Shown: positions 1 through 64,000 of the stretch, piece after piece
Layout of the letters: each line of letters opens with the position of its first letter
How positions within the stretch are numbered: position 1 is the first letter of the stretch
Source of the DNA: Myxococcales bacterium
GTDB taxonomy: Bacteria > Myxococcota_A > Polyangia > Polyangiales > Ga0077539
NCBI GenBank assembly: GCA_016792845.1
Contig: JAEUKH010000018.1
Location: 138,984 to 202,983 of the forward strand
Direction: 5' to 3'
Length of the DNA stretch: 64,000 nt
The notes under the pieces: generated by a model
The model's database searches: none
The model's input: only the letters and a program-made list of their open reading frames with translations
What the model was told of the DNA's origin: nothing
Program-made: the position numbers and the translations under genes

Positions 1-548
1 TCTTCGAGCGCGCGCTGCTGGCCGAGGGGCCTCAGCGCCTCGTCGCCACCTTCGACGTGGTGGTGATCGACACGGCGCCCTACCTCGGGCTCCTCACGGT
101 CAACGCCCTGGTCGCCGCCGACACGCTGCTCGTGCCGGTGAGCTGCGAGTATCTGCCCATGTTGGGGCTCAAGCTGCTCGGCGAGACCGTCGAGCGCCTG
201 CGTCAACGGGCCGGCGCGCGGTGCGAGGTGATGGGCTACCTCCTCACCATGGTCGACCGCCGCGAGCGCATCACCGTCGAGGTCGAGGAGCTTCTCCGTA
301 AGCGCTTCGGCGACAAGGTCTTCGAGGCCGTGATCCGCGCCAACACGCACCACAAGGCCGCCCCCTCGCACCGCAAGACCATCTTCGAGCACGAGCCCGA
401 GAAGGGCCGCGGCCGCGAAGACTACACCGCCCTCTGCGACGAGGTGATCGCGCGCCTCGGCCTGCGCCGCGCCCGCCGAAAGGCCCCCGTGCGAGGCCCC
501 AAACCCGCCGACGATGCCGCCCCCGCGCGCGCCCTCTCGCGAGGCTGA
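1..548 (+). CDS. ParA/MinD-family ATPase, C-terminal part; 5' end lies upstream of the window
   Basis: Reading frame is open from base 3. Translation ...VVIDTAPYLGLLTVNALVAADTLLVPVSCEYLPMLGL... matches the ParA/Soj C-terminal region. No parB follows, so this is probably an orphan ParA-like gene. Confidence 0.75.
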   Translation, partial: FERALLAEGPQRLVATFDVVVIDTAPYLGLLTVNALVAADTLLVPVSCEYLPMLGLKLLGETVERLRQRAGARCEVMGYLLTMVDRRERITVEVEELLRKRFGDKVFEAVIRANTHHKAAPSHRKTIFEHEPEKGRGREDYTALCDEVIARLGLRRARRKAPVRGPKPADDAAPARALSRG

Positions 549-1125
549 CCTGAGCACCATGCGCCCACACCCTTCGCCCACTCACCGCGCGGCCTGCCTC
601 GCCCTCGCGCTCTGCCTCAGCGCCTGCGGCGGCGCCCGCGGATACAGCAGCGGCGGCGACGACGCCTCCTCCCGCGACGACGCGTCGACCCAAGACCTCG
701 GCGGCCTCGACGCGGGCCTCGTGACACCTCCCGATGACCTCGGGCGCCCGCCCGCTGACACGGGCAACGTCACACCGCCCGCTGACACCGGCAACGTCAC
801 ACCGCCCACCGACACCGGCAACGTCACACCGCCCGCTGACACCGGCAACGTCACCCCGCCCACCGACACGGGCAACGTCACACCGCCCGCTGACACGGGC
901 AACGTCACCCCCCTCGACGCGGGCACGATGCCCGCGATCTGCCCCTCATCGTGCACCACCTCGACGGCGTGCGAGCCGTGCCGCGGGCCGAGCGACCCGC
1001 CGGGCTCAAACTACTGCTGCGTGAGCGGACTCTGCCTCTACATGCAGGGCGTCTGCGGCAGCGTGCCGACCGACGTCGCGCTGCCCACAGACCTCAGCGC
1101 CGACGTGGGCGACCTGGGGCTCTGA
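514..1125 (+). CDS. Exported lipoprotein with 11-aa tandem repeats and a Cys-rich C-terminus
   Basis: Signal peptide with lipobox LSAC. About six copies of [A/T]DTGNVTPP. C-terminal segment with 8 Cys. Confidence 0.5.
   Translation: MPPPRAPSREADLSTMRPHPSPTHRAACLALALCLSACGGARGYSSGGDDASSRDDASTQDLGGLDAGLVTPPDDLGRPPADTGNVTPPADTGNVTPPTDTGNVTPPADTGNVTPPTDTGNVTPPADTGNVTPLDAGTMPAICPSSCTTSTACEPCRGPSDPPGSNYCCVSGLCLYMQGVCGSVPTDVALPTDLSADVGDLGL
757..917 (+). repeat. 33-bp tandem repeat (about 5-6 copies) inside the lipoprotein gene
   Basis: ccgc(t/c)gacac(g/c)ggcaacgtcacaccgcc repeated head-to-tail, encoding PPADTGNVTPP / PPTDTGNVTPP. Confidence 0.8.
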
Positions 1126-1176
1126 TGTTCACAACGTCAACATTGAATGTTGACAGCGTTTACATCGGCCGAGATT

Positions 1177-1836
1177 TCAGGCGCCGGGTCGCGAGAGCGT
1201 CCAATGGCGGTCGCTGGTCATTGAGACGGTGACGTCGACGAGCCCAGCGCGGTCGCATGCGGCGCGCACCTCGTCGACGGTCAGGGCCGCGCCGAGCGAG
1301 GCCCGAAAGAGCGCCTGCCCCGTCGCGTCTTCGTCTCGGGCCCACCGCGCCACGAGGGCCTCGACGGCCTCGACGCTCTCGGGGCGGGCGAGGTCGCGCA
1401 CGAAGAGCGCCGCGGTCTCACCGGCGACGTAGGCGAGGGCATCGAAGAAGCGCGCCACGTCAGCGACATGGTGAACGAGGCTGTTCGACATCACCGCGTC
1501 GAAAGACCCTGGGGCGAAGGGCAGCGCCTTGGTGTCGGCGTGCACGAGCGAGACCCGCCCGTCGAGACCCGCCGCCGCGATGTTTCGCCGCGCCACGTCG
1601 AGCATCGCGGGCGAGAGGTCGACCCCGGTGACCGACAGGCCCGACACCCGGGCCGCGAGCGCCACCGCGATCTGCCCCGTGCCCACCCCGAGGTCGAGCA
1701 CCCTCCGGGGCCGCGCCGCGCACGACAAGAAGTCGTCGACGAAGCGCGCGTTGACGGCCCTGTGATCGATCGCGTCGTAGGCGAGGGCCTCGGCGGGGTC
1801 ATCCATCGATTCGGGTTCGAGTACGCGGTCGAGCAC
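1177..1836 (-). CDS. Class I SAM-dependent methyltransferase
   Basis: Motif I VLDLGVGTGQIAVALA. About 219 aa, a typical small methyltransferase. Confidence 0.7.
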   Translation of the reverse strand: MLDRVLEPESMDDPAEALAYDAIDHRAVNARFVDDFLSCAARPRRVLDLGVGTGQIAVALAARVSGLSVTGVDLSPAMLDVARRNIAAAGLDGRVSLVHADTKALPFAPGSFDAVMSNSLVHHVADVARFFDALAYVAGETAALFVRDLARPESVEAVEALVARWARDEDATGQALFRASLGAALTVDEVRAACDRAGLVDVTVSMTSDRHWTLSRPGA

Positions 1837-1874
1837 AGCCTCGCGAGGCTATCGGCCCCGCAGCGCGCGCGCAA

Positions 1875-3380
1875 CTACCGCAGCAGCGCCCGCAGCACCA
1901 AGGCCGCCCCGAGGGCGCTCACCGCCGCCGACGAGAGCACAGGCAGGACACGCAGAGCCTTCGACGAGACCTCGAAGCGATCGAGCCAACGCCGCCCCAA
2001 GACCGCCGCCGCGCCGACGAGGCTCAGCACCGCCGCGAGACCCGCAGAGAAGGCCACTAAGAGCCCGATACCCCACAACAATTTGCCAAGCGAGAGCGCC
2101 GCGAGGAGCAGCACCAGCGCACCCGGGCACGGCACCACGCCGCCGCTCACTCCCATCAGCACGAGCCCGCGCAGGTCGAGGCGCTCTGGCACGGCGTGGC
2201 TGTGAGCCCCCCCGTCGTGGGCGTGCCCCGCGGCCGAAGACGGCTGTCGAAACCGTCGCCATCGCCCGGGGAGCTGCGCCAAGGCCACCGCCACGATGAG
2301 CGCCCCCGCGGCGAGCTCAAGCGTCTTGACGAGCTTCTCGGTGCCCACGGTGCGCTCGATGGCCAGGGCCAGGAGCGCGAGGGCGAACACCGAGGCCGTG
2401 TGGCTGAGGGTGATCGCGAGGCCCAAGAGCAGCGCGTGCCGCACCGTACCCCGAGAGCCCACCAACCACGCGCCCACCATCGCCTTGCCGTGCCCCGGCG
2501 AGAGGGCGTGGCTGGCCCCGAGCAGCAGCGCGAGCGCGAGGCTCAAGAGCGCCGCCGAGAGGCTTTGGGGCCCCGCCCTGAGCATCGCCACGAGCCGCGC
2601 CGACTCGCTCGCCGCGCCGCGCCGACTGACCACGCCCCGCGCGACGGCGGCGCCTGCCGACTCGCCCTGGGCGGCCTCGCTGCGGTCGAACACGAAGGTC
2701 GCCTCGTCGGTCTGCGGCAACCCGCGCCCGTCGGGGCGCTCTTCAGGGTACACGAGCGAAGGCCCCGCCCGCGGCAACGTCGCCGGGAGCGAGCTCGACA
2801 CCACCCGCGCCGCCCCACCCGGCACCGCATCAATCTCACGCCACCCCGGACGCTCGGGGCGAAACGCGTCGCGCACCTGCACCGTGACCCGCGCCTCGGG
2901 CCCCGGCCACGGCGCCGCGAAGATCACCGCGACGCGCAGGGTCGAGAGGCCGTTCTGCCCCGGCGGCGCCTCAAGGGTGCGCCCCACCTCGGCCAGCGCC
3001 ACACGCACGCCGTTGACGCGGACGTCGAGCCCCCGCGCGATGCCGGGCACCATGCGGTCGAGAAAGCGGTCGCGCTCTTGCGGCGTGATGCGCTCATCGT
3101 GGTCGACGTCGATGCGCTCGATCTCGGCGTAGGCAGGCAGCTCGGCCAGGTCGAGCAGGTAGTCGATCTCAAGCTGCGCCGCCCGGGGGTCGACGCCCAC
3201 GTAGCGGTTCACCGACGACATGCCCAACGGATGCGCCCCGAGCCCCGCGCCCATCAACACCAAGGCCGCGAAGACCCAGACCCGCAGCGCAATGACCCTC
3301 AACCGCACAGCGAAGGGTGATACCACCGTCGCGCCTTCAAGGAGGGCGACGGCGAATGAGCGACGACGCTTTGACCGCAC
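1875..3380 (-). CDS. Membrane metal transporter, NicO/RcnA-like (HALSPGHGK motif), with an N-terminal periplasmic domain
   Basis: N-terminal signal/TM, a periplasmic domain of about 250 aa, then HALSPGHGKAMVGAWLVG and several TM helices typical of nickel/cobalt transporter families. The true start may be internal. Confidence 0.45.
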   Translation of the reverse strand: MRSKRRRSFAVALLEGATVVSPFAVRLRVIALRVWVFAALVLMGAGLGAHPLGMSSVNRYVGVDPRAAQLEIDYLLDLAELPAYAEIERIDVDHDERITPQERDRFLDRMVPGIARGLDVRVNGVRVALAEVGRTLEAPPGQNGLSTLRVAVIFAAPWPGPEARVTVQVRDAFRPERPGWREIDAVPGGAARVVSSSLPATLPRAGPSLVYPEERPDGRGLPQTDEATFVFDRSEAAQGESAGAAVARGVVSRRGAASESARLVAMLRAGPQSLSAALLSLALALLLGASHALSPGHGKAMVGAWLVGSRGTVRHALLLGLAITLSHTASVFALALLALAIERTVGTEKLVKTLELAAGALIVAVALAQLPGRWRRFRQPSSAAGHAHDGGAHSHAVPERLDLRGLVLMGVSGGVVPCPGALVLLLAALSLGKLLWGIGLLVAFSAGLAAVLSLVGAAAVLGRRWLDRFEVSSKALRVLPVLSSAAVSALGAALVLRALLR

Positions 3381-4408
3381 GCATCGTGGCCGAGGCGACC
3401 CGGCTAGGCTTTCACCGCGTGGGCATCGCCGCGGCGGGCCCGCTCAGCGTCGACCACCCGCGCTACGAAGCCTTCGTGGCAGAGGGGCTCCACGGCGAGA
3501 TGGGCTTCCTCGCAGAAGACGCCGCGGTGCGCCGCGACGTCGATCACCCGGGCATCCTGCAAGGCGCCAAGAGCGTCATCGTGTGCGCCCTCTCGTACCA
3601 CCGCCGCGACGCCCCCTCGCCCCTCACCGGCGCCACCGTCGCGCGCTACGCCCAGGGCCGCGACTACCATAACTTCTTCCGTAAGCGGCTCCGTAAGCTC
3701 GCGAAGTTTGTGCGCACCCTCGGGGGCGAGGCGCGTCCGACGGTCGACACGGCGCCGCTCCTCGAGCGCGCCTGGGCGGCCCGCGCGGGGGTGGGCTTCG
3801 TCGGCAAGAACGGCATGATCATCGCGCCAGGGCTCGGGTCGTACCTCCTCCTCGGTGAGGTCGTCACCGACCTCGTCCTCACCCCGGGAGCGCCCCTCAG
3901 CAGCCGCTGCGGCGCCTGCACGCTCTGCCTCGACGGGTGCCCCACCCGCGCTTTCGCGGCCCCGTACCGCCTCGACCCCCGGCGCTGCATCGCCTATCTC
4001 ACCATCGAACAAAAGGGCGCCATCGCGCCCGCGCTGCGCCCCCTCGTAGGCGACAGGCTCTTCGGCTGCGACACCTGCCAAGACCTCTGCCCCTTCAACC
4101 GAACCGCCCCGCCGCCCGCCGAAGGCACCCGCGATTTTGAGCCCGACCCGCGCTACGCCGGACGCGCCGTCGAAGACCTCTTGACCCTCGACGACGCCGG
4201 CTTCGCGGCCCTCACCGAAGGCACGCCCCTCGCCCGCGCCACCCGACCCGGGCTCGCCCGCAACGCCGCGGTGGTCATCGGCAACACCGGCGGGCGGCGT
4301 CACCTGCCCGTTCTTCGACAGACTGTCAACACTGACCCGAACGCGCTCGTCCGTGAAACCGCAGCCTGGGCGATCGATCAGATCGAAGCCCGAGACCCAT
4401 CACGTTGA
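3356..4408 (+). CDS. queG: tRNA epoxyqueuosine(34) reductase QueG
   Basis: Two 4Fe-4S ferredoxin-type Cys clusters (CGACTLCLDGCP, CDTCQDLCP) plus the CIAYLTIE region and a HEAT-like C-terminus. Start placed at MSDDAL. Confidence 0.8.
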   Translation: MSDDALTARIVAEATRLGFHRVGIAAAGPLSVDHPRYEAFVAEGLHGEMGFLAEDAAVRRDVDHPGILQGAKSVIVCALSYHRRDAPSPLTGATVARYAQGRDYHNFFRKRLRKLAKFVRTLGGEARPTVDTAPLLERAWAARAGVGFVGKNGMIIAPGLGSYLLLGEVVTDLVLTPGAPLSSRCGACTLCLDGCPTRAFAAPYRLDPRRCIAYLTIEQKGAIAPALRPLVGDRLFGCDTCQDLCPFNRTAPPPAEGTRDFEPDPRYAGRAVEDLLTLDDAGFAALTEGTPLARATRPGLARNAAVVIGNTGGRRHLPVLRQTVNTDPNALVRETAAWAIDQIEARDPSR

Positions 4409-4689
4409 CGGAGCGTCAACCTTCGCCTGCCCGGCCTGTTTGCCCCGCCCACCGTGCGAGGCGAGGCCGCCCTTGCGCCCGGCGAGGCGGGCTTTTTCGC
4501 TGTCCCACTCGTGGCCGGTGCCCTTCTCGTGGCTCGCGCGGCCGCCCTTCGAGGCGATGGCCTTCTGCCGCGCCGGATCCATCGCCGCAAAGCCCCGCCG
4601 CGCCTTCTTGCGTACAGGCACCGCGGCGCCCGCGTCGACGCCCCCGAGGGCCATGTTGTCGTGCTCGTCTCTTGCGTTGTGCGCCATTG
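4400..4689 (-). CDS. KGG-repeat general stress protein (YciG-like)
   Basis: Repeated GRKGG/ASHGG motifs (KGG stress-induced repeat). Start placed at MAHNARDEHD. Confidence 0.6.
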
Positions 4690-4933
4690 GGCTCCCTCTC
4701 TCGGGCACGGCCCCGCCGGTGCCGCCCGACGAGGGCGCGCCCCCCGACGTCGACACCCACGGGCAACGTGCGTAGAGGGTTTGTACACCCCGCACTCCCA
4801 ACGGCAAGTGCTCCTCGGGGTGCACTTTTTGAGTACACGACCGAGATCAGTGATTGGGCCGGGGCCCACTTGTAGAGGGTTTGAACAAGTCCTGAGCGTG
4901 GCCCTCTGACCGGGCCGCGCGGGGGGTCGCGCG

Positions 4934-6301
<1,368 letters not shown>

Positions 6302-6386
6302 CTGTGCGGCGCGGAGGGTAGAGCCTTTTCGCCCGCGCCGAAAGACCTCTCTTGCACCCGCTTTCGACCGGTCGCAGGCTCACCCC

Positions 6387-7271
6387 GTGAGCTTCTCAAC
6401 GCCCCTCATTTCGGTCGAAGCGTTGTCTACCCTGGCCGCCTCACCGCGGCTCCGGTTGATCGACCTCCGGTGGCATCTCAACGGCCCGAGCGGCGCCGAT
6501 TTGTACGCCCGCGGCCACCTCGACGGGGCCGTCTTTGTCGACCTCGAAGCCGCCCTCACGGCCCCCGTGGGCCCCGGGCGACACCCCATCGCCAGCCGCG
6601 CCCAGTTTGAGCGGGCCATGCGCGCGGCGGGCGTCTCGAACGACACGACGGTGGTGGTCTACGACGACGCCGGCGGCAGCGTCGCGTCTCGGCTCTGGTG
6701 GCTCTTGCGATACTACGGGCACACCGAGGTCGCGGTGCTCGACGGCGGCCTCGCCCGCTACGAGGCCCTCGGCGGCGCGCTCAGCACCCGCGCCACGGCG
6801 CCCGAGCCCGGCAGCTTCGTGGCGAAGCCCGGGGCCATGCCCGTGGTCTCGGCCCTCACCGTCGAGGCTCGGGCCGCCGAGCCCGAGGGGGCGCTCCTCC
6901 TCGACGCCCGCGCGCCCGAGCGGTACCGCGGCGAGGTCGAACCCGTCGACGCCCGGGCGGGGCACATCCCCTCGGCCCGCAACGCCTTCTGGCAGTGGCA
7001 CCTCGACGGCGCGGTGTTTCGCAGCCGAGAGGCCCTCGCGGCCCACTTCGCCGCCCTCGGGGTCACCCCCTCGCGCGAGGTGATCGCCTACTGCGGCAGC
7101 GGCGTCACCGCCTCACAGCTCATCTTGGCCCTCACCTACGCAATGCCCTCCCTCACCGTCTCGCTCTACGAAGGCAGCTGGAGCGACTGGTGCCGCGACC
7201 CCTCGCGCCCCATCGCCACCGGCGAGGCCCCGGGGCAGCTCTGGCCATCAAGCCCATCGCCCCGCTGTTGA
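6387..7271 (+). CDS. Tandem-rhodanese sulfurtransferase (thiosulfate/3-mercaptopyruvate type)
   Basis: Two rhodanese modules. Active-site loop CGSGVTAS near the C-terminus. Confidence 0.75.
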   Translation: MSFSTPLISVEALSTLAASPRLRLIDLRWHLNGPSGADLYARGHLDGAVFVDLEAALTAPVGPGRHPIASRAQFERAMRAAGVSNDTTVVVYDDAGGSVASRLWWLLRYYGHTEVAVLDGGLARYEALGGALSTRATAPEPGSFVAKPGAMPVVSALTVEARAAEPEGALLLDARAPERYRGEVEPVDARAGHIPSARNAFWQWHLDGAVFRSREALAAHFAALGVTPSREVIAYCGSGVTASQLILALTYAMPSLTVSLYEGSWSDWCRDPSRPIATGEAPGQLWPSSPSPRC

Positions 7272-7555
7272 ACGGTGTTCAACACGCCCCTCGCATCGCC
7301 TTGTTGAACAGTGTTCAACACGCCCCCCATCGGCGCCACAACCACACTCGCAGCGCTTCGTTGAGCGGCGCTCAACACGATCACCGCGGAGAGGCGGCAC
7401 GCTGTTGAACAGCGCTCAACAGCGAGGCCCGATGACGCTTCGGCGCCCGCGGAGTGTGCGGCGGTCGCGCGACCGGCGGCCCTCACGGGTCGGGGGTCAC
7501 ACGCAGACGCTGTAGCGATTCTCTGGGGCGAGGAGGCTGTTGAACAGTGTTCAAC
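7267..7555. repeat. Array of five 17-bp palindromes GTTGAAC-N3-GTTCAAC in a convergent intergenic region
   Basis: Copies at about 7267, 7303, 7360 (GTTGAGCGGCGCTCAAC), 7404 and 7539. Spacing is irregular (34-126 bp). Confidence 0.85.
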
Positions 7556-7576
7556 ACGGCGGGGCGCCGAGGGCGC

Positions 7577-8668
7577 TCAGAGCACGTCGTCGCGCTTCGC
7601 GGCGGTGAGGGCGTCGATGGCCTTCTTGATGTCCTGGGCCTTGTCACGCGGCATCACGAGGAGCGCGTCGGGGGTGTCGACGACGACGAAGTCTTTCACC
7701 CCGACGAGGGCGACGACCTTGCCGGCGGGCGCCACCACCACGTTGCCCGAGGCGTCTGCGAGGATGGCGTTGCCGCGGTCGACGCGCACCACGTTGCCCG
7801 CGGCGTCTTTGGCCCCGAGCTCCCACGAGGCTTGCCAGCTGCCGACGTCGTTCCACCCGCAATCGACGGGCACGACGGCGACCTCGGCAACCTTCTCCAT
7901 GACGCCGTAGTCGATCGAGATGTTGGGCAGTTGCGCGTATTTCGCGGCCACAGTCTCGGCCTCTCGGCCCTCCCTCGCCGCGGCATCGAAGCCGTCGATG
8001 GCCTCGGCCACGGTGGGCAGGAGGGCCTTCACCGCGTCGCGCATCACGTCGGCGCGAAACACGAAGATCCCAGCGTTCCACAAATGGCTGCCCCCCGCGA
8101 CGAACTGCGCCGCGCGGGCCGCGTCGGGCTTCTCGACGAAGGCCGCGACCTTCTTCACCCCGGCCGCCGCGCCCTCGACGGCGTCGCCCACCCGGAGGTA
8201 GCCGTAGCCCGTCTCGGGCCGCGTAGGCTTGATGCCCAGGGTCACGATCGAGCCCGCGCGGGCCACCTCGACGGCGGTCTTGAGCGCCGCCACAAACGCG
8301 CCCTCGTCGACGATGAACGCGTCGGCCGCGAGCACCACCACCACGGCCTCGGGGTCGCGCCGCTGGATCACCGCCGTCGCCCAGGCCACACACGGCGCGG
8401 TGTTGCGACCCACGGGCTCAAGCAACACGTTCTCGGCCGGAAGGTCGGGCAAAGCCGACGCCGTCGCCGCCGCGAGGTCAGCCCGGGTCACCACCAGCGT
8501 GCGGTGCCGCGGAGAGAGCCCCGACACCCGACGCGCCGTGGCCGTCAAGAGCGGCGTCGTACCATCGGCCCCGAGCGGCAAAAACTGCTTCGGACGCGCC
8601 CGGCGTGACTGCGGCCAGAACCGCGTGCCCGAGCCCCCCGCCATGATGACCGTGAAGACCTCTCCCAT
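7577..8668 (-). CDS. manC: Mannose-1-phosphate guanylyltransferase
   Basis: MGEVFTVIMAGGSGTRFWP nucleotidyltransferase N-terminus. About 364 aa. Confidence 0.8.
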   Translation of the reverse strand: MGEVFTVIMAGGSGTRFWPQSRRARPKQFLPLGADGTTPLLTATARRVSGLSPRHRTLVVTRADLAAATASALPDLPAENVLLEPVGRNTAPCVAWATAVIQRRDPEAVVVVLAADAFIVDEGAFVAALKTAVEVARAGSIVTLGIKPTRPETGYGYLRVGDAVEGAAAGVKKVAAFVEKPDAARAAQFVAGGSHLWNAGIFVFRADVMRDAVKALLPTVAEAIDGFDAAAREGREAETVAAKYAQLPNISIDYGVMEKVAEVAVVPVDCGWNDVGSWQASWELGAKDAAGNVVRVDRGNAILADASGNVVVAPAGKVVALVGVKDFVVVDTPDALLVMPRDKAQDIKKAIDALTAAKRDDVL

Positions 8669-8761
8669 CGCCTTTGCCCTCGTGTGCGTTCTTTCTGCGC
8701 CGACGCGCCGAAGCGCAGTACCACAGCCGTCGGGCCGCGCGACACGTCTGTCAGTCAACCC

Positions 8762-8779
8762 TGTCAACGCGTTGACAGA
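8762..8779. promoter_or_regulatory. 18-bp perfect palindrome CTGTCAACGCGTTGACAG in the divergent manC / PDZ-protein promoter region
   Basis: Perfect inverted repeat, flanked by TGTCAGTCAAC. It lies between the manC start (8668) and the 8839 start. Confidence 0.5.
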
Positions 8780-8838
8780 CCCGTGCGACGGCTTTGCGTG
8801 AATCTTGCGACTTTTCGACGGGTGGCGTTTGACGTCGC

Positions 8839-10773
8839 TTGATGGTGACCGTCGCCGCCCGCCGCTCGCGCTTGCTCCTCGTTGGTGCCCTGCTCTTGGG
8901 GGCGTGTGAGACGCAGCCCACCCACGAGGTGTTGTCACTCACCGACCTCACGCCCCGGGCCCTTGAGGTCGGCGAGCGGGTGGTGCTCACCGGCGCGGGG
9001 CTGCCGCAAGCGCAAGACATCCACCGCATTCGGCTGCGCTTCAGCGGCACCGTCGCGCGCCCCGGCGCGGCCAGCTGCGGTCGCCCGGTGGTGCTCAACG
9101 TGGTCGACCCGCCCGACGAGGCGCAGCTCACCGACCACCTCACCGGGCAGAGCCGCGCGGCGACCTATGCCGAGAGCGCGCTCCACACGGTGCGCGTCGA
9201 CGGGCCCAATCGGCTTGAATTCGTGCTCACCGCGGCGATGCTCGACACCCTCTCGCGGTGCCCCGAGGCGAGCGAGGCGCAGAGCGACGCCCCCACCCAC
9301 GCGACGCTGAGCCTCAGCGGGGCGCGGGGCGGCGTGAGCCTCCAGATCGAGACCGCCCAGGGCACCGTGCTCTCGGCCGCCAGGGCGCTCCGCGGACCCA
9401 CCGTCGAGCTCATCCCCCATCGGGCCGCGCTGGCCGAGGAGCTCGCCGCGCGCACCACCGCCGAGCGCGCCCTCGACACCTTGGGCCTCCAGCTCGCAGC
9501 GGCGCACCCCACCGAAGGGGGGCTCCAGATCGAGCGCGTCAGACCCGGCTCTGCGGCCGACGAAGCGGGCCTCTCAGACGGCGACGTGATGGTGCGCCTC
9601 GATGGCGTGACCCTCCTCGGAGTCGGCGATTTTCTCCCCGCTCCGTCGCGCGAAGTCTCGGTGCTCACGGTGCGCCGCGGAGACGCCCTCGACGACCGCG
9701 CGATGCGGGTCTCGAGCCTCGCCCCGACGGCACCCGCCGACCTCGTCGCGACGGGCGTCTTGCTCCTCGTGGCGATGGCCTGGCTCCTCGTGGCCCGCGG
9801 CGGCGGCCCGGGCTCGGTGCGCTGGATCGTGCGTCGCCTCGGCAGCCCCGAGCGCGACCCCAGCACCCATCACAGCGCCCTCGACGACGCGCGCCGCGGC
9901 TGGCGTTGGAGCTGGCTCGTCGGCGACCTCCGGCGTCAGCTCTTGGGCCTCGCGGTGTTCGGCAGCACGCTGCTCTGCACGGTGCTCGGGCCCTTGTTCT
10001 TGGGGCGCGACCTCGACCTCGCGGCGGCCCACGGTTTTGTCGCTTTGGGCTCGCTGAGCCTCTCGGCCTTCTTGCTTCGTCAGCGGGGTCTCGCCCTCCA
10101 TCACACGGCCCGCGCACTCATCGACCGGCTCCCGAACGAGCTCCTGGCCCTGCTCCCGGTGGCGGTGGGCGTGATGGCCGCGGGCTCGCTGCACGTGCAA
10201 GACCTCGTCGACGCCCAGGGCGGCGCCCCGTGGCGCTTTACGGGCCTCGGCGCCCCCTGGACGGCCCTCCTCGTCGTCGGCTGGTGGGCCTCTCTGGTGC
10301 GTTCGACGGAGCCCGGCGTGGCCCTCGACCTCCGGGCCTGGGCGGGCACCGTCTCGATGCTCTGGGTGCGCGCGATGCTCGGCGTGGTGGTGTTTCTCGG
10401 CGCTTGGCGGCTCCCCGGCGTCGGGGCGATGACCCAAGACGCCCGCGCCTCGCTCAGCATGCTCGGGGCCCTGTGGCTGTCGCTCAAAGCCTGGGCCCTG
10501 GTGCTCTCGGCGCTCGCCGCCCGACGCGCCTTCGCCCGGGTGAGCGCCCCGCGCTTCAGCCGCTTCGTGCTCCGCGCGTGGCTGCCCATGTCGCTCGTCG
10601 CCGCGGCCCTCAGCGCCGCCCAGGTGCTCAGCACCCCCCGCCTCGGGAGCGTCACCCGCGACGTGCTCACCCGCTCGGCGAGTTGGGCCACCGTGGCCAC
10701 CCTGGCGATGGCCCTCGGGTGGATCACCTGGCGCCGCCTGCGCCCCCGCGCCACCTTCGGCTACGCCCCCTGA
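8839..10773 (+). CDS. PDZ domain-containing polytopic membrane protein
   Basis: N-terminal lipoprotein-like signal and a PDZ-like segment (GLQIERVRPGSAADEAGLSDGDVMVRLDGV), then at least 8 predicted TM helices. Confidence 0.5.
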   Translation: MMVTVAARRSRLLLVGALLLGACETQPTHEVLSLTDLTPRALEVGERVVLTGAGLPQAQDIHRIRLRFSGTVARPGAASCGRPVVLNVVDPPDEAQLTDHLTGQSRAATYAESALHTVRVDGPNRLEFVLTAAMLDTLSRCPEASEAQSDAPTHATLSLSGARGGVSLQIETAQGTVLSAARALRGPTVELIPHRAALAEELAARTTAERALDTLGLQLAAAHPTEGGLQIERVRPGSAADEAGLSDGDVMVRLDGVTLLGVGDFLPAPSREVSVLTVRRGDALDDRAMRVSSLAPTAPADLVATGVLLLVAMAWLLVARGGGPGSVRWIVRRLGSPERDPSTHHSALDDARRGWRWSWLVGDLRRQLLGLAVFGSTLLCTVLGPLFLGRDLDLAAAHGFVALGSLSLSAFLLRQRGLALHHTARALIDRLPNELLALLPVAVGVMAAGSLHVQDLVDAQGGAPWRFTGLGAPWTALLVVGWWASLVRSTEPGVALDLRAWAGTVSMLWVRAMLGVVVFLGAWRLPGVGAMTQDARASLSMLGALWLSLKAWALVLSALAARRAFARVSAPRFSRFVLRAWLPMSLVAAALSAAQVLSTPRLGSVTRDVLTRSASWATVATLAMALGWITWRRLRPRATFGYAP

Positions 10774-11003
10774 GTTGAACACTGTTCAACACGCGCCTGG
10801 CCGCGTCTTCGCGTCACCCTCGTCGCCCAGATGCGCGCCGTTCGAGGCGGCCTCGGCGCCGCAAGTTGAACACTGTTCAACACGCCCGCGCGCCGCGCTG
10901 ACGCCCCGCCGACGGCATCGCCGGACGCCTGCCCAGGCGCCGCACCGCGCCCCGAGGCCCGAACGATGAACGCTGTTCGGCGCCGTGTTGAACAGTGATC
11001 AAC
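10774..11003. repeat. Array of three or four GTTGAAC-N3-GTTCAAC palindromes in a convergent intergenic region
   Basis: Copies at about 10774, 10865 and 10987 (GTTGAACAGTGATCAAC), plus a degenerate copy near 10965 (GATGAACGCTGTTCGG). Confidence 0.85.
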
Positions 11004-11018
11004 AAGGGCCGCTTGGGT

Positions 11019-12101
11019 CTAGCCGAAGCGAGCCAGGACGAGCCCCGCCACGAGGCCGCCGAGGTGCGCCGCGGCCGACGCGCGCTGCGCCGCCGCGAGG
11101 TCGAGCCCCGCCTGGAGCAACACGAGCCCCGTAAGGAGCAGCGCCCCGACCCGAAGCTCCGGGGTCTTTCGCAGGCGCGGCTCGCCGACGAGGGTCGCGA
11201 TCGAGGCCCCGACCAGGCCCATCGCGGCGCCGCTCGCGCCCACCACGAGAGTCACGCCGGGGCGCGAGGCCCAACTCGCCACGCCGGCCAAGACGCCGCT
11301 CATCACCCAAAGCGAGAGCGTGCCCCGGGGGCCGCGGCGCGACTCGACGAAGCGACCGAAGATCAGCGTCACGAGCACGTTCATGCTGAGGTGCAGCGCG
11401 TTGGCGTGGAGGGGCAGATAGCCCACCAGACGCACGAGGTCGCCCAGCCCCTCGGGAGGCACCCGCAAGGCGCCCCAGCGCAGGAGCCGTTCGGGGGTCG
11501 GCCCGCCGAGCAGGCGCTCGATGCCGTAGCCCGCCAGGAGCATGGTCGCGAGGGCGAAGGTCATGGGGCTCCGCGCCGACAAGACCGCGGGCGAGACCGT
11601 GACCCATGGTTGCAGCGAGAGGCTCGCGAGGAGCCGACGCGCCTCGACGCGCTTCTCGACCTGCGCGACGAGGCGATGCCACGCCGGGTCGCTCTGAACG
11701 ATGGGCGCCAGCGGCGAGGCGCGACGCCGTTCGAGCCGGTGACGCATGGCAGGCCCGAGGCCCGGCAAGGTCATCGCGAGGTCGAGCCGTCGCGCGGCCC
11801 GCTTCGCCCGATCGGCCCGTTGCAGCGCCACCGAACGCCAATACGCCGCGGCGCCGAGGGGAAGCTCAGCCCGCAGCTCGGCCACGAGGCTCGCCGTCGC
11901 GTCGACGAGGCCGAGGTGCGCCGCCACCACGAGGAGCTCAGCGGCCGTCGCGCGAGAGAGCGGCCAGCGCGCCCCGCCGAGGCGGTGCGTCAGCAGCGCC
12001 CCGGGGCCCTGACGGCGCACACGCAGGTCGAGCGCCGCGGCCTCTGAAGCGAGGCCGCCGAGGGTGGGATCGAGTTCGGGTGAGGCGAGCGACCCTGACA
12101 T
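11019..12101 (-). CDS. Rhomboid-family intramembrane serine protease
   Basis: GASGAAMGLVGA (GxSG) and the AHLGGLVAGL histidine helix at the C-terminus. N-terminal soluble domain. The start is uncertain; the ORF extends to 12221. Confidence 0.65.
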   Translation of the reverse strand: MSGSLASPELDPTLGGLASEAAALDLRVRRQGPGALLTHRLGGARWPLSRATAAELLVVAAHLGLVDATASLVAELRAELPLGAAAYWRSVALQRADRAKRAARRLDLAMTLPGLGPAMRHRLERRRASPLAPIVQSDPAWHRLVAQVEKRVEARRLLASLSLQPWVTVSPAVLSARSPMTFALATMLLAGYGIERLLGGPTPERLLRWGALRVPPEGLGDLVRLVGYLPLHANALHLSMNVLVTLIFGRFVESRRGPRGTLSLWVMSGVLAGVASWASRPGVTLVVGASGAAMGLVGASIATLVGEPRLRKTPELRVGALLLTGLVLLQAGLDLAAAQRASAAAHLGGLVAGLVLARFG

Positions 12102-12160
12102 CGTGGGCGGCTCTGGGCATAACGTGAACGGGCCGAGAGGCGTGAGCTTTTGGCAGCTTT

Positions 12161-12766
12161 TCAGGCCGCCAGGGCGCCGTCGTCGCGCTGCTTCTTCAGG
12201 GCGACCCTGAGGCGATGGCACCGTGTGTAGACGGTCTTCACGGGGATGGCGCAGACCTCAGCGATCTCGTTCGGTGACGACTCGTCGACGAAGAGCATCT
12301 TGACCATGGTCTGGTCGCGCTCGCTCATCTCGCCGAGGGTCTCTGCGAGGCGCTCACACGAGAGCCGCGCGGCGGTCTTCTCGAAGAGGTCTTCTTCGAC
12401 GTGCAAGATGTTCTCGAGCGCGGCGAGGTTGGCGCCGGCCGGGCGGCGGCTCACGGCCCTGAGGTAATCGTGGCAGCAGTGGCCGACCAGGAGGGTGATC
12501 CAGGTGCCGAGCCTCGCGCCGCGGTTGGGGTCGTAACAGCGCAGCTTGTGCATGTCGTTCGAGAGCAGCGAGGCGTAGTAGTTGGCGTGAATCTCTTCTT
12601 GATCTGCGCTCGAGAGCACCTTGGCGAAGCTGCCCGTCACCCGGTGGATCTGCATCCACACGAGGCGGTCGAAGCGGCGGTGAAACTCCCGCCACGCGCG
12701 GTCTTCCCCGCGGAGCATCCGGGCGAGAAGGTCGGTGTCGCTGAGCGTTTCGAACGTCTGGTGCAT
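12161..12766 (-). CDS. ECF-type RNA polymerase sigma-70 factor
   Basis: Sigma-70 region 2 (DQEEIHANYYASLL...) and a region-4 HTH (IAEVCAIPVKTVYTRCHRLRVALKKQ). Start placed at MHQTFETL. Confidence 0.7.
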   Translation of the reverse strand: MHQTFETLSDTDLLARMLRGEDRAWREFHRRFDRLVWMQIHRVTGSFAKVLSSADQEEIHANYYASLLSNDMHKLRCYDPNRGARLGTWITLLVGHCCHDYLRAVSRRPAGANLAALENILHVEEDLFEKTAARLSCERLAETLGEMSERDQTMVKMLFVDESSPNEIAEVCAIPVKTVYTRCHRLRVALKKQRDDGALAA

Positions 12767-13081
12767 AAGCCACTTGCCCCTTTCGAGTCGTCGGCACTCT
12801 CGGCCGAGCGTGGCGATGCCCTTGAGCACCCGGTATGCCGGGCGAATTCGATTTTTTCTTGCGAGAACCCGCCGTCACACCGCGTATAGGGCGGGCCCCG
12901 CCGCGTCACACCCCAGTCGCGCGTTTTGGGCCTGTTTGCCCTTCGTTTGCGCAGGTGGCAGTCGAAGTCGCCAGGGCCCCGGTGTGACCGACCGCGCGGC
13001 GGGCCTCGCGGCGGCGTGTGGCGATGGGTTCACAACGCGCCCGCGCGGCGTTCACCCAACGCGGTGTCACAAACCGAGGCG

Positions 13082-13975
13082 TCAACGGGCGTTGACACTC
13101 TTTCGGCGGCGGCTGACGGCCCACGCGAGGGCCGAGAGCCAGACGAGGTGCGTCGCCGAAGTGCCGCGCCGAGAGACGTTGCAGGCGCCCGTTACCTTCA
13201 TGTCTCCGGGGAGGGTCGCGAGGCCGCCGTAGGGCACGCCCACGCAGCGCCCCGGGGGCTGGACCGCTTGGGGGTAGATCGTGCAGACGCCCGCGTTGTC
13301 GTCGGCGGTGAGGTCGCGGCGCGCCTCGCCCACCCCGGCCTCGAACCACATCACCGCGCGGTCGTTGCCCGAGTGCGAGAGCCCGAGAAAATGGCCGAAC
13401 TCGTGGGTCAAGATGGTGGGCAAATCGGCCGCCCCGGGGTCGGGCCGGGCCTCGGTCGAGAAGCGAAACCCGATGGGGTTGGTGCGCTCGTCGAGGCTGT
13501 TCATCTCAATGTCGGCGTCGAAGATCTCGCCGTTGAATGAATCGAAGGTCACCACGGTGATCGCGATGGCCCCGGGCCGGTGGAGCGCGTCGTCGCCCCA
13601 TCGGGGCCGAAACGCCACGGTGTTGGCGTTGGCGCCGTTGGGGTTGTACCCCGCGGGGGCCAGCGTCGGCGCATCGGGGATCACTCGGTAGTACTGCGAG
13701 AGCTGCCCGTTGGCGTCGCAGGCCGCCCGGGCCCAGGCCCCCGTCGCGGCGGCGGCGAAGGTCGTCAGGTCGGGCATATTGATGCCGTCAGGGAGATCGC
13801 GGTTGTAGAGCGAGAAGCTCGTGCACCGGTTTCGCCACGAGAGCGGGATGCCCTGCGTCGCGCACTCGCCGGGCTGCATCGCGCGGAGCCGGGCCGTGGT
13901 GGTGCGACAGAAGCCGTGCCCCGTCGACGCGGCCAGCGAGAGCGACGCCGCGAGCAGCCACGCAGAGGGCCTCAT
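13082..13975 (-). CDS. Matrixin-family zinc metalloprotease (M10) with a MYXO-CTERM-like tail
   Basis: HEFGHFLGLSHS zinc-binding motif, a signal peptide, and a C-terminus C...LVWLSALAWAVSRRRK. Confidence 0.75.
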   Translation of the reverse strand: MRPSAWLLAASLSLAASTGHGFCRTTTARLRAMQPGECATQGIPLSWRNRCTSFSLYNRDLPDGINMPDLTTFAAAATGAWARAACDANGQLSQYYRVIPDAPTLAPAGYNPNGANANTVAFRPRWGDDALHRPGAIAITVVTFDSFNGEIFDADIEMNSLDERTNPIGFRFSTEARPDPGAADLPTILTHEFGHFLGLSHSGNDRAVMWFEAGVGEARRDLTADDNAGVCTIYPQAVQPPGRCVGVPYGGLATLPGDMKVTGACNVSRRGTSATHLVWLSALAWAVSRRRKSVNAR

Positions 13976-14508
13976 CGGGCGCCCCCGACGCGCTCGGCGA
14001 GGGTCGCGAGGGGCAACACCCCAGGGCCCGCTGTGCCCGACGCCACGGCGCTCTGCAACCCCTGCGGCGCCACCGCCTCGATCTGCCCGGCGGCGTTGAC
14101 CCGCAGCGGCACCAGCGCGGCCGTCGCGTGGGCCAGGTACCTCGTGTTGCCGACGCCGCCCGAGAGAAAGAACACGTAGCTCTCGCCCACCTCGGGCGAA
14201 GGCACGTCGGCGATGCGTTGGGTGACGTTGCCCAGGGTGCCGCCCGCGGTGCGCACGAACACCGTACCCCGCGGCACGAGCCTGCCCTTGAGCACCGCCG
14301 CCACGCTCACCTCGCTGTCTGTCACCAGGTGCCGCCCCTCGTAGCGAACGGTCTGCCGCGCGACGGTGCCGAGCACCACGTCGTCGCTCTGCTGCGTGAG
14401 GGCGCTCAGCCCGATGGGCGCCACCACGATCGCCTCGGCCTCACCCGCGCGCGCGCCCGCCGCCACCCACAACGCCAGCACCGCAGCCCTCGTCAGTCGC
14501 AGCTTCAC
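13972..14508 (-). CDS. Secreted hypothetical protein, co-transcribed partner of the matrixin
   Basis: Signal peptide. 4-bp start/stop overlap with the matrixin. Paralogous to 56314..56949. Confidence 0.5.
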   Translation of the reverse strand: MKLRLTRAAVLALWVAAGARAGEAEAIVVAPIGLSALTQQSDDVVLGTVARQTVRYEGRHLVTDSEVSVAAVLKGRLVPRGTVFVRTAGGTLGNVTQRIADVPSPEVGESYVFFLSGGVGNTRYLAHATAALVPLRVNAAGQIEAVAPQGLQSAVASGTAGPGVLPLATLAERVGGAR

Positions 14509-14572
14509 CGCACCGTTGTAGCACCATGGAAGGCCCCATTTCGAGCGCCTCGCCGCACGAAACTCCCGCGGC

Positions 14573-15409
14573 TCAGAGCCGCTCGCCGAGCACTTGTTGG
14601 AGGCTCACCACGGGCGAGGTGCTGTCGCGGCCCATCTCGACGCTGCGCGGCGCCGCTTGGAGCGTCGGGTTGGTCTGCTCGTTGAAGACCCTCGGCAGCT
14701 CGTCGGGCGCCGCCGGAAGCGGCGAGCGCATCATCGCCGTCGCGTCGCCCCCGAGCGGGTTGACCAACGGCATCGGGGTCTCGGGGGTCATGGTCTCACG
14801 CTCAAAGCCGCCCTGCCCGAAGGCCTTGCGCGGGTCAGGAGGCTCGGGCGCCGAGGTCCCGCGCCACGCGACGCCGAACACCGCGTCGACGAACTGAATG
14901 GCCTTCTGCGGAGGCATCTCGGCCCCGGCCAGCGACAGCGACGCGCACACCAGAAGGTCGGAGTGCGCCGCGTACCAGAGCAGCTGGCGCACCGCCACGC
15001 AGAGCGCCGTGGTGCTCTCGCGGGTCGCCGCGTCGCCACGGGTGACCGCCATTTGCAGCGCCACGAGGTCGACCGCCAAGGTGATCGGCAGCGCCACCAG
15101 ATGGAGCGCGTTGTTGATGTCTTCGAAGCGCGACAGGCCTGAGCGGTCGAGCTCGGCGAGGCCGCGGGCTTCGAGGGTCGAGTAGTGCCGCCCGAGGGTC
15201 GCCACGGCGGCTTCGAGGTGCACGAATTCAGCGTCAATCACGGCGCGGAGCCGGGTCGAGAGCTCTTGCGGCCATCGGCCCGACTCAGCCGCGGCCTTGG
15301 CGCGCAAGAGGGCCCCGAAGGCATCCGAGGGTTCGAGCTGCAGATCGAGAATCCGGCTCATGGCGTTGGCGCGATGGTACCAAAGCGCGCGCCGAGTTTT
15401 CTCGGGCAT
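14573..15409 (-). CDS. Hypothetical protein
   Basis: 278-aa ORF with ordinary amino-acid composition. No domain recognised. Confidence 0.4.
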   Translation of the reverse strand: MPEKTRRALWYHRANAMSRILDLQLEPSDAFGALLRAKAAAESGRWPQELSTRLRAVIDAEFVHLEAAVATLGRHYSTLEARGLAELDRSGLSRFEDINNALHLVALPITLAVDLVALQMAVTRGDAATRESTTALCVAVRQLLWYAAHSDLLVCASLSLAGAEMPPQKAIQFVDAVFGVAWRGTSAPEPPDPRKAFGQGGFERETMTPETPMPLVNPLGGDATAMMRSPLPAAPDELPRVFNEQTNPTLQAAPRSVEMGRDSTSPVVSLQQVLGERL

Positions 15410-15459
15410 GCACCTTTCACCAGACAGTTTTTTACGCCGCGCGAGGGCCCGGCGCGGGG

Positions 15460-17142
15460 TCAGCGACCCGTCGGGGCCGCAACCCGGTGCGCCGCGGGCC
15501 CGTCGGCCTTGCGCCCGAGGTCGTTGCGAAACGCGATGGCGACCACAAGCCCCACGACGATCAGCCCCAAGGCCGAGGCTGCCTGGCGGAGGCTCAGCGG
15601 GAGGGGGCGCCGCAAGATGGCCTCGATGGCGAAGAACAACAGATGGCCGCCATCAAGGATCGGGATGGGCAAGAGGTTCAAGAGGCCCAGGTTGATGCTC
15701 ACGAGGGCCATGAGCCGCAGAAAGCCCCACAGGCCGTCGAGGGCGACGGTGCGCGAGGCGTCGTAGATCATGATCGGCCCGCCCACCGAGCTGATGGGCA
15801 CCCGGCCCTGAAAAATGCGCAAAAACCCGGTGCTGAGGTAAGTGGTCACCTCGCGGGTCTCGCGCAGCGCGCTCTCGACCGCCGAGCCGAGCGGAGAGGG
15901 GTTGGCGATGGGCGCCTCGGCGAGGCTCGGCCGCCAACGGTTGATGCCCAACGTGAGGTGCATCATGCGCTGGCCGTACTCGTCGACCCACTCGCTCGGC
16001 CGCAGCGCGTAGCCGCCTTCGGCCTCGCCCGTGGCATGCACGAACCGCAACGTGCGGAGCCGCGAGGGGCCGCGGGTGAGCCGCTCTCGAAAATGCTCCC
16101 ATGACGGTTCGAGCTCGCCGTCAACTGAAATAATACGGTGCCCGCGGCGCAGCCCCATCTGGTACTCGGGGCTCTGCGGGTCGACCTCGGCGACGTACAG
16201 ATCGCTCGACTCGATGCCCGTGCGGTTGAGCACGTCGCCCTCGCCCGGTACGGGGGTCAACTGCGCGAGACCCGGGTCAAACACGTCGAGGTCGACGAGG
16301 CCGCCTGCGGCTCCGGCGACGGCACGGGGGCGCAAGAAGGCCACCGGCACGGTCGCCCCGCGAGAGCGCTGGAGCACCCGTTCGAGGTCGGCCCAGCGCC
16401 GAATCGGGGCCCCGCGGTACATGGTGATCAAATCAAAGCTTCGAAGGCCCGCGACCCAGCCCTGGCCGCGCTGTCCGCGTACGCCGATCACGGGGAGCGG
16501 CGCCCCGGGGGCGATGCCTAGAAAGCCCACGGTCTCGACCACATCGAGGGGCCGCTCGATTCGGAGCGTCACAGGGGTGACGGTGACCGCGTGGGGGGCT
16601 CCTTCGCGCTCGACCTCGAAGCGCATGGGGCGCCCGGGCGACTCGGCCACCGCGGCCCGCACCTCTTGAAACGACCCGACTTCGCGGCCGTTGATGCGCA
16701 GCACCCGGTCGCCCGCCGCGAGGACGCCCTCGGCGGGGTACCCGGCCACCACGGTGCCGATGATGGGCGGCGTCAGGTCGGTGTTTCCGAGAAACACCAG
16801 CACGTACAGCCCGACCGGGAAGAGCAGCGACATCAGCGGCCCGGCCAACACGATGGCGAAGCGCTTCACGAGAGATTGTGTGTGAAAGGCCCGCGGCAGG
16901 TCTTCAGGGGCGATGTCATCGCTCGGGTCTTCGCCGAGCATTTTCACAAAGCCCCCGAGAGGGATGAGCGAGACACAATAATCGGTCTCGCCCTGGCGCC
17001 AGCCCACCACCCGAGGACCGAAGCCCAGCGAGAACTTCAGCACCTTCACGCCGCAGAGCCGCGCCACGATGAAGTGGCCGAACTCGTGAACGAACACGAG
17101 CGCCCCGATCAGCGCCACGAATCGAAACAAATTCACCAGCAC
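15460..17142 (-). CDS. rseP: RIP metalloprotease RseP (site-2 protease, M50) with a PDZ domain
   Basis: HEFGHF zinc motif in the first TM. PDZ region. C-terminal LDGGHLLFF motif. GTG start inferred at the VLVNLF N-terminus; the ORF has a spurious 5' extension. Confidence 0.75.
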   Translation of the reverse strand: MLVNLFRFVALIGALVFVHEFGHFIVARLCGVKVLKFSLGFGPRVVGWRQGETDYCVSLIPLGGFVKMLGEDPSDDIAPEDLPRAFHTQSLVKRFAIVLAGPLMSLLFPVGLYVLVFLGNTDLTPPIIGTVVAGYPAEGVLAAGDRVLRINGREVGSFQEVRAAVAESPGRPMRFEVEREGAPHAVTVTPVTLRIERPLDVVETVGFLGIAPGAPLPVIGVRGQRGQGWVAGLRSFDLITMYRGAPIRRWADLERVLQRSRGATVPVAFLRPRAVAGAAGGLVDLDVFDPGLAQLTPVPGEGDVLNRTGIESSDLYVAEVDPQSPEYQMGLRRGHRIISVDGELEPSWEHFRERLTRGPSRLRTLRFVHATGEAEGGYALRPSEWVDEYGQRMMHLTLGINRWRPSLAEAPIANPSPLGSAVESALRETREVTTYLSTGFLRIFQGRVPISSVGGPIMIYDASRTVALDGLWGFLRLMALVSINLGLLNLLPIPILDGGHLLFFAIEAILRRPLPLSLRQAASALGLIVVGLVVAIAFRNDLGRKADGPAAHRVAAPTGR

Positions 17143-17171
17143 AGGCTTTGGCCTTCTCGCTTCGCCCTCTA

Positions 17172-18038
17172 TCACCCGTCGGCCTTCACCGCCACGAGGC
17201 TCGCCAATGCGACGCTCTCGACCCGCGACGGGCCCGTACGAAGGTCGAGGTACGCCTCGTCGCGCCGGAGGTAGAGCGACTCGACCCGCCCCCGAAGGCC
17301 CACGACCTGGTCGTGAACGACGTGCTCGATGACACAGCGGAGCCCCTCGTGGAGCTGCGGCCAGAGGAGCCGAAACGCGTGATCGGACGCGAGCCCCGCG
17401 GGCCCCTCGGAGAAGCGGTAGGGGCGCCCCTCGACGCACCCGTGGGCCAAGAGCGCCTCGGCCTCGCAGGGCCCCATGCGCCCTTGCAAGAGCCCGTAGA
17501 GCCTTCGGGTGAGGTCTGCGTCGGCCAGGGCCTGGTGCGGTGACTCGGCCCGCAGCGCGAAGTGCTCAGCGAGGCGTTGGAGACCGAAGCGAGGCGCCTC
17601 GGCGAGCAGGACCCGCGCGAGCTTGAGCGTGCAGAACAGGGGCTCGTCAGGCGGCGCTTGCCCGGCCCGCACGAACTCGGCGCCGACGATGTCGCGGTCG
17701 AACTCGGCGTTGTGGGCCAGCACCACCGCCCCGTCGATGAAGCGACGAAACGCAGGCAAGACCTCGGAGAGCTTGGGCAGCCCCGCCACCCGCGCGTCGG
17801 TGATGCCGTGGATCTTCACCACCGCCTCGGGGATGGGCCGCTCAGGGTCGACCATCGCCGAGAAGCGCCCGATCACCGTGTCGCCGCGAAAGCGCACCGC
17901 CGCGAGCTCGACCACCCGCGAGCCCCACCAGAGGCCCGTGGTCTCGGTGTCGAGGGCCACGCGGTCGCGGGCGTCGAGGGCGACGTGCTCAGGTGTGCGC
18001 ACCCGGTCGGTCAGGCTTGAACAGGCAACGTCGTGCAT
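17172..18038 (-). CDS. DnaQ-like 3'-5' exonuclease (DNA polymerase III epsilon family) with a C-terminal extension
   Basis: Exo I motif LDTETTGLWWGSRVVELAAV, and Exo II/III-like HNAEFD and ADA residues. Confidence 0.7.
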   Translation of the reverse strand: MHDVACSSLTDRVRTPEHVALDARDRVALDTETTGLWWGSRVVELAAVRFRGDTVIGRFSAMVDPERPIPEAVVKIHGITDARVAGLPKLSEVLPAFRRFIDGAVVLAHNAEFDRDIVGAEFVRAGQAPPDEPLFCTLKLARVLLAEAPRFGLQRLAEHFALRAESPHQALADADLTRRLYGLLQGRMGPCEAEALLAHGCVEGRPYRFSEGPAGLASDHAFRLLWPQLHEGLRCVIEHVVHDQVVGLRGRVESLYLRRDEAYLDLRTGPSRVESVALASLVAVKADG

Positions 18039-18138
18039 TGCAGGGTGCCTTAGCCTGTGTGCACCTCGGGTCCGTTGACAAGCGCGCCGGGGCGCAACAG
18101 TGACATATTACGTCACATCGGGAGTGTTATAGACTTGC

Positions 18139-18633
18139 ATGGCGATGAGCGAGACGAAGGGTCTGACGCACCTGAGCGAGGCGGGCGAGGTGCACATGGT
18201 CGATGTGGGCGAGAAGGCGATTTCGCGGCGCCGCGCGGTGGCCTCGGCGCAGGTGTTGATGCGCCCCGAAACGGTCGCTCTGGCGCGCGGGGGCGGGCTG
18301 GCGAAGGGTGACCTTGAGGCGACGGTGCGCGTCGCGGCGATCATGGCCGCGAAGGAGACGCCGCGGTTGATTCCGCTCTGTCATTCGTTGGGGCTGACGG
18401 CGGTTGAGGTTCAGCTTCGGTGGCATCTGAGCGGGGCCGAGGTCGAGGTCGCGGTCGAGACCTATGCCAAGACGGGCGTCGAGATGGAGGCCATGGTGGC
18501 CGCCTCGGTGGGCGCGCTCACCCTTTATGACATGGTGAAGGGCGTCGAGCGCGGGGTGAGCATCACCGCGGTGGCGCTTCAAGAGAAGTCGGGCGGGCGC
18601 TCGGGGCTCTGGCGGCGCGAGGGCTCGCCGTGA
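18139..18633 (+). CDS. moaC: Cyclic pyranopterin monophosphate synthase MoaC
   Basis: Conserved MoaC region MVDVGEK...RIAAIMAAKETPRLIPLCH. 164 aa. Confidence 0.85.
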   Translation: MAMSETKGLTHLSEAGEVHMVDVGEKAISRRRAVASAQVLMRPETVALARGGGLAKGDLEATVRVAAIMAAKETPRLIPLCHSLGLTAVEVQLRWHLSGAEVEVAVETYAKTGVEMEAMVAASVGALTLYDMVKGVERGVSITAVALQEKSGGRSGLWRREGSP

Positions 18634-19121
18634 GCTTTTCGGTCACAGACAAGCCCCTCTCGCTCGATCAGGCCTTCGCCGCGGTGGCGCACCCGGGCGC
18701 CGGGGCGGTGGTGCTCTTTGTGGGCATGGTGCGCGACGAGAACCTCGGGCGGAGCGTCGTGCGGCTCGACTACGAGGCCTACCCCAGCATGGCCGTTCGC
18801 GAGATGCAGCGCATCGCCGACGAGATCGAGGCGCGGTATGCGGGCGTCCGTCTCAGCGTCGCGCATCGGGTGGGCACGCTTGAGGTGGGCGCCCTGGCGG
18901 TGCTCTGCGCAGCGAGCGCGCCGCATCGCGGTGAGGCCTTCGCGGCGTGTCGGGCCCTCATCGACGCGGTGAAGGCCCGGGTGCCCGTGTGGAAACGCGA
19001 GTGGGGCCACGAGGGCCCCTACTGGGTCGGGTGGGAAGACGCCCGCTGTCTCGGCGACGACCACCCCGAGCACGGGCACGGCGCGCACCCGGGTCACGAA
19101 AAAGCTTCGCACGGTCTGTAA
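18630..19121 (+). CDS. moaE: Molybdopterin synthase catalytic subunit MoaE
   Basis: GAVVLFVGMVRD...DYEAYPSMA typical of MoaE. 4-bp overlap with moaC. Confidence 0.75.
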   Translation: MSFSVTDKPLSLDQAFAAVAHPGAGAVVLFVGMVRDENLGRSVVRLDYEAYPSMAVREMQRIADEIEARYAGVRLSVAHRVGTLEVGALAVLCAASAPHRGEAFAACRALIDAVKARVPVWKREWGHEGPYWVGWEDARCLGDDHPEHGHGAHPGHEKASHGL

Positions 19122-19154
19122 GGTCGCCCGGGGGGCGGCGTTCTTCGCTGCACC

Positions 19155-20537
19155 ATGCGCAACCTCAAGAGCCTCGCCGTGATCGTCGCCGCCCTCGCCT
19201 CGTCTGCCATCGGGTGCGCCGCGCACCCTCCGCCTGCGCTCACGGTGGTGCAGAACCCGGTCGAGCTCTTGACCCTCGACGCCGCGACGGCCAACCGGTT
19301 CGTCGTGGCCGGGGCGCGCAGCGAGCTCGCGGCGCGCATTCGCGTCGCGGTGCCGAGCATCAGCAGCCTCCGGCGGCCGCCGATCAACCTCGCGCTGGTC
19401 GTCGACACCTCGGGCTCGATGGAGGGCCGCGCCATCGAAGACGCCCGCGTGGCGAGCCGCACCCTGCTCGAATCGCTGCACGACGGCGACCGCCTCTCGG
19501 TCATCACCTTCGACTCGCAGGGGCGCGTCTTGGTGCCCTCGACGGTGCTCAGCGCCGCGAGCCGGAGCACCATCGCCGAGCAGATCGCGCAGATCGAAGC
19601 CCGCGGCACCACGGCGATGGCCGAGGGCCTGCGCCTCGGGGTCGCTCAGGTGTTCGCGAACCACGACCCGGCGGGCATCAACCGCATCGTGCTGCTCGGC
19701 GACGGCGTGCCCAACGACGCCTCGGGGATCCTCGAAACGGCTCAGGCCGCGGGCGCCCGGGGGGTCGCCATCACGACCCTCGGGCTCGGTCTCGACTACG
19801 ACGAGACCCTGATGGGCAACGTGGCGCAGCGCTCGGGCGGGCACTTCCACTTCGTCGAAGACTCGTCGGCGGTGGCCGCGGTGTTTCGCGACGAGGTGCT
19901 CCGCATGGAGCGGGTGGTGGGCCGCAACGCCGTGGCGGTGCTCAACGCGGGCCCTGGGGTCGAGGTGCAGTCGGTGGTGGGGCTGAGCGCGACGCGCACC
20001 GACGAGGGCATCGTGGTGCCGCTCGGAGACGTCTCCGAGGGCAGCACCCGCGACCTGGTCGTTCGCCTGAGCGTGCCCTCGCGGCGTAACGGGGCCTCGG
20101 TGGAGCTCCTCGACGTCACGGTGCGCTACGTCGACGCGTTGCAGGGCGGCGGGCAGCGCGAGCGGCGGGCCTTCGTCGGGGTGCGCGCCTCGTCGAATGA
20201 GGCCGAGCTGCGGGCGGGGCGCAACGAAGAGGTCGAGCGCACGGTGGCCGCCCAGCAGCTCGCGAGCAACACGCTCGAGGCCATTCGTGACGCCCGCAGC
20301 GGCAACCTCGCGGCGGCGCAGCAGCGCCTCGATCAGGCGATCGCTCAGGCCGAGCAGCAGGCGCGGGTTCGCAACGACGTGCGGCTGCAACGTCGGGTGG
20401 CCTCGCTGCGTGGCCTTCGCGGCGCGCTGCCGAGCGTCGCCCCGTCGACGCCTTCGGCCCCGGCCCCTGAGGCTGCGCCCGCCACGGCGGTGCGTGCCGC
20501 GCACGACGAGGCGATGAGCGAGCTCTCGGGTGACTGA
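19155..20537 (+). CDS. von Willebrand factor A domain lipoprotein
   Basis: MIDAS motif VVDTSGSMEG. Signal peptide with lipobox. Confidence 0.7.
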   Translation: MRNLKSLAVIVAALASSAIGCAAHPPPALTVVQNPVELLTLDAATANRFVVAGARSELAARIRVAVPSISSLRRPPINLALVVDTSGSMEGRAIEDARVASRTLLESLHDGDRLSVITFDSQGRVLVPSTVLSAASRSTIAEQIAQIEARGTTAMAEGLRLGVAQVFANHDPAGINRIVLLGDGVPNDASGILETAQAAGARGVAITTLGLGLDYDETLMGNVAQRSGGHFHFVEDSSAVAAVFRDEVLRMERVVGRNAVAVLNAGPGVEVQSVVGLSATRTDEGIVVPLGDVSEGSTRDLVVRLSVPSRRNGASVELLDVTVRYVDALQGGGQRERRAFVGVRASSNEAELRAGRNEEVERTVAAQQLASNTLEAIRDARSGNLAAAQQRLDQAIAQAEQQARVRNDVRLQRRVASLRGLRGALPSVAPSTPSAPAPEAAPATAVRAAHDEAMSELSGD

Positions 20538-20614
20538 AGCCGCATCGGCGCTTGCAGCCGCTGGGGAGATGCTGCGACCCTGGTGCGCCCCTCCGTAGGG
20601 GGCTCCGAGGGTTT

Positions 20615-21724
20615 ATGCGTCTCGTCTTCACCGACCGCAACATTCGTCGCGCGTTCTCGCTGTTTCTGTTCTTGCTCCTGCTCTTTCTCTTTCGTCACCT
20701 TGCCATCTTGCTGGTGTTCTTTGTCTTGTTCGAGCGCAGCCTCGGGAGCATCGCGGGGCTGCTCCGTGACAAGCTGAAGCTGCCTGTGGGGGCGGGCATC
20801 GCGATGCAGCTCCTCGTCTCGGCGGGGCTGTTCGCGCTGGCGGTCTACCTCGGCTACACCAGCGTCGTGCCCGCGGTGCCGACGCTGCGCGGCGACGTCG
20901 AGAGCGAGATCCACCGGATCCAAGACTGGCTCCACGCCCGCGGGTGGGATCACCTCGTCTCGCAAGGCAGCGAGAGCCTCGTCGAGAAGGCGCAGCACTA
21001 CGCCGGCAACGTCGTGGGCTTTCTCGGTTCGATCGGCAAGAACGCCATCTACATCGTGATCGGCCTGATCTTGTCGATCGTCTTCTTGCTTGAACGCGAG
21101 GCCCTCGAATCGTGGCGCTCGGGGCTCGACGAAGACGCCCCGCCGCGCATCCTCATGCGGTATTTCTCGTACCTCTGCGAGGCCATCGCGATCACCGCCA
21201 AGCTTCAGGTGATCGTGGCCTTCGTCAACACGGTCATCACGCTGCCGGTGCTGCTCCTCATGGGCTTGCCGAACGTGCCCGCGCTGATGGTGTTTCTGTT
21301 CGTGAGCGGGCTCATCCCGGTGGTGGGCGGCGTGGTGAGCGGCGTGGTGATGGCGGTGATCGCGTACACGCACAAGGGCCCCGCGGGGGTGGCGATCTTC
21401 TTCGCGAGCACCTTCGTGCTGCACAAGATCGAGAGCTACTACCTCTCGCCGCGGCTCACGGCCCAGCACGTCAAGCTGCCGGGCTTCGTGATCATCACCT
21501 CGCTGGTGCTCTTCGAGCATCTCTTCGGGCTGGTGGGCTTGTTCATCAGCTTCCCGACCTTGTACGTCGCGGCGAAGATCCGCGAGGGCTGGCGCGACTC
21601 AGACCGAGAGCACGAAGACGAGCTCGCGCTCACCGAGGCGATGCGGCTCAAACGCCCCTCGTTCGCGGCCTTCATGAAGTCGCGGCGCAAGCCCGCGAGC
21701 CCCTCGGCCGAGGGCGGCGCGTGA
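20615..21724 (+). CDS. AI-2E family transporter (PerM/YdiK-like permease)
   Basis: Eight TM helices with the characteristic spacing. Start placed at MRLVFTDRNIRRAFSLFLF. Confidence 0.6.
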   Translation: MRLVFTDRNIRRAFSLFLFLLLLFLFRHLAILLVFFVLFERSLGSIAGLLRDKLKLPVGAGIAMQLLVSAGLFALAVYLGYTSVVPAVPTLRGDVESEIHRIQDWLHARGWDHLVSQGSESLVEKAQHYAGNVVGFLGSIGKNAIYIVIGLILSIVFLLEREALESWRSGLDEDAPPRILMRYFSYLCEAIAITAKLQVIVAFVNTVITLPVLLLMGLPNVPALMVFLFVSGLIPVVGGVVSGVVMAVIAYTHKGPAGVAIFFASTFVLHKIESYYLSPRLTAQHVKLPGFVIITSLVLFEHLFGLVGLFISFPTLYVAAKIREGWRDSDREHEDELALTEAMRLKRPSFAAFMKSRRKPASPSAEGGA

Positions 21725-22212
21725 AGGCGCACGAGGGCACCGTGGCGGTGCGGGTCTGCACCATCACCGTCAGCGACACGCGTCGCGGCGACGACGACAC
21801 GTCGGGGGCGCTCCTCGCCGCGGGATGCGTCGACGCGGGCTTCGAGCACCTCGCCCATCTTCGGGTGCCCGACGAACCCGCGGCCATCGAGGCCGCCCTC
21901 GCCGAGGCCGCCAGCCGACACGCCGACGCGGTGCTCCTCACCGGCGGCACCGGCATCGCGGCGCGCGATGTCACCTACGAGGTGGTGGCCGCGCGGCTCG
22001 CAAAGACCCTCGACGGCTTCGGCGAGACCTTTCGTCGGCTCAGCTACGACGAAATCGGCCCGCGGGCGATGCTCTCGCGCGCGGTGGCCGGGGTCACCGC
22101 CGAGGGGCGCGTGCTCGTCGCGCTGCCCGGCAGCCGCGGCGCCGTGAGCCTCGCCATGCGGGCCCTCATCGCGCCCACCCTCGGGCACATGGTCGCCCTC
22201 GCGCGCCCCTGA
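21721..22212 (+). CDS. moaB: Molybdenum cofactor biosynthesis protein MoaB/MogA
   Basis: MogA/MoaB fold motifs (VCTITVSDTR...LLTGGTGIAARD). GTG start overlapping the upstream stop. Confidence 0.7.
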   Translation: MKAHEGTVAVRVCTITVSDTRRGDDDTSGALLAAGCVDAGFEHLAHLRVPDEPAAIEAALAEAASRHADAVLLTGGTGIAARDVTYEVVAARLAKTLDGFGETFRRLSYDEIGPRAMLSRAVAGVTAEGRVLVALPGSRGAVSLAMRALIAPTLGHMVALARP

Positions 22213-22289
22213 GCGCGTCGCTTTTTTCAACACCCGTCGGTTGAAACGCACGCCCCACGAACTCTAGTGTCTCGCCCCGGAGGACGACC

Positions 22290-23234
22290 ATGAAAGCCCT
22301 CGAGCTCTCTGACCGCGAGCGCAGCCTCTGCCTCTCGGCGATGGCCACGCTCATGCGCCACGACGGCGCCGTACACCCGAAGGAGCGCGAGCTCTTCGAC
22401 GCCGTCTCTCACGCCCTCGGGCGCGCGACGCCCTTCGACGATGTTGACACTGTCAACATTGACACGATCGCGGCCGAGGTGACAGACCCCGAGAAGCGCG
22501 AGCGGCTCGTGCAGCTCTTGATCGTGACGGCGCTATTTGACGGCGACGTCACGGCGGGCGAGCTGGCGTTTTTGCGGGCGTGGTCAGAGGCCCTCTCGGT
22601 CGACGAGCCGCGCATGGGCACGCTCTCACGTTGGGCCCACGGGCTGTCGTCGCTCACGCAGTTTGACCTCGGGTTTCGCTCGGCGATGCTCGACCGGATC
22701 CGGCGAGACACCTGGGCCCGCGACGGCGTCTCGGGGCTGCGTCACCTTTACGGCAGCCTCTTCGGGATGGGGGCCGAAGACCCGGGCCTCGCGGCGCGCT
22801 TTGACGCGCTCGGGGCGCTGCCCGAGGGCACCTTGGGGCGGGTCTACCACGAGCATTTGCGGGCCCGCGGGTTCAGCTTTCCGGGCGAGCGCGGGGTCAC
22901 GATGCCGAAGCAGCTGGTGGCCCACGATCTCTCGCATGTGTTGGGCGGGTATGACACCGACGCGGGGGGCGAGACCGAGGTGATCGCCTTTGTGGCGGGC
23001 TTCATCTCGACCGACCCGTTCTGGTACGTGTTCGCGATTTTGATGCACATGCACCTCGGCACGCGGGTGTTCGGCCTCGACCCCACGGCCCACCTCGCCG
23101 CCGACGCCCACAAGATGGTGGCGGCCCTGCGCCGCGGGATGCGCGTCAATCGCGACCTCTACCACGACTGGGACTACTGGCCCGCCTTCGCCGAGCCCCT
23201 CGAGGCCGTGAGGGCTTCGCTCAACATCGTGTAG
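22290..23234 (+). CDS. Hypothetical protein with a TerB-like N-terminal domain
   Basis: Helical N-terminus resembling the TerB / DjlA-N fold. It carries a GTTGAC-type palindrome at 22441 in frame (DVDTVNID). Confidence 0.35.
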   Translation: MKALELSDRERSLCLSAMATLMRHDGAVHPKERELFDAVSHALGRATPFDDVDTVNIDTIAAEVTDPEKRERLVQLLIVTALFDGDVTAGELAFLRAWSEALSVDEPRMGTLSRWAHGLSSLTQFDLGFRSAMLDRIRRDTWARDGVSGLRHLYGSLFGMGAEDPGLAARFDALGALPEGTLGRVYHEHLRARGFSFPGERGVTMPKQLVAHDLSHVLGGYDTDAGGETEVIAFVAGFISTDPFWYVFAILMHMHLGTRVFGLDPTAHLAADAHKMVAALRRGMRVNRDLYHDWDYWPAFAEPLEAVRASLNIV

Positions 23235-23248
23235 CGTCGGCGTCGACG

Positions 23249-24454
23249 ATGCTGAGCTACGAAGAAGCCCTCGCGCGCATGGTCGCCGAGGCCCACCCGG
23301 TCGACCGCGAGCGCGTGCCCTTTGCGAGCATCGCGGGGCGCGTGCTGGCGCACCCGCTGACGGCCCGCGAAGACCTCCCGCCCTTCGATTACAGCGCGAT
23401 GGACGGCTACGCCCTCGATCACCGCGCGGCCCTCGCCCCTGGCGCCGCGCTGCCGGTGGCGGGGGCGCGTCGGGCGGGTGACCCTCCGGGAGAGGCCCTC
23501 GCGCGAGGCCAGAGCGTACGCATCTTCACCGGCGCCCCGTTGCCGCCCGGAGCCGACGCGGTGGTGATGCAAGAAGAGGCGCTCCGGGAGGGTGACACGG
23601 TTCGCTTCACCCGCGCGGTTCACGCCGGGCAGCACGTTCGTCGCCGCGGTGAAGACCTCGTCGCGGGCGCGCAGGCCTTGCCCGCTGGGGCGCGGGTGTC
23701 GCCCTGGCAGGTGGCCCTCGGCGCGAGCTGCGACCGGGCCGAGGTCGAGGTGTTTCGGCACGTCAGGGTGGGCCTCGTCCTCACGGGCGATGAGCTGCGC
23801 GCGCCCGGCTCGGAGCCCCGCCCCGGGAGCGTGGTGAACTCGATCGGCCCCGCGCTCGAAGCCTGGCTCTGCGCCCTCGACGCGCGGGTCAGCGTCAACG
23901 GCCCCTATGTTGACGATGTGAACATCATCGCCGACGCGATCGGCGCGGCGGTCGCGCAGAACGACCTGGTGATCACCGTCGGCGGCGTCTCGGTGGGCGA
24001 TCACGACCCGGTGAAGCCTGCCTTGGTCGCCGCGGGGGTCGCCCTCGATTTCTGGAAGGTGGCCATCAAGCCCGGCAAGCCGCTCTGTTACGGCCGCGCG
24101 TCGGGCGCGAAGCGGGTCTTGGGGCTGCCGGGCAACCCGGCCTCGGCGCTCTTGACCTTCGGCCTCTTCGGCGTTCCGGTGTTGCGGGCCATGGCGGGGT
24201 TGTCGAGGCCCGAGACGCCGACCGCGCGCGCGCGGCTGGCCGGCACCTTTCGTCGGAGCCCCGGGCGCACAGAGTTTGTGCGTGTGCGCACACGCGAAGA
24301 CGGGCGCGTCGAGGTGCTGTCGAACCAATCTTCAGGCGCGGCGACGAGCTTCGCGTGGGGCGACGCGGTGATGGTGGTCGCGCTCGAGACCGCGGTGATC
24401 GAAGACGGCGCTGAGGTGACGGTGATGCCGCTCGACGCCTGGCGCCGCGGTTAG
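23249..24454 (+). CDS. moeA: Molybdopterin molybdenumtransferase MoeA
   Basis: Typical MoeA N-terminus (LSYEEALARM...), GGVSVGDHD motif, 401 aa. Confidence 0.85.
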   Translation: MLSYEEALARMVAEAHPVDRERVPFASIAGRVLAHPLTAREDLPPFDYSAMDGYALDHRAALAPGAALPVAGARRAGDPPGEALARGQSVRIFTGAPLPPGADAVVMQEEALREGDTVRFTRAVHAGQHVRRRGEDLVAGAQALPAGARVSPWQVALGASCDRAEVEVFRHVRVGLVLTGDELRAPGSEPRPGSVVNSIGPALEAWLCALDARVSVNGPYVDDVNIIADAIGAAVAQNDLVITVGGVSVGDHDPVKPALVAAGVALDFWKVAIKPGKPLCYGRASGAKRVLGLPGNPASALLTFGLFGVPVLRAMAGLSRPETPTARARLAGTFRRSPGRTEFVRVRTREDGRVEVLSNQSSGAATSFAWGDAVMVVALETAVIEDGAEVTVMPLDAWRRG

Positions 24455-24497
24455 TCTGCGATGACTGCGCGGCCCGAGACGCGGTATAGCGTCGGCC

Positions 24498-24749
24498 GTG
24501 ACGCAGACGATCACCGTGCTCCTCTTCGCCGCGGCCCGCGAGACCGTAGGCTCGGCAGAGACCACCCTGTCGCTCGCAGCCCCCGCCACCGCGCGGGCCG
24601 TGCTCGACGCGCTGACCGAAGCCCACCCTGGCCTCCGCGGCTACCACCGCGCGATGCGGGTGGCCATCAACGGCGCCTACGCCCGCGACGACGACCCCGT
24701 CGCAGCGGGCGACGAGGTGGCCATCATCCCCCCGGTGGCGGGCGGTTAG
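24498..24749 (+). CDS. moaD: Molybdopterin synthase sulfur-carrier subunit MoaD
   Basis: 83 aa with a ThiS/MoaD fold, ending in -GG. Confidence 0.75.
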   Translation: MTQTITVLLFAAARETVGSAETTLSLAAPATARAVLDALTEAHPGLRGYHRAMRVAINGAYARDDDPVAAGDEVAIIPPVAGG

Positions 24750-24773
24750 TACTGCAACGTTTGCGTGGGGCGC

Positions 24774-25280
24774 TCAGCTCGCGGCGTCTGCGCAGATGGT
24801 CTCGATCTCGGTCTCGACCTGGGCTTCGGTGAGATGCTTGGCCAGGGCCAGCTCTTTGACCAAGAGGGCCTTGGCCTGATCCATCAGACGGCGCTCGCCG
24901 TATGACAGCTCTTTTTCATCGCGAAACTTGATGCGGTACAGGTCGCGGAGCACCTTGGCGACCTCGTAGGGCGAGCCCGACTTGATCATCTCGTTGTAGG
25001 CGCGCTGCCTGCGATTCCACGGGCCGTTGCCGACGGCCTTCTCGCCTGAGCGAAACACCGCGAGCACGTTCTCGGCCTCGCCCAAGCTCATCACACCGCG
25101 GAGGCCCACATTGTCGCTCGACAAGGTCGGCACCATCACCTTCATCCCCGAGTCGAGGATGCGGAGTACATAAAAAGCCCGGGTGCTGCCAGCGATGTCG
25201 CGGCGCTCGATGGCAGTCACCTCACCGACGCCATGGGCGGGGTGAACGGCTTTGTCTCCCACCTGAAATGACGGCTGCAT
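24774..25280 (-). CDS. cdnL: CarD/CdnL-family RNA polymerase-binding transcription factor
   Basis: MQPSFQVGDKAVHPAHGVGEV...FYVLRILDSGMKVMVP... is near-colinear with CdnL of Myxococcus. Confidence 0.85.
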   Translation of the reverse strand: MQPSFQVGDKAVHPAHGVGEVTAIERRDIAGSTRAFYVLRILDSGMKVMVPTLSSDNVGLRGVMSLGEAENVLAVFRSGEKAVGNGPWNRRQRAYNEMIKSGSPYEVAKVLRDLYRIKFRDEKELSYGERRLMDQAKALLVKELALAKHLTEAQVETEIETICADAAS

Positions 25281-25451
25281 CCACAGTCTCCTGCCGCAGT
25301 TGCCGGTCGCTCATCACGAGCGACGCGCGCGAGCCGCGGGCGCCATTCGCCAATGAGACGGTCGCTTTGCGGCAGGAGGTGATACCACGCCCCACCACAG
25401 AGGTCAAAGAAGCTCTCTCAAACACCGCAATTTCAAGCAGTTGGCGCTCAC

Positions 25452-26420
25452 TCAAGGGCGCCCCTGAGGCGCCACCCGCCCGCGCAAAACGTCACCGAGC
25501 GCTTCGAGCCCGCTCCACGGCACCGTCACCCGCGCGACGAGCGCCCGCGCGCGCCCCTCACCGACGGGCCCCTCGACCGACGGCGCCTGCGCCCCCGAGG
25601 CCCAGACATCGGCCCCGATGGCGCCGCCGAGGGTGCTCTCGGCGAAGCGCGCCACGGCCCGTGTGAGCCGCGCCGCGGTGTCGTCGGGGAGCGGGCCTTC
25701 GAGCCGCAGCGTCAGCGCTACGCCGCGCGCTTCAACCTGCGCGTCGAGGGTGAACCACTGCACCCGCCACTGCAACGCGTCGCTGCCGGTCTCGGCGGTC
25801 TCGCGGGGCAAACCGCGTACGCGCCAGCGCAACAGCACCTCGGGGTCGGGCGCCCGCTCGTCGTCGTGCAGGGCTGTCGGCAACACCGCGTCGACGCTTC
25901 GCGGGGCGCCCTCTGCCCAAGCCGCGAGGCCGCACTGCCCCTGGATGGCCAAGCCCACCGCGCGCCCCGCGAGAGAGCCCTCGAAGCGCAGGGCCGAGGG
26001 CCCGAGGTCGTCGCGGCGCCGCGGAGGCAAGAGGCGCTCCCACATCAGTTCGGCGATGCGTCGCCCGTCGAGGGCGCCGGCGCCGAGCCAGAGGGTTTGC
26101 CCCGCGGTCTCGGCCCAGAGGGCCCGTTCGAGCAAGCGTACGTCGACCCCGGTGACCCGCGCGCGGGTGAAGAGGGCGTCTTCGGCCGCGTCGTCGAAGG
26201 TCTGCGCGACGATGCGCCCGAGGCGCGGGTGCGCGAAGAGCGCGGCCGGTCGAAGGAAGACCCACTGCGACGCCTCAGGCGGGCTGAGGCTGCTAAGCGA
26301 GCCAGGACACCGCAGCACAGGCCGCTGCCGAGCCCCCAACGCGCGCGTGGCGCCTGTGTGCTGCGTGCACCCAAGCGCCACCACGAAGGCACCCGCGAGG
26401 CTGAGCCTCGCCGCGATCAA
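25452..26420 (-). CDS. Hypothetical lipoprotein (start overlaps the recA stop)
   Basis: Signal peptide with lipobox LGC. ATGA overlap with recA. Confidence 0.45.
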
Positions 26421-27499
26421 GCCTGCGCCTTGGGCCGCTCTTTACGAGCCGGCGCCTCAGCCTTCTCGTCGCTCTTGGCGCCGGCCCCGTTCAAGCTCTT
26501 CTTGGTGATGCCGTGCTTGCTCAGCACCTCAGTCTCGATGCGCGCGAGCACCTCGGGGTGCTCTTCGAGGTAGCGCTTGGCCTGCTCGCGCCCCTGCCCG
26601 ATGCGCTCGCCCTTGTACGAGAACCACGCGCCCGACTTCTCGACGATGGCGTCTTCGGTGGCGAGGTCGAGGAGGTCGCCGGTCTTCGAGATGCCCTGCC
26701 CGTACATGATGTCGAACTCGACCTCTTTGAAGGGCGCCGAGACCTTGTTCTTCACCACCTTCACGCGGGTGCGGTTGCCCACCACCGACTCGCCGTCTTT
26801 CAACGCGCCCACGCGGCGAACGTCGAGACGAATGGTCGAGTAGAACTTCAGCGCGTTGCCGCCCGTGGTGGTCTCGGGGTTGCCGAACATCACGCCGATC
26901 TTCATACGAATCTGGTTGATGAAGATCATGAGCGTCTGCGACCGATGCACCGAGGCCGTGAGCTTGCGCAGGGCCTGGCTCATCAAGCGGGCCTGAAGAC
27001 CCGGGAGCTGATCGCCCATGTCGCCCTCGATCTCGGCCTTCGGCACCAGCGCGGCCACCGAGTCGATCACCACCACGTCGACGGCGCCCGAGCGCACCAG
27101 CATGTCGGCGATCTCAAGGGCCTGCTCGCCGTTGTCGGGCTGCGACACGAGGAGCTCGTCGACCTTCACGCCGAGGCGGCGCGCGTAGTTCACGTCGAGG
27201 GCGTGCTCGGCGTCGATGAAGGCCGCCACGCCGCCCATGCGCTGGCACTCGGCGATGGCGTGAAGGGTCAGCGTCGTCTTGCCCGAGCTCTCAGGCCCGT
27301 ACACCTCGATGATGCGCCCCTTGGGGAAGCCCCCCACCCCGAGCGCGATGTCGAGCGACACCGACCCCGACCCCACCACCAGCATGTCGCTCTTGGCCGC
27401 CTCGGCGGCGGCGTCGAGCTTCATCACGGCGCCCTTGCCGTACTGCTTCTCGATGCCAACCAACGCGAGCTCAAGGGCCTTCTTGCGATTCTCATCCAT
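26417..27499 (-). CDS. recA: Recombinase RecA
   Basis: Walker [10 protein letters not shown] and the full RecA core. Start placed at [10 protein letters not shown]. Confidence 0.95.
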
Positions 27500-27580
27500 C
27501 TGAAAAACTCCGTGTTGGGGATCGGCGTTTGTCGCCGTCACGCTTGCTTCGTCGCCGTCGCCCACCCTCTATGCACCCTA

Positions 27581-27597
27581 CCTGAACACCCGTAAAG
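27581..27597 (-). promoter_or_regulatory. Putative LexA (SOS) box upstream of recA
   Basis: On the minus strand, CTTTACGGGTGTTCAGG matches 15 of 17 positions of the myxobacterial-type LexA consensus CTRHAMRYBYGTTCAGS. It lies about 85 bp upstream of the recA ATG. Confidence 0.4.
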
Positions 27598-27632
27598 TCC
27601 CCTACCGAACAACCGTGACATACTCTGTCACG

Positions 27633-28223
27633 CTATCGGGCCGGGGCTCTGGCCTGGCCGAGCGTCGCCCGCGCGAGAACGTGGTGTTCTGCGCCGGGCC
27701 GGGTGAGGTCGCTGCGCCAGAGGGTGAGCTCCGACACCGTGGCCTGGACGCCATCGACGCCGACCACCCCGAGGCTCCCGAGGGGGGTGGTGGCCTCGCG
27801 CACCCTCGCCAGCGTGAGGTGCGGCGCGAAGGGCTTGTTTTCAGGCTCGATGCCGAGCTCGGCGAGCCGCGCGTCGAGGGTCTCTCGGGCCGCGCTCAGG
27901 AGCTCTCGCCCGCGGCGCAGGTCGACGTAGACCACCCGCGGCGCGGCGGGTTCGCCGAAGGCGGCGAGGGCCCCCAAGAGGAGCTTCATGGGCTCGCTCT
28001 GGGCGGCCACGCTGCGCATCGCGTCGGCCACCGGCGCGGTGAGCCCGGGGTCGAGCTCGCCCAGAAAGCGCAGGGTGATGTGCAAATTGGGCGGCGGGAC
28101 GAAGCGCGCCTGCCAGCCGGCCTGGGTGGCCGACTTGCGGAAGGCCCGGGCGCACTCGGTGACGCGTCGGCTCGCGCCGAGGTCGAGCAGGCACCCCACG
28201 AAGGCCCGAACGGGGTCGGTCAT
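27633..28223 (-). CDS. thpR: RNA 2',3'-cyclic phosphodiesterase (2'-5' RNA ligase family) ThpR/LigT
   Basis: Two H-x-T/S-x motifs (HITLRFLG, HLTLARV). Start placed at MTDPVRAF. 4-bp overlap with cinA. Confidence 0.7.
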   Translation of the reverse strand: MTDPVRAFVGCLLDLGASRRVTECARAFRKSATQAGWQARFVPPPNLHITLRFLGELDPGLTAPVADAMRSVAAQSEPMKLLLGALAAFGEPAAPRVVYVDLRRGRELLSAARETLDARLAELGIEPENKPFAPHLTLARVREATTPLGSLGVVGVDGVQATVSELTLWRSDLTRPGAEHHVLARATLGQARAPAR

Positions 28224-29485
28224 CCGCAGACCCCGGCGAGGTTCATCGCGACGGGGCCGCGGCAGGCGGCGCGAACGAGCTCGAGCGCGACATGGGCCGC
28301 ATCGAGCTGGACCCGCGCGCGGTCGCCCTGAAACCTTCGCTCCAGCACGGTGGTGCCCTCGGCCGCGGCGAGAGCGAAGAACACCAACCCCACGGGCTTC
28401 TCGGCGCTGCCGCCGCCGGGCCCGGCGACCCCGCTCACGCTCACCGCGAGGTCGGAGCCCGTGAGCCGCCGCGCGCCCTCGGCCATGGCCCGCACGCACT
28501 CGGCCGACACCGCGCCGTGCCCCCGAAGGATCTCAGCCGAGACGCCCAGCACCCGCTCTTTGGCCGCGTTCGAGTAGGTCACCGCGTCGAGGAGGAGGTA
28601 CTCGCTCGACCCCGGCACCGCCGTGAGCATCGCGCCGATGAGCCCGCCCGTGCAGCTCTCGGCCACCGCGAGGGTGAAGCCTCGGGCCCTCAGCTTGCGA
28701 CCGATGGCCGCGGCGAAGCTCTCGTCGCCCTCGCCAAAATAAGCGTCGCCGAGCTTCGCCCGGGCGGCGCTCGCGGCCTGCTCGGCCACGGCCCGCGCAG
28801 AGGCCACATCGTCGGCGCGCACCGTGAGGCTCACTTCGACCACCGGCGCCGTCGCACGGTACCCGATCGCGAGCCCCGAGAACTGCTCTTCGAGCCCCGC
28901 CAAGCGCTCGCCCACGACGCTCTCGGGGAGCCCGTAGGTGCGCAAGAGCACCCGATGACGCCGCGGCTCGGCGCGCCCCAAGAGGCGCCGCGTCACTTGG
29001 GCCTCGAAGCACGCCTCCATCTCTGAAGGGTCGCCCGGCAGGAAGATCACTTCGGCCTCGGCGAGCTGCACCAGGAAGCTCGGCGCGAAGCCCACGGGAT
29101 TACCCAAAACCTCAGCAGTTTCAGGCACTTCGCTCTGCGCTTCGAGGCTCGGCGTGATCGCGCGCCCGAGGGCGCCGAGCTTGCGACGGATCTTCGTGAG
29201 CGCGACGGGGTCTTGGTGGAGCCCGACCCCGAGCACCGAGGCGGCGGCTTCGGCGGTGCGATCGTCGCTGGTGGGGCCGAGCCCGCCGGTGACCATGACG
29301 ACCGCGGCCTGGGCCGCGAGGCGTCGCAGGGTCTGGGCGATCTGCGAGACCTCATCGCCGACGGTGGTGATCTCAACGATCTCGAAGCCGAGCTCGTCGA
29401 GGCGCCGGGCAAGCCATGCGGCGTTGGTGTCGGGCACCTCGCCGCGCAAGAGTTCAGACCCGATCGAGACGATGGCCGCTGTCAT
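28220..29485 (-). CDS. cinA: Competence/damage-inducible protein CinA (MocF-like plus CinA C-terminal domain)
   Basis: MTAAIVSIGSELLRGEVPDTNAAWLA N-terminus. 421 aa, full-length CinA. Confidence 0.85.
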   Translation of the reverse strand: MTAAIVSIGSELLRGEVPDTNAAWLARRLDELGFEIVEITTVGDEVSQIAQTLRRLAAQAAVVMVTGGLGPTSDDRTAEAAASVLGVGLHQDPVALTKIRRKLGALGRAITPSLEAQSEVPETAEVLGNPVGFAPSFLVQLAEAEVIFLPGDPSEMEACFEAQVTRRLLGRAEPRRHRVLLRTYGLPESVVGERLAGLEEQFSGLAIGYRATAPVVEVSLTVRADDVASARAVAEQAASAARAKLGDAYFGEGDESFAAAIGRKLRARGFTLAVAESCTGGLIGAMLTAVPGSSEYLLLDAVTYSNAAKERVLGVSAEILRGHGAVSAECVRAMAEGARRLTGSDLAVSVSGVAGPGGGSAEKPVGLVFFALAAAEGTTVLERRFQGDRARVQLDAAHVALELVRAACRGPVAMNLAGVCG

Positions 29486-29530
29486 GGTGGGCCGTTGACG
29501 CTAAGGGCCCTCGGGGCCCGCGGTCAACCC

Positions 29531-29962
29531 TCAGGGCGCGGGCGATTTCACCGAGAGCATCTCGCGAACCTTGTCGAGCACCGGCCCATCGGCGGGCGGG
29601 AAGGCCAGCCCGTCGAGGCCCTCGGGGCGCTCCCAACGGTGGGCGGCCACTTCGAGGTCTTCGACCTCACCCGCGGTGATCGTCGCGCGGTAAAAGAGCA
29701 GCAAGACGTTCTTCTGCGGGTACCGCCAGAAGGTCACCTCGACGATCTCGCCGACCTCTGCGGTGACACCGATCTCTTCGCGGAGCTCGCGTCGCAGCGC
29801 CTCTTCGGGCGACTCGTCGGCTTCGAGCTTGCCGCCCGGAAACTCCCACAGCCCGCCGAGATCGGCCTGCCCGGGGCGCTGCGTGAGGAGCACCCTGCCC
29901 CCGCGCACGATCACCGCGGCCACCACCACGACGGTCTTGCGTTGCACAGTCTCGTTCGTCAT
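29531..29962 (-). CDS. mutT: NUDIX hydrolase MutT (8-oxo-dGTP diphosphatase family)
   Basis: Nudix box GGKLEADESPEEALRRELREEIGV. Start overlaps the upstream stop (ATGA). The ORF track shows a spurious 5' extension. Confidence 0.8.
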   Translation of the reverse strand: MTNETVQRKTVVVVAAVIVRGGRVLLTQRPGQADLGGLWEFPGGKLEADESPEEALRRELREEIGVTAEVGEIVEVTFWRYPQKNVLLLFYRATITAGEVEDLEVAAHRWERPEGLDGLAFPPADGPVLDKVREMLSVKSPAP

Positions 29963-32220
29963 GGCCCGACCTTTCGCGCGGCCACGGCGGGCCCGCGCAG
30001 CACCAACGCCTCGCCCACCAGCACCACCACCACCGCGAGGAGCACCCCCAGCATGCCCCAACTCGGGATCAGGGCCGCCGCGAAGGCCGCCACGGCGGCG
30101 CCGCCGAGGCCGACGGCGAGCACCGTCCACGCGCGCTCTCGGGCGGTTCGGGCCATCGCGAGGGCGGCCGCGGCGTCGCGGAGGTCGTCGCTGGCGAGGG
30201 CCACCCCGGTGTCGCCCCCCATGGCCCCTGCGGCCTCGATCGAGATGCCCACATCGGCCGCGGCGAGAGCCATCCCGTCTTCGGCCGGTCGCCCCACCAC
30301 GGCCACGCCGTGCCCGACCTCTGAGAGCGCGCGCACCACCGCGGGGCGCTCTTCGGGTAGCACCTCGGGGCGCAAATTGGTGACATCGAGCAGGGCCCCG
30401 ATGGCCTCGACGGTGGCCCTGCTCGCGCCGCCGAGGAGCGCCACGTCGTAACCCGCATCGATCATCGACTGCACCGCCGAGCGGGCCTCCTCTCTCACTG
30501 GGTCGTCGAGCCCGACGGCCCCCTCGACGCGCCCTTCGAGGGCCACCAAGATGGCGGTACGGCACGCGCCCTCGATCGAGGCCACGAGGTCTTCGACGGG
30601 CCCCACACTCACCCCCTCGGCCAGCAAGAGCCGCCGGTCGCCGACCACCAACGACTGCCCCGCCGAGGTCACCGCGGTGATGCCGAGGCCGGGCACCACC
30701 GTCGGGCGGCGCACCGATTCGAGACGCCACCCGCGCTCGCGCACGGCGCGAAGCACGGCCCGCGCGATGGGGTCGTCGCCCGCGACGTCTTCGGCCGCCG
30801 CGACGGCCTCGAGGATCTCGCGCTCTTCGCGGTCGCCGAGGGCCACGATGTCGGTCACCTCGGGCCGCCCCACGGTCACCGTTCGCCGCAGGCACAGGGC
30901 CACGGTGCCGACCCGCGCCGCGGCTTCGACGCTGCCCGCGTCGCGAAACACGATGCCCCGCTGGGCCGCCGCCACGAGGGCGTCGACGAAGGGCAGCTCG
31001 ACCGCAGAGGCGATCATCGCCGCCGGAGAAAGCGAGAGAATACAAGCGGTTGCACGAAGCGCATCGTCGCTCCCGAGGAGCGCGCGCACCGCCCCCGTGA
31101 GCACCGCGAGGCCGAGCGCGCCGTAGGGCAGGAGCTCGCCCACGCGACGGGCGAGGTAGATCGAGCGGGGGCCGCCGCGGTCGTCTCCGAGGAGCCGCGC
31201 GAGGCGCGCCCAGGCGACCTCTTCGCCCGCCCGGGTGGCCTGCACCTGGAGCGTGCCGCCGAGCACCTTGGCCCCTGCGAGCACGGCGTCGCCCGGCGCC
31301 GCTCTGCGCGTGAGGGTCGCCCCGGGCCAAGGGCGAATCTCGGCCTCTCCCTGCCGCACGACGCCGTCGACGGCGACCACCGCGCCTGCGCCCACGACCA
31401 CCACGGCCCCGGCCCGCAGCCGCGCGGCCTCGACCCGCTCGGTGGCCTCGGCGCCGTCGACCCCGATGGTCGACTCTCCGGCGCTGAGCGGGCGGAGCAC
31501 CTCGGCCATGGTGGGCAGCGCGCGCCCGAGGGCGTCGAGGCCCTGGCGCCCTGCGATGCGGCGCGCCATCACGGCCCACACCGCGACGGGCGTCACCGCG
31601 GCGAGCACTGCGCTGTCACGGAGGGCCTCGACCACCGCGGGCCCCGACGCGCGGATCGCCGTCAACCAAGGCAAGAGCGCGCCGAGGAGGCCAATGGCCC
31701 TGCCCACCGCGTCGGGGTCGCGAAAGCGCCGCAAGAGGCCCCGCGCGTCGACCACGATGCCCGCCACCGCGGCCACGCCGACCAGGAGCACCCGCGCGAG
31801 GTGGGGCAGCACCCCGATGCTCGCCACGAGGGCCGCGAGGGCCGCCGCGGTGATGGCCACCGCAGGCGGGATGGGGTCGACCGGCTCATCGACTACGGCC
31901 CGTGTCGCACGCGGCGTCTCGCGGAGGCTGCGGGCCCCGGCCTGCTCACCGTGGACGACCTCGGTCGGCAGCGAGGCGCGCGCGAGGCCGAGCATGTCGG
32001 TGACCTCGACGACGCTCGGGCGATACACCCGCGCCGCGCGGCCGACGACGCTGGGGCGCTCGCCATCGGGGCGGCCCCGCTCGCGACACTCGCGCGAACA
32101 GTAGAAGCGGTACTGTTCGGCGATCACGGCCACAAAGGGCGCGCGCAGCGGGTCGACCGGCGTTCGACAGGTCGCGCAGGGCACACGCTCTTGGGCTTCG
32201 GCAGAGGGCTCGCTGTTCAC
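29959..32220 (-). CDS. P1B-type (heavy-metal) ATPase homologue with degenerate catalytic motifs and an N-terminal TRASH-like Cys4 domain
   Basis: Full colinearity with CopA/ZntA-like ATPases, but DKTGT is replaced by CLRRT, TGES by TRRA, TGDN by GGAS, GDGIND by GRPAED, and CPC by CIL. The N-terminus has C-x2-C-x23-C-x3-C. Confidence 0.6.
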   Translation of the reverse strand: MNSEPSAEAQERVPCATCRTPVDPLRAPFVAVIAEQYRFYCSRECRERGRPDGERPSVVGRAARVYRPSVVEVTDMLGLARASLPTEVVHGEQAGARSLRETPRATRAVVDEPVDPIPPAVAITAAALAALVASIGVLPHLARVLLVGVAAVAGIVVDARGLLRRFRDPDAVGRAIGLLGALLPWLTAIRASGPAVVEALRDSAVLAAVTPVAVWAVMARRIAGRQGLDALGRALPTMAEVLRPLSAGESTIGVDGAEATERVEAARLRAGAVVVVGAGAVVAVDGVVRQGEAEIRPWPGATLTRRAAPGDAVLAGAKVLGGTLQVQATRAGEEVAWARLARLLGDDRGGPRSIYLARRVGELLPYGALGLAVLTGAVRALLGSDDALRATACILSLSPAAMIASAVELPFVDALVAAAQRGIVFRDAGSVEAAARVGTVALCLRRTVTVGRPEVTDIVALGDREEREILEAVAAAEDVAGDDPIARAVLRAVRERGWRLESVRRPTVVPGLGITAVTSAGQSLVVGDRRLLLAEGVSVGPVEDLVASIEGACRTAILVALEGRVEGAVGLDDPVREEARSAVQSMIDAGYDVALLGGASRATVEAIGALLDVTNLRPEVLPEERPAVVRALSEVGHGVAVVGRPAEDGMALAAADVGISIEAAGAMGGDTGVALASDDLRDAAAALAMARTARERAWTVLAVGLGGAAVAAFAAALIPSWGMLGVLLAVVVVLVGEALVLRGPAVAARKVGP

Positions 32221-32269
32221 GTCAACGCGACGCGACGCCTACCACAGCCGACGGCCCCGCTGAAACCGA

Positions 32270-34362
32270 TCACGCCTCGGCGGCTGGCGCGAGGACCATC
32301 GGCCGCAGCGGGTCGACCCCGGCCTCGCCGCGACGCGGGAGCCTCGAACGATACCGTCGCCACCACTGCTCAGCGTGCAGCGAAGACCACGGCGGATCGA
32401 GCGGCGGGAGGTCGCGCAGGAGCGCCGCGAGGGCCCCGGCCGACTGCGGCCTAAGGGCGGTGTTCTTGCTCAGGCACCGCAGCACGAGGCTCTCGAGCGC
32501 CGCGGGGATGGGCAGCGGCGCGTGGGCGTCGAGAGCAGGCGGCGGCGTCGAGGTGTGCGCCGCGAAGAGCTCTCGCAGGTCTTCGTACTCGAAGGGGGCG
32601 CGCTGCGTGAGGAGGAAATACGCCACGCCGCCGAGCGCATAGACGTCGGCCGGGGGGCCCACGGGGCGCCCCTCGATGGCCTCGGGCGCGAGGTAGAGCG
32701 GGGTGCCCACCACGGCGTTCGAGGCGGTGATGTTGTGCCCTCGGCCCATGAAGTCTTTGGCCAGCCCGAAGTCGAGCACCTTCACAAAATCTGCGATGCC
32801 GCCGCGCTCACAAATCATCAGGTTGGCGGGCTTGATGTCGCGATGCACGACCCCCTCGCGGTGGGCCTCTTCGAGGGCGTCGCAGACCTGCAAGAGGAGC
32901 TTCACCACCCGCGCCGCGGGCATCACCCCGCTCAGCGCGATGGCCTCCTCGAAGGAGAAGCCTTCGACGAACTCCATCGCGTAGTAGAAGGTGCCCGCGG
33001 CGGCGTGGCCGTAGTCGTAGATGGCGATGGTGTTGGGGTGCGTGAGCCGGCTCGTAAAGGCCACCTCGCGCTCGAAGCGGGCCAGGGCGTCGGGGCTCAA
33101 GCGCTCGGGGCGGATCACCTTCACCGCCGTTGGGCGCTTGAGGAGCAGATGCTTCGCGCGCCAGACCCGCCCATGCCCCCGCTGCCGATCTTCTCGACCA
33201 GGGTGTAGGGCCCGAGGCGTTGGGCGCGGTCGACCTCGGCCATCAGCTGCCGCACGAGGCTCCGCGCGCCGAGGGCGAGGGCCGAGGCGAGGGTGAGGGC
33301 GATACAGAACAGGGCCGTCAGACGGGCCAGCCAGGGGTTGGTGTACGCCGACACGTCGGCGATCACGGTGAGCTGCCAGGTGCGCCCGGCGAAGGTGATG
33401 CGGTCGCGTCGCTCCCACCCGTGGGCTTCGCGGAGGGCGTTCAAGCGCACCCGGTCGGTCACATAGAGCACGCGCTGTGACTCTGCGACGCCGAGGTCGG
33501 TGAGCTCGACCGCGACGGGGTCGGCGGTGCCGTTGGCGTCGTGTTGAAGCTGCGGCATCACCTCGAAGAGCTTCATGGTCACCTGCCCGACGCCCACCAC
33601 GGCGCCGCGACGACGCTCGACGCTGTCGAGCTGGAGCCCTCGCGGGAACCCCGGCGCGTACACCGTCAAGAAGAGCTCGGGTTGCCCGTCGACGCGGTAG
33701 GGCGGCGAGGCCACCGGGGCGCCGTTGTCGATGGCGGTGCGCATGCGCTGCCAGTTTACGCGCAGCCGCGTGATGTCGACGCCGAGGTACTCAGCCGCCG
33801 TCGCGGGCTCGTTGAAGGCCACGGGGAAGTAGTCGCTCCGCACCTCGGCCCGGGTCGGATGACTGAAGGTGTAAACAGGCCCGCTGCTCTCGACGAGGTC
33901 GCGAATCTCAAAGTCTGCGAGCCCCTCGGCCCTACGATCAGCCTCGAACTGAGCGCGCTCAGATTGGAGGACCCGCGGCGTCCACGCGATGCTGCGCAGC
34001 TCGGCGTGACGCTGCAAGATCGCGTGTGCGTAGTCTCGAAACTCGGCCAGCGTGACCTGATCGCTGTTGCGCAAAAACGCGGGCACCGCGTCAGCCACGG
34101 CCTCGCACGCCGCGAGCTTGCTGCGCATCTCGACCTAGTAGTCACCCGCCTGCTCTGCGAAGGCCGCGTGGGCGGCGCGAGCATCGAGGCGATCGACGAG
34201 GCGCGTCGCCAGGGCCGTCACACCGAAGCCGACGAGCGTCGAGAAGAGCACCGCGCGGCGCTGCCGCACCGGCAGCCGATGCCAGAGCGCATACCAACGC
34301 CGGAGCCCGTCACGGCGAACCGGGCTCGATTCGAGGGTGGCTTGATCGCGCAACTCACTCAC
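32270..34362 (-). pseudogene. Disrupted sensor Ser/Thr protein kinase (TM - CHASE domain - TM - kinase)
   Basis: Three ORFs colinear with one sensor-kinase gene. A TM segment (34362..34138) is ended by an in-frame TAG. A CHASE-like domain (34128..) follows. The kinase subdomain I GSGGMG is separated from VAVKV by a -1 frameshift near 33165. Confidence 0.55.
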
Positions 34363-34441
34363 AGCGCGGCGACCATAGCGCACTCTATTTTGCACACCAC
34401 CCCCCTCGACCCGAAGGTGTGATATCGAGCACGCCCCCGCG

Positions 34442-35809
34442 ATGGAAGTTGAATGCGTTTCTTGTTCAACGCGCGCGCCGCAGGGCACGAAGCGTTGCCC
34501 CAAGTGCTTGAGGACTCGACTCTTGCCAGTGCCCGAAGCCCCCGCTCGGGGGGGCGAAAAGGGGCTCGCTCGACCCCTGCGCCTTGGGGTGCTCTTTGTG
34601 AGCCTCGGGCTCGGCGCGGGCGGGGCCGTCTGGCTCTCAAAATACAGAAAATCAAGCGACAATCGGGGTGTCGTCGCAGCCCCTGTGAGCGCGGCGCAGC
34701 TCGGCCTTGGAGATTCGTTGAGCCCCGAAGCGGCCGCTCTCACGCGGGCGGCCTCGACACCATCGGCGCGGCTCCGGGTGCTGGGCGAGCGGCTTCAGGC
34801 GCGACGGCGCGCGCGGTGGGTGTCTGGGGGTGATGGGGTGCCTCCGCCCCGCAGCCCGGCTCAGGTGTGGGAGGCCTTGGCGCGCCCCGAGACCGCGGTG
34901 ACGGAGCTCGAAGTGGCGCGTCTCGCGGCGGCGCTCTTGCGCGGGTGCGGCGACAGCGCCGAGGTCGCGCTCCGCGAGCGCCCGCGGCGACGTGAACACA
35001 GCCGTAGCGACGTGGCGGCCCTCGGCAGCTGGCTGGTGCGTTCGGGCGACCAGCTCCTCGACCTCGGGAGCATGATGGTGCTCGGCGCCAGCGCGGTGCC
35101 GCACACGGTGTTGAACAGTGTTCAACTCGCGGCGGCGCTCGACGCGGCAGCGGCGATCGAGGTCTCGACGGCGGCCGAGGGTCGGGCCGCGGCTTTAGGC
35201 CGGGCCGAGTCGGCGGTGAACGGTTGGCGCGACGGCTGGCTCCCGCTGGCTGCGCGGGCCACGGTTTGGGTCAACGTGGGGGCGAGCAGCGGGCTCGACC
35301 ACGCCGCCCGCGACCTCTCGGCGGCGATCGCGCTTTCAGACGACGCGGGCCTCCACCTCGCACGGGCGCGGGTGCTCCTGGGGCAGCGTCGCCTCGTCGA
35401 GGTCGCCTTCGAGACGCAGCGCGCGTTGCAGATGGCGCCGGGCTTCACCGAGGCCGCGATGGCGTCGATGCTCTTACATCGGGTCTACGCTCAGCTCGAC
35501 GGCGGCGCGCCTTCGGGGTGTGAGGCGCTCCATCTCGCGCACCAGCCCACGGCCGACCTCGCCTCGGTGCTCTGCGCCGAGGGCCAGTCTGAGGCCTCCC
35601 GGGCGCAGGCCGCGACGCAGCTCGTGGCGCGCTCGACAGACCCGTTGGTGTTGGCCTACGCGGGGCGGGCGCTCGGCCCTTCGGCGGCCCCGACGCTGCG
35701 GCAAAAGACGACCCTCGCGGCCGCGCGGCGAGAGCTCGTGGGCTGGCTCGAAGCGGCCGGTGAGAGCGCGCTGTTGGCGGCCCTGGTGCCCCAAGACGGT
35801 GGCCTGTGA
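34442..35809 (+). CDS. Zinc-ribbon plus TM hypothetical protein
   Basis: N-terminal C-x2-C-x10-C-x2-C, one TM, and a large helical domain. An in-frame palindrome at 35109 encodes LNSVQ. Confidence 0.45.
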   Translation: MEVECVSCSTRAPQGTKRCPKCLRTRLLPVPEAPARGGEKGLARPLRLGVLFVSLGLGAGGAVWLSKYRKSSDNRGVVAAPVSAAQLGLGDSLSPEAAALTRAASTPSARLRVLGERLQARRRARWVSGGDGVPPPRSPAQVWEALARPETAVTELEVARLAAALLRGCGDSAEVALRERPRRREHSRSDVAALGSWLVRSGDQLLDLGSMMVLGASAVPHTVLNSVQLAAALDAAAAIEVSTAAEGRAAALGRAESAVNGWRDGWLPLAARATVWVNVGASSGLDHAARDLSAAIALSDDAGLHLARARVLLGQRRLVEVAFETQRALQMAPGFTEAAMASMLLHRVYAQLDGGAPSGCEALHLAHQPTADLASVLCAEGQSEASRAQAATQLVARSTDPLVLAYAGRALGPSAAPTLRQKTTLAAARRELVGWLEAAGESALLAALVPQDGGL

Positions 35810-36195
35810 GGGCGCTGGGGCTGGCTGTCTTGGCGGCGCTTCTGGGGTGTGACCGCGGGGCCGAGCGCGCCCCCGCGGCGCCCCAGGAGGCGCTGCGCGA
35901 GTGGGTGCGGTGCAGCCTCGATGGCGTCGAGCCGACGGCCGACGTGGCGCAGCTCGAAGGGGCGCTGCGGCAAGGGCTGCGCCGCGATCGGGTGAACCTC
36001 GTCGTGCGCGGCGGGCGCTGCGAAGACAGCCTGGGGCTCGGGGCCGCGACGCACCCGTGTCTCGCGCCGCTCAAGACCCGGTGGGTTCAGTTTCTGACCG
36101 TCGCCCAGCGGCCCGGGGCCGACGCCATCGCCCTCGACATGGCCGTGCGCCACGTCGGCGAGCGCTACGACGCCGCCCGCCGTCACTGCCCGTGA
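35806..36195 (+). CDS. Small lipoprotein
   Basis: Lipobox LLGC. 4-bp overlap with the upstream gene. Confidence 0.4.
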   Translation: MRALGLAVLAALLGCDRGAERAPAAPQEALREWVRCSLDGVEPTADVAQLEGALRQGLRRDRVNLVVRGGRCEDSLGLGAATHPCLAPLKTRWVQFLTVAQRPGADAIALDMAVRHVGERYDAARRHCP

Positions 36196-36210
36196 TGTTC
36201 GACCTGGCGC

Positions 36211-37380
36211 TCAGGGCTCGCGCTGCACGAACAGCGACCACACCAGCGCGTCTTGGGTGTCTGTGGTGAAGACCGTGGGGCCCTCGCTCGGGCAGAGCCT
36301 GAGCCCGGCGACGTTCTCGTGCATGGGCACCTCGGTCTCGCCCCCAGAGGCCCGATCGTAGCGGGCCAGGCGCGCCCTGAGACCGACCGCGTGACGCACA
36401 AACCCCAAGCGCACGCAGCCGCGCCCGAGCTGCCGCGGGTCGACCACCGCGAGCACCCGCGAGAACGCGCGGTCGCCCGTCTGCACCACCGCGTCGTGCA
36501 CCGGCGGGAGCGTCTGCCCTCGCGACGCCTGCTGCTCGACGATCGAGAACTCCAACGGGAGGCCCGTCGTAAACCACGCGCCCGGCACCACCTCGGGCTC
36601 GACTCGCGGGTGAACCGGCTCGTCGTCGCGCTGTTGAACACTGTTCAACAGGGCGCGGTAAGTGACCGCGGTCGAAGGCACGAGCCGCGCAGCCCCGGGC
36701 CGGAGAGGCAGCGCGAGCCCCCCCACCGAGGGCCCCTCAAGGCTCGCCGCGCGGTCGAGCGCAGCCCCTTCGCCGAGGCCCACAAGCCCCTCGGGCGAGA
36801 AGGTGCCGCGGTTGAGCGCCGCAACACCGCCGACCTCGGCGCTCGGACCGCGGAGCACCGTCACGATCGCCGTGCCGCCGCGCACCGGCGGGGGCAGCAT
36901 CGGCGAGAGGTTGCGGGTCTCGAGCACCATCACGAGCTCGGCCGGCGCGTGGGTGCACCACTGGAGCTGCCCCGTGACGCCCATGGGTTCGCGGGCCACC
37001 ACCAAGGCAGGAGGCATCACGCTCACACGCTCGGCGCCCTCGGCGCGGTGTTGCAGCCCGAGGCGCTCGATGCGGTGATACCCGTGAACCGAGACCACCA
37101 CGGCCGCGCAGGTCTCGGCCCCGAGGCTCAGGGTGTACGACGCGTGACCCCGCGCGCCCGCGTCGGCTTCGAGCACCGGGAGCGTCACCTCGACGGGCTC
37201 GCGCATCCCCAAAGCCCGGGCCACCGCCACCTCGGTGTTGTGGACCCGCCGCGCGAGCGCCTCGGCCACCGGCGGCGCGTTTTCGGGAGGGTGCCGCGCC
37301 CGCGTCGCCGTCGCGTACATCAGCGCCACGATGGCCGAAAAGAACGCGCTGAGCACCCACAACACCGCCCGCAGAGACAT
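36211..37380 (-). CDS. Membrane-anchored hypothetical protein
   Basis: N-terminal TM. An in-frame palindrome at 36633 encodes LLNSVQQ. Confidence 0.4.
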   Translation of the reverse strand: MSLRAVLWVLSAFFSAIVALMYATATRARHPPENAPPVAEALARRVHNTEVAVARALGMREPVEVTLPVLEADAGARGHASYTLSLGAETCAAVVVSVHGYHRIERLGLQHRAEGAERVSVMPPALVVAREPMGVTGQLQWCTHAPAELVMVLETRNLSPMLPPPVRGGTAIVTVLRGPSAEVGGVAALNRGTFSPEGLVGLGEGAALDRAASLEGPSVGGLALPLRPGAARLVPSTAVTYRALLNSVQQRDDEPVHPRVEPEVVPGAWFTTGLPLEFSIVEQQASRGQTLPPVHDAVVQTGDRAFSRVLAVVDPRQLGRGCVRLGFVRHAVGLRARLARYDRASGGETEVPMHENVAGLRLCPSEGPTVFTTDTQDALVWSLFVQREP

Positions 37381-37522
37381 CGCGCGAGACTCTCACGCAT
37401 GACGCGCGCCCAGCAACGCGCGAGCGCGCACCCCCCGGCGGGCGCGGCGGCCGAGTGCACAGCCGCGACCGATGACAGGGCTCCACAACGGCCGCGCGAG
37501 GCGCTAGGCTGGCGGCCCTTCG

Positions 37523-38758
37523 ATGCGAGCGCGCGCTACGGCTTTGATGACTCTCTCGACGGCCCTCTGGGTCGCCTCGTCGCCCGCAGCGGCTCAGCTC
37601 ACGGGCGGGCGTATCGGCGGCTCCAACTGGGGCGCCGCGCGGCCCTCGCGCACCGTCCAGGCGAGGCCCTCGGTGATGCCGTCGTTCGGTGCGCCGACGC
37701 CGAGGCCGGCCCCCGCCCCCGCGCCGACGGTGCAGCTGCCGGGGCTCCCGGCGGTGGCTCCGAACCCCGCCGCGATGCCGGGGATCGCCGTCGTCACGCC
37801 GCGGGTCGAGGTGCCAGCGGCGCCGCTCCCTCGCCTCGCGGTGAGCGCGTATGTCGCCCCGCCTCCGCACCCGGGGTATGTGCTCTACGCTCCCGGGGGT
37901 CGCACCCTTGAGCCCGACGAGGCGCAAGCGACGCACCCCCTCTGGCCGATGCACGACACCTACGGCCCGCTGAACCTCCTGGGCGGCGCGGTGGTCTTTG
38001 TGGGTCTCTTCGGCGCGCTCGGGGTCGGCGCCTGGGTGCTCACCCGGGCTCAGGGCGCAGCGCCGTCGCCCTCGCCGCCGTCCATTCCCCACGCTCCTGC
38101 GGGGCTCCCGGTGTCGCTCGGCCGGGTCTCGCTCGCGTTCGACGCCTCGCTCCGCGCGCACCTCCAGGCTGAGCTCGCGCGCTTCGCCGCGCAGGCGTCG
38201 TCGTCGTCACCTGAGGCCCTCGAGCGCACGACGCGGCAGGCCATCGACCTCCTCGGCAGCGCCCTCGGGGCGGCGCGGGCCGCCGCGGTGGCGAGCGCGC
38301 AGAGCCGCGTCGACGAGGCCGAGCGGCGCTTCACCGGGCTCGCCGATTCGCTGCGGCAGCGGTACACCGTCGAGAGCATCACCGAGGCCCGACGGGTGGT
38401 GATGCCGGGCCTCTCGCCCCTCGCCGACGAGGGTCAAGGCTTCGTGGTGGTGTCGCTCCTCGTCGCTGTTGAAACCCCGGATCTTGAAGCCCCCGCAGAG
38501 TTGAACACTGTTCAACTTGGGGCGTGGTTGCGCGCGCTGCGACCGCGGGCCGGGGGGCTCCTCGCGACGGAGCTCATCTGGTCACCGGCCGACCCTGGCG
38601 ATCTCATGTCATCGGCCGAGATGCTGCACCTCTACCCCGAGCTTCGCCCGCTCGAAGGGGCGACGCTCGGGCGCGTGGTGTGCGGGCACTGCCGGGCGGT
38701 GTTCGCCGCCGAGTTGGGGCGCTGTCAGCGTTGCGGCGCGGCGCCCGCCCAAGCCTGA
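37523..38758 (+). CDS. DUF1517-like exported protein with a C-terminal zinc ribbon
   Basis: Signal peptide then GGRIGGSNWG. C-terminal C-x2-C-x12-C-x2-C. An in-frame palindrome at 38500 encodes ELNTVQL. Confidence 0.4.
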   Translation: MRARATALMTLSTALWVASSPAAAQLTGGRIGGSNWGAARPSRTVQARPSVMPSFGAPTPRPAPAPAPTVQLPGLPAVAPNPAAMPGIAVVTPRVEVPAAPLPRLAVSAYVAPPPHPGYVLYAPGGRTLEPDEAQATHPLWPMHDTYGPLNLLGGAVVFVGLFGALGVGAWVLTRAQGAAPSPSPPSIPHAPAGLPVSLGRVSLAFDASLRAHLQAELARFAAQASSSSPEALERTTRQAIDLLGSALGAARAAAVASAQSRVDEAERRFTGLADSLRQRYTVESITEARRVVMPGLSPLADEGQGFVVVSLLVAVETPDLEAPAELNTVQLGAWLRALRPRAGGLLATELIWSPADPGDLMSSAEMLHLYPELRPLEGATLGRVVCGHCRAVFAAELGRCQRCGAAPAQA

Positions 38759-38764
38759 GGCACC

Positions 38765-39823
38765 TCAGCGCTCGGCGGGGCGCGCTTCGAGGGTGAGCGG
38801 AACATCAAAGATGGCGCCCTCGCGGAGCACCCGCAGGGTCAACACGTCACCGACCCGCCGACCTTGCATCACCTCGCCGAGCTCTGAGAGCGCCCGCAGC
38901 GCGCGGCCCTCGGCGGCGAGCAGCACGTCGCCCCGCTCGCCGCCCCGCAGCCCCGCAGCCTCGGCGGGCCCGCCGCGGTGAACCACCGCCACCCGGAGCC
39001 CGCCCTGAACGGCCTGGATCGAGCTGCCCGGGGTGAGCTCTTCGAGCACCATCCCGAGCCACGGGGTCTCGACCACGCCCGCGCTCTCGACCACAGCACG
39101 GAGCACCGCGAGCGGCACCCCGAACGCGATGGGCGGCCCCGTGATCGAGGTCTCTTCGTCGGCCGGCGGCACCACGAGCCCCACCATCGCGCCGGTGCTG
39201 AGCGACACCAGCGCCGAGCCCGCCGACGAGGCCGCGGGGATGGGGTCGACCTCCCACGCGTCACGCAACAAGGTCGCGTCGGCCCCAACAAACGAGCGGC
39301 GGCGGCGGAGGAAGCCGCCCGAGACGCGGAGGTTCTCGGCGGGCATCCACGCGACCGGGTCGCGCACCCGCAGGTCGCCCTCGGCCAGCGCGATCTGCTC
39401 GGGCCAGCGGCCCGCGAAGCCTTCGAGGAGCGCCACACCCCACGCCTCGTCTTGGGCGATGAGCCGCGCGCGGTCGACGCGCCCGTCGGGGTAGCGCACC
39501 CGCACCTCGCGCTGGCCCCGCAAGAGCGCGAGCGCCGTCACGATGCGCCCCGCGGGGGCGAGCACCGCCCCGCGGCCCACGTCGCGGTTGCCCGACAGAA
39601 TCGACACCGTGGCGCGCCCCACGCGTCGCCCGAGGGCGGGCGGCACCGTCACCACCGTGGTGTTCGCCGCGGCCTGCGCAGCGCTTGCGCCCGCGGGGGT
39701 ACGACGGGTCTGGGCCTGCGCCGAGGCGGCCAGGCACCATGCCAAAGGAGCGAGCAAACCCAACGACACCGCGACGCGCACAGCGTCGAGGAGTGTGCCA
39801 CATTCGGGCTCTCGGGCGACCAC
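38765..39823 (-). CDS. Trypsin-like serine protease with a PDZ domain (HtrA/DegP-like)
   Basis: GSALVSLSTGAMVGL around the catalytic Ser. C-terminal PDZ (GLRGGERGDVLLAAEG). Signal peptide. Confidence 0.65.
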   Translation of the reverse strand: MVAREPECGTLLDAVRVAVSLGLLAPLAWCLAASAQAQTRRTPAGASAAQAAANTTVVTVPPALGRRVGRATVSILSGNRDVGRGAVLAPAGRIVTALALLRGQREVRVRYPDGRVDRARLIAQDEAWGVALLEGFAGRWPEQIALAEGDLRVRDPVAWMPAENLRVSGGFLRRRRSFVGADATLLRDAWEVDPIPAASSAGSALVSLSTGAMVGLVVPPADEETSITGPPIAFGVPLAVLRAVVESAGVVETPWLGMVLEELTPGSSIQAVQGGLRVAVVHRGGPAEAAGLRGGERGDVLLAAEGRALRALSELGEVMQGRRVGDVLTLRVLREGAIFDVPLTLEARPAER

Positions 39824-39850
39824 GGCTTTGCGCTATGACTCGCGCCCACC

Positions 39851-40315
39851 ATGATTGTCACCGTTCGACGCGAAGGGCAGACGCCCCGCACCCTCACCAA
39901 CAAGGCCGTCGACGCCGAGGCGCGGTGCATGCTGCGGGCGCTGAAGCTCCCGCGGGCCGAGCTCTCGGTGGTGCTCTGCGACGACCCCACCATTCATCAG
40001 CTGAACAAGCAGTACCGCAAGAAGAACAAGCCCACCGATGTGCTGGCCTTTGCGCTCCGTGAGGGCCCCGCAGGGCACCTCGCGGGCGACGCCCTCGGCG
40101 ACGTGGTGATCTCGCTAGAGACCGCCGCGCGCCAGGCCCGCGAGCGCAAAGTGACGGTCAAAGAAGAGGTTCGGATGCTGCTCGCGCACGGGCTCTTGCA
40201 CCTCCTCGGGTGGGATCACCAGACCGACGACGAAGACGCCGCGATGCGGGCCGAGACCGAGCGGCTCATGGCCGCGGTCGCGCGCTGGGCGCGACGAAAC
40301 GCTGCGGGGGCTTGA
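39851..40315 (+). CDS. ybeY: rRNA maturation RNase YbeY
   Basis: HGLLHLLGWDH zinc-binding motif. 154 aa. Confidence 0.85.
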   Translation: MIVTVRREGQTPRTLTNKAVDAEARCMLRALKLPRAELSVVLCDDPTIHQLNKQYRKKNKPTDVLAFALREGPAGHLAGDALGDVVISLETAARQARERKVTVKEEVRMLLAHGLLHLLGWDHQTDDEDAAMRAETERLMAAVARWARRNAAGA

Positions 40316-40387
40316 CAGCGGGGCGGCGAATCACGACGGTGGCGGGCGTATCTTTCGCCGGTTTTTTCAACGAAGGGGTCGTGGGCG

Positions 40388-40906
40388 ATGTTCGATCAGC
40401 TTCTCAACGTGTTTGGGCAGTCACGGCAGGGGCAACAGGCGTATCAGGCGCTCCAGGCCCAGGGGTATTCACCGCAGCAGTCGGCGGGCATTCTGTCGAC
40501 GGCCTTCCCGGTGGCTGCGCAGGCGGTTCAGCAGGCCATCGCCAACCCGTCGTCGCTGACCCAGTCGGGCCCCGACGGCAAGGGCCTTCTTGCCATCGGC
40601 GATTCAAACTACGCGATGAATTTTCTCGGCGCCGCGGTGACGAGCCTCGTGCGCGGCCACGGCATGAAAGACGCTGCGGTTGATGGGCTCCAGGGCGTCG
40701 TGGGCGGCCACGTCGCGCAGGTGATCGCGTCGCGGTGCGGGCTCCCCGAGCGCGTCGCGGGGGTCGTCGGCGCGGTGATCACCCCGATGATGATCGACTT
40801 CTTGTGGGAGAAGTTTCAGGGCATGGGCGGCGGCGCTCAGGCCGCGGCGCCCGCGGGCGGCCCCCCGGGCTTCGGCTCGAACTTCACGCCCTTCAACAAC
40901 CGCTGA
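40388..40906 (+). CDS. Hypothetical protein (Gln/Ala-rich)
   Basis: 172-aa ORF. No domain recognised. Confidence 0.35.
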   Translation: MFDQLLNVFGQSRQGQQAYQALQAQGYSPQQSAGILSTAFPVAAQAVQQAIANPSSLTQSGPDGKGLLAIGDSNYAMNFLGAAVTSLVRGHGMKDAAVDGLQGVVGGHVAQVIASRCGLPERVAGVVGAVITPMMIDFLWEKFQGMGGGAQAAAPAGGPPGFGSNFTPFNNR

Positions 40907-40971
40907 GCCCTCACCCGTAGGGCGCACCGAGGCTCCGAGACGCAGGTTTCGGGGCCTCGTTCGCGTTTAGG

Positions 40972-41949
40972 TCACCCGAGCGCTTCGACGGCCTCGACGG
41001 TCTCGCGGAGGCTGTGCCGCGGCGCCCAGTTGAGCACCTCGCGGGCGCGGCGGTCGTCGACCATGCAGACGTACCGGATGTGATCGAGCTCGGGCGCGGG
41101 GAAGCTCGACAGGCGGTACCGAAAGAGCGCCGTGAGCATCCGCCGGGCCGCGAGGTGGGGCACCGGCAGGGTCGGCCGCCCGAGGAGCCGGAAGAGTCGC
41201 GAGAGGGGCACCGGCGAGGGCCCGGCGACGTTGAAGATGCCGCGAATGCCGGGCTGCAACGCGCGCTCGATGACCCGCGCGACGTCGTCTTGGTGGATCA
41301 CCTGCACCATCGGGTCGAAGCCGAGGAGCGTCGGCACCACGGGCAAACGGAGGTAGTTGCTCGGCGCGTTGCGCACCGCCCCGAGGATGTGCGTCGGCCG
41401 CAAGATCACCGTCTCGCAGGCCGGGTTTCGCCAGAAGAAGCTCTGGGCCAGCATGTCGACCTCGATCAGGTCGCGGATCTCATGAAAATCCTGGCTCCCG
41501 AGCAGCGGCGACTCTTCGGTCAGAAACTGCGGGTTGTCGGGGCGCGGGCCGTAGACGTTGGCGCTCGACAAGACCACGAGCTTGCGAACCCCGTATTGCT
41601 CCATTGATTCGAGCATTTTCGCGAAGCCGAGCACATTCCACGAGTGGTGCTCGGCGGGCGAGGCGCGGGGGTCGTGCATGACCCCGAGGTGCACGACGGC
41701 TTTGACCCTGCCCGAGCGAAAGACGTCGCGCATTTTCTTGCGCCGCAGGTCAAACTGAAGGTGCTCGACGTCTTCGGGCTTGTCGACGAAGCTCCTGCGG
41801 TCGACCCCGATCAGCGGGTGCTCACGGTGGAGCACCCGGCACACCTGTTTGCCGAGGCGCCCGACGATGCCGGTCACCACGACGGCCCCCGGGTCACCCG
41901 GCCGAGCGGCGCCGTCGTGCGGGGGCGGGGGCTTGAGCGATGCGGTCAC
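40972..41949 (-). CDS. NAD-dependent epimerase/dehydratase (extended SDR)
   Basis: N-terminal VVVTGIVGRLG Rossmann motif. 325 aa. Confidence 0.65.
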   Translation of the reverse strand: MTASLKPPPPHDGAARPGDPGAVVVTGIVGRLGKQVCRVLHREHPLIGVDRRSFVDKPEDVEHLQFDLRRKKMRDVFRSGRVKAVVHLGVMHDPRASPAEHHSWNVLGFAKMLESMEQYGVRKLVVLSSANVYGPRPDNPQFLTEESPLLGSQDFHEIRDLIEVDMLAQSFFWRNPACETVILRPTHILGAVRNAPSNYLRLPVVPTLLGFDPMVQVIHQDDVARVIERALQPGIRGIFNVAGPSPVPLSRLFRLLGRPTLPVPHLAARRMLTALFRYRLSSFPAPELDHIRYVCMVDDRRAREVLNWAPRHSLRETVEAVEALG

Positions 41950-42099
41950 GAAACCTCCAGAGTGGGGCGATTCGGCGCGATTCGGGGGCGGCTGTCAACA
42001 CGCGTTTCCGCGATGATGCAAGGCCGTCGTTGCCCTGCGGCGGGGTTCGGAGGTATGAGCGTCGCGGCCCGATAGGGTGGGCCGACGCTCCGAGGCACT

Positions 42100-44508
42100 G
42101 TGCGCAACCCGCTCTCGACCCGTACCCGCAAGAAGACTGGCCTCCTCGGCGCCGCGATGGCGCTGTGTTTTGGGGCCTTTGGTGTTGGGTGTCAGACCTC
42201 GCCCGGCGAGTCTGTCAACCTGCAAGGCGACGTTCGCTTCACGCTGCTGCACACCGCAGATTGGCACTCGCGGCTCTTGCCCTACAACCAGCAGGTCAAC
42301 CAGACCGACCTGGCGTTGGGTCTCCGCCCCGAGAACGCCCCCTTCGGCGGTGCCGCGCGGATGAACTACCTCATCCAGCGTGAGCGCTCGCGGGCCGACC
42401 GCATCTTGCACCTTGACTCTGGCGACTGCTTTCAGGGCGCGCCGATCTTCAACTTCTTCAACGGCGAGGCCGAGGTCCGCGCGCTGGCCCACACCGGCGT
42501 CGACGCGGTGGTCGTGGGCAACCACGAGTTCGACCGCGGCGCGCTCAATTTTGCGCGGCAATACCAGCGTTGGGGCACCTTCGAGACCCTCGCGGCGAAC
42601 TACCAGTTCGACGACCCGACCACCCCGGGCAGCAGCGAGCTCGGGCGCGTCGTCAAGCCGTACGCGTTCTTCAACCTCCGCGGCCTGAAGGTCGGCGTCA
42701 TCGGCCTCGGCAACCTGTCGAGCATCACGTCGATCTTCGACCAGCCGAACCGGCTCGGCATCATCCCGCTGAACACCATCGAGGTCACGCAGCACTACAT
42801 CGACCTCGTGCGCGAGCAGGGCGCCGACGTGATCGTGCTCGTGTCGCACATCGGCCTCGAAGACGACATTCACACGCTCGAGTTCTCGACCGGGGCCGAC
42901 ATCGTGCTCGGCGGGCACCTTCACATCGTGCTCAACCCGACCCAAGAGGTCGAAGACTGCCGCCCCTTCGATCGGCAGGGCAATCACTTCATCCCCGTGC
43001 TCGAAGAGACCCGCGCGTCGCCGCGGCCGCCTGCCACCTGCGGCGCGACCGAGTGCTGCGCGCCTTCGGGGGCCTGCGCGCCTTCGGGGCAGTTTCCGTA
43101 TTGGCGGCTCGCGAGCGGGTATCGGGCGCGTGCGTGCCGGCCGCGCCGGGTCATCCTTCAGCACTCGGGGGCTTTTATGAAGTACCTCGGCCGCCTCGAC
43201 ACGGTGCTGTCGAACAACCCCGCGCGCATCTACCCCGGGCACGAGGCCGACTACGACCCCCGCAACCGCTGGGAGGTCGTGTCGCATCGCTTCAGCCTCT
43301 TCCCCGTCGACAGCACGGTGCCTGAAGAGCCCACGATGAAGCGCATGCTCGAGCCCTACGCGCGCGCCCTCGACACCGTGGCCAACCTCGACGCGCTGGT
43401 CGGATACGCCCCCGCCGACATCACCCGCACCCCCGCGGGCGGCGGCGACTCGGCGCTCGGCAACCTCGTCTCGACGAGCATGTGGCTGCGCCTCGGCATC
43501 CAGACCGACTTCTCGCTCACCAACACCCTCGGCATCCGCGACAACATCCCCGCGGGCCCGGTGAGCCTCGATCAGATCTTCAACGTCTTCCCCTTCGACA
43601 ACAGCATCACCACGATGATCTTGTCGGGGCGCGAGGTGCAAGAGCTCTTCGACTTCGTGGCGCGCCGCTCGGCCGGCCGCGGCTGCAACTCGCAGGCTCA
43701 GATCGCCGGCGCCCGGGTGGTGATCGTGTGCGGGTCGTGCGACCGCCGCGACGCCCAGGGGCAGCCCCTCACGGCCTGCGCCGAGACCATCAACATCGGC
43801 CTCCGCACCGACCCTGCGGCCACCCAGAGGCCCTGCGAGACGGCCGAAGACTGCAACCCCGGCGGCGTCGCCGCGACGCCCCCCTCGTCGCGCTCGCTCT
43901 GCGACCCGAACGCCCACCGCTGCATGACGCCGCTCTCGCTCAACGCGAGCTACGCCGCCGCGGTGAACAACTACATCGCCGGCGGCGGCTCGGGCTTCTT
44001 CGTGCTCCAGCGCAACACCACGCAGACCGACACCCGGGTCGAGCAGCGCGACGCCGTGATCGATTTCGTGCGCACCGCGCCGCCCTGCGGTTACAGCGTC
44101 GACGTCACCGTCGAGCGCAACCGTCGCCGCGGCATCACCGACGCGGCTGAGCTCAGGGTGCCTCAGCACCCCGACGACGGGCTGAGAGACTGTCGCACCG
44201 ACGACGACTGCGGCGCCGAGTCGTTGTGCGCCTGCGCCGAGCGCATCACCTTCGATGACACCCGTCGCATGTGCGTCACCGCCCCGAGCTGCGCGGCGGG
44301 CGAAGGGCGCTGCGTGCTCAGGCAGTGCCGCGACGACATGCGCGAGCTGGTGGTTCGGTCGTGCCCCGCGCAGCCCAACGACCTCGCCACGGCGCGCTGT
44401 CAGTGCACCGCCGAGATCCGCGCGGCGATGTCGTGCCGCATCCTCTCGTGCATCGACGAGAACACTGGGGCGCGGCAAGACGGCCGCTTGAACATGGTGT
44501 CACGATGA
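42100..44508 (+). CDS. Exported bifunctional metallophosphatase/5'-nucleotidase with a Cys-rich insertion
   Basis: HTADWHS, GDCFQG and GNHEFD metallophosphoesterase motifs. C-terminal 5'-nucleotidase domain interrupted by Cys-rich segments. The lipoprotein signal may start at MALCFGAFGVGC. Confidence 0.65.
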   Translation: MRNPLSTRTRKKTGLLGAAMALCFGAFGVGCQTSPGESVNLQGDVRFTLLHTADWHSRLLPYNQQVNQTDLALGLRPENAPFGGAARMNYLIQRERSRADRILHLDSGDCFQGAPIFNFFNGEAEVRALAHTGVDAVVVGNHEFDRGALNFARQYQRWGTFETLAANYQFDDPTTPGSSELGRVVKPYAFFNLRGLKVGVIGLGNLSSITSIFDQPNRLGIIPLNTIEVTQHYIDLVREQGADVIVLVSHIGLEDDIHTLEFSTGADIVLGGHLHIVLNPTQEVEDCRPFDRQGNHFIPVLEETRASPRPPATCGATECCAPSGACAPSGQFPYWRLASGYRARACRPRRVILQHSGAFMKYLGRLDTVLSNNPARIYPGHEADYDPRNRWEVVSHRFSLFPVDSTVPEEPTMKRMLEPYARALDTVANLDALVGYAPADITRTPAGGGDSALGNLVSTSMWLRLGIQTDFSLTNTLGIRDNIPAGPVSLDQIFNVFPFDNSITTMILSGREVQELFDFVARRSAGRGCNSQAQIAGARVVIVCGSCDRRDAQGQPLTACAETINIGLRTDPAATQRPCETAEDCNPGGVAATPPSSRSLCDPNAHRCMTPLSLNASYAAAVNNYIAGGGSGFFVLQRNTTQTDTRVEQRDAVIDFVRTAPPCGYSVDVTVERNRRRGITDAAELRVPQHPDDGLRDCRTDDDCGAESLCACAERITFDDTRRMCVTAPSCAAGEGRCVLRQCRDDMRELVVRSCPAQPNDLATARCQCTAEIRAAMSCRILSCIDENTGARQDGRLNMVSR

Positions 44509-45992
44509 AGGCTCCTCGCATCGCGCGTGCACTCCTTGGCCTCGTCGCGGCGCAGCTCGTGTCGTGCGTGGGCGAGGCGCTCCCTGAGCTCGGCAGCGGC
44601 GACCGCGAGGGCAACGTGGCCTGGGTGCGCGTCACCACCGCGGGCGACCGCGGCCAGCGCATGGCCCCGCTGCCCTACTCGCTCAACGGCGTACCCCTCT
44701 CGTTGCGGCTCGACGTGTTCGGCCGCGACAACCGCCCCGCCGCGGGGTTCAACGGCTACATCGGTCTCAGCGTGACGCCGGGCATCATCCTCTCGGTGGC
44801 GGGCGCCGGGGTGGTGGGCAACTACGTCCGGGTCACCAACGGCGTGGCCGAGAACATCACCATCCAGATCGCGCGGGGCTACGGCGAGTCGCGCATCTGG
44901 GCCGAAGACTCGGGGTACGTGCCCGTCGAGCCGCTGCGAGAGCCGCGCCCCGCGTGCTCTGACGGCCGCGACAACGACGACGACGGCTTGATCGACTACC
45001 CGGCCGACCTCGGGTGCGCCGCCGCCAACGACGACAACGAGCGGGGCGGCTCCTTCGCCGCCGGGACGAGCGAGCCCATCTACTTCGACACGCCTTTTGT
45101 GAGCGACGTCCAGGGCCGCGCCTCGCAGTCGCCGCTGCTCAACGAGCGGGTGACCATCCGCGGGCACATCACCCCCGACGCGCCCCCGGCCGACGCCCGG
45201 GCCCACCGCCTCGTGGTCACCCAGACCGACAACTCGGGCTTCTTCATCACCGACATCGATGACCGCTCGTGCGGCGGCCAGCCCTGCTATAACAGCTTGT
45301 ATTCGTTCAACTTTCGCTCACCCGACGGCATGCGACCGTGCGACCTCTTGACGGTGCTCACGGGCAGCGTGGCCGAGTTCGTGAGTTCGACGCAGCTCGC
45401 GCAGCCCGGCTACCAGGTGGGCCTCGCGTGGCGACCGAACGACCCGCAAGCGGGGGCGTGCTTGATCCCCGACCCGACCGAGCTGACGGGGGCGATCCTC
45501 ACCGACGAGGTGCAGCTTGAGCGCTACGAGTCGGGCCTGGTGCGGGTGCAGAACGCGACCCTGCCCACGATGGTGGGCCCGCTGCGGGCGCCCAATGGCA
45601 TCCCCGCGATGGGGGCCACCAACTGCGATTTCAACAACGACGGTCGGGTGACCTTTGACGGCGGGGCCGAGCAGCAGTGCAGCGACGCGTGCGCGGCCAA
45701 CCCGGCGTGCAGCGAGTGGAGCGCCTGGGCGCGCTTCGGCCAGGTCGCGGTGACCCTGCCGGGTACCGGTGCGCCGGTGCGTGTGGCGATCAACGCGAAG
45801 GCCGTCGACCCGAACTTCGACCCGCAGCGGCCCGTGGCGGCGCGGGCGACGTTCACCGGCACCCTGCGACAGGTGGGGCCGAACTGGGTGATTCAGCCTC
45901 GGTGCGGGGCTGAGATTGTGTACGAGGGGATGGGCCCGGTTCGGCGCCCGAGCGAGATCTGCCTCTCCGAGAGGCCGTTGAGCGAGGACTGA
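44505..45992 (+). CDS. Exported hypothetical lipoprotein (Asp-rich Ca-binding-like loop, several Cys pairs)
   Basis: Signal peptide with lipobox VSC. CSDGRDNDDDGLIDYPADLGC loop. ATGA overlap with the upstream gene. Confidence 0.45.
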   Translation: MKAPRIARALLGLVAAQLVSCVGEALPELGSGDREGNVAWVRVTTAGDRGQRMAPLPYSLNGVPLSLRLDVFGRDNRPAAGFNGYIGLSVTPGIILSVAGAGVVGNYVRVTNGVAENITIQIARGYGESRIWAEDSGYVPVEPLREPRPACSDGRDNDDDGLIDYPADLGCAAANDDNERGGSFAAGTSEPIYFDTPFVSDVQGRASQSPLLNERVTIRGHITPDAPPADARAHRLVVTQTDNSGFFITDIDDRSCGGQPCYNSLYSFNFRSPDGMRPCDLLTVLTGSVAEFVSSTQLAQPGYQVGLAWRPNDPQAGACLIPDPTELTGAILTDEVQLERYESGLVRVQNATLPTMVGPLRAPNGIPAMGATNCDFNNDGRVTFDGGAEQQCSDACAANPACSEWSAWARFGQVAVTLPGTGAPVRVAINAKAVDPNFDPQRPVAARATFTGTLRQVGPNWVIQPRCGAEIVYEGMGPVRRPSEICLSERPLSED

Positions 45993-45998
45993 AGTCTG

Positions 45999-47831
45999 AT
46001 GAAGCGTCGGTCAATTGCCGCCACCGTGCGGACAGGATCAGTGTACGCTGTTGCGCTCGCGACAGCTCTCGGGGCCCGTTCGGGTCTCGCCCAACCCATC
46101 ACCCCGACGGCGACGCAGACGAGCCCTGCGACCCCCGCGCAGACGGGCACCGACCCGGGCACGACCTCGGGCGCCACGACGCCCGCGGGCGGCTCGAACA
46201 GCGCCCAGGGCTTCGCGCCTCCGAACCTCGGGCAGACGGCCCCGCAAGACCCCGGCCCGCAGCCGCAGGCGGGCGCTCCGGCGGTTCAGCCTGTGCGTAT
46301 GGAGGCCCCGGTGGCCCGCACGGCGCCGGCGACGTCGGCCCGCCCGTCGACGCCCCACGATTTCATCGACACCCGCATCACCTGGACGTTCGGTGACGAC
46401 GACATCTTGACCTCGACGGGTCAGCGGGTGCCCGTCTCGCCGCTCCCGCGGATCGCCGACCGACAGCAGTACCAGCTCTTCTTCGACGCGCTGAACTCGC
46501 GCTTCGCGGGCCGTGAGAACCTCACGCACCTCGCGATGTACGCGCGGGCTCCGGGCTTCATCGACCGGCTGACCACCGAGGCGGGCTTGATCCTCCGTGT
46601 CGACCTCGGCCAGTTGACCACGGGCTCGGGCAACTTGAACCAGGCCTTCTACGACGCGGGCACGTTCTTGCGTGTGGCCTACGGGCTGAACCCTTCGCGG
46701 GCCTCGGACCAGGTGTCGCTGACCTTCTTCCCCTTCGACACTGACCGCTTTCGGCTCGGGTATCTTTGGGATCTCTCATGGGGCGGCAACGACGTCTTCC
46801 CGCGCCGCGTGGGCCCCGCCCCGGGCCTGAAGCTTCAGCTCGACATCGGCGGGCTGCAGCTCTGGACGGGCTTCAAGACCGCCGGCATCGTGGTGCCCCT
46901 TGAGGTGGTCACGCAGTCGCGCGACATCGAGATCGTGCGCGTCGAAGAGACCCAGTATGCGGCCCTCGCGGGCGGCGCGTACCGCTTCAACGAGAACGTC
47001 AGGTTTGACGTCTCGGGCGGGTACTTTCAGCAGGGTCGCTTCGACTTCCCCGGGGTGCGCGGGCAACAGGTCTACCTCGTCGGCGGCAGCGCGCGGCTGG
47101 TGTTCTCGCAGGGCCTCAGCGCGGGCCAGTCGCTCGACATGCGGCTCTACCGCAACGACCCGACGACGCCCTTCCAGGCCTTCACCCCCGAGACCTACAC
47201 CCCCGGCCGCGTCTTGTGGAACGTGTCTCTCGAAGGCACCGCCATCGGTCAGAACCTGGCCGACATCAACTTCCCCGGGCGTACGGCGATCCAGACGGGC
47301 TTCGCGGGGGCGCTCCAAGCCCGCCTCAAGGCTGGCTACTTCGGCGCGGGCTTCACGGCCCTCTACCGCGACGTGCCCTTCCTCCTCCGCAACGTGCCGA
47401 GCTTCATCCCCTTCCAGACCTTGCCCACCGACGCGACGGTCGACCCTGAGTTCTTCCTCGCCGCGCAGGTCGACTACGCCTTCGTGCGTCAGCATCTCAT
47501 CCCGAGCTTGATCGTGGGCATGCAGCTCCCGGCCTCGTTCTCGAGCTCGGTGCGCGAGGGCTCCCTCGAATCCGAGCGCACGCTCGTGATTCGCCGCGCG
47601 GGCAACTTCTCGATCCTCCCGCCGGGCGAGGGCCGCGTACCGATCATCTCGGCCCGCGCCTCGATGCGCTGGGATCTCTCGACCGTCCTCGCGGGCATCT
47701 TCTGGGTGCAGTACGTGCTCGACCAGAACGCCACGCTCCTCCAGGTCGACTCGTCGGGTACGCGCCAGGTGCGTATCTTCCAAGCGGCCAATCAGCTCGG
47801 CTTCGGCATCACCGCGCAAGCCCGCTTCTGA
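45999..47831 (+). CDS. Outer-membrane beta-barrel protein
   Basis: Signal peptide, alternating amphipathic strands, and a C-terminal ...GFGITAQARF with terminal Phe. Confidence 0.5.
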   Translation: MKRRSIAATVRTGSVYAVALATALGARSGLAQPITPTATQTSPATPAQTGTDPGTTSGATTPAGGSNSAQGFAPPNLGQTAPQDPGPQPQAGAPAVQPVRMEAPVARTAPATSARPSTPHDFIDTRITWTFGDDDILTSTGQRVPVSPLPRIADRQQYQLFFDALNSRFAGRENLTHLAMYARAPGFIDRLTTEAGLILRVDLGQLTTGSGNLNQAFYDAGTFLRVAYGLNPSRASDQVSLTFFPFDTDRFRLGYLWDLSWGGNDVFPRRVGPAPGLKLQLDIGGLQLWTGFKTAGIVVPLEVVTQSRDIEIVRVEETQYAALAGGAYRFNENVRFDVSGGYFQQGRFDFPGVRGQQVYLVGGSARLVFSQGLSAGQSLDMRLYRNDPTTPFQAFTPETYTPGRVLWNVSLEGTAIGQNLADINFPGRTAIQTGFAGALQARLKAGYFGAGFTALYRDVPFLLRNVPSFIPFQTLPTDATVDPEFFLAAQVDYAFVRQHLIPSLIVGMQLPASFSSSVREGSLESERTLVIRRAGNFSILPPGEGRVPIISARASMRWDLSTVLAGIFWVQYVLDQNATLLQVDSSGTRQVRIFQAANQLGFGITAQARF

Positions 47832-48399
47832 GCGGCAGTTCAGCCAAACCCAGCGCCGCGTCTTCGAGCACCTCTGCCGCGTCGCCGACGCCCTCCATCG
47901 AGAGCGCCGCGACGCCGTGGCAGTGCGCCCAGAGCGCCATCGCGCGCCCCCGCACCTGCCCCGTCGAGGCCAGCCCATCAACCGCCGCGAGCGCCACCAC
48001 GAAGCGCTCGAACGCGTCGTGGGCCCGGTTCGGCGCACGCCCCGCGGGCGCGAACATCACCGCGTAGAGACCCCGATGGAGCCGCGCGAAGCCCACGTAC
48101 GCCGCGCACACCGCGACGAGCTGGGCGCGGGCCGCGACGGCCTCGGCGCGGGCGCCATCGAGCCGCTCGACGAGGCGCGCGAAGCCCTCCTCTCGCACCG
48201 CCCCGAGGAGCCCCTCACGGTCAATGAAGTGGTGGTACGCCGCGGCCGGAGCGACCCCCGCCTCGCGGCACACCGCGCGCAGCGACAGCGCCGCCGAGGG
48301 GCCCGATTCGAGCATCGCCAGGGCCGTGCCCATGAGGGTCGCGCGGAGGTCGCCGTGGTGTTGCCCCACCCTCCGCGGGGGGCGCTTTCGCTTCGCCAT
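47809..48399 (-). CDS. TetR/AcrR-family transcriptional regulator
   Basis: N-terminal HTH LRAVCREAGVAPAAAYHHF. 196 aa. Confidence 0.8.
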   Translation of the reverse strand: MAKRKRPPRRVGQHHGDLRATLMGTALAMLESGPSAALSLRAVCREAGVAPAAAYHHFIDREGLLGAVREEGFARLVERLDGARAEAVAARAQLVAVCAAYVGFARLHRGLYAVMFAPAGRAPNRAHDAFERFVVALAAVDGLASTGQVRGRAMALWAHCHGVAALSMEGVGDAAEVLEDAALGLAELPLRSGLAR

Positions 48400-48445
48400 G
48401 TCTGGTGGTCGCAGCCTAGCCCGGCCCGCGCCCGCCGTGAACCGT

Positions 48446-48606
48446 GTTGAACAGCGTTCAACAGCGCCGAGGGCATCGAAGGGGCCGACCCGCGCTCAGC
48501 CCGGCCGAGGGTTGTCTGTCATGTTGAACAGCGTTCAACGGTGAACCCTGCGCGTGTTGAACAGTGTTCAACTTCGCCCCTGTGTGCGTGTTGAGCGGTG
48601 TTCAAC
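48446..48606. repeat. Array of four GTTGAAC-N3-GTTCAAC palindromes directly upstream of the TetR gene
   Basis: Copies at about 48446, 48523, 48556 and 48590 (GTTGAGCGGTGTTCAAC). Flanking GTGAACC motifs at about 48438 and 48541. Confidence 0.85.
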
Positions 48607-48898
48607 TGGGGCCTGGCCCGCGCTCCTGGCCCTGCGGGGGCGGCGGCATCCGGTCGGGCCTGCAGATCATGCGCTGGTCGCGGAAGGCCGCGCAGGTGCC
48701 CGAGATCGTGTGGGGGCCGAAGTTGACCGTGCAGGCGTCGCCGGTGTTGTGCCCCTGGCAGGCCGTAAACGCCTCGGCAGGGGGCTCAGGCGGTCGCCCG
48801 CCGGGGTTGCCCGGTTGGCCCTGCGGTTGGGCCGCGGCGAGGCCCGAGAGCGACAAGACGAGACCCAGTGAGCAGAGCGCGCGGCGCAGCGATTTCAT
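48602..48898 (-). CDS. Small secreted Cys-containing protein
   Basis: Signal peptide. 98 aa with 4 Cys. Pro/Gly-rich. Confidence 0.4.
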   Translation of the reverse strand: MKSLRRALCSLGLVLSLSGLAAAQPQGQPGNPGGRPPEPPAEAFTACQGHNTGDACTVNFGPHTISGTCAAFRDQRMICRPDRMPPPPQGQERGPGPS

Positions 48899-49026
48899 CA
48901 GGAGGCTCCTTGTGTGGACGGTTTCGTAGAGAGAAACGGCGCCCGCGGGGGCGGGCCTTCCCGCGAGGGGGGAGTGTTGGGCGATTTGTTGACCGGCGGG
49001 GCTTCGTTGGGGGCAGATCGCGCCGC

Positions 49027-49389
49027 ATGAGCCAGCCGAAGACCTACGCCGGAAGTTGTCACTGCGCCGCGGTGACGTTTGAGGTCACCGCCGACCTCGA
49101 TCAAGAGCTCGTCACCTGCAACTGCTCGATCTGTTCGCGCACGGGGGCCATCATGGCCTTCACGCCGCGTCAGGCGTTCACGCTGAAATCGGGGCAAGCG
49201 TCGCTGACCGACTATCAATTCGCCACGAAGCGCGTTCACCATGTGTTCTGCTCGGTGTGCGGCGTGCGCGCGTTCAGCTTCGGCGACGGGCCCGACGGGA
49301 GCCTGATGTACGTCGTCAACGTGCGCTGCCTCGACGGCGTGACGCTGAGCGCCCTCAAGACGAAAGAGTTCGACGGGCGGAGCTTGTGA
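49027..49389 (+). CDS. GFA-family protein (CENP-V/GFA zinc-binding domain)
   Basis: CHCAAV...CNCSICS...CSVCG Cys pattern typical of the glutathione-dependent formaldehyde-activating-like fold. Confidence 0.7.
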   Translation: MSQPKTYAGSCHCAAVTFEVTADLDQELVTCNCSICSRTGAIMAFTPRQAFTLKSGQASLTDYQFATKRVHHVFCSVCGVRAFSFGDGPDGSLMYVVNVRCLDGVTLSALKTKEFDGRSL

Positions 49390-49423
49390 GCGGAGCGCGG
49401 CGCGGCGTGGTACGAGCGAGGGC

Positions 49424-50731
49424 GTGAGTCTTCCGCTGGTTGTTGCGATCCAGAAGGCGCTCGGCGAGGCGCCCGGCCACCCTGCCCTCGTCGACGATGC
49501 GCTGCGGGCGGTGTTCAGCTTCCAGCTCCACGCGCCGCAGCTGACCGACGACCCGCGCGCGCGGGCCGCGCCGCACGCGGTGCTCCACGAGATGCTCACC
49601 CACCTCGCCGCGGGCCCGTGGCACGCGCGCTTTGTCGCCCTTGAGTTGAACAGTGTTCAACACGAGGCCCTGGTCATCGCGGGCTTCGCCGCCGCGTCGC
49701 TGCCCGAGGTCGAGTGGCTCATCAAGCAGAACTGGCGGGTCACCGAGGGGCTCCTCGCGGCCCGCGACGACGCCCCCGAAGCGCTGCTGGCGCTGGCCGA
49801 GCGGCTGCGCGGCAAGCCCGCCGAGAACCCCGCACTCTTGACGGCGCTGGGTCGCCTCGCGGTGATCGCCGACGGCCTCGAAGACGCGCTCACGTTGGCG
49901 AATTGTAGCCTCGCCGCGACGGCCGAGCGCGCCTTCACGGCCCTCGGCCCGACCCGCACCGCGCGGGTGGTCGAGCGGGTGCTCGCGCGCTTCGACCACA
50001 CGCCCGAGTTTCGCAGCCAGAGCCTCATCCCGATGCTCGAACGGGTCGGGCCCTGGCTCAACGCCCGCGCCCTCGACGCCGTGCTGACCCGGGCCGAGCT
50101 CCTCTCGAACACCTACCTCGCATGGGAAGATTGGGGCCAACGCCTCGGCCAGAACGCCGACACGCGCTTCGTCCTCGGGGCCGTCGCGGCCCGCATCGCC
50201 CAGCACGACGACCCGGGGCTCCGCGACGGGTGGCGCCGGGCCGCGCGCATGTTGCTCGACCGCGCGACGCACCGCGGGTTTGTGCCCTCGCCCGACGACG
50301 ACGTGTTCATCGACCCCGCGGGCGCGGCGCGCGGCAACGACGACGTGTGGATGGCCACCCGGAGGCTCCTCAACGCCATCGGCCCGACCCGCGCCGAGGC
50401 CGTGCTGACGGCAGCCTTCGCGGGCTACCGCGCCCCCTGCGAGGCCCTCCGCTTCGCCGTGAGCGGCATGTCGCCGGGCTACCTCTCTCGGGTCGCCGAG
50501 GCCATGGTGGCCGTGCGCGACGACCCTGCCTTCTCAGACCTCCTGGCCATCAGCGACCTCAAGCCCTTCGGCCCCGGGTTCGTCGACGCGCTCATCGAGG
50601 CCCTGCGCGACCTCCGTCCGCGCCGCGCCTTTGTGAAGCACCTTGAGCGCAACCTCAGCGTCGGCGACTACAACCGCCTCTCGATCTGGCTTGAGACGCG
50701 CCCGCCGCCCAAACGCCCCCGCGCGCCGTGA
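49424..50731 (+). CDS. Hypothetical helical-repeat protein
   Basis: 435-aa ORF with ordinary composition. An in-frame palindrome at 49644 encodes ELNSVQH. Confidence 0.4.
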   Translation: MSLPLVVAIQKALGEAPGHPALVDDALRAVFSFQLHAPQLTDDPRARAAPHAVLHEMLTHLAAGPWHARFVALELNSVQHEALVIAGFAAASLPEVEWLIKQNWRVTEGLLAARDDAPEALLALAERLRGKPAENPALLTALGRLAVIADGLEDALTLANCSLAATAERAFTALGPTRTARVVERVLARFDHTPEFRSQSLIPMLERVGPWLNARALDAVLTRAELLSNTYLAWEDWGQRLGQNADTRFVLGAVAARIAQHDDPGLRDGWRRAARMLLDRATHRGFVPSPDDDVFIDPAGAARGNDDVWMATRRLLNAIGPTRAEAVLTAAFAGYRAPCEALRFAVSGMSPGYLSRVAEAMVAVRDDPAFSDLLAISDLKPFGPGFVDALIEALRDLRPRRAFVKHLERNLSVGDYNRLSIWLETRPPPKRPRAP

Positions 50732-50794
50732 GCGCCCTGTTGAACAGTGTTCAACAGTGGGTGAAATTCGGGGGCGCAGCGGGTGCGGCGCGGG

Positions 50795-52600
<1,806 letters not shown>

Positions 52601-52648
52601 GCGATGTACTCCTCGGCGCGCGGTTGCCCCCAACGACGGGTCAAACGC

Positions 52649-53248
52649 TCAGTTGGTCTGCCCCTCGTCGTCGCCCTTCGGAGCCTCTGTCGCCACGGGC
52701 TTGCCCTTCGACACCACCACCTGCGCGGCCCGCAAGAGCCGATCGGCGAACTGGTAGCCCGGCACAAACTCTTGCACCACCACGCCCGCGGGGTACTCGT
52801 CGTGCTCGACCTGCTGAATGGCCTCGTGCACGTTGGGGTCGAACACCTGCCCGACCGACTTGAGGCGGCTGCCGCCCACCCGGGTCAGGGTGTCTTCAAA
52901 GAGCCGCAGCACCATCACGACGCCCTCGCCGATGGCCTTGGCGTCGGTGCTCGACTTCGAAAAATTCGCCGCGCGCTCGAGGTTGTCGAACACCGGCAGG
53001 AGCTCGCGCAAGACGTCTTCTTTGGCGCGCTTCTTGGCGTCATCTTCGTCGCGGCGCGCGCGCTTGCGGAAGTTGTCAAAGTCAGCCCGCGAACGCAAAA
53101 GCTGATCGCGGAGGGCGTTACGCTCTTCGGTGAGGAGGGCCAGCAAGTCGGGCTCGGCAGGGGCCGCCGCGGGGGCCGCCTCGTTCGCTGCTGAGGCCTC
53201 GGTTTCAGGGGTGTTCGCTTCGTTGGGAGCCGTCGACTCGTTGCTCAT
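52649..53248 (-). CDS. grpE: Nucleotide exchange factor GrpE
   Basis: RADFDNFRKR and the C-terminal beta-domain conserved in GrpE. It lies upstream of dnaK on the same strand. Confidence 0.85.
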   Translation of the reverse strand: MSNESTAPNEANTPETEASAANEAAPAAAPAEPDLLALLTEERNALRDQLLRSRADFDNFRKRARRDEDDAKKRAKEDVLRELLPVFDNLERAANFSKSSTDAKAIGEGVVMVLRLFEDTLTRVGGSRLKSVGQVFDPNVHEAIQQVEHDEYPAGVVVQEFVPGYQFADRLLRAAQVVVSKGKPVATEAPKGDDEGQTN

Positions 53249-53384
53249 GCGCGTTGCCTTGAGAGAGGATAGACCGTGAGGGCGCCTGCGGGCTCTGAAC
53301 GAGCCGCCGCGACGACACCTCCACTGGGGTCAGTGATGTATCACAGCCCGTCATCACTTGTGCCCCCAATGTCAACGCCGACGG

Positions 53385-54050
53385 TCAGCCGCCGACGAGC
53401 TTGCGCCGTGCGGGGCAGAGGTCTGCGCAGGCGCAGCCTACACACCTGGGCTTGCGCGCGAGGCAGGTGTAGCGACCGAAGAGCACGAGCCTGTGGCCGG
53501 TGGCGATCCATCGGGCGGGCGCGATCACGCGCATGAGGTCGGCCTCGACCTTCACCGGGTCGGTGTGGCGGGTGAATCCGAGGCGCTTTGACACCCGCAA
53601 GACGTGGGTGTCGACGGTGATGCCCGAGGCGATGCCGAAGCCCGTGCCGAGCACCACGTTGGCGGTCTTTCGCGCCACCCCCGGGAGGGCCACCAGCTCG
53701 GCCATGCTCTCTGGCACCGCCCCGCCGTGGAGGGCCACGAGGCGCCCCGCCGTGGCGACGATGTTGCGGGCCTTGTTCTTGTAAAAGCCCGTAGGCTTGA
53801 TGAGCGCCTCGACCTCGCTGAGCGCGGCCCCGGCCAAGGCCTCGGCGTTGGGGTACTTCGCGAAGAGCCCCGGCGTCACGAGGTTGACGGTCCTGTCGGT
53901 GGTCTGCGCTGAGAGGATGGTGGCGACGAGGAGCTCGAAGGGTGAGCTGAAATCAAGCTCGCAGCGGGGCTCTGGCACTGTGGCCTCGATGGCCTGGAGC
54001 GTCGCAGAGACCCGCGCGAGGCGCTGCTTCGAGGGCGCGCGAGGGGTCAC
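53385..54050 (-). CDS. nth: Endonuclease III (Nth)
   Basis: HhH-GPD motif and a C-terminal C-x6-C-x2-C-x5-C 4Fe-4S cluster. Confidence 0.85.
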   Translation of the reverse strand: MTPRAPSKQRLARVSATLQAIEATVPEPRCELDFSSPFELLVATILSAQTTDRTVNLVTPGLFAKYPNAEALAGAALSEVEALIKPTGFYKNKARNIVATAGRLVALHGGAVPESMAELVALPGVARKTANVVLGTGFGIASGITVDTHVLRVSKRLGFTRHTDPVKVEADLMRVIAPARWIATGHRLVLFGRYTCLARKPRCVGCACADLCPARRKLVGG

Positions 54051-55078
54051 CGCGCGGCGTTCTGCACCCGCTGCACGAAGGCAGGCTCGGCCACGGTGTT
54101 GCCGAGGGCCGCGCGCGTACGCTGGAAGAGGTCAGTCCATTGTTGGCGCTGGGCCGCTGAGACTTGCACGGTGGTGAGGCCGCGGGTGCTCAGGGTGTTC
54201 AAGGTGCTCGCCTCGTCGCGGCGGAGGTTGTTGATCAGCAGCTGGTGAAACTGCGTGGCGGTCTCGCGAAGCGCGGTCTGGAGCTCGGGCGAGAGGCTGT
54301 TCATCTGGGTGTTGCCGAAGACCGTGGCGCCGACCACCACGCCGACGTTCTGGTCGGTCATGTGGGTGGCCCGGGTCGACCATTGCAGCGACACCGCGGC
54401 GTAGGGCGTGGTGATGAACGAATCGACCCGGTTGGTCTGAAGCGCGCTCAGCACCTCGGGCAGCTGCAGCCGCACCGCCTCGACGTGGGCCTCGCGGAAG
54501 AACGCCGGCATCACCAGGTCGTCGCGCCAGACGTACGGGTGGAGCCCCGCCATCTCGCTCGGCGCCGCCACCGGGCGGTTCGAGAACACCCGCGAGAAGC
54601 CCACGTCGGCCCAGCCCATGAAGGCAAAGCCCGCGGTATTGAACTCACGCACGATGTCGGCGTTGGTCGCCGCGCGGGCGGCGTCGAGCTGACGGTACGA
54701 GCCGAACATCCCGGGCATCTGGAAGGTGAGCGCGGGGCGGTAGATCTGCGCGAGGCCCACCGCGGTCACCGCGGCGCCGTCGAGACGCCCCGAGCGGATC
54801 TTGCGAACCACCTCGCTCTCGTCACCCTGGACGCCGCCCGGGTAGATGCGGAGCGACAGCATACGGTTGGTGCGCCGACGGAGCTCGCGATTCCACGCGT
54901 CGAGGACGCGCATCCATGTGGAGCCCGCCGGGGCGAGGGTCGCCACCGAGAGCACCCGCGCGCCGGCCGGAGTGTCACCCGCCGGCTGGGGCTGCGCGGT
55001 CACCTCGGCACCACGAACAAAGAAGGCGCCGAGGGCGGCAACGCCGAGGGCCACGAAACCAAGGCTGTATCGCTTCAT
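54047..55078 (-). CDS. TRAP-type periplasmic solute-binding protein (DctP family), orphan
   Basis: Signal peptide and DctP-like RIYPGGVQGDESEVVRKIRSGRLDGAAV. No dctQM nearby. Confidence 0.5.
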   Translation of the reverse strand: MKRYSLGFVALGVAALGAFFVRGAEVTAQPQPAGDTPAGARVLSVATLAPAGSTWMRVLDAWNRELRRRTNRMLSLRIYPGGVQGDESEVVRKIRSGRLDGAAVTAVGLAQIYRPALTFQMPGMFGSYRQLDAARAATNADIVREFNTAGFAFMGWADVGFSRVFSNRPVAAPSEMAGLHPYVWRDDLVMPAFFREAHVEAVRLQLPEVLSALQTNRVDSFITTPYAAVSLQWSTRATHMTDQNVGVVVGATVFGNTQMNSLSPELQTALRETATQFHQLLINNLRRDEASTLNTLSTRGLTTVQVSAAQRQQWTDLFQRTRAALGNTVAEPAFVQRVQNAAR

Positions 55079-55229
55079 GGAGTCAACCACTTTCTGTGTC
55101 ACTGTCGAAGTTGTCGTTGTCGGCCCCGGAGGGTGGGCAATCGGCCACAAGTACGGGCCCCGCGCCTCTGCGATTCAGACCCGCATCGGGCGCCCTGACC
55201 TCACCCCTGGCGCGCCGCGGGGCGTGCCC

Positions 55230-56243
55230 TCAGTTGCTCGCGGGTGCCGCCTCGGCGGGCGCCGCAGGCGTCTCAGCGCTGGCCCCTTCGGCGGGCGCCG
55301 CGCCCTCTTCTTCGGGTGCGAAGAGGTTGTCGATCTGCGCGAGATACCGCCGCGCGCGGCGCTTGGCGATCTGGTTGGCGAGGCGCTGCTCGGGCAACAC
55401 ATCGCCCGCGTTGATCACCTCTTCGAGGAGCCGACGGTAGAGCGCGCGGTCTTGCACCATCACCGCGTAGGCCCGCGCCTCCATCACGATGTAGGTGAGA
55501 AACTGGCGGTTGGTGCGCGCGATGGCCTCTTCGAAGAGGCGCCGCGACTCGACCGGGTCGCCGCCGAGGGAGGCCGCGGCGCGGGCGTGATAGGCCGCCA
55601 TGGCCGCGAGGGGCGCGTGGCTGTTGAAGGTCGGGTCGAGCTGCATCGTGCGCTCGAAGCACGCGATCGCGAAGGGCAGATCGGCGAGCACATCGGGGTT
55701 GTCTTTGTTCAAGCTGATGTGTCGGGCCCAGTTGTAGCCGAGCCAGAACACCATGCCGGCGTGCTCGCGGTCGTCGAAGCGGTTCAGGTAGCCGCGCCAC
55801 GCCTGGAGGCCGCGCTGCACCGCGGCCAGAGCGCCGCCGTCGGCGTCTTCTTCGCGGGTGAGGGTCTCGAAGCCCACGGCCTTGCCGCGGAGGTAGGCCA
55901 TCGACGCGCGGGCCCGGTAGTGCTCGATGCGCGCCTCGTCGTCGTTCGCCTCAGCCTCTTCGAGGTGATCTTCGAGGAAGCCGAAGCCGAACGAGCCGTA
56001 CGCCCGCATGAGGTTGACCCGCAGCCCCGTGTTGTCGGGGATGACCAGGAGGAGGCCCTCCATCTGCGTGATCGAGTACGGCAGCGCCGACTCGGCCAAG
56101 GCCGGATCGGTGAAGGTCTGAAGGGCCGGCGAGGCCCGATTCATGATCCTCGCGGTCGAGTTGGCCGCGAGCCGTTGAAGACACCCCGTCATACTGACTG
56201 CGAGCGCCGCAGCCAGGAACCCCGTCACCACCCTGGTACGCAT
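55230..56243 (-). CDS. TPR-like repeat lipoprotein
   Basis: Lipobox MTGC. Helical repeat composition. Confidence 0.4.
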   Translation of the reverse strand: MRTRVVTGFLAAALAVSMTGCLQRLAANSTARIMNRASPALQTFTDPALAESALPYSITQMEGLLLVIPDNTGLRVNLMRAYGSFGFGFLEDHLEEAEANDDEARIEHYRARASMAYLRGKAVGFETLTREEDADGGALAAVQRGLQAWRGYLNRFDDREHAGMVFWLGYNWARHISLNKDNPDVLADLPFAIACFERTMQLDPTFNSHAPLAAMAAYHARAAASLGGDPVESRRLFEEAIARTNRQFLTYIVMEARAYAVMVQDRALYRRLLEEVINAGDVLPEQRLANQIAKRRARRYLAQIDNLFAPEEEGAAPAEGASAETPAAPAEAAPASN

Positions 56244-56313
56244 CGTGGCTCGACTGCGTAAAGGTATCGCCCCCCGAGTGTCAACGCCTTACGCGACACC
56301 CGGCCCCACTTGA

Positions 56314-56949
56314 TTGCATGATCTGCCCCCACGAGACCCGATGATGCAGCGCGCCGAAACCACCCTCGAACGCCTCCGAAGGCTCGCCCCGTGGGCCCTC
56401 GGGGCCCTCGCCTTGAGCCTGTCTCAGCCTGCCGAAGCCACGGTGTTTCGTGCCATCTCGCTCGATGAGATGGCGCGCCGGGCCGACGCCGTAGCGGTGC
56501 TCATGGGGCCCCCAGACACCGCCGCCGCGTCAAGAAGTTACTGGCTCGGGCGGCGCATCGTGACCGAGCAGACGCTCACCGTGGTGGGCGTGCTGGCTGA
56601 CCGAACGGGGCTGCTTCGACAGGCCTCGGGGCCCTTGGTCTTGACGATTCCGGGTGGGCGTGTAGGGCCGCATGTGCAGACTGTGGCGGGCGCCCCCGAG
56701 CCGCGCCCCAACGCGGTACAGACCGTGTTCTTGCAGCGCCTCCGCGACGGCCGTTGGGTCGTCTACGACATGGCCTTGGGGCTCCTGCCGATGCGCCCCG
56801 ACGGCCGCGGCGGCTGGTGGGTCTCGCCGCCCGACACCCGCGGCATCGAGCGCGTCGACGGCGACACCGGCGCGGCGCCGCTCGCGATGCCCGCCGAGGG
56901 CCTGAGCCTCACCGCGCTCCAGGGCCGCATCGAGCGAGCCGCACCGTGA
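56314..56949 (+). CDS. Secreted hypothetical protein, partner of the matrixin (paralogue of 13972..14508)
   Basis: Signal peptide. Similar to 13972..14508 (A.VF.AISLDEMARRADAVAVL vs AIVVAPIGLSALTQQSDDVVLGTV). GTGA overlap with the matrixin. Confidence 0.5.
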   Translation: MHDLPPRDPMMQRAETTLERLRRLAPWALGALALSLSQPAEATVFRAISLDEMARRADAVAVLMGPPDTAAASRSYWLGRRIVTEQTLTVVGVLADRTGLLRQASGPLVLTIPGGRVGPHVQTVAGAPEPRPNAVQTVFLQRLRDGRWVVYDMALGLLPMRPDGRGGWWVSPPDTRGIERVDGDTGAAPLAMPAEGLSLTALQGRIERAAP

Positions 56950-57818
56950 GCGCCGCGCCGCCCTCGTCGCGCTCGGGCCCCCTCGCCCTCGGCCTCGCGG
57001 CCCTCGCGCTGCTCACCGACGCGCACGGGTACTGCCGCACCACCACGTCGCCGGCGCAGCCCGACCCCACCGTGTGCCCCGCCCGCGGCGTGCCCATCGC
57101 CTGGCCCACCCGCTGCGGCGCCATGCGGCTCTCGCCCATCGAGCGCCCCCCGAACCTCGATTGGAGCGTCGTCCAGAGCGCGACCCGCGACGCCGCCGCG
57201 GCGTGGCGCGGTATCGACTGCGGCGGCGGCCGACCCTCAGGCTTCGACCTCGAGATCCTCGGCGACGTCGCCGCCGCCGCCGGCTACAATGTTGACGGTG
57301 TCAACATCAACAGCATCAACTTTCTGTCTCGTTGGGCTGACGACGCGTTTCACCCGCCCGACGCGGCGGCGGTGACCATCGTCACCTTCGGCGCGATGTC
57401 GGCCAGCATCCTCGACACCGACACCGACCTGAACCTCGCCGACTTTCGCTTCGTGGTGGGCGCCGACCGCACCGGCGCTGACTTGCAGACCATCCTCGGG
57501 CACGAGATGGGGCACGCGTTGGGGCTCGCCCACAGCCCCGATCGCCTCTCGGTGATGTGGTACGCCGTCGGTCGCGGCGAGCAGCGGCGCGCCCCAACGA
57601 GCGACGACGTCGCGGGCCTCTGCGCGGTGTATCCGCCGCGGCCGCGCGAGGCGTGCGACCCCGAGATTCGTCGCGAGACCTTCTACGGCGGCGGGTTGCC
57701 GCTGGCCTGCACGAGCGGGCCCCGCGGGGGCGGGTCGGGGGGCGCTGCGGTGTGCCTCGGCGCGGCGCTCTGGCTCTCGGCGCGGCGACGGCGCGCGGCG
57801 CTCAGCGGGCGGCGATGA
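56946..57818 (+). CDS. Matrixin-family zinc metalloprotease (M10) with a MYXO-CTERM-like tail
   Basis: HEMGHALGLAHS motif. C-terminal GGGSGGAAVCLGAALWLSARRRR. Carries a GTTGAC-type palindrome at 57289 (NVDGVNI). Confidence 0.75.
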   Translation: MSAAPPSSRSGPLALGLAALALLTDAHGYCRTTTSPAQPDPTVCPARGVPIAWPTRCGAMRLSPIERPPNLDWSVVQSATRDAAAAWRGIDCGGGRPSGFDLEILGDVAAAAGYNVDGVNINSINFLSRWADDAFHPPDAAAVTIVTFGAMSASILDTDTDLNLADFRFVVGADRTGADLQTILGHEMGHALGLAHSPDRLSVMWYAVGRGEQRRAPTSDDVAGLCAVYPPRPREACDPEIRRETFYGGGLPLACTSGPRGGGSGGAAVCLGAALWLSARRRRAALSGRR

Positions 57819-59106
57819 GGATGATCTCGACCGCTGCGAGGAGCGCCACCGAGCGGTCAGGGTCGAGCAGGAGCGGCGCGATGGGGTCGCAGTCGGTGCC
57901 GCCTCCGAGGGCCTCGGGCCAGGCCATCACCGCCATGCGCCGTACGCTCGGATCGGGCGCGCGAAGAGCCCGCCGCAGGGGCTCAAGGGTGCTCGGGTCG
58001 CCGCGCTGCGCGAGGGTCGCGAGGGCGCGAACGGCCACAAACCCGTCGAGGCTCGCAGACAGGCGGCGCAGCACCTCGGCGGCCCGCCCGCGGTGCTCAG
58101 GCTGACGGAGCAGCGTCGCCGCCACGCGGAGCGCGACCTCGGGGTCGGGGCTCTCGAGCGCCAGCGCCAGCCCGTCGGCGTGCGAGCCCGCGAGCATCGC
58201 GCTCGTCACCGCGGCTTGGGCGCGAAGCTCGCGGCGCCCTGCCGACATCGCGCGGAGCAAGAACGCACCCGCGGCCTCGTCGTGATGCGACGCGAGCACC
58301 CGCGCGCACTCGATGTTGACACTGTTTACATCGCCCGTCGCGAGCTGCTCGCGGAGCGCGACCTCTGCGGCCTCGGCATCGACGGCGAACCAAGCCGACG
58401 CGACGGCGAGCCGCATGCTCGGGTCGCCTTGTTGGAAGAGCGCGGCGAGGGTCGGGGCGGCGTCGGCGCCGTAGCTGCCGAGGGTGCTCGCGGCGCCGAG
58501 GCGCGCGACGCGGTTGGGGTCTTCGAGGGCGATCTGGCGCACGGCGGCGAGGGCCCTGGGGTGCCGGTGGCTCCGCGCGAGCTCGTAGAGGGCCGCCTGA
58601 CGGAGCTGCGGGTCTTCGCTCTGGAGCCACCCGATGAGGGTCTCTCGGCCGCGTCGGCCGCGGAGGCTGGCCATGCCCGCGACCCGGCGCTCGCGGTCGT
58701 CGCTGGCGGCGGCGTCGCGGAGGCGGCGCGGGGGGTCGCCGTCGCGTCGCTCCATTTCGTACCGCGTCGAGGCGGCGCGATCGCCCACCACGTCGGGCCG
58801 TCGGGCGAGCTCATCGAGGAGGTCGAAGGCGCGCACGCCGAGGCCGCGGAGGGCTGAGAAGCATGCGCTCCGCGCGCTCTCATCGCGGCTGCCGCATTGG
58901 GCCTTGAGGCTCGCCAGGGCGATCTCAGCGACGAGGTCTGGGTCGCCCTCGCCGCGGGTCTCGACGAAGCTCCGATACGCCACCAGGGCTTCGTGAATCT
59001 GCGCGCTGCGGGCGTAGCTCCGTACGGGGCTGACGCCGCTGGCGCAGTGCGCGGCGGCCGACATCACCAAGGCAACGACCCACCGACGGCGCGACGCGAG
59101 AGGCAC
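57802..59106 (-). CDS. HEAT-repeat protein
   Basis: Multiple PxxRxxAxxAL HEAT-like repeats. Confidence 0.55.
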   Translation of the reverse strand: MPLASRRRWVVALVMSAAAHCASGVSPVRSYARSAQIHEALVAYRSFVETRGEGDPDLVAEIALASLKAQCGSRDESARSACFSALRGLGVRAFDLLDELARRPDVVGDRAASTRYEMERRDGDPPRRLRDAAASDDRERRVAGMASLRGRRGRETLIGWLQSEDPQLRQAALYELARSHRHPRALAAVRQIALEDPNRVARLGAASTLGSYGADAAPTLAALFQQGDPSMRLAVASAWFAVDAEAAEVALREQLATGDVNSVNIECARVLASHHDEAAGAFLLRAMSAGRRELRAQAAVTSAMLAGSHADGLALALESPDPEVALRVAATLLRQPEHRGRAAEVLRRLSASLDGFVAVRALATLAQRGDPSTLEPLRRALRAPDPSVRRMAVMAWPEALGGGTDCDPIAPLLLDPDRSVALLAAVEIILIAAR

Positions 59107-59154
59107 CTCGCGATGGTAGCTTGAGGCGCGGCCCCGGTGCTATGAGCGAGGGCC

Positions 59155-60051
59155 GTGAGACAGCGGGTGCTGCGTGATGGGGGTGTGGCGGCGAGCGCGC
59201 TCGGGGCGTGCGCGCTGGCCCTCTCGGGGCTGTGGTGTGTGGGGCCGCGTGCGCTTCAGGCGCAGCCGCGAGAGGGCGCCCGGGTCGACCGCGTCGCGAT
59301 CGCCGAGGGGGGCTTCGTGATGGGTGACGACACCCTCGGTGAGGGCGACGAGCGCCCGCGCCATCGCGCGGTGTTGCCTGCGTTTCGGATCGACCGCACC
59401 GAGGTCACCCAGGCCGACTGGCGGCGCTGCGTGGGGGCGCGGCGGTGCACGTCTCCGAGGCCCCTTGAGGCGCGGTTTGTTGGGCCGAGGTTGCCGCAGA
59501 TGGGGGTGAGCTGGTTTCAGGCGGCGGAGTATTGCGCTTGGGCGGGCGGGCGGCTCCCGAGCGAGGCCGAGTGGGAGCGCGCGGCGCGGGGCCCTGAGGG
59601 GCGCACCTTCCCTTGGGGCGAGGCGACGCCGACGCCGCGGCACGCGGTGTTTGGGCGCGCTGACGCGACGGGCTTCCCCGACCCGGTGGGCACGCACCCG
59701 CAGGGTGACAGCCCCGAGGGCGTGCATGACCTCGCGGGCAACGTCTGGGAGTGGGTCGCGAGCCCCTACGACCCCTATGCGTACCGCCACCCCGAGACGC
59801 CCGCGACGTGCGCCACCGCGATGGCCGCACTCGGCGACCTCCGACGCCTCGGGGTGCGCGGGTTCACGGGCTCGAACCCCCTCCCCAACGAGTGCGAGCG
59901 CGTGCTCCGCGGCGGCGGGTGGAACTACGGCGGCGCCGGCCTCCGCAGCTCGAACCGCGTGCACCACCCCCCGCGCTATCGCCTGGTCATGTCGGGCTTC
60001 CGCTGCGCCGACGACGGCCCCGCCTCTGCCCCCTCGGCGCCGCCCCTGTGA
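59155..60051 (+). CDS. Formylglycine-generating enzyme (SUMF1/FGE-sulfatase) family protein
   Basis: GNVWEWV...RGGGW and other FGE-domain signatures. Confidence 0.75.
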   Translation: MRQRVLRDGGVAASALGACALALSGLWCVGPRALQAQPREGARVDRVAIAEGGFVMGDDTLGEGDERPRHRAVLPAFRIDRTEVTQADWRRCVGARRCTSPRPLEARFVGPRLPQMGVSWFQAAEYCAWAGGRLPSEAEWERAARGPEGRTFPWGEATPTPRHAVFGRADATGFPDPVGTHPQGDSPEGVHDLAGNVWEWVASPYDPYAYRHPETPATCATAMAALGDLRRLGVRGFTGSNPLPNECERVLRGGGWNYGGAGLRSSNRVHHPPRYRLVMSGFRCADDGPASAPSAPPL

Positions 60052-60956
60052 CCCTCGACGCGCGGGTACTTTACGCCCACGAGACCGGCAATTTCGGGGC
60101 CCTCGCCGCCCACGACGGCCAGCTCTACGCGGGCTGCCTCAACACCGGTCGTGTGCTCGTCTTCGACCTCGCGACGGGGCGCGAGCGCCTCGTCTTCACC
60201 GACGCGCCCGGCGTGACCAGCCTCGCGGCGGGCCCCGACCGCGCGCTCTACGTCGGCAACGCGTGGCGCAAGCACATCGTGCGGTGCGCGCTCGGCACCG
60301 GGGCGTGCGAGACCCTCGCGACGGGCTTCGCCCAGTGTGTTCACCTCGTCGCATCGGGCGAGGCCCTCTACACCGGCGGCGGCGTCGGAGCCTCGCACGC
60401 CGTGTACCGCACCGACCTTCGCGTCAAAAAGAAGACCTCGCTCGGCGGCAAGCTCGGGCCCGTGATCTCGCTCACCGACGACCCGCGCGGCCTCCTGGTC
60501 ACCACCAACAGCACCCGCACGCAACCCGGCGCGCTCTGGCGCCTCGCCCCTGGGGCCGACACCCTCACCCGCCTCGCCGACGGCTTCCGCTTCTGCCGCC
60601 GCGCGCTTTGGGGCCCCGACGGCGCCGTGTACTTCGCCGCCGAGGGCGCCCCCGAAGACCCCAGCCTCAGCGCAGTCTTTCGTCTCGTCGAGGGCGAGGC
60701 GCGGGCCGTGTACGCGCGATGCTTCGACCCCCGCGGGCTCGCGTTCTTCGGCGCGCGGCTCGTGGGCGTCGGCTTCGACGGGTCGGTGTTTGAAGTGTCG
60801 CCGGGTCAGCCTGCGCGCGCCCTCGGCACCCTGGGCGTGTCAATCCAACGCGCCGTTCAGGTGGGCGCGACCTTGTACGTCAGCGCCTATGCGCCCAGGC
60901 GCCATGACAAGGCCCTCATCTTCGCCCTCGACCTCAGCGCCGCGACGGGCTCGTAA
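60048..60956 (+). CDS. Hypothetical protein, possibly a beta-propeller
   Basis: GTG start overlapping the FGE stop. Repeated LY.G...G motifs. Confidence 0.35.
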   Translation: MTLDARVLYAHETGNFGALAAHDGQLYAGCLNTGRVLVFDLATGRERLVFTDAPGVTSLAAGPDRALYVGNAWRKHIVRCALGTGACETLATGFAQCVHLVASGEALYTGGGVGASHAVYRTDLRVKKKTSLGGKLGPVISLTDDPRGLLVTTNSTRTQPGALWRLAPGADTLTRLADGFRFCRRALWGPDGAVYFAAEGAPEDPSLSAVFRLVEGEARAVYARCFDPRGLAFFGARLVGVGFDGSVFEVSPGQPARALGTLGVSIQRAVQVGATLYVSAYAPRRHDKALIFALDLSAATGS

Positions 60957-61320
60957 ACCACGCATACCAGGCCCCCGCGAGGCTGACCGTCGCCAAGAGG
61001 GCCCAGTACCGCAGATCGCCTACGAGGCCCCCCAGGGCGGCTTCGGCGCCCGCGACGGCCCCTCCCACCAGGAGCCCCGCCGACGCCAGCCTGAGGCCCC
61101 CTGAGAGGCGCCCCATGAGGCGTCGATGTCCCGTCGAGACGCGGCGCACCACCGTGAGGCTCCGGAGGGTGGTGTAGAGATGCAAGGCGAAGAGCCCGAC
61201 GAGGGGTGCGAGGGCGCGATCGCTCGCGACGAGCTGTGACCCGAGCGCGCGGAGGCTGGCCGCGGTGAGCAGCGCGAGCAGCGCGTCGAGTACGAAGACG
61301 GTCGAGAGCGGAGGGAGCAA
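60934..61320 (-). CDS. Small membrane protein
   Basis: Four predicted TM helices. 128 aa. Confidence 0.35.
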   Translation of the reverse strand: MLPPLSTVFVLDALLALLTAASLRALGSQLVASDRALAPLVGLFALHLYTTLRSLTVVRRVSTGHRRLMGRLSGGLRLASAGLLVGGAVAGAEAALGGLVGDLRYWALLATVSLAGAWYAWFTSPSRR

Positions 61321-61336
61321 ACGGGCCTGAGCGCGC

Positions 61337-61906
61337 CTACGGCGTGGGCGCCTCGGCGGCGGGCTTGGGCTTCACGATACCGGGTTTGGGCGCGAGAAGC
61401 ATGGTCATAGCCTTGCCCTCCATCGAGGGGTGCTGCTCAATGACCACGAGCCCCTCAAGCGCCTGGATGATCTCGTCGAGGACTTCGCGCCCCTTCTCGG
61501 GGTGCGTGATCTCGCGGCCGCGGAAGCGCACCGTGAGCTTGGCCTTGTTACCCTCTTCGAGGAAGCGCTTGATGTGCTTCACCTTGGTGTCGAGATCGTG
61601 CTCATCGGTCTTGGGGCGAACCTTGACCTCTTTGATCTCGACCACATTCTGCTTCTTGCGGGCCTCGTTCGCGCGCTTCTTCTCTTCGTACTTGAACTTG
61701 CCAAAGTCCATGATCTTGCAGACCGGCGGATCGGCCTTCGGATTGACTTCGACGAGATCCATCGATTCTTCTTGCGCGCGGCGGATGGCCTCTTGACTCG
61801 ACATGATCCCAAGCTGAGAGCCATCGCTCGCGATGACACGCACCTCGGGTACACGGATTCGGTAGTTTACCCGCACCTGGGGCGTACGCTGCTGGCCCCT
61901 GTCCAT
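61337..61906 (-). CDS. infC: Translation initiation factor IF-3
   Basis: IF-3 N- and C-domain conservation (VRVI...DLVEV..ADPPVCKIMDFGKFKYE...). ATG assumed at MDRGQQ; a non-canonical upstream start is possible. Confidence 0.85.
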   Translation of the reverse strand: MDRGQQRTPQVRVNYRIRVPEVRVIASDGSQLGIMSSQEAIRRAQEESMDLVEVNPKADPPVCKIMDFGKFKYEEKKRANEARKKQNVVEIKEVKVRPKTDEHDLDTKVKHIKRFLEEGNKAKLTVRFRGREITHPEKGREVLDEIIQALEGLVVIEQHPSMEGKAMTMLLAPKPGIVKPKPAAEAPTP

Positions 61907-62155
61907 CGGTCCCTTGATTGCTGTGCTCCTTGGATGGGGAGCCGCCCTGGCCCCCACAGTGTGTTGAACCGCTCTGGCACCGACACCAGGCCACAAAACG
62001 GCTCCGACGCGGAGAGTGAACGCCCAGAGGCACTCTCGTCAAGCGCAGCGCCCCGAAGAAGTGCAGCGCCCCATCGCCCGCGCGACGTTTTGAGAGACGA
62101 CCCCCCCAAAGCCGACACCCGCGAGACTCTTTCGAATCATCGCGGGTGTCTTTTG

Positions 62156-62227
62156 TAGGCGCGATAGGGTTTGAACCTACGACCCCCACCGTGTCAAGGT
62201 GGTGCTCTACCACTGAGCTACGCGCCT
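62156..62227 (-). tRNA. tRNA-Val (anticodon GAC)
   Basis: Manual cloverleaf fold: acceptor AGGCGCG/CGCGCCT, D-arm GCTC/GAGC, anticodon stem CCACC/GGTGG with loop TTGACAC, T-arm GTAGG-TTCAAAC-CCTAT. No encoded CCA. Confidence 0.8.
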
Positions 62228-62301
62228 GAGGGATGCGGTTTGTACGCCGACCCCGTCACCCCGTCAACCACTTTGTGTCGCGGGGTGAAACTTTTCTACG
62301 C

Positions 62302-63945
62302 TCACAGGTGAAAACCCACAAACCCCGTGACATCAATGTCAAAAAGGAAGGTGGGGAACATGAACTGCAACGCCACCTCGCCCCCGACGTGGAAGCCGTT
62401 GCGCATGCCGTACTCGACCCGGCCGCCCACGTTGGCGTTGCCGAAGCCCGAGAGCACGTGGGCCCCGGGCCGCGTGACGTTCGGCGGGAGCGCGGGCTTG
62501 GGCTCGATCTGCCCGACGCCGCCGCCCACGAAGACCGACGCGGTAACCCCGGTGGGGCTCCAACCGTCGGGCGTCACGGCGTAGTAGAGCCGCCCCGAGA
62601 GGAGCAGGTTGGCGAAGGGGTTCGAGCGCGTCGCGCCGCCCGGCATGGTGGGTTCGATGGTCCACCCGGCGGAGTCGAACTGGAAGCGCACCCCGACGCC
62701 GACCCCGATGCGGCGGTTGATGTTGTACCGCACCGCCCCGGCGAGGTAGCCCGTGGGCGCGAAGCCCGGTTCGATGCTCTCGTAACAGACGTAATTGCCG
62801 CAGGTGGTGCCCCGGCGCACGCCCATGCTGTCGACCAGCACCCGCTGCTGCGCATAGGCCGGGCGGCCCGAGAGAAAGGCCAGCCCGAGCCCGCCGCCGA
62901 TGTCGATGGTGAAGCGTGAGAACCGCGACGTGTTCGAGGGCCCCGAGGGCTCGGTCGAGCCGCCGCTCCCTTCGGCGCAGGCCCCGGCGTCGCAATAGAG
63001 CCCCTCGCCGCACTCGTTGTTGGCCGAGCAGACGTCGCCGAGGCCGCGGCTCCCGTGGGCCCCGCGACAGCTCGGGCCGCTCATGCCCGGCGGGCACTCT
63101 TCGCCGCAGGTAGCGGGCGGCGCGCGGTTCGGCAGCGAGGGCGCGGCGTGCTGCCGGGTCGTCACGATCGGGATGTGCACCGGCGAGGCGTCGCTGCCGA
63201 CCCCAGCGACGACGCTCCCGCCCGAGTCTTGCGCTTGAACGTAGTAATCGATGCTCCCCTGGATGATCTCGCCGCAGGGCAGTTCGATGCCGTACCCGCC
63301 GCCCATGGCCCGCATCTCAGAGCGCTGATACTGCGTGCGCCCGGTGCCCCGGAAGAACACATACACATGCTCGGCCGAGAGCTGCCCCGCCGGCATCACA
63401 TAGATCGGCAAGGGGGTGTTTTCGAGCTGCTCGGGCGCGGGGGTGTGCATGAGCTCGCTGCCCGCCGACGGGGGCGGCGGCCGGCTCACGTTGCCGGTGT
63501 TGCTCGAGCCGCTCGTGTTGCTGCTCGTGCTCGCGTTGCTGGCGCCGCCGTTGCTGCGCCCCGATTGCCCTTGGGCCTGACGAAAGGCCGCCGAAATCTC
63601 GCTTGTGACCAAGAGCGGGTCGGGCTCGGCGTTGCTGTCGGCCTGGAGCGCGCGGCCCATCGACGCGACGCCCGCCGCGGTGTCTTGCTGACCGCCCACC
63701 TGAACGATGCCGAGCGACATGTGCACCCGGGCCACCACCGCGGGCGAGCACGCGTTGTTTGCGCAGCCGCGAAGCGCGAGGTTGAGGCGCTCAAGGGCGC
63801 GATCAATCTCAAGGTTCTGGTAGTCTTCCATCGCCGTCTGGATCATCCCGCGGGTCTGGCGATCGCGGGGGGCCTGCTGGGCCGAAGCCGTCGAGGCCAT
63901 CGTGGTGAGTCCGGCAACAAGGATCGCAGCGCGTCGCAAACTCAT
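62302..63945 (-). CDS. Large exported Cys-rich hypothetical protein
   Basis: Signal peptide (start placed at MSLRRAAILVAGL). Ser/Asn-rich linker. Cys-rich central domain (CGEECPPGMSGPSC...). Confidence 0.45.
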   Translation of the reverse strand: MSLRRAAILVAGLTTMASTASAQQAPRDRQTRGMIQTAMEDYQNLEIDRALERLNLALRGCANNACSPAVVARVHMSLGIVQVGGQQDTAAGVASMGRALQADSNAEPDPLLVTSEISAAFRQAQGQSGRSNGGASNASTSSNTSGSSNTGNVSRPPPPSAGSELMHTPAPEQLENTPLPIYVMPAGQLSAEHVYVFFRGTGRTQYQRSEMRAMGGGYGIELPCGEIIQGSIDYYVQAQDSGGSVVAGVGSDASPVHIPIVTTRQHAAPSLPNRAPPATCGEECPPGMSGPSCRGAHGSRGLGDVCSANNECGEGLYCDAGACAEGSGGSTEPSGPSNTSRFSRFTIDIGGGLGLAFLSGRPAYAQQRVLVDSMGVRRGTTCGNYVCYESIEPGFAPTGYLAGAVRYNINRRIGVGVGVRFQFDSAGWTIEPTMPGGATRSNPFANLLLSGRLYYAVTPDGWSPTGVTASVFVGGGVGQIEPKPALPPNVTRPGAHVLSGFGNANVGGRVEYGMRNGFHVGGEVALQFMFPTFLFDIDVTGFVGFHL

Positions 63946-64000
63946 ATCCCGTTCAAAGCTCCCTGAGCGTGCCCTCGCAGAACATCGTAACATTGCGAGA

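What the first reader, a model, noticed from the sequence alone, without database searches (positions are those of the whole stretch)
22441..23925. GTTGAC-type palindromes embedded in frame in the TerB-like gene and in moeA
ATGTTGACACTGTCAACAT at 22441 is a perfect 19-bp palindrome. ATGTTGACGATGTGAACAT at 23907 has one mismatch. Both lie in coding sequence and read V-D-x-V-N-I. Similar copies sit in the matrixin gene (57289, NVDGVNI) and the HEAT gene (58313). This is a second motif family that also sits in frame within genes.
Basis: seen in the sequence. Interest (0 to 1): 0.5.

Follow-up and report, generated by a model that had tools for sequence, protein, structure and literature searches.

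The report
TetR repressor binding boxes scattered inside genes
The 19-base palindromes match the DNA box that a widespread family of TetR repressors uses at its own promoter, yet in this uncultured myxobacterium six copies sit inside genes or between gene ends, so a repressor binding site may have been reused across the chromosome.

Summary
The window has six boxes matching ATGTTGAC-N3-GTCAACAT: 1125, 1147, 22441, 23907, 57289 and 58313. Shuffles give none. They score 26-40 bits; the next best position scores 5.7.

A scan of public genomes found this box in 51 loci as a tandem pair. In 45 of them a TetR-family gene (TetR_N + TetR_C_33) lies within 400 bp. It is therefore that clade's own-promoter operator.

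The 'LNSVQ' family (GTTGAAC-N3-GTTCAAC, 17 copies) is the operator type of the window's own TetR (47809-48399). That protein's recognition helix differs: Pro...YHHF against [R/H]...YRHF. Different paralogues probably bind the two families.

VDxVNI is absent from MoeA and TerB-like orthologues, and there is no length change, so the boxes arose by substitution. The shared reading frame is simply the cheapest in codon terms; one frame contains a stop.

Two things are unusual. Density is 23 boxes in 64 kb against none in syntenic relatives. Placement is away from promoters, near convergent gene ends.

The function is inferred only: a roadblock or chromosome marker, as with SlmA and RefZ. Only one 64-kb window of one metagenome-assembled genome (MAG) was available.

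The parts
22441..22459 (.). B-type box ATGTTGACACTGTCAACAT, perfect. Lies inside the TerB-like gene (22290-23234, +) and reads D-V-D-T-V-N-I.
   Evidence: (40.5 bits). The orthologue alignment shows no VDxVNI and no indel.
23907..23925 (.). B-type box ATGTTGACGATGTGAACAT, with one degenerate half (ATGTTCAC). Lies inside moeA (23249-24454, +) and reads Y-V-D-D-V-N-I.
   Evidence: (30.3 bits). Orthologues have P[FY][AV]RDDxxxT at this place and no indel.
57289..57307 (.). B-type box ATGTTGACGGTGTCAACAT, perfect arms. Lies inside the matrixin-like gene (56754/56946-57818, +) and reads N-V-D-G-V-N-I.
   Evidence: (39.0 bits). The family motif DG[PAV]N[AVI]N was partly pre-adapted. The box is unchanged in strains 99.7% identical.
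58313..58331 (.). B-type box ATGTTGACACTGTTTACAT, with one degenerate half (ATGTAAAC). Lies inside the HEAT-repeat gene (57802-59106, -) and reads D-V-N-S-V-N-I on the minus strand.
   Evidence: (27.4 bits)
1125..1165 (.). Tandem pair of B-type boxes (1125-1143 and 1147-1165), centres 22 bp apart. Lies between the 3' ends of the lipoprotein gene (514-1125, +) and a methyltransferase gene (1177-1836, -). The TGA stop of the + gene overlaps the first base of the first box.
   Evidence: (30.8 and 26.3 bits)
47809..48399 (-). TetR-family regulator gene (TetR_N + TetR_C_33). Recognition helix is GVAPAAAYHHF. It is homologous (30-49% identity) to the TetRs that sit next to B-type pairs in other phyla.
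48446..48606 (.). Four A-type boxes (GTTGAAC-N3-GTTCAAC; at 48446, 48523, 48556 and 48590). They lie between the TetR start codon and the upstream 98-aa gene, and are taken to be the window TetR's own operators.
7267..7555 (.). Array of five A-type boxes in the gap between convergent genes (rhodanese +, ManC -). The first box contains the rhodanese stop codon.
10774..11003 (.). Array of three A-type boxes in the gap between convergent genes (8839-10773 +, rhomboid 11019-12020 -).
35110..35126 (.). Intragenic A-type box, reads L-N-S-V-Q.
36633..36649 (.). Intragenic A-type box, reads L-N-S-V-Q on the minus strand.
38500..38516 (.). Intragenic A-type box in the DUF1517 gene, reads L-N-T-V-Q.
49645..49661 (.). 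Intragenic A-type box, reads L-N-S-V-Q.
50739..50755 (.). A-type box in the 63-bp gap between convergent genes (49424-50731 +, dnaK 50795-52600 -).

Best explanation
The GTTGAC-type palindromes are operator-grade binding sites for a TetR-family repressor of the TetR_N + TetR_C_33 ('WHG') clade.

**In other bacteria.** The same 19-bp box, ATGTTGAC-N3-GTCAACAT, occurs in many phyla. It appears as a tandem pair 0-70 bp upstream of that repressor's own gene, which is the layout of an autoregulatory operator.

**In this organism.** In this uncultured Myxococcota MAG, six such boxes lie away from any TetR gene. Four are inside coding sequence. Two form a tandem pair between convergent gene ends. The intragenic boxes were made by base substitutions in poorly conserved stretches of the proteins, with no length change. 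They use the one reading frame that is cheap in codon terms.

**The sister family.** GTTGAAC-N3-GTTCAAC ('LNSVQ') is the operator type of the TetR paralogue encoded in the window at 47809-48399. Its recognition helix carries Pro and His where the B-type proteins carry Arg/His and Arg. The two box families are therefore most likely read by two different paralogues. The B-type paralogue would be encoded outside the window.

**Shown.** Motif identity, the association with TetR genes, the covariation of helix and box, origin by substitution, the explanation of the frame, and the high density and non-promoter placement.

**Inferred.** That the protein actually binds these boxes. That the dispersed boxes work as extra-promoter protein platforms near converging transcription units. 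Possible roles are a transcription roadblock or insulator, or a chromosome-position marker like the SBS sites of SlmA or the RBM sites of RefZ.
For: **The motif is real.** Six sites against 0 in shuffles. Position-weight-matrix scores are 26-40 bits, against 5.7 for the next best position.

**It is a TetR operator.** The genome-contig scan returned 112 loci. Of these, 51 carry a tandem pair 21-48 bp apart, and 45 of the 51 have a TetR homologue within 400 bp. The second box ends a median of about 16 bp before the TetR start.

**The window TetR belongs to this clade.** It is homologous to those TetRs. It has four A-type boxes upstream of its start codon.

**Helix and box covary.**
- All 38 B-box TetRs have R/H/Q at helix position 4, and 37 of 38 have Y-R-H-F.
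- The window TetR and its closest homologues, P0122 and P0124, have Pro and Y-H-H-F (helices: window TetR GVAPAAAYHHF; P0122 GVSPGAPYHHF; P0124 GVAPAAPYHHF). They carry A-type boxes in their own promoters (L120 position 2607; L118 positions 9941 and 9984).
- A further TetR clade with helix EYSPAAIYSYF also has an A box upstream.

**Origin and frame.** There is no indel and no VDxVNI in MoeA or TerB-like orthologues. Frame preference is explained by codon usage and a stop codon.

**The density is specific to this lineage.** Syntenic relatives L115-L117 (14-21 kb each) have 0 boxes. L118, at 20.6 kb, has boxes only at the TetR promoter.

**Placement.**
- 15 of 23 boxes are intergenic.
- Of five box-bearing gaps, four are convergent and none divergent (hypergeometric P about 0.0045).
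- The 13 collapsed loci lie closer to convergent junctions than random points do (mean 602 bp, P = 5e-5). They are not closer to divergent junctions.
- The B sites come in pairs (P about 0.0015).

**Precedent.** The TetR-family proteins SlmA and RefZ bind dispersed chromosomal motifs (PMC6657595).
Against: - No TetR with a B-type helix is encoded in the 64-kb window (Pfam scans). The rest of the genome could not be reached, so the cognate binder is hypothetical.
- No binding data exist.
- The density (1 box per 2.8 kb) is 30-fold or more above that of SlmA or RefZ sites (from my own knowledge of those systems). This fits a repeat-like proliferation as well as it fits a marker function.
- The placement statistics are post hoc, from one window and 13 loci.
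- Long convergent gaps might be long because arrays accumulated there.
- The window TetR scores only 19 bits against the SlmA model, whose cut-off is 120.
- Strain comparison (99.7% identity) is too shallow to show purifying selection on the boxes.
Confidence: 0.6

Rival explanations
1. The palindromes are a selfish or neutral short repeat, in the manner of REP or MITE elements or the HIP1 palindrome of cyanobacteria. They multiply by copying (insertion or short-patch gene conversion). They survive where they do least harm: gaps between convergent genes, and the one codon frame that is tolerable. Their match to a TetR operator would reflect origin from that operator, not present function.
For: - 15 of 23 boxes lie in about 10% intergenic DNA, mostly in convergent gaps, with arrays of 3-5 copies in unusually long gaps.
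- The same degenerate halves recur: ATGTTCAC at 1125 and 23907, and ATGTAAAC at 1147 and 58313.
- B sites occur in nearby pairs.
- Stop codons of three genes lie in or at boxes.
- The density resembles REP, DUS or HIP1 repeats rather than regulator sites (own knowledge).
Against: - There is no length change at any of the three intragenic sites that could be aligned.
- No sequence is conserved beyond the 19 bp, and there are no target-site duplications.
- No transposase or RAYT-like gene is in the window (Pfam).
- No copying mechanism is known for a 19-bp unit.
- The GTTTAC variant half also occurs in genuine TetR promoters of other genomes, so recurrence may just reflect tolerated mismatches.
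Confidence: 0.2
2. The boxes act as RNA or single-stranded DNA hairpins at gene ends, as terminators or as stabilisers of mRNA 3' ends. In this view, protein recognition of the double-stranded sequence is irrelevant.
For: - Location at 3' ends of convergent genes.
- Single boxes fold at -7 to -13 kcal/mol.
- The tandem pair 1125-1165 folds as one hairpin of -20 to -22 kcal/mol, with z-scores of -3 to -3.9.
Against: - The primary sequence is conserved to the operator consensus at all 16 specified positions, not just in pairing potential.
- All four degenerate B copies are changed on one arm only, with no compensating change.
- Stems are AT-rich in a genome of 70% G+C, and no U-tract follows.
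- Eight copies are mid-gene, at relative positions 0.17-0.80.
- In other genomes the same sequence lies upstream of TetR genes.
Confidence: 0.07
3. The boxes are ordinary operators of a classical regulon. The repressor controls the genes that contain or adjoin the sites (TerB-like, moeA, matrixin, HEAT), for example from internal promoters.
For: - Each box carries TTGACA, the sigma-70 -35 consensus, on both strands (direct reading).
- Some TetR-family regulators bind inside genes, for example RutR (own knowledge).
Against: - None of the 11 divergent (promoter-bearing) gaps has a box. Four of the five box-bearing gaps contain no promoter-facing gene start.
- The genes involved share no function.
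- Syntenic relatives keep the same moa cluster without any box.
Confidence: 0.08
4. The boxes are parS-like centromere sites of a ParA/ParB partition system. This was prompted by the ParA-like gene at the left end of the window, just upstream of the tandem pair.
For: - A ParA/Soj-like ATPase fragment lies at 3-548, about 600 bp upstream of the tandem pair.
- parS sites are often intragenic and clustered.
- The core ACA-N-TGT resembles Vibrio cholerae chromosome-2 parS (own memory, not tested).
Against: - In 45 of 51 paired loci the neighbouring gene is a TetR, not a ParB.
- No ParB domain is in the window (Pfam calls).
- The ParA-like gene is followed by a repeat lipoprotein.
- The motif does not match canonical parS, TGTTNCACGTGNAACA (direct comparison).
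Confidence: 0.03

Closest known systems
Autoregulatory operators of TetR-family repressors (the TetR_N + TetR_C_33 'WHG' clade; nearest solved structure PDB 3on2, function unknown)
   Same: The 19-bp consensus is identical to boxes found as tandem pairs just upstream of this clade's genes in Acidobacteriota, Gemmatimonadota, Chloroflexota, Spirochaetota, Bacillota, Myxococcota and others. The sister A-type box sits in front of the window's own TetR.
   Different: The six B boxes in the window are not at a TetR promoter. Four are mid-gene and two lie between convergent 3' ends. Copy number per kb is far above the single promoter pair seen elsewhere.
SlmA with its SBS sites (E. coli) and RefZ with its RBM sites (Bacillus): TetR-family proteins that use dispersed chromosomal palindromes as positional marks
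   Same: These involve a TetR-fold binder and near-palindromic sites scattered along the chromosome, away from the protein's own promoter (PMC6657595). They are the only established precedents for non-promoter use of TetR sites.
   Different: There is no specific sequence relationship: 19 bits against the SlmA model (cut-off 120) and 19 bits for a B-type TetR against RefZ (cut-off 180). Density here is about 1 per 3 kb, against dozens (SlmA) or five (RefZ) per genome. A link to FtsZ is untested. Two paralogous box types coexist here.
REP/BIME elements and highly iterated palindromes (HIP1 of cyanobacteria)
   Same: Short palindromes at high density. REPs are enriched between convergent genes, and HIP1 also occurs inside genes (own knowledge). 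Arrays occur in 3' gaps here as well.
   Different: The sequence equals a specific repressor operator. There is no GTAG-type REP head, no RAYT gene in the window, and no insertion signature in the aligned genes.
Rickettsia palindromic elements (RPEs), which insert in frame into genes
   Same: Palindromic DNA found in frame inside protein-coding genes.
   Different: RPEs are 100-150 bp insertions that add residues (own knowledge). Here the unit is 19 bp and adds no residues.

Membership tests
Operator of the TetR_C_33 (WHG) TetR clade, B-type box | Sequence matches ATGTTGAC-N3-GTCAACAT at operator quality | tested here: met
   A position weight matrix from 102 promoter boxes gives the window sites 26-40 bits. 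This is within the training range (5th percentile 25.2, median 36.7). The next best window position scores 5.7 bits.
Operator of the TetR_C_33 (WHG) TetR clade, B-type box | Lies as a tandem pair immediately upstream of the cognate TetR gene | tested here: not met
   The only TetR gene in the window (47809-48399) is preceded by A-type boxes, not B-type. The B boxes are intragenic or lie between convergent 3' ends.
Operator of the TetR_C_33 (WHG) TetR clade, B-type box | The genome encodes a TetR with the matching recognition helix (GVS[RH]xAxYRHF) | not testable with these tools
   Only 64 kb of the MAG is available. Contig look-ups gave no sequence beyond the window on the left and about 0.7 kb beyond it on the right, with no further boxes. 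No such gene lies in the window.
Operator of the TetR_C_33 (WHG) TetR clade, B-type box | Specific binding by the repressor | not testable with these tools
   This needs EMSA, DAP-seq or ChIP. The only support is the covariation of helix and box type.
SlmA/SBS- or RefZ/RBM-type chromosomal marker system | TetR-family binder with many non-promoter chromosomal sites, including intragenic ones | tested here: inconclusive
   Dispersed non-promoter sites are shown. The binder is inferred, not shown.
SlmA/SBS- or RefZ/RBM-type chromosomal marker system | Protein is an orthologue of SlmA or RefZ | tested here: not met
   NCBIfam: SlmA model 19 bits against a cut-off of 120; RefZ model 19 bits against 180.
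SlmA/SBS- or RefZ/RBM-type chromosomal marker system | Site distribution tied to oriC or ter, and interaction with FtsZ | not testable with these tools
   Needs the whole chromosome and experiments.
Mobile palindromic repeat inserted in frame (RPE, MITE or REP-like) | The copy adds length relative to orthologues lacking it | tested here: not met
   There is no gap at the site in the MoeA (119 homologues), TerB-like (34) or matrixin (about 45) alignments. The nearest relatives are only about 50-55% identical, so old compensated indels cannot be excluded.
Mobile palindromic repeat inserted in frame (RPE, MITE or REP-like) | Conserved flanks or target-site duplication, and an associated transposase | tested here: not met
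   Flanks of the six B and ten A copies share nothing beyond the 19 bp. No transposase domains were found in the Pfam scans of all called genes.
parS centromere | Canonical parS sequence and a ParB gene | tested here: not met
   The motif differs from TGTTNCACGTGNAACA. The window has no ParB domain. The neighbouring gene in other genomes is a TetR.
Intrinsic terminator | G+C-rich stem followed by a U-tract, with pairing maintained by compensatory change | tested here: not met
   Stems are AT-rich and no U-tract follows. All four degenerate copies have uncompensated one-arm changes.

The most novel reading that the evidence does not exclude
In this Myxococcota lineage, two paralogous WHG-type TetR proteins have been recruited from ordinary self-repressors into sequence-specific chromosome-bound factors. 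Each would have hundreds to thousands of sites, about one per 3 kb. Selection would have written the sites into coding sequences by substitution and concentrated them where transcription units converge. They would act as protein roadblocks or domain boundaries, or as a dense SlmA-like positional code. That would be a new kind of nucleoid-organising system built from a repressor and its operator.
Probability: 0.25. Interest if true: 0.8.

Novelty: new variant of a known kind. Interest (0 to 1): 0.55.

Why it matters
**If the boxes are bound.** This would be a third, independent case of a TetR-family repressor reused as a chromosome-wide DNA-bound factor, after SlmA and RefZ. It would be far denser than either. 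It would have two paralogous protein-and-box pairs in one genome. The sites would have been written into essential genes such as moeA at the cost of amino-acid changes.

**What it would offer.** A natural system for studying how a binding site invades coding sequence. It would also let one ask what DNA-bound proteins do at converging transcription units in a high-G+C bacterium that has few obvious intrinsic terminators.

**What stands regardless.** The scan defines the operator consensus and the specificity-determining helix positions for a large, uncharacterised TetR clade found across many phyla.

**If the boxes are a passive repeat.** The case would still show a repressor operator turning into a genomic repeat.

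Tried and rejected
- **Chance or a by-product of codon use:** rejected by shuffles, matrix scores and the codon model.
- **Conserved peptide:** rejected for MoeA and TerB-like. It is partly true for the matrixin family, where D, G and N were already conserved.
- **Promoter architecture of the canonical pair:** I expected a -10 hexamer 16-18 bp after the box's TTGACA. In 43 oriented TetR promoters it was no better than a control offset (mean 2.6 against 3.0 matches), so I make no such claim.
- **Reaching more of the genome:** three exact-protein look-ups found nothing. Two others gave contigs that ended at or just past the window edge.
- **Strain contigs:** they are 99.7-100% identical, too close to test conservation.
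- **Metagenome scan for the A-type 19-mer:** 55 mostly single, unrelated hits, and no second lineage with dispersed boxes.
- **Viral scan for the B box:** 10 single hits, not followed up.
- **Rfam and tRNA scans:** only tRNA-Val, and nothing at the boxes.
- **Literature searches** for the motif, for PF13305 and for WHG TetR: nothing relevant was found. Only the SlmA and RefZ precedents turned up.
- **Segregation of A and B boxes into alternating blocks:** not significant (runs test P = 0.15).
- **Four contigs of one Eubacteriales MAG carrying the B core:** these turned out to be a longer 27-bp repeat at contig ends, not this system.
Full report
**1. The observation**

A search for ATGTTGACNNTGTCAACAT allowing up to 3 mismatches finds six sites: 1125, 1147, 22441, 23907, 57289 and 58313. 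One hundred dinucleotide-preserving shuffles gave none. The window is about 70% G+C, so an AT-rich 19-mer is especially unlikely.

It lies in the 51-bp gap between the 3' ends of a repeat lipoprotein gene (514-1125, +) and a methyltransferase gene (1177-1836, -).

The other four sites are inside the TerB-like gene, moeA, a matrixin-like gene and a HEAT-repeat gene. All four have the palindrome centre at codon position 2.

**2. The related family**

The 'LNSVQ' motif is GTTGAAC-N3-GTTCAAC. It has 17 copies at up to 2 mismatches, 13 of them with perfect arms.

Written as 19-mers, the two families are TGTTGAAC-N3-GTTCAACA (A) and ATGTTGAC-N3-GTCAACAT (B). They share TGTTGA, with one extra A per half-site in A.

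Four A boxes lie directly upstream of the only TetR-family gene in the window (47809-48399, minus strand; TetR_N + TetR_C_33).

**3. What the B box is elsewhere**

- In 51 loci the box is a tandem pair with starts 21-48 bp apart.
- Clustering the neighbouring ORFs gave one dominant family, a TetR regulator.
- By tblastn, 45 of the 51 paired loci and 12 of the 61 single-box loci have a TetR homologue within 400 bp.
- The second box ends a median of about 16 bp before the TetR start.

The B box is therefore the own-promoter operator of a widespread, uncharacterised TetR clade. The closest solved structure is 3on2, of unknown function. No NCBIfam equivalog matches.

A matrix built from 102 such boxes scores the six window sites at 26-40 bits. 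That is inside the range of genuine operators. The next best position in the window scores 5.7 bits.

**4. One binder or two**

The window TetR is 30-49% identical to the B-box TetRs, but its recognition helix differs.

| Group | Helix | Box in own promoter |
|---|---|---|
| 38 B-box TetRs | R/H/Q at position 4 (38/38); Y-R-H-F (37/38) | B-type |
| Window TetR | GVAPAAAYHHF | A-type (four boxes) |
| P0122 | GVSPGAPYHHF | perfect A box, L120 position 2607 |
| P0124 | GVAPAAPYHHF | two A-like boxes, L118 positions 9941 and 9984 |
| Separate soil clade | EYSPAAIYSYF | perfect A box upstream |

Box type thus follows the helix. The A and B families are most likely read by different paralogues. No B-type TetR is encoded in the window. 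If it exists, it lies elsewhere in the genome.

**5. Orthologue test and origin**

The organism is an uncultured 'Myxococcales bacterium' MAG. Its nearest MoeA relative is only 55% identical.

- **MoeA.** Across 119 homologues, the site corresponds to P[FY][AV]RDDxxxT. None has VDxVNI, and there is no gap.
- **TerB-like.** Across 34 homologues, it corresponds to a variable linker...D[AS]L..[IV].P..., again with no VDxVNI and no gap.
- **Matrixin.** The family has DG[PAV]N[AVI]N here. D, G and N were already in place, and only the V...V.I positions are new.

The boxes were therefore created by substitution in tolerant positions, sometimes on a pre-adapted peptide. They were not inserted.

Syntenic loci of the nearest relatives (L115-L117) keep the moa gene order but have no A or B box in 14-21 kb each. 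The VWA and TerB-like genes are themselves additions to that cluster.

**6. Why always 'in frame'**

Each palindrome offers a gene three frames. One contains TGA.

Under the window's codon usage, the frame with the centre at codon position 2 is about 30-fold more probable than the other open frame for B. For A it is 18- to 400-fold more probable. All eight intragenic A and B copies use it. The shared frame is the footprint of coding constraint, not a property of the element.

**7. What is unusual**

*Density.* There are 23 operator-grade boxes in 64 kb. Elsewhere the boxes are confined to the TetR promoter.

*Placement.*
- 15 of the 23 boxes are intergenic.
- Of the five box-bearing gaps, four lie between convergent genes, one is the TetR promoter, and none is divergent. 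The window has 12 convergent, 37 tandem and 11 divergent junctions (hypergeometric P about 0.0045).
- Collapsed to 13 loci, the boxes lie a mean of 602 bp from the nearest convergent junction (P = 5e-5 by simulation). They are not closer than random to divergent junctions.
- The B sites come in pairs 22, 1466 and 1024 bp apart (P about 0.0015).
- The pair 57289/58313 is symmetric, at 512 bp on either side, about the overlapping 3' ends of the matrixin and HEAT genes.
- Three genes have their stop codon in or at a box.

These placement tests are post hoc, rest on one window, and should be treated as leads.

**8. Mechanism**

I consider it well supported (about 0.85) that the palindromes are TetR-type operator sequences, and that A and B belong to two paralogue-and-box pairs.

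What the dispersed copies do is inferred. I see three candidates.

- **Extra-promoter protein-binding platforms** (favoured, about 0.3-0.4). They would act as roadblocks or insulators where transcription converges, or as chromosome marks like SlmA-SBS and RefZ-RBM.
- **A selfish or neutral repeat derived from the operator.** This fits the intergenic arrays and the recurrence of the same degenerate halves. It has no copying mechanism and no insertion signature.
- **Hairpin function.** This is unlikely. The primary sequence is conserved, and all degenerate copies carry uncompensated one-arm changes.

A classical regulon and a parS role are also unlikely.

**9. Limits**

Only 64 kb of the genome could be examined. 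Look-ups for flanking contigs added no further boxes. Contigs of the same species from other samples are 99.7-100% identical, and the next relatives are about 50% identical at protein level. Turnover of individual boxes therefore cannot be traced. No literature on this motif or clade was found.

**10. Verdict**

The finding is real. The boxes are a known kind of element, a TetR operator, used in an unfamiliar way: dense, intragenic, and near 3' ends. I rate novelty as a new variant of a known kind. Interest is moderate to high (0.55). What is missing is the whole-genome site map and the identity of the B-type paralogue.

Noticed in passing
window 3-548 and 514-1125: The window starts inside a ParA/Soj-like ATPase gene (AAA_31, CbiA). 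It is followed not by a parB but by a lipoprotein with six tandem TPP[AT]DTGNV repeats. The B-type tandem pair begins at that gene's stop codon.
   Followed up: partly
window 57289-58331 (junction at 57802-57818): The two B boxes in the convergent, 3'-overlapping matrixin and HEAT genes are exactly symmetric, 512 bp on either side of the centre of the overlap.
   Followed up: partly
window 7269-7271, 48602-48604, 1123-1125, 10771-10773: Stop codons of the rhodanese gene and of the 98-aa secreted-protein gene lie inside A boxes (GT-TGA-AC). The lipoprotein stop overlaps a B box. The stop of gene 8839-10773 directly abuts an A box.
   Followed up: partly
window 1125-1165: The tandem B pair forms one 41-nt hairpin. 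The inner halves pair with each other, and so do the outer halves. Energy is -20 to -22 kcal/mol on either strand.
   Followed up: yes
window 19155-20537 and 22290-23234 versus L115/L116: The VWA gene and the TerB-like gene are additions to an otherwise syntenic moaC-moaE-AI2E-mog-moeA-thiS-carD cluster in the nearest relatives.
   Followed up: partly
window 48602-48898 (-): A 98-aa Cys-rich protein gene with a signal peptide lies just upstream of the TetR operator array. It was not in my first gene list.
   Followed up: partly
L005, L037, L047, L053 (Eubacteriales MAG CAWVLE01); L071, L073 (Clostridia JAFUAR01): A 27-bp palindromic repeat, CAG[GT]ATGTTGAC-AAA/TTT-GTCAACAT[AC]CTG, recurs at or near contig ends. 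It contains the B core but has conserved flanks and no TetR nearby. It looks like a REP-like repeat of its own.
   Followed up: partly
L124 (Ga0123357_10124825), positions 847-1888: Fourteen A-like boxes lie within about 1 kb of a contig of 43% G+C. This may be a tandem array or satellite.
   Followed up: no
L125, L132, L137, L156, L162, L174 (soil metagenome contigs): A different TetR clade (helix EYSPAAIYSYF) has a single perfect A box (TTAATAT-GTTGAACACTGTTCAAC-ACGCC) in front of its gene. This widens the link between a Pro-type helix and the A box.
   Followed up: partly
window 23907 and 1125; 58313 and 1147: The same two degenerate half-sites recur: ATGTTCAC twice and ATGTAAAC twice. Each of the four degenerate boxes has one perfect half.
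   Followed up: partly

What the first reader, a model, noticed from the sequence alone, without database searches (positions are those of the whole stretch)
29959..32220. P1B-type ATPase homologue with all catalytic and transport motifs degenerate (a likely pseudo-ATPase) and a TRASH-like N-terminus
The 753-aa protein is colinear with copper/zinc-type P-type ATPases (actuator, TM, P and N domains, C-terminal TMs), yet every residue class needed for function is replaced. The phosphorylated Asp motif DKTGT becomes CLRRT. TGES becomes TRRA. TGDN becomes GGAS. GDGIND becomes GRPAED. The membrane CPC becomes CIL. Flanking conserved blocks (PEVTDIV, ALAAADVGI) are intact, so this is not random decay. 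The gene also overlaps mutT (ATGA), which suggests it is expressed. A retained scaffold with lost chemistry suggests a regulatory or sensor role, possibly metal sensing through the N-terminal C-x2-C...C-x3-C domain. The neighbouring CHASE kinase supports that reading.
Basis: partly seen in the sequence, partly recalled or inferred. Interest (0 to 1): 0.65.

Follow-up and report, generated by a model that had tools for sequence, protein, structure and literature searches.

The report
Conserved dead copper-pump homologue in Polyangiales
This gene encodes a membrane protein with the full shape of a heavy-metal pump but none of the residues needed to pump; it has been kept intact by selection across a whole order of myxobacteria, so it must do something else, and databases currently label it as an active pump.

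Summary
Window 29959-32220(-) encodes a 753-aa protein (GenBank MBL8601523.1). It aligns end to end with P1B-type ATPases and models confidently as one (pLDDT 90.7; best PDB match AfCopA in the E1 state). All chemistry is gone. DKTGT is CLRRT, TGE is PGA, TGDN is GGAS, GDGxND is GRPAED, the HAD lysine is Arg, the N-domain His is Asp, and the membrane CPC lies within SPAAM. This is not a one-off. More than 260 relatives were examined (44 + ~80 + 145, sets that may overlap), almost all from Polyangiales and including cultured Polyangium. All lack the phosphorylated Asp and the TGE Glu. The clade is monophyletic (25/25 bootstraps). Thirteen orthologue pairs give dN/dS of 0.07-0.31. The genes sit among housekeeping genes. 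New near-invariant Arg residues fill the former Mg/phosphate site. A four-Cys TRASH/YHS-type finger is conserved at the N-terminus. A NUDIX gene overlaps the stop codon throughout the window's clade, and deeper branches carry a Fur-family gene downstream. The CHASE kinase is frameshifted and is not a conserved neighbour. Best reading: a non-catalytic pump-derived membrane scaffold or sensor. Its precise role is unknown.

The parts
29959..32220 (-). Gene for the 753-aa catalytically dead P1B-ATPase homologue (GenBank MBL8601523.1). GTG start; stop overlaps the downstream NUDIX start.
32074..32184 (-). N-terminal Cys4 TRASH/YHS-type zinc finger (residues 13-49; C15, C18, C41, C45; family consensus PCxxCGxPVDPLRAxxVA....FRYFCSxxCR).
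   Evidence: C41 and C45 are invariant and C15 and C18 are >=90% conserved. Pfam DUF7576/TRASH/zf-FCS/YHS hits are mostly sub-threshold. hhalign gives 94.3% to the YHS finger of active pumps. pLDDT is about 90 in the full model. Foldseek top hits are TRASH domain 2das and L24e.
31522..31872 (-). Transmembrane helices MA, MB, M1 and M2 (residues 117-233).
   Evidence: AF2 helices 117-134, 140-164, 171-190 and 194-233; positive hydropathy.
31186..31509 (-). Actuator (A) domain, residues 238-345. The TGE-loop equivalent is P299-G-A-T302 (window 31315-31326); the Glu is replaced by Ala.
   Evidence: Family position 301 is A in 83%, canonical is E in 98%.
30961..31167 (-). Transmembrane helices M3-M4 (residues 352-420). 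The CPC-equivalent S398-P-A-A-M402 (window 31015-31029) has no Cys.
   Evidence: The AF2 M4 helix breaks at 397 and 402.
30880..30894 (-). Phosphorylation-motif equivalent C443-L-R-R-T447, replacing DKTGT. D->C, K->L, T->R (R445 is 92% conserved in the family).
30511..30864 (-). Nucleotide-binding (N) domain, residues 453-570. E477, G511, G513 and G527 are kept. SEHP -> G481-D-D-P484, so the His is lost in this clade; 82 of the 145 additional family representatives keep HP.
30181..30510 (-). Second half of the P domain, residues 571-680. TGDN -> G597-G-A-S600 (30421-30432). HAD Lys -> R625 (in 30343-30357). GDGIND -> G643-R-P-A-E-D648 (30277-30294). Family-specific SDDLRDAA at 677-684.
29971..30180 (-). 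Transmembrane helices M5-M6 (residues 681-750), lacking the conserved Asn positions of the canonical metal site.
29531..29962 (-). MutT-like NUDIX hydrolase gene (143 aa), translationally coupled through an ATGA overlap. It is the conserved downstream partner in all 11 loci of the window's clade that have downstream sequence.

Best explanation
The gene encodes a pseudo-pump. It is a paralogue of P1B (copper/zinc-type) P-type ATPases that arose once in an ancestor of the Polyangiales (Myxococcota).

It has lost the ability to be phosphorylated, to dephosphorylate, to bind catalytic Mg2+ and to bind metal in the membrane. It keeps the whole eight-helix plus A/P/N-domain architecture and an N-terminal Cys4 TRASH/YHS finger.

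Shown: it cannot run the E1-E2 cycle or transport metal, and it is maintained by purifying selection as a core-genome gene.

Inferred: it acts as a membrane-anchored, non-catalytic scaffold or sensor. Its working surfaces would be the cytoplasmic headpiece and the zinc finger. The headpiece is the most conserved part, and its former acidic Mg/phosphate pocket is rebuilt with near-invariant Arg residues (R445, R625, R644). The finger is inherited from finger-bearing active pumps.

In the window's clade the N-domain His and the TGD Asp are also gone, so ATP binding is unlikely to be part of its job here. In that clade it is co-translated with a MutT-like NUDIX hydrolase. In deeper branches it sits just upstream of a Fur-family regulator. 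Either could be a partner, but neither interaction has been tested.
For: Homology and fold:
- Sequence homology to P-type ATPases.
- AF2 pLDDT 90.7 and pTM 0.83, with 8 TM helices.
- Foldseek top hit AfCopA E1 7r0g, E 5e-35, TMt 0.75.

Motif loss across the family:
- 44/44 database relatives.
- About 80/80 species-representative loci, including the cultured Polyangium fumosum DSM 14668 and Polyangium sp. 6x1 and y55x31.
- 145/145 further 50%-identity cluster representatives: no Asp at the phospho-site and no Glu in TGE.
- All 43 canonical hits keep every motif.

Single origin: NJ monophyly 25/25 with a stem of 0.49.

Selection:
- dN/dS of 0.07-0.31 in 13 pairs.
- Full-length ORFs throughout.

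New constraints:
- R445, R504, R529, R580, R601, R625 and R681 are >=92% conserved.
- The P and N domains are more conserved than the TM helices.

Finger. Active pumps with a homologous finger are shown.

Genomic context:
- nudix overlap in 11 loci; fur about 95 nt downstream in 20-26 loci.
- argD upstream in 36-46 loci. The linkages hold down to 37-52% identity between X orthologues.
- Other neighbours look like housekeeping genes and no metal-resistance island is present.
Against: - No experiment or interaction evidence supports any particular non-catalytic role.
- The neighbours differ between sub-clades (nudix, fur, argH, kinases), so no single partner is implied.
- Conserved synteny within related lineages may be inheritance rather than function.
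- The Arg-lined pocket is inferred from alignment positions only. Model coordinates could not be inspected.
- The Cys4 finger may be purely structural.
- An unconventional enzymatic activity cannot be formally excluded from sequence.
Confidence: 0.6

Rival explanations
1. It is a metal sensor that signals through the neighbouring CHASE-domain Ser/Thr kinase. The TRASH finger binds Cu/Zn and the dead pump relays this to the kinase.
For: - The Cys4 TRASH/YHS finger is conserved.
- Homologous fingers sit on active metal pumps.
- A Fur-family regulator is a conserved downstream neighbour in Polyangiaceae.
- Kinases occur near the gene in about 25 loci.
Against: - The window's CHASE-kinase is frameshifted.
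- It is absent beside the gene in the closest relatives L001 and L002.
- Among the 11 loci of the window's clade, only the window and L007 have a kinase nearby.
- Kinase proximity (23/64 loci) is about what the very high kinase density of these genomes predicts. That density figure is from memory.
- The membrane metal site is abolished.
Confidence: 0.1
2. It regulates an active P1B pump (or another membrane complex) by forming a hetero-oligomer with it, as many pseudoenzymes control their active paralogues.
For: - The whole pump architecture is retained, including the TM helices and docking surfaces.
- General precedent from pseudoenzyme biology (established knowledge).
Against: - No active P-type ATPase is a conserved neighbour in any of 84 loci.
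- None is present in this window.
- The TM helices are the least conserved part.
Confidence: 0.12
3. It is an adenine-nucleotide sensor. The N domain still binds ATP/ADP without turnover and reports energy state at the membrane.
For: - E477, G511, G513 and G527 are shared with canonical pumps.
- HP is kept in 82/145 representatives, and SGD/SGE in 102/145.
Against: - The window's own clade has Asp in place of the adenine-contacting His and has lost the TGD Asp.
- Any ATP-dependent role is therefore not universal in the family and is unlikely for this protein.
Confidence: 0.08
4. It is still an enzyme or transporter with non-canonical chemistry, for example a Cys nucleophile at position 443.
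For: - Cys occupies the Asp position in about 75% of members.
- An Arg two residues on is 92% conserved.
Against: - The position is Ser, Ala, Leu, Arg, Thr, Pro and other residues in the remaining members, so it is not an essential nucleophile.
- All Mg2+ ligands, the TGE Glu, the HAD Lys and the TM metal ligands are gone.
Confidence: 0.04
5. It is a decaying pseudogene, a frame-shifted copA remnant or an assembly artefact.
For: - The score is below the NCBIfam cutoff.
- The source is a MAG, and the neighbouring kinase does carry a frameshift.
Against: - The ORF is intact and 753 aa, with the same substitutions in every relative examined, including isolate genomes.
- dN/dS is 0.07-0.31.
- The AF2 model is confident.
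- No intact motif exists in any frame.
Confidence: 0.02

Closest known systems
P1B-1 Cu(I)-exporting ATPase CopA (Archaeoglobus fulgidus; PDB 3j08, 3j09, 7r0g)
   Same: - Best sequence match (E 4e-41, about 25% identity over residues 242-723) and best structural match (TMt 0.75).
- Same order of MA, MB, M1-M2, A domain, M3-M4, P/N domains and M5-M6.
- Shared structural glycines, T447, D573, D648 and the N-domain E...GxG...G positions.
   Different: - The phosphorylated Asp, the TGE Glu, the CPC cysteines, the TGDN Asp/Asn, the HAD Lys, the first Asp and the Asn of GDGxND, and the M5/M6 Asn positions are all replaced.
- The score falls below the NCBIfam family cutoff.
- It has a Cys4 finger in place of an HMA domain.
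Active P1B ATPases with an N-terminal YHS/TRASH-class finger (e.g. hits P0058, P0065, P0067; Pfam PF04945 + PF00122 + PF00702)
   Same: Same architecture of finger plus P1B body. The fingers are homologous in register (hhalign 94.3%; sequences).
   Different: - Those pumps keep TGES, CPC, DKTGT and GDGVND.
- Their finger is the C-G-M...FC..C YHS type, not Cys4.
- They are not the closest canonical sequences in the distance analysis.
TRASH domain superfamily (ZMYM5 TRASH domain 2das; ribosomal protein L24e; zf-FCS; YHS)
   Same: - C-x2-C-x22-C-x3-C spacing with the 'FCS' signature.
- Predicted two-hairpin plus helix fold.
- Top Foldseek hits are 2das, then L24e/Rlp24, at about 2 A over 35-38 residues.
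   Different: - Pfam scores are below the gathering thresholds for the window protein (22.4 against 27 bits for DUF7576).
- Foldseek E-values are not significant (>=0.33).
- Metal binding is untested.
Non-transporting transporter homologues and pseudo-HAD domains used as receptors: yeast Snf3/Rgt2 and Ssy1 'transceptors', the Tim50 FCP1-like domain, and the appended P4-ATPase-like domains of apicomplexan guanylyl cyclases (recalled from memory; a lead, not a test)
   Same: A transporter or HAD fold is retained after loss of, or without reliance on, its original chemistry and is used for sensing or binding. This is what the protein may work like.
   Different: - These are unrelated lineages and subfamilies.
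- None is a P1B-type or bacterial stand-alone protein.
- In the one paper I could read, the P. falciparum GC-alpha ATPase domain is described as catalytically competent (PMC7858053), so it is not a strict precedent.

Membership tests
P1B-type heavy-metal P-type ATPase (TIGR01525 / TC 3.A.3.5-6) | DKTGT motif with the phosphorylated Asp | tested here: not met
   C443-L-R-R-T447. No Asp at this position in the 44 database relatives, the ~80 loci or the 145 representatives. No DK[ST]GT in any frame.
P1B-type heavy-metal P-type ATPase (TIGR01525 / TC 3.A.3.5-6) | TGE(S/P) dephosphorylation loop in the A domain | tested here: not met
   P299-G-A-T302. The family has Ala at 83% where canonical pumps have Glu at 98%.
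P1B-type heavy-metal P-type ATPase (TIGR01525 / TC 3.A.3.5-6) | CPx/xPC metal-binding motif in M4 and the M5/M6 ligands | tested here: not met
   S398-P-A-A-M402. Some relatives keep a relic A-P-C, and the deep branch keeps nothing. The canonical Asn positions in M5/M6 are lost.
P1B-type heavy-metal P-type ATPase (TIGR01525 / TC 3.A.3.5-6) | TGDN and GDGxND hinge motifs and the HAD motif-III Lys (Mg2+/phosphate site) | tested here: not met
   GGAS, GRPAED and R625. Only the last Asp (D648) is kept.
P1B-type heavy-metal P-type ATPase (TIGR01525 / TC 3.A.3.5-6) | HP dipeptide and the E...GxG...G adenine pocket of the N domain | tested here: inconclusive
   E477, G511, G513 and G527 are kept. The His is D483 in the window's clade, but HP is kept in 82/145 family representatives.
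P1B-type heavy-metal P-type ATPase (TIGR01525 / TC 3.A.3.5-6) | Eight-helix topology (MA, MB, M1-M6) with A, P and N domains | tested here: met
   AF2 model with pLDDT 90.7. Foldseek matches to CopA, ZntA, ATP7B and CadA.
P1B-type heavy-metal P-type ATPase (TIGR01525 / TC 3.A.3.5-6) | Score above the curated family cutoff | tested here: not met
   TIGR01525 scores 204.6 bits against a cutoff of 346.25, and all equivalog models are far below their cutoffs. The generic Pfam domains and TIGR01494 (69 against 62.3) pass.
P1B-type heavy-metal P-type ATPase (TIGR01525 / TC 3.A.3.5-6) | ATP-dependent phosphoenzyme formation and metal transport | not testable with these tools
   Needs biochemistry.
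TRASH / YHS / zf-FCS zinc-finger superfamily | C-x2-C-x19-22-C-x3-C pattern with an FCS-type second half | tested here: met
   C15-x2-C18-x22-C41-x3-C45 with 'FYCSREC'. C41 and C45 are invariant and C15 and C18 are >=90% conserved.
TRASH / YHS / zf-FCS zinc-finger superfamily | Profile or structural match to known members | tested here: inconclusive
   - Pfam hits are below threshold for the window protein; one relative reaches the 27.0-bit cutoff for DUF7576.
- hhalign gives 94.3% to the YHS finger of active pumps.
- Foldseek top hits are TRASH 2das and L24e, but with E >= 0.33.
TRASH / YHS / zf-FCS zinc-finger superfamily | Metal (Zn/Cu) coordination by the four Cys | not testable with these tools
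   Needs metal analysis of purified domain.
Pseudoenzyme (operational definition) | Clear homology to an enzyme family, loss of the catalytic residues, and retention under purifying selection | tested here: met
   Homology; loss; selection and monophyly.

The most novel reading that the evidence does not exclude
The family is the first bacterial class of pump-derived receptors. The P-type ATPase headpiece would have been converted from something that gets phosphorylated into something that reads a ligand. The Arg-lined former Mg/phosphate pocket (R445, R625, R644) would bind a phosphate-bearing ligand or a phosphoprotein, and the TRASH finger would bind a metal or a partner. The eight-helix body would anchor or transmit this at the membrane to partners such as the co-translated NUDIX hydrolase or the adjacent Fur-family regulator.
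Probability: 0.15. Interest if true: 0.8.

Novelty: new variant of a known kind. Interest (0 to 1): 0.62.

Why it matters
- P-type ATPases are among the best-understood membrane enzymes, and naturally dead members that are kept by selection are almost unknown. Seven literature searches found no description of one in bacteria.
- This is an order-wide, core-genome clade with more than 190 clusters at 50% identity. It shows that the pump scaffold has a second, non-catalytic use, and it offers a natural experiment on what the A/P/N headpiece and TM bundle can do without the phosphorylation cycle.
- There is a practical annotation problem. The family is labelled 'cation-translocating P-type ATPase', 'Cu+-exporting ATPase' or 'HAD family hydrolase' in public databases. 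Metal-resistance gene counts for Polyangiales genomes and metagenomes are therefore inflated.
- A simple signature would allow correct annotation: [CS]-x-R-G-T in place of DKTGT, G-[RH]-x-x-x-D in place of GDGxND, DDLRDAA, and the N-terminal PCxxCGxxVDPLRA finger.

Tried and rejected
- Hidden intact motifs or a frameshift: a six-frame regex search of 29500-32700 found none.
- Kinase as partner: rejected as conserved context.
- Active paralogue or fur gene in the window: none found.
- Cys443 with His644 as a new soft-metal site: the C/S and H/R states do not co-vary on inspection of the table, so this was dropped.
- Arginine-pathway link (argD/argF upstream, argH/lysA downstream): most simply explained as insertion into an ancestral arg-lys housekeeping cluster that later broke on either side. 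That is an inference, and the reference cluster in other deltaproteobacteria is recalled from memory. It is not taken as functional evidence.
- Sister group and ancestral metal specificity: the NJ tree does not resolve it. AfCopA being the best match hints at a Cu(I)-type ancestor, but only weakly.
- Finger-only database search: it returned only short fragments.
- Rfam and promoter/terminator scans: nothing relevant.
- The AFDB Foldseek library was unavailable.
- The Chan et al. 2010 FUPA catalogue could not be read, so I could not check whether TCDB already lists this clade as an uncharacterised family.
- The first mafft run and the first tree script timed out and were redone.
Full report
**1. 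The observation**

Window 29959-32220 on the minus strand holds a 753-aa ORF with a GTG start. Its TGA stop overlaps the ATG of a 143-aa NUDIX gene as ATGA.

- Pfam finds E1-E2_ATPase (8e-12) and the HAD hydrolase domain (7e-9), both above their cutoffs.
- NCBIfam's heavy-metal P-type ATPase model TIGR01525 scores 204.6 bits, well below its 346-bit cutoff. Every equivalog model (CopA, ZntA, CadA) is far below threshold.
- The best solved relative is Archaeoglobus fulgidus CopA (4e-41, residues 242-723).

That residue-by-residue alignment, two multiple alignments and motif indexing give these equivalences:

| Canonical motif | Window protein |
|---|---|
| DKTGT | C443-L-R-R-T447 |
| TGDN | G597-G-A-S600 |
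| GDGIND | G643-R-P-A-E-D648 |
| HAD motif-III Lys | R625 |
| SEHP | G481-D-D-P484 |
| TGE(S/P) | P299-G-A-T302 |
| CPC | within S398-P-A-A-M402 |

The conclusion that both motifs are lost still stands.

**2. It is a family, not an accident**

- A database search returned 44 relatives at 177-1517 bits, then a drop to canonical P1B pumps at 145 bits or less. All 44 lack the phosphorylated Asp, the TGE Glu and the first Asp of GDGxND. All 43 canonical hits keep every motif.
- A scan of one genome per species found at least 104 relatives, of which 80 were kept. Most carry Polyangiales-level labels (Polyangiaceae, Sandaracinaceae, Labilithrix, Sorangium); the rest have only broad MAG labels such as Myxococcales, Myxococcota, Deltaproteobacteria or Proteobacteria. 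They include the cultured Polyangium fumosum DSM 14668 and Polyangium sp. 6x1 and y55x31. Every one shows the same substitutions and the same N-terminal finger.
- An exhaustive profile search of 1.84 billion cluster representatives listed 150 family members, all at 394 bits or more, so the list did not reach the family's edge. Among the 145 new ones, none has Asp at the phospho-site (C 108, S 13, A 7, others 17), none has Glu in TGE, and two have the first GDGxND Asp. The last Asp is kept in 138.
- The clade is monophyletic against canonical pumps in 25 of 25 NJ bootstraps, on a long stem. The loss therefore happened once.
- Nei-Gojobori dN/dS in 13 orthologue pairs is 0.07-0.31.
- Public sources call these proteins cation-translocating, Cu+-exporting or HAD-IC P-type ATPases. 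The window protein is MBL8601523.1.

**3. Anatomy**

An AlphaFold2 model built from a 63-sequence alignment is confident (pLDDT 90.7, pTM 0.83). Its layout is as follows.

| Element | Residues |
|---|---|
| Folded N-terminal mini-domain | 13-49 |
| Helices MA, MB, M1, M2 | 117-134, 140-164, 171-190, 194-233 |
| A domain (beta-rich) | 238-345 |
| Helix M3 | 352-381 |
| Helix M4 (kinked) | 387-420 |
| P/N domains | 423-680 |
| Helices M5, M6 | 680-717, 719-750 |

This is the eight-helix P1B layout. Foldseek's best match is AfCopA in the E1 state (7r0g, E 5e-35, TMt 0.75), followed by LpCopA, ZntA, ATP7B, CadA and KdpB.

I compared 124 family members with 43 canonical pumps position by position.

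- **Lost constraints:** T299, E301, the CPC positions, D443, K444, T445, T449, S481, K625, D644, G645, N647, and the M5/M6 Asn positions.
- **Shared positions:** the structural glycines, T447, E477, G511, G513, G527, D573, G598, G643, D648 and D656.
- **New near-invariant positions:** R445, R504, R529, R580, Q584, D588, R601, T603, E605, D612, R617, E619, R625, R681-D-A-A684, W298 and R325.

Within the family the P and N domains (mean top-residue frequency 0.61-0.68), the A domain and the finger (0.59) are more conserved than the TM helices (0.42-0.50).

Three former Mg2+/phosphate ligands (the Thr of DKT, the HAD Lys and the first GDGxND Asp) are now Arg, or Arg/His. The acidic catalytic pocket has therefore become basic. 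This is read from alignment positions only, because I could not inspect coordinates.

Degeneration is stepwise. Deeper branches keep HP and SGD/SGE, while the window's clade has lost both.

**4. The N-terminal finger**

- C41 and C45 are invariant and C15 and C18 are at least 90% conserved, within the consensus PCxxCGxPVDPLRAxxVA....FRYFCSxxCR.
- Ten diverse fingers give repeated, mostly sub-threshold Pfam hits to DUF7576, TRASH_HVO_1752_C, zf-FCS, YHS and zf-MYND. One reaches the 27-bit cutoff.
- Canonical, motif-intact pumps in my hit list carry an N-terminal YHS finger (DPVCGM...RTYYFCSxxC). hhalign matches the two finger profiles in register at 94.3% probability.
- A model of residues 1-60 alone (pLDDT 76.5) finds the ZMYM5 TRASH domain first, then about 30 L24e/Rlp24 proteins at roughly 2 A. 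The E-values are non-significant, as expected for 40 residues.

'TRASH-like' is therefore reasonable. A finger plus a P1B body is an architecture that already exists among active pumps.

**5. Context**

In the window the gene order on the minus strand is CHASE-kinase, X, nudix, cinA, thpR/ligT, recA. No terminator-like site lies between the kinase gene and cinA.

- The CHASE and kinase ORFs overlap out of frame. The sequence GGCATGGGCG|GGTCTGG shows a 1-nt frameshift in the kinase glycine loop.
- The closest relatives have no kinase there.

I called genes by GC3 and clustered them across 84 loci, annotated the main recurrent clusters by Pfam or NCBIfam, and reconstructed gene orders.

| Lineage | Gene order |
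|---|---|
| Window's clade (X >= 52% identical) | X-nudix, overlapping in all 11 loci with sequence |
| Polyangiaceae and Labilithrix | rlmI-like methyltransferase-HAD-argD-(argF)-X-(fur or STK) |
| Sandaracinaceae-like group | YkuD-X-argH-lysA |

- fur lies about 95 nt downstream on the same strand in 20-26 loci.
- argD lies upstream in 36-46 loci. The fur and argD linkages hold down to 37% identity between X orthologues.
- Other recurrent neighbours look like housekeeping genes: a DnaK-like protein, a pseudouridine synthase, an epimerase and a PrsW-like protein. These were identified from their sequences or from Pfam tags, not by a dedicated profile search.
- A kinase somewhere in the locus (23 of 64) is close to what the very high kinase density of these genomes would give by chance. 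That density figure is from memory.
- No active P-type ATPase is a conserved neighbour.

X is therefore a vertically inherited core-genome gene and is not part of a metal-resistance island.

**6. Mechanism**

Shown:
- The protein cannot form the aspartyl-phosphate, cannot coordinate catalytic Mg2+, lacks the dephosphorylation Glu and has no membrane metal site.
- It is nevertheless under purifying selection and folds as a complete pump.

Inferred:
- It works as a non-catalytic, membrane-anchored scaffold or sensor through its cytoplasmic headpiece and zinc finger.
- For the window's clade an ATP-dependent role is unlikely, because the His and the TGD Asp are lost. The translationally coupled MutT-like NUDIX is the most plausible partner.
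- In deeper branches nucleotide binding and a link to the Fur-family regulator remain possible.

I put about 0.93 on 'conserved dead pump', about 0.5 on 'scaffold/sensor acting through headpiece and finger', and much less on any specific ligand or partner.

Rivals are scored separately in the report sections: metal sensor through the CHASE kinase, regulator of an active paralogue, nucleotide sensor, cryptic enzyme, and pseudogene.

**7. Comparison and novelty**

The protein works like other retained-fold, lost-chemistry proteins such as transceptors and pseudo-HAD receptors, which I recall from memory. [quoted passage not shown] It fails every catalytic and transport criterion of that family and the curated score cutoff, so it should not be filed as a P1B transporter.

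Seven full-text searches found no description of a naturally dead bacterial P-type ATPase, and the 2023 review of P-type ATPase 'enigmas' does not mention one.

I rate it a new variant of a known kind and score interest at 0.62. The finding is solid and surprising for the field, and it has immediate annotation consequences. Its function is still open.

Noticed in passing
window 32270-34128 (-), frameshift near 33165-33175: The CHASE-domain ORF (33121-34128) and the Ser/Thr kinase ORF (32270-33418) overlap in different frames. They form one CHASE-kinase gene interrupted by a 1-nt indel in the G-run of the kinase glycine loop (GSGGMG | VWRAKHLLLK). It is either a real pseudogene or a homopolymer error in the MAG.
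   Followed up: partly
window 34442-35809 (+): A 455-aa ORF with no Pfam match and an N-terminal CxxC...CxxC. A 42%-identical homologue lies divergently upstream of the dead-pump gene in the closest relative (L001 6531-7880). In this window the CHASE-kinase therefore looks like an insertion between the two genes.
   Followed up: partly
window 26417-29485 (-): A cinA - thpR/ligT (2',5' RNA ligase family) - recA cluster lies directly downstream of the NUDIX gene on the same strand, and the same arrangement is found in L001. The mechanical ORF list gives LigT and RecA implausibly long Arg-rich N-termini, so the true starts are probably further in.
   Followed up: no
proteins P0238-P0243 (metagenome fragments): Short ORFs carry a very similar finger (CPxCGKPVDPLRAPAVxV..GK.V.FCSKEC) but continue differently, with KDATP-type repeats. 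Some are named 'YHS domain-containing'. They may represent a second protein family that uses this finger.
   Followed up: no
loci L019, L024, L054, L059, L069, L076-L080, L083 (downstream of X): In the Labilithrix-like group the dead-pump gene is followed by a Ser/Thr kinase and then a conserved gene of about 850-920 aa with no assigned function (cluster c22, contains an 'MMHDVARP' stretch). This is a lineage-specific conserved trio.
   Followed up: no
loci L004, L022, L051, L060, L067, L075 versus L016-L072: The gene is flanked by argD/argF upstream in Polyangiaceae and by argH-lysA downstream in the Sandaracinaceae-like group. This looks as if it was inserted into an ancestral arg-lys biosynthetic cluster that later broke on either side.
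   Followed up: partly
window 62156-62227 (-): A tRNA-Val (GAC) gene, which is the only Rfam or ARAGORN hit in the 64-kb window.
   Followed up: no

What the first reader, a model, noticed from the sequence alone, without database searches (positions are those of the whole stretch)
34442..38758. Three consecutive genes each carry one in-frame copy of the 17-bp palindrome, encoding LNSVQ/LNTVQ
The palindrome lies inside the coding sequence at 35109, 36633 and 38500, always in the one frame that reads TTG AAC AGT GTT CAA. One other frame is closed by TGA. A fourth gene (49424..50731, copy at 49644) shows the same. The host proteins are unrelated, so the shared pentapeptide is imposed at the DNA level. 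This is the behaviour of Rickettsia palindromic elements (in-frame insertion into ORFs), or of protein-binding sites maintained under selection inside genes.
Basis: seen in the sequence. Interest (0 to 1): 0.8.

Follow-up and report, generated by a model that had tools for sequence, protein, structure and literature searches.

The report
TetR-operator palindrome inside four genes
A 17-base DNA palindrome found 16 times in this 64-kb piece of a myxobacterial chromosome, four times inside unrelated genes, is most likely the docking site of a TetR-family repressor encoded nearby, and it entered the genes by in-place base changes in tolerant protein loops, not by insertion of a mobile element.

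Summary
GTTGAAC-A[G/C]T-GTTCAAC occurs 16 times with at most 3 mismatches (0.03 expected), 10 times perfectly. Four perfect copies lie in real coding sequence of four unrelated genes, and all read L-N-S/T-V-Q. The codons used are rare ones, so the constraint is on the DNA.

The insertion reading (Rickettsia-palindromic-element-like) fails. In the three host genes that have homologues, the alignment is ungapped and codon-for-codon at the palindrome. The pentapeptide replaces unrelated residues in a fixed-length variable stretch. In gene 4 that stretch is a loop in a confident AlphaFold model.

The protein-binding-site reading is supported, and a binder can be named. Four copies sit in the promoter region of a TetR/AcrR gene (47809-48399, minus strand). 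Five orthologues of that gene (41-47% identity) in other organisms carry the same palindrome, or a TGAAC-N3-GTTCA variant, just upstream of their start. The core equals the published BioQ (TetR-family) operator.

The multiplication is not explained. Twelve extra sites lie in clusters between convergent genes or inside ORFs, and this is seen only in this organism. I favour an enlarged operator or roadblock network. REP-like spread is the main rival.

Rating: new variant of a known kind, moderate interest.

The parts
35110..35126 (.). Perfect palindrome inside gene 1 (34442-35809, +). It encodes LNSVQ at residues 224-228.
36633..36649 (.). Perfect palindrome inside gene 2 (36211-37380, minus strand). 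It encodes LNSVQ at residues 245-249. The orthologue has YPFFV at that place, with no gap.
38500..38516 (.). Perfect palindrome inside gene 3 (37523-38758, +; DUF1517). It encodes LNTVQ at residues 327-331. The orthologue has HDLAS at that place, with no gap.
49645..49661 (.). Perfect palindrome inside gene 4 (49424-50731, +; alpha-solenoid protein). It encodes LNSVQ at residues 75-79, in the loop 73-80 between two helices.
47809..48399 (-). TetR/AcrR-family regulator gene (TetR_N plus the TetR_C_33 'WHG' domain). It is the proposed binder of the palindrome.
48446..48606 (.). Four palindrome copies (48446, 48523, 48556, 48590; 1, 1, 0 and 2 mismatches), 47-207 bp upstream of the TetR start codon. 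This is the putative autoregulatory operator array.
7267..7555 (.). Cluster of four copies plus one degenerate but still symmetric copy (7360, GTTGAGCGGCGCTCAAC). It fills the spacer between the convergent rhodanese and ManC genes.
10774..11003 (.). Cluster of three copies plus one degenerate copy (10965), between the convergent genes 8839-10773 (+) and 11019-12221 (-, rhomboid).
50739..50755 (.). Single perfect copy between the stop codons of gene 4 and dnaK, which are convergent.

Best explanation
The 17-bp palindrome is the operator of a TetR-family repressor, most probably the WHG-type TetR/AcrR protein encoded at 47809-48399. A TetR dimer would bind each copy through the half-sites TGAAC and GTTCA, extended here to GTTGAAC and GTTCAAC.

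In relatives, this regulator has one or two such sites in its own promoter. In this organism the site has multiplied. Four copies sit in the TetR promoter, where they would give autorepression. Eight to ten fill the spacers between convergent genes. Four lie inside ORFs.

The intragenic copies were made by nucleotide replacement without any change of length, in segments that code for variable, loop-like parts of the host proteins. The only tolerated frame that also puts some G or C at wobble positions reads L-N-S/T-V-Q. The shared pentapeptide is therefore a by-product of a DNA-level requirement.

Inferred, not shown: repressor bound at the intragenic and 3'-end sites acts as a transcription roadblock or insulator that responds to the TetR's ligand. 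Alternatively the sites are tolerated extra or decoy sites.
For: Shown:
- Four copies lie 47-207 bp upstream of a TetR gene.
- The genome-wide scan for the exact 17-mer found it 27-60 bp upstream of TetR orthologues (47% and 43% identity) in two unrelated MAGs, L049 and L025.
- Starting from the protein instead, three of four further homologues carry a matching site in their upstream spacer. L199 has GTTAAACAGTGTTCAAC. L200 has two sites with 2-3 mismatches. L202 has TCTGAACATCGTTCAGA.
- The core equals the published BioQ (TetR-family) site TGAAC-N3-GTTCA (PMC3398298; PMC9210681). Single copies in actinobacteria lie upstream of bioB and bioY, and others lie upstream of a different TetR gene with an RND efflux operon.
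- The constraint is on the DNA. The codons are rare (P about 1.6e-5) and the peptide is absent from orthologues.
- Length does not change. DUF1517 matches 181 residues to 183 profile positions.
- In gene 4 the copy codes for a loop (pLDDT 93 model).
- The copies share no flanking sequence, so they are not a longer mobile element.

Precedent: the TetR-family protein RutR binds mostly inside genes (PMC2475637). [quoted passage not shown]
Against: - Binding was not tested, and other TetR paralogues elsewhere in the genome could be the real binder.
- Ten of 16 copies, and all four intragenic ones, are perfect 17-mers. Operators that evolved one by one are usually degenerate, so this looks more like recent copying.
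- Most extra sites lie between convergent 3' ends, where a repressor has no obvious promoter to control.
- None of the orthologue loci (for example 20 kb of L200) has extra copies, so the expansion has no comparative support.
- Only 64 kb of this genome could be read, so the genome-wide density is unknown.
Confidence: 0.62

Rival explanations
1. REP-like selfish short palindrome. The 17-19-bp unit is copied around the genome by an unknown mechanism, for example a RAYT-type enzyme or templated conversion. It accumulates in neutral spacers between convergent genes and is occasionally tolerated in ORFs. The TetR link is then either the source of the sequence or a co-option.
For: - Ten perfect copies have unrelated flanks.
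- Clusters with variable spacing and decaying copies sit in convergent spacers.
- The expansion is specific to this lineage. The 185,579-species scan and the metagenome scan show only single copies in other high-GC DNA.
- One degenerate copy kept its symmetry (7360).
Against: - The three intragenic copies that could be tested show no length change, and a 17-bp insertion would shift the frame.
- There are no target-site duplications and no conserved GTAG-type head.
- No transposase or RAYT was found among about 60 window proteins scanned.
- The sequence is AT-rich in a 70% GC genome and identical to operators of TetR genes elsewhere.
Confidence: 0.2
2. In-frame insertion of a palindromic mobile element into ORFs, as with Rickettsia palindromic elements.
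For: The same short DNA is present in four unrelated ORFs in one frame.
Against: - Alignments to orthologues are ungapped for genes 2, 3 and 4.
- The unit is 17 bp, not about 150 bp (PMC10969869).
- No sequence is shared beyond the palindrome.
Confidence: 0.03
3. RNA or DNA hairpin function. The palindrome would act as a terminator, an mRNA 3'-end stabiliser or a cruciform, rather than as a protein site.
For: - Many copies lie 0-40 bp after stop codons of convergent genes.
- The palindrome folds as a 7-bp stem with a 3-nt loop.
Against: - The core hairpin is weak (-6.8 kcal/mol) and has no U-tract. A GC-rich genome could make far stronger stems.
- There is no Rfam match.
- A hairpin role does not explain why the exact sequence is conserved upstream of TetR genes in other phyla.
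Confidence: 0.08
4. LNSVQ is an ordinary protein motif.
For: None beyond its recurrence.
Against: - Orthologues have unrelated residues at the site.
- Rare codons are used identically in every copy.
- The host proteins are unrelated.
Confidence: 0.01

Closest known systems
BioQ operator (TetR-family biotin repressor of Corynebacterium and Mycobacterium): TGAAC-N3-GTTCA
   Same: The core half-sites and the 3-bp spacer are identical. The site lies in the regulator's own promoter. The C. glutamicum bioY primer in PMC3398298 holds TTGTTGAACACTGTTCAGG, which matches 15 of the 17 bases. Exact copies lie upstream of actinobacterial bioB and bioY.
   Different: No biotin genes lie near any window copy. 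The window TetR has a WHG (TetR_C_33) ligand domain, and its orthologues pair with a metallo-beta-lactamase-fold gene. BioQ has one site per promoter, not 16 in 64 kb. Orthology to BioQ was not tested.
E. coli RutR (TetR family), which binds mostly inside coding sequences (PMC2475637)
   Same: A TetR-family protein has high-affinity palindromic sites inside ORFs, with no obvious promoter role.
   Different: RutR has 20 sites in 4.6 Mb and they are degenerate. Here the sites are perfect, about 1 per 4 kb, and clustered. Binding is inferred here, not measured.
Stoperators of cluster A mycobacteriophages (own knowledge)
   Same: There are many near-identical copies of a repressor site, about one per 2-4 kb, including intragenic ones. 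Stoperators are thought to stop elongating RNA polymerase.
   Different: Stoperators are asymmetric, oriented with transcription, and lie on a phage genome. Here the site is symmetric and lies on a housekeeping stretch of chromosome (recA, dnaK, grpE, infC).
REP/BIME elements
   Same: They are short palindromes, species-specific, and clustered between convergent genes, with unrelated flanks.
   Different: REPs are extragenic, longer (20-40 nt), imperfect and GC-typical, and they are linked to RAYT genes. None of these features is seen here.
Rickettsia palindromic elements
   Same: Repeated palindromic DNA is read in frame inside unrelated ORFs.
   Different: RPEs are insertions of about 150 bp that add 30-50 residues. 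Here 15-17 nt are replaced with no change in length.

Membership tests
TetR-family operator (BioQ-type TGAAC-N3-GTTCA) | Palindrome of about 13-17 bp with 5-bp half-sites TGAAC/GTTCA and a 3-bp spacer | tested here: met
   GT-TGAAC-AST-GTTCA-AC in all 10 perfect copies. The motif is as given in PMC3398298 and PMC9210681.
TetR-family operator (BioQ-type TGAAC-N3-GTTCA) | The site lies in the promoter region of the regulator's own gene | tested here: met
   Four copies lie 47-207 bp upstream of the start of the TetR gene 47809-48399.
TetR-family operator (BioQ-type TGAAC-N3-GTTCA) | The site is conserved upstream of orthologous regulators in other genomes (phylogenetic footprint) | tested here: met
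   L049, L025, L199, L200 and L202 (41-47% identity) carry it. The 40%-identical Streptomyces homologue L201 does not.
TetR-family operator (BioQ-type TGAAC-N3-GTTCA) | The protein physically binds the site, and binding is relieved by a ligand | not testable with these tools
   This needs EMSA, DAP-seq or ChIP-seq.
BioQ regulon proper | The regulator is orthologous to BioQ and the sites lie upstream of biotin synthesis or transport genes | tested here: not met
   No bio genes lie next to any window copy. The TetR reaches no NCBIfam equivalog cut-off. No BioQ sequence was available for direct comparison.
Rickettsia palindromic elements / in-frame MITE insertion | The element adds residues relative to orthologues (a clean gap in the orthologue) | tested here: not met
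   Alignments are ungapped for genes 2, 3 and 4. Gene 1 has no homologue.
Rickettsia palindromic elements / in-frame MITE insertion | A conserved element of about 100-150 bp with terminal repeats | tested here: not met
   Only 17-19 bp are shared and the flanks are unrelated.
REP/BIME | Exclusively extragenic, imperfect 20-40-nt palindromes with a conserved 5' tetranucleotide | tested here: not met
   Four copies are in ORFs. The palindrome is a perfect 17-mer with no GTAG-like head.
REP/BIME | An associated RAYT (IS200/IS605-like) transposase | tested here: inconclusive
   None was found among about 60 window proteins scanned with Pfam. The rest of the genome was not available.
REP/BIME | Clusters in spacers between convergent genes | tested here: met
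   Clusters at 7267-7555 and 10774-11003, and the single copy at 50739.
SlmA-type nucleoid-associated TetR protein | Orthology to SlmA | tested here: not met
   The NCBIfam SlmA model scores 19 bits against a cut-off of 120.
Intrinsic terminator | A GC-rich stem followed by a U-tract | tested here: not met
   No T-run follows any copy, and the core stem is -6.8 kcal/mol.

The most novel reading that the evidence does not exclude
In this myxobacterium a TetR-family repressor has been turned from a one-promoter regulator into a dense chromosomal site network, about one perfect site per 4 kb. The sites sit at the 3' ends of convergent genes and inside ORFs. They would work as ligand-switchable roadblocks or insulators, a chromosomal counterpart of phage stoperators, or as an SlmA-like architectural system. 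The sites would be written de novo into loop-coding DNA without changing protein length.
Probability: 0.2. Interest if true: 0.75.

Novelty: new variant of a known kind. Interest (0 to 1): 0.45.

Why it matters
This would be a clear natural case of a transcription-factor site imposing a peptide on unrelated proteins, with DNA-level selection overriding codon bias. It would also show a local TetR repressor acquiring a dense, partly intragenic site network on a chromosome. Protein roadblocks at convergent gene ends, if real, would bear on how GC-rich bacteria with few intrinsic terminators end transcription. If the sites are instead inert or selfishly copied, the case is a caution for scans that read repeated palindromes in ORFs as mobile-element insertions.

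Tried and rejected
- Literature search for the 17-mer and its halves found nothing relevant. A loose 'BioQ/TGAAC' search was swamped by unrelated text.
- Gene 1 has no homologue except its own NCBI copy, so no insertion test was possible for it.
- The AlphaFold model of gene 3 from two sequences was unusable (pLDDT 35).
- Attempts to read beyond the window or to reach the 275-kb NCBI contig failed, so genome-wide density could not be measured.
- Rfam found only tRNA-Val.
- No -10 element follows the TTGAAC halves, so the copies are not promoters themselves. No sigma-70-like promoters or T-tract terminators are associated with the copies in 47700-51000.
- The viral contig scan gave only seven single hits.
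- A resemblance of GTTGAAC/GTTCAAC to the integron attC core sites (GTTRRRY/RYYYAAC) was considered and dropped. The unit is far too short, it occurs in clusters of 3-5, and no integrase is present.
- parS, LexA and CIRCE boxes were considered from memory and do not match.
- There is no metallo-beta-lactamase partner gene or TetR paralogue in the window.
- Foldseek of the gene 4 model against the PDB gave only generic alpha-solenoid hits.
Full report
OBSERVATION

The 17-mer GTTGAAC-A[G/C]T-GTTCAAC is present at 35110, 36633, 38500 and 49645. With up to 3 mismatches it occurs 16 times in the window, against 0.03 expected from dinucleotide shuffles; 10 copies are perfect. It is the only strongly repeated k-mer in the window. 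The centre G or C is the same site seen from the two strands, so all perfect copies are one sequence.

The window is about 70% GC. It is an ordinary chromosomal stretch carrying recA, cinA, dnaK, grpE, infC, moaC/E, moeA, RseP-like and Ser/Thr-kinase genes. One host protein is identical to 'hypothetical protein JNK72_06350 [Myxococcales bacterium]' from a 275-kb NCBI MAG contig. The nearest other relatives are Polyangiales MAGs.

A GC1/GC2/GC3 gene call and a frame plot show that the four copies lie in true coding sequence, with the same frame on both sides. The host genes are:
- 34442-35809 (+)
- 36211-37380 (minus strand, not plus)
- 37523-38758 (+, DUF1517)
- 49424-50731 (+)

A 129-aa ORF without a copy separates the first two. 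All four copies read TTG AAC AST GTT CAA. The four proteins are unrelated. With two open frames, four of four in one frame has p = 1/16.

The codons used are rare in this window: AGT is 1.9% of Ser codons, GTT 4.5% of Val, CAA 18% of Gln and TTG 12% of Leu. Given the peptide, this codon choice has a probability of about 1.6e-5 per site. The constraint is therefore on the DNA.

INSERTION OR REPLACEMENT

- Gene 3 aligns to its 45%-identical Polyangiales orthologue without a gap at the site (…APAELNTVQLGAW… against …APSGHDLASLMGA…). Between conserved anchors it is one residue shorter, not longer. Its DUF1517 match covers 181 residues for 183 profile positions.
- Gene 2 aligns to the syntenic orthologue without a gap (YRALLNSVQQRDD against LRALYPFFVGEPP).
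- Gene 4 has 15 homologues in the exhaustive search. In a 10-sequence alignment the region has no gap in any sequence, and ELNSVQ sits where the others have DDTGSG, DLWQMG, KLPAMA and so on, between conserved W66 and H/E-L-L.
- The DNA of the 52%-identical gene 4 orthologue matches codon for codon: GAC GAC ACC GGG TCG GGC CAC against GAG TTG AAC AGT GTT CAA CAC.
- A confident AlphaFold model of gene 4 (pLDDT 93) puts residues 75-79 in the loop 73-80 between two helices.
- Gene 1 has no homologues.
- The 16 copies share nothing beyond 1-3 flanking bases.

The RPE-like insertion model therefore fails for every gene that could be tested. The palindrome replaced 15-17 nt in place, in variable loop-like segments. 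Orthologues do not carry the peptide, so it is not a protein motif.

WHAT THE PALINDROME IS

Four copies (48446-48606) lie 47-207 bp upstream of a TetR/AcrR gene at 47809-48399 on the minus strand, with TetR_N and TetR_C_33 'WHG' domains.

A scan of 185,579 species genomes for the exact 17-mer gave only 72 stretches, and the window's genome is not among them. Among the high-GC single hits:
- Two, a Pseudomonadota MAG (L049) and a Myxococcota MAG (L025), have the palindrome 27-60 bp upstream of a TetR gene 47% and 43% identical to the window's. That gene is divergent from a metallo-beta-lactamase-fold gene.
- Actinobacterial hits lie upstream of bioB, bioY and MFS transporters.

Going the other way, I fetched the loci of four further homologues and read their upstream spacers:
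- L199 has GTTAAACAGTGTTCAAC.
- L200 has two sites with 2-3 mismatches.
- L202 has TCTGAACATCGTTCAGA.
- The 40%-identical Streptomyces protein (L201) has a different sequence.

The published BioQ (TetR-family) site is TGAAC-N3-GTTCA (PMC3398298; PMC9210681), which is exactly the core here. Soil metagenome contigs carry the same 17-mer in front of a distant TetR gene (26-28% identity), and in the one locus examined (L098) an RND efflux operon follows. The sequence is thus a TetR-type operator used by several subfamilies, and the neighbouring WHG-type TetR is the obvious binder in this window. That protein reaches no named equivalog, and its SlmA score is far below the cut-off. Its closest solved structure is an uncharacterised regulator, 3on2.

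WHAT IS UNUSUAL

Relatives have one or two sites per TetR locus and none elsewhere; 20 kb of L200 has only the promoter pair. No high-GC metagenome or viral contig shows multiple copies.

In the window there are 12 further sites, arranged in three islands (7267-11003, 35110-38516 and 48446-50755). Clusters of 3-5 fill the spacers between convergent genes. They include decaying copies, one of which kept its symmetry (7360).

The copies are not promoters: no -10 element follows them. They are not intrinsic terminators: there is no T-tract and the core hairpin is -6.8 kcal/mol. They match no known RNA family. A strain 99.7% identical keeps all three copies of the 35-38 kb island, but at that divergence this is uninformative.

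MECHANISM

Best supported (about 0.6): these are TetR operator sites. Those in the TetR promoter autoregulate. The others form an enlarged site set.
- Shown: the sequence class, the promoter position, the footprint across orthologues, the DNA-level constraint, and replacement without length change.
- Inferred: binding by this particular TetR, and any role of the intragenic and 3'-end sites, such as a ligand-relieved roadblock or insulator, or tolerated or decoy sites as proposed for RutR (PMC2475637) and seen for other factors (PMC4892627, PMC9934606).

The LNSVQ frame is the open frame that places more G or C at wobble positions (3 of 6 codons touched, against 1 of 5-6) and avoids Cys. This may explain the frame choice.

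Main rival (about 0.2): REP-like copying. It is favoured by the perfection of the copies and by the convergent-spacer clusters. It is disfavoured by the lack of length change, of target duplications and of any RAYT gene in the window.

COMPARISON AND VERDICT

The site works like a BioQ or TetR operator and meets the sequence, position and footprint criteria. It is not the BioQ regulon, because there are no biotin genes. It is not an RPE, a REP, an intrinsic terminator or a protein motif.

Of its two interpretations, the insertion one is rejected and the binding-site one is supported and sharpened.

Novelty: a new variant of a known kind, namely a TetR operator multiplied to about 1 per 4 kb with perfect intragenic copies. 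Interest is moderate (0.45). The open question is whether the whole genome shows the same density, and that can be settled by scanning the public MAG.

Noticed in passing
window 7267-7271 and 48602-48604: The palindrome's closed frame (TGA) supplies the stop codon of the rhodanese gene 6387-7271. On the other strand it does the same for the putative small secreted ORF 48602-48898 (-). The copy at 10774 starts directly after the TGA of gene 8839-10773.
   Followed up: partly
window 7360-7376; also 7404, 48590: The degenerate copy GTTGAGCGGCGCTCAAC carries the A-to-G change in both arms and so stays a perfect palindrome. The same A6G change occurs on one arm only at 7404 and 48590. This could reflect hairpin-templated correction or a second binding specificity.
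   Followed up: no
window 748-908: A 27-bp tandem repeat occurs 6 times (CCGCCCGCTGACACCGGCAACGTCACA, 91% matches), inside the ORF 448-1125 (+). That ORF has no Pfam match. The repeat is probably a 9-residue protein repeat.
   Followed up: partly
L010, L040, L063, L071 (Microcystaceae MAG); L015, L020, L021, L036, L061, L069 (Geminocystis); L115, L123, L127, L182 (about 46% GC metagenome contigs): Low-GC contigs, most or all of them cyanobacterial, carry many copies of the same 17-mer within a longer palindrome (read in L115, L123, L127 and L182 as GGGGTTGAACACTGTTCAACCCY). This looks like a separate genome-wide repeat family, unrelated to the TetR context.
   Followed up: no
L086 847-1888: A 43% GC metagenome contig has an array of about 15 direct-repeat units GTTGAACACTGTTGAACACT, a tandem rather than inverted arrangement of the same half-site.
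   Followed up: no
L098 2183-8835 (similar: L083, L090, L094, L106, L128, L174): The exact 17-mer, preceded by TAT, lies just upstream of a distant TetR gene (26-28% identity to the window's). In L098 a HlyD/AcrB/OEP efflux operon follows. The same operator is therefore used by an efflux-type TetR subfamily.
   Followed up: partly
window 49424-50731: Gene 4 belongs to a small family, with 15 hits in 1.8 billion representatives. The AlphaFold model is a very confident all-helical solenoid (pLDDT 93) with a Lys/Pro-rich C-terminal tail. It has no Pfam or NCBIfam family and no specific PDB fold match.
   Followed up: partly
L025, L049, L199, L200: Orthologues of the window TetR gene are consistently divergent from a metallo-beta-lactamase-fold gene, which in L200 is fused to a polyketide-cyclase-like domain. 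That partner is absent from the window.
   Followed up: partly
window 34442-34520 and 38660-38750: Host gene 1 starts, and host gene 3 ends, with CxxC…CxxC zinc-ribbon-like motifs (CVSCSTRAPQGTKRCPKC; CGHCRAV…CQRCG). Both proteins also have predicted membrane segments. They may belong to one functional module with gene 2.
   Followed up: no

What the first reader, a model, noticed from the sequence alone, without database searches (positions are those of the whole stretch)
47809..48606. TetR-family regulator with four palindromes in its own upstream region: a candidate cognate binding protein (SlmA-like scenario)
The densest array, four copies in 160 bp, occupies the region upstream of the TetR-family gene start at 48399 and ends at the stop of a small secreted-protein gene. 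TetR-family dimers bind palindromes of this size. SlmA is a TetR-family protein whose sites are scattered chromosome-wide, including inside genes. The local array could be an autoregulatory operator. The dispersed copies could be the genome-wide regulon or an occlusion map.
Basis: inference. Interest (0 to 1): 0.7.

Follow-up and report, generated by a model that had tools for sequence, protein, structure and literature searches.

The report
TetR repressor with its amplified operator
A TetR-type repressor gene sits behind four copies of a 19-base palindrome that comparison with other genomes identifies as its own binding site, and in this one uncultured myxobacterium that site has multiplied along the chromosome like a small repeat element, for reasons still unknown.

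Summary
A 196-aa TetR-family gene (47809-48399, minus strand) lies downstream of four copies of T-GTTGAAC-AGT-GTTCAAC-A in 160 bp. The window holds about 18 copies at 8 loci, against 0 expected by chance.

The closest relatives of this TetR in other organisms (41-47% identity) carry the same palindrome, exact or with 1-2 mismatches. It sits about 45 bp before their start codon, as one or two copies in a spacer shared with a divergent metallo-beta-lactamase-fold gene. Of 192 public loci with the exact 17-mer, 15 have a TetR gene start just downstream.

The SlmA part is not supported as membership: the protein scores 19 bits against a cut-off of 120.

The dispersed copies do not look like a regulon. 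None lies in another promoter-bearing spacer. Most form arrays between convergent gene ends. Four lie in frame inside genes.

The amplification is lineage-specific. No other high-GC genome among 185,579 species representatives has more than one exact copy, and 54 kb from the nearest relatives has none.

Best reading: an autoregulatory operator array plus a REP-like amplification of the operator. The function of the dispersed copies is open, and binding has not been tested.

The parts
47809..48399 (-). TetR-family regulator gene (196 aa; TetR_N HTH plus TetR_C_33)
   Evidence: Pfam match. Orthologues at 41-47% identity. The start codon is supported by the conserved N-terminal VGQHHGDLRA block.
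48446..48462 (.). Operator copy 1 (GTTGAACAGCGTTCAAC); centre 55 bp upstream of the TetR ATG
   Evidence: In orthologues the site centre is 44-45 bp upstream of the ATG.
48523..48539 (.). Operator copy 2 (GTTGAACAGCGTTCAAC; centre is AGT in other strains)
48556..48572 (.). Operator copy 3 (perfect GTTGAACAGTGTTCAAC)
48590..48606 (.). Operator copy 4 (GTTGAGCGGTGTTCAAC). Its TCA at 48602-48604 is the TGA stop codon of the upstream small gene.
48602..48898 (-). 98-aa Cys-containing ORF with a signal-peptide-like N-terminus, upstream of the TetR on the same strand
   Evidence: Called as a gene in Logan assemblies. No Pfam match.
7267..7555 (.). Array of 5 copies (7267, 7303, 7360 degenerate, 7404 degenerate, 7539). 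It fills the 305-bp spacer between the convergent stops of a rhodanese gene and manC. The TGA inside the first copy (7269-7271) is the rhodanese gene's stop codon.
10774..11003 (.). Array of 3-4 copies (10774, 10865, 10965 decayed, 10987) in the 245-bp spacer between the convergent stops of a membrane-protein gene and a rhomboid gene
35110..35126 (.). Intragenic copy, in frame (VLNSVQL), inside ORF 34442-35809
36633..36649 (.). Intragenic copy, in frame (LLNSVQQ), inside ORF 36211-37380 (minus strand)
38500..38516 (.). Intragenic copy, in frame (ELNTVQL), inside the DUF1517 gene 37523-38758. The homologue aligns across it without a gap.
49645..49661 (.). Intragenic copy, in frame (ELNSVQH), inside the 435-aa gene 49424-50731. 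Five homologues align with it without an indel at this position.
50739..50755 (.). Single copy in the 63-bp spacer between the convergent stops of the 435-aa gene and dnaK

Best explanation
The 196-aa protein is an ordinary-looking TetR-family repressor of the TetR_C_33 subgroup. Its conserved operator is the 19-bp dyad T-GTTGAAC-AGT-GTTCAAC-A, which has the same architecture as tetO: 9-bp arms around one central base pair. A dimer most likely binds each of the four copies between the small upstream gene and its own start. This would repress its own promoter and block read-through from upstream. That step is inferred from comparative genomics; it has not been shown biochemically.

In this one lineage (an uncultured Polyangiales/'Myxococcales' MAG) the operator sequence has been amplified along the chromosome to roughly one copy per 3.5 kb in this window. 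The amplification behaves like a REP-type short palindromic repeat:
- arrays fill otherwise short spacers between convergent gene ends;
- arrays grow by local duplication;
- arrays contain decaying copies;
- copies sometimes supply a gene's stop codon;
- copies are tolerated inside genes only in the one frame that reads LN(S/T)VQ.

The TetR would be expected to bind all intact copies, so they at least titrate it. Whether they also do something for the cell, such as acting as roadblocks at gene ends or as nucleoid-binding sites, is not known.
For: TetR-operator link:
- P0002, the best non-self hit of the TetR (47% identity), lies on a 4.6-kb contig that was found independently by the exact 17-mer scan. 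The motif centre is 44 bp before its ATG.
- L019 (43% identity) has the same arrangement with diverged flanks.
- P0003 has GTTAAACAGTGTTCAAC 44 bp upstream.
- P0004, from a 62% GC organism, has two sites with 1-2 mismatches in the spacer.
- P0005 has the related TCTGAACATCGTTCAGA.
- About 70 chance hits of this 17-mer are expected in 596 Gb (my own arithmetic) and 72 stretches were found, yet 15 of 192 hit loci have a TetR gene start 0-115 bp downstream. These belong to three TetR clades.

Amplification:
- About 18 copies against 0 expected.
- 14 of 18 copies are intergenic, where 13% of the window is non-coding (p = 7e-10).
- Arrays occupy the only long convergent spacers.
- Within arrays the centre base has the same orientation (5/5 and 4/4) and neighbouring units share flanks.
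- Degenerate members are present.
- No transposase or other mobile-element gene was seen among the window ORFs scanned against Pfam.

Lineage-specific:
- No high-GC genome among 185,579 species representatives has more than one exact copy.
- There are no copies in 54 kb from the three nearest relatives, which share 74-76% ManC identity.
Against: - No binding experiment exists. The recognition helix of the window protein differs by one or two residues from those of orthologues.
- The window TetR lacks the divergent metallo-beta-lactamase-fold partner that its orthologues have, so it could be a paralogue with drifted specificity.
- The copies lack the unpaired GTAG or CGTC tag of classified REPs (PMC3733652). 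No RAYT gene is in the window.
- Two intragenic copies replace existing codons with no change in length, which an insertional repeat does not predict.
- Only 64 kb of this genome could be examined. Attempts to extend beyond it failed.
Confidence: 0.6

Rival explanations
1. The dispersed copies form a selected, chromosome-wide binding array for this TetR. It would act as a nucleoid-associated, occlusion-type or transcription-roadblock system that arose recently in this lineage. This is SlmA-, RefZ- or Noc-like in logic, not in ancestry.
For: - The copies have the same sequence as the conserved operator, including the centre A.T positions that a hairpin stem does not need.
- Four perfect copies lie inside genes.
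- The two tested against homologues occupy a stretch of conserved length, so they arose by replacement rather than insertion. Without selection or a templated process that is very unlikely.
- Copies lie both in genes and between genes, as SBS and NBS sites do (established knowledge).
Against: - The protein is not an SlmA or RefZ orthologue (19 bits against cut-off 120 for the window protein, and RefZ 23 against 180 for its homologue P0004).
- Arrays of 4-5 sites with decayed members in 3' spacers are not what occlusion or segregation sites look like.
- No copies were found in the sampled DNA of the nearest relatives.
- SNPs among strains are not depleted in the sites: 3 in 272 positions against 88 in 31,110 elsewhere.
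- No copies lie between 11 kb and 35 kb of the window.
Confidence: 0.2
2. The palindromes are a plain REP-type selfish repeat, mobilised by a transposase encoded elsewhere in the genome. They have nothing to do with the TetR, and one cluster merely landed next to it.
For: - The distribution is REP-like.
- The identical 17-mer is the stem-loop of a GTAG-tagged REP family in many cyanobacteria, so this sequence can be amplified as a REP. GTAG REPs in Cyanothece and Anabaena are described in PMC3733652.
Against: - Orthologous and unrelated TetR genes in genomes without any amplification carry this exact site in their own promoter region.
- The chance that a repeat cluster lands beside the only TetR gene found in the window is about 4 in 55 spacers. 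That TetR is also the orthologue of the regulators that use this operator.
- The window copies have no GTAG or CGTC tag.
Confidence: 0.1
3. The copies act at the RNA or single-strand level as hairpins: terminators or mRNA 3'-end stabilisers at convergent gene ends.
For: - Most copies lie just after stop codons.
- The 23-nt unit folds at -12 kcal/mol (z = -3.6), and adjacent copies can pair.
Against: - The core hairpin is weak for a 71% GC genome (-6.8 kcal/mol, z = -0.56 in native context at 10774). No U-tract follows it, and the terminator scan does not pick any copy up.
- There is no Rfam match.
- The loop positions are conserved as well as the stem.
- This does not explain the link to TetR promoters in other genomes.
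Confidence: 0.07

Closest known systems
TetR/tetO and other autoregulated TetR-family repressor-operator pairs (QacR, AcrR type)
   Same: - TetR_N helix-turn-helix plus a ligand-domain fold.
- A 19-bp dyad operator with a single central base pair; tetO is TCCCTATCAGTGATAGAGA (from memory).
- The site lies just upstream of the regulator's own gene.
- In orthologues it sits in a divergent spacer shared with an enzyme gene.
   Different: - Four operators in tandem, with no divergent partner gene.
- The operator is repeated about 14 more times in 64 kb, at places with no promoter.
SlmA and its SBS sites (E. coli nucleoid occlusion); RefZ and RBM sites (B. subtilis)
   Same: A TetR-family protein whose palindromic sites are scattered over the chromosome, including inside genes.
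   Different: - Not an orthologue (NCBIfam SlmA 19 bits against cut-off 120; RefZ 23 against 180 for homologue P0004).
- A different motif; the SBS is a 12-bp GTGAGTACTCAC (from memory).
- SBS and RBM sites number in the tens per genome and are single sites, not arrays at gene ends.
- Nothing here bears on FtsZ.
REP/BIME repeats and their RAYT transposases (GTAG- and CGTC-tagged REPs, PMC3733652)
   Same: - A short palindrome at high copy number.
- Clusters in spacers after gene ends.
- Decayed members, occasional intragenic units, and species-specific abundance.
- The same 17-mer is the stem-loop of a cyanobacterial GTAG REP.
   Different: - No unpaired GTAG or CGTC tag.
- A perfect dyad with only T/A flanks conserved.
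- AT-rich in a 71% GC genome.
- No RAYT in the window.
- Intragenic copies are replacements, not insertions.
- The sequence is the operator of a specific transcription factor.
Repeat elements that carry protein-binding sites (IHF sites in BIME/RIP elements of E. coli, Correia elements of Neisseria)
   Same: A dispersed repeat that multiplies the binding sites of a DNA-binding protein across a chromosome.
   Different: In those cases the binder is a general nucleoid protein and the site is only part of a longer element. Here the whole conserved unit is the operator of a dedicated TetR regulator.

Membership tests
TetR family of transcriptional regulators | N-terminal TetR_N helix-turn-helix domain | tested here: met
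   PF00440, 36.9 bits against cut-off 24, residues 25-68
TetR family of transcriptional regulators | All-helical C-terminal ligand/dimerisation domain | tested here: met
   PF13305 TetR_C_33, 48.4 bits against cut-off 26.8. The closest solved structure is 3on2, E = 2.8e-20, over residues 12-179.
TetR family of transcriptional regulators | Palindromic operator at its own (or the divergent) promoter, conserved with the regulator | tested here: met
   The same palindrome lies upstream of orthologues in L019, L043, L083 and L082. 15 of 192 loci with the 17-mer have a TetR gene start 0-115 bp downstream.
TetR family of transcriptional regulators | Specific DNA binding relieved by a small-molecule ligand | not testable with these tools
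   Needs EMSA or ITC. The ligand is unknown. Orthologues pair with a metallo-beta-lactamase-fold hydrolase.
SlmA nucleoid occlusion factor | Sequence membership (NCBIfam equivalog NF007015) | tested here: not met
   19 bits against a cut-off of 120
SlmA nucleoid occlusion factor | SBS-type binding motif | tested here: not met
   The motif here is TGTTGAACAGTGTTCAACA. The SBS consensus GTGAGTACTCAC is recalled from memory.
SlmA nucleoid occlusion factor | Sites spread over the chromosome but absent from the terminus; antagonism of FtsZ | not testable with these tools
   Only 64 kb of the genome is available.
REP elements (GTAG/CGTC-tagged, RAYT-associated) | Unpaired GTAG or CGTC tetranucleotide at one end of the stem-loop | tested here: not met
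   The flank matrix of 17 copies shows only T at -1 and A/T at +1, with weak symmetric gcg/cgc beyond. Cyanobacterial copies of the same core do carry GTAGGG.
REP elements (GTAG/CGTC-tagged, RAYT-associated) | High copy number, predominantly extragenic, clustered | tested here: met
   About 18 copies in 64 kb; 14 of 18 intergenic (p = 7e-10); three arrays
REP elements (GTAG/CGTC-tagged, RAYT-associated) | Cognate RAYT (Y1 transposase) gene flanked by the repeats | tested here: inconclusive
   No transposase was found among the window ORFs scanned against Pfam. A RAYT is typically single-copy, and more than 99% of the genome was not available.
Intrinsic terminators | GC-rich stem followed by a U-tract | tested here: not met
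   The terminator scan finds none at the palindromes. The hairpin is -6.8 to -12 kcal/mol with no T-run.

The most novel reading that the evidence does not exclude
In this Polyangiales lineage a dedicated TetR repressor has been recruited as a chromosome-wide DNA-binding protein. Its operator has been driven to hundreds or thousands of positions, partly by selection that rewrote coding sequence in frame (LN[S/T]VQ). The sites would mark gene ends and gene bodies for a structural, roadblock or occlusion function. This would be an independent, recent invention of a SlmA/Noc-type system.
Probability: 0.2. Interest if true: 0.85.

Novelty: new variant of a known kind. Interest (0 to 1): 0.6.

Why it matters
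Amplification of transcription-factor binding sites by repeats is a major theme in eukaryotic genome evolution, but it is barely documented in bacteria. There, REP-type repeats are usually of unknown affinity or bind general nucleoid proteins.

Here the repeated unit appears identical to the operator of a specific, identifiable TetR regulator encoded next to one of the arrays. Relatives without the amplification are available for comparison.

This gives a directly testable system for three questions:
- how a short operator spreads through a chromosome;
- what thousands of decoy sites do to a repressor's regulation;
- whether such spread can seed a new nucleoid-binding function.

At minimum, the operator of a widespread, uncharacterised TetR_C_33 subgroup is now predicted.

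Tried and rejected
- **Exact look-up of the 196-aa product:** not on record, because gene callers started at Met23.
- **Literature search for the motif and sub-strings:** nothing relevant. A search for TetR together with REP found no report of a TetR bound to a REP family.
- **Viral contig scan:** 7 single hits, which looks like chance level.
- **Extension beyond the window ends:** the left-end gene returned only a contig already inside the window. The 275-kb NCBI contig could not be retrieved.
- **Rfam scan:** only a tRNA-Val.
- **Sigma-70 promoter scan of the TetR upstream region:** nothing, which is uninformative for a myxobacterium.
- **MITE hypothesis:** rejected, because conservation does not extend beyond about 19-23 bp.
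- **Terminator hypothesis:** rejected.
- **LexA, Cheo-box and parS resemblances (from memory):** rejected on spacing and sequence. The motif is GAAC-N3-GTTC, whereas the Cheo box is GAAC-N4-GTTC and parS is TGTTNCACGTGNAACA.
- **Own dispersed palindromes in close relatives:** none found. The recurring 12-mer in L209 is a 48-bp tandem repeat.
Full report
**What is in the sequence**

The window has 70.8% GC and carries chromosomal housekeeping genes: recA, dnaK-grpE, moaCE, carD, ybeY and manC. ORF 47809-48399 on the minus strand encodes a 196-aa protein with TetR_N and TetR_C_33 domains.

Between its ATG and the stop codon of an upstream same-strand 98-aa ORF (48602-48898, signal-peptide-like N-terminus) lie four copies of GTTGAAC-NNN-GTTCAAC, at 48446, 48523, 48556 and 48590. 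Across the window there are about 18 copies, counting four degenerate ones, at eight loci. Shuffles give none. Almost every GTTGAAC or GTTCAAC heptamer in the window belongs to a palindrome.

Alignment of 17 copies shows that the conserved unit is T-GTTGAAC-A(G/C)T-GTTCAAC-A, with only weak symmetric GC-rich flanks beyond it. There is no GTAG or CGTC tag and no longer shared body.

**Is the TetR the cognate binder?**

This was tested by comparison with other genomes. I scanned 185,579 species-representative genomes for the exact 17-mer and found 72 stretches. About 70 would be expected by chance in 596 Gb on both strands (my own arithmetic), so single hits in unrelated genomes carry no meaning.

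Independently, a protein search with the TetR gave a 100%-identical entry from the same organism. The next hits were at 47%, 45%, 41%, 43% and 41% identity.

- **P0002, the best non-self hit.** It lies on the same 4,578-bp contig that the DNA scan had returned as L043. The 17-mer is exact, and its centre is 44 bp before the TetR ATG, in a spacer shared with a divergent metallo-beta-lactamase-fold gene.
- **L019, a Myxococcota MAG.** It has the syntenic arrangement, with an exact 17-mer and diverged flanks.
- **P0003 (L083).** It has GTTAAACAGTGTTCAAC at the same distance.
- **P0004 (L082, 62% GC).** It has two copies with 1-2 mismatches in the equivalent spacer.
- **P0005 (L084).** It has the related dyad TCTGAACATCGTTCAGA.

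I then built an HMM from the TetR hits and ran it on all ORFs within 1.2 kb of every exact 17-mer in the 192 genome and metagenome loci. It found 15 loci where a TetR-family gene begins 0-115 bp downstream of the motif. These belong to three distinct TetR clades, including a Paenibacillus and a group of soil metagenome contigs.

The window protein shares the N-terminal VGQHHGDLRA block with its orthologues. Its recognition helix (GVAPAAAYHHF) is nearly identical to theirs (GVAPAAPYHHF in P0004). The dyad has the geometry of tetO: 9-bp arms and one central base pair (tetO sequence recalled from memory).

I regard the statement 'this TetR recognises this palindrome, and the four copies are its autoregulatory operator region' as strongly supported by inference. 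It is not shown biochemically.

**What the dispersed copies are not**

- **Not a classical regulon.** The window has about ten divergent, promoter-bearing spacers. None contains a copy, even at three mismatches, apart from the TetR's own upstream region.
- **Not SlmA sites in the family sense.** The protein scores 19 bits against the SlmA equivalog cut-off of 120. Its closest solved relative is an uncharacterised Rhodococcus regulator, 3on2.
- **Not intrinsic terminators.** The hairpin is weak for this genome and has no T-run.
- **Not a known RNA.** There is no Rfam match at the arrays.

**What the dispersed copies look like**

- **Mostly intergenic.** 14 of 18 copies are intergenic although only 13% of the window is non-coding (p = 7e-10). 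Counted as loci, 4 of 8 are intergenic (p = 0.013).
- **Arrays in convergent spacers.** Two arrays (7267-7555 with five copies; 10774-11003 with three to four) fill the 305-bp and 245-bp spacers between convergent gene ends. The other convergent spacers with mapped gene ends on both sides are under 70 bp or overlap.
- **Growth by local duplication.** Within arrays the one asymmetric position, the centre base, has the same orientation (5/5 and 4/4), and neighbouring units share flanking sequence.
- **Decaying members.** Arrays contain members with A/T-to-G/C changes, such as GTTGAGCGGCGCTCAAC and GATGAACGCTGTTCGGC.
- **Stop codons supplied by the repeat.** In two cases the TGA inside the palindrome (GT-TGA-AC) is the stop codon of the adjacent gene: 7269-7271 for the rhodanese gene and 48602-48604 for the small ORF.
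- **No sign of constraint on single sites.** Eight independent assemblies of the same species from other samples are 99.7-100% identical with no indels. Their SNPs are not depleted in the sites: 3 in 272 positions against 88 in 31,110 elsewhere. The numbers are small.

All of this resembles REP/BIME-type repeats (PMC3733652).

**The amplification is lineage-specific**

The organism is an NCBI MAG labelled 'Myxococcales bacterium'; its ManC is MBL8601500.1. The nearest relatives found share 74-76% ManC identity. The three sampled are one Polyangiales MAG and two unlabelled metagenome contigs. They show no copy in 54 kb of sequence around their manC genes and no synteny.

No high-GC genome among the species representatives has more than one exact copy. 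The window's own species is evidently not in that collection.

**Two observations that do not fit a simple insertional repeat**

First, the four intragenic copies (35110, 36633, 38500, 49645) are perfect and all lie in the same codon phase, reading LN(S/T)VQ. One of the other two phases is closed by the TGA.

Second, for the two that could be compared with homologues, the palindrome occupies a stretch of conserved length:
- In the 435-aa family, six sequences align without an indel (ELNSVQH against DDTGSGH, DLWQMGH and so on).
- In the DUF1517 protein, the 45%-identical homologue aligns across the site without a gap.

These copies therefore replaced existing codons rather than adding DNA. That needs either selection for the site or a templated replacement process. 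This is the main support for the more novel reading, a selected chromosome-wide binding array, to which I give about 0.2.

**A curious parallel**

In many cyanobacteria the identical 17-mer is the stem-loop of a multi-copy element of the form GTAGGG-GTTGAACAGTGTTCAAC-CC. The genera include Geminocystis, Cyanothece, Crocosphaera, Snowella and Nostoc, plus Microcystaceae MAGs. This is a GTAG-tagged REP of the kind described for Cyanothece and Anabaena (PMC3733652).

It shows that this sequence can be amplified as a REP. But the cyanobacterial element has the tag and GG/CC extensions that the window copies lack, and no TetR gene lies next to those copies. I treat it as a separate family and an unexplained coincidence.

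**Verdict**

The finding is real, and its core inference holds on comparative evidence: a TetR with its own operator array. The SlmA analogy is not supported as membership and remains only a possible analogy of function.

The best overall account is a conventional autoregulated TetR whose operator has undergone a lineage-specific, REP-like amplification. That makes it a new variant of known kinds (TetR operators and REP repeats). What the extra copies do is an open question.

Noticed in passing
L001, L004, L005, L009-L011, L014-L016, L028, L030-L034, L038, L042, L053-L058, L061, L063-L066, L068-L072; metagenome loci L109, L122, L130, L134, L173, L189: The exact 17-mer GTTGAACAGTGTTCAAC is the stem-loop of a multi-copy GTAG-tagged REP (GTAGGG-core-CC) in many cyanobacterial genera. 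Sharing a full 17-mer with a myxobacterial TetR operator is an unexplained coincidence.
   Followed up: partly
window 7269-7271 and 48602-48604: The TGA inside the palindrome (GT-TGA-AC) serves as the stop codon of two genes: the rhodanese gene on the plus strand and the small secreted ORF on the minus strand. A third gene stops at 10771-10773, directly abutting a copy. The repeats have therefore shaped gene 3' ends.
   Followed up: partly
L091, L096, L103, L120, L127, L139, L141, L162, L170, L176, L179, L182, L194 (metagenome contigs, 60-67% GC): A conserved composite element, GTGTTCAACGAC-GTTGAACAGTGTTCAAC-CACGGCGCTGTTCAC, recurs on many short contigs (60-67% GC). It has three or more half-sites. 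No TetR gene was found within 1.2 kb, and it may be the site of another regulator.
   Followed up: no
L093 (3.2-kb metagenome contig, 43% GC), 847-1872: Fourteen copies of the motif (0-2 mismatches) lie at irregular spacings within about 1 kb. This looks like a satellite or a coding tandem repeat and is unrelated to the window organism.
   Followed up: no
L027 7568-7584 (Sandaracinaceae MAG): A single exact copy lies immediately upstream of a flavin-monooxygenase-like gene. Any regulator would lie beyond the fetched 8 kb. This may be another regulon member of a TetR of this kind.
   Followed up: no
L073-L077 start; window about 51388: Five independent Logan assemblies of this organism all break at the same position inside dnaK, presumably because the conserved dnaK sequence collapses in metagenome assembly.
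   Followed up: no
window 47809-47831: The TetR gene's 3' end overlaps the 3' end of the convergent 610-aa gene (45999-47831) by 23 bp. There is therefore no spacer, and no palindrome, on that side of the TetR.
   Followed up: no
L209 62-217: A related Polyangiales-like metagenome contig has a 48-bp tandem repeat (…CACCCGTCAGACAGGGGCAC…) in four copies near its end. It is not a dispersed palindrome.
   Followed up: partly
window 57-548 and 62155-62227: The window opens with the C-terminal part of a ParA/MinD-like ATPase (AAA_31, CbiA). It also carries a tRNA-Val (GAC).
   Followed up: no
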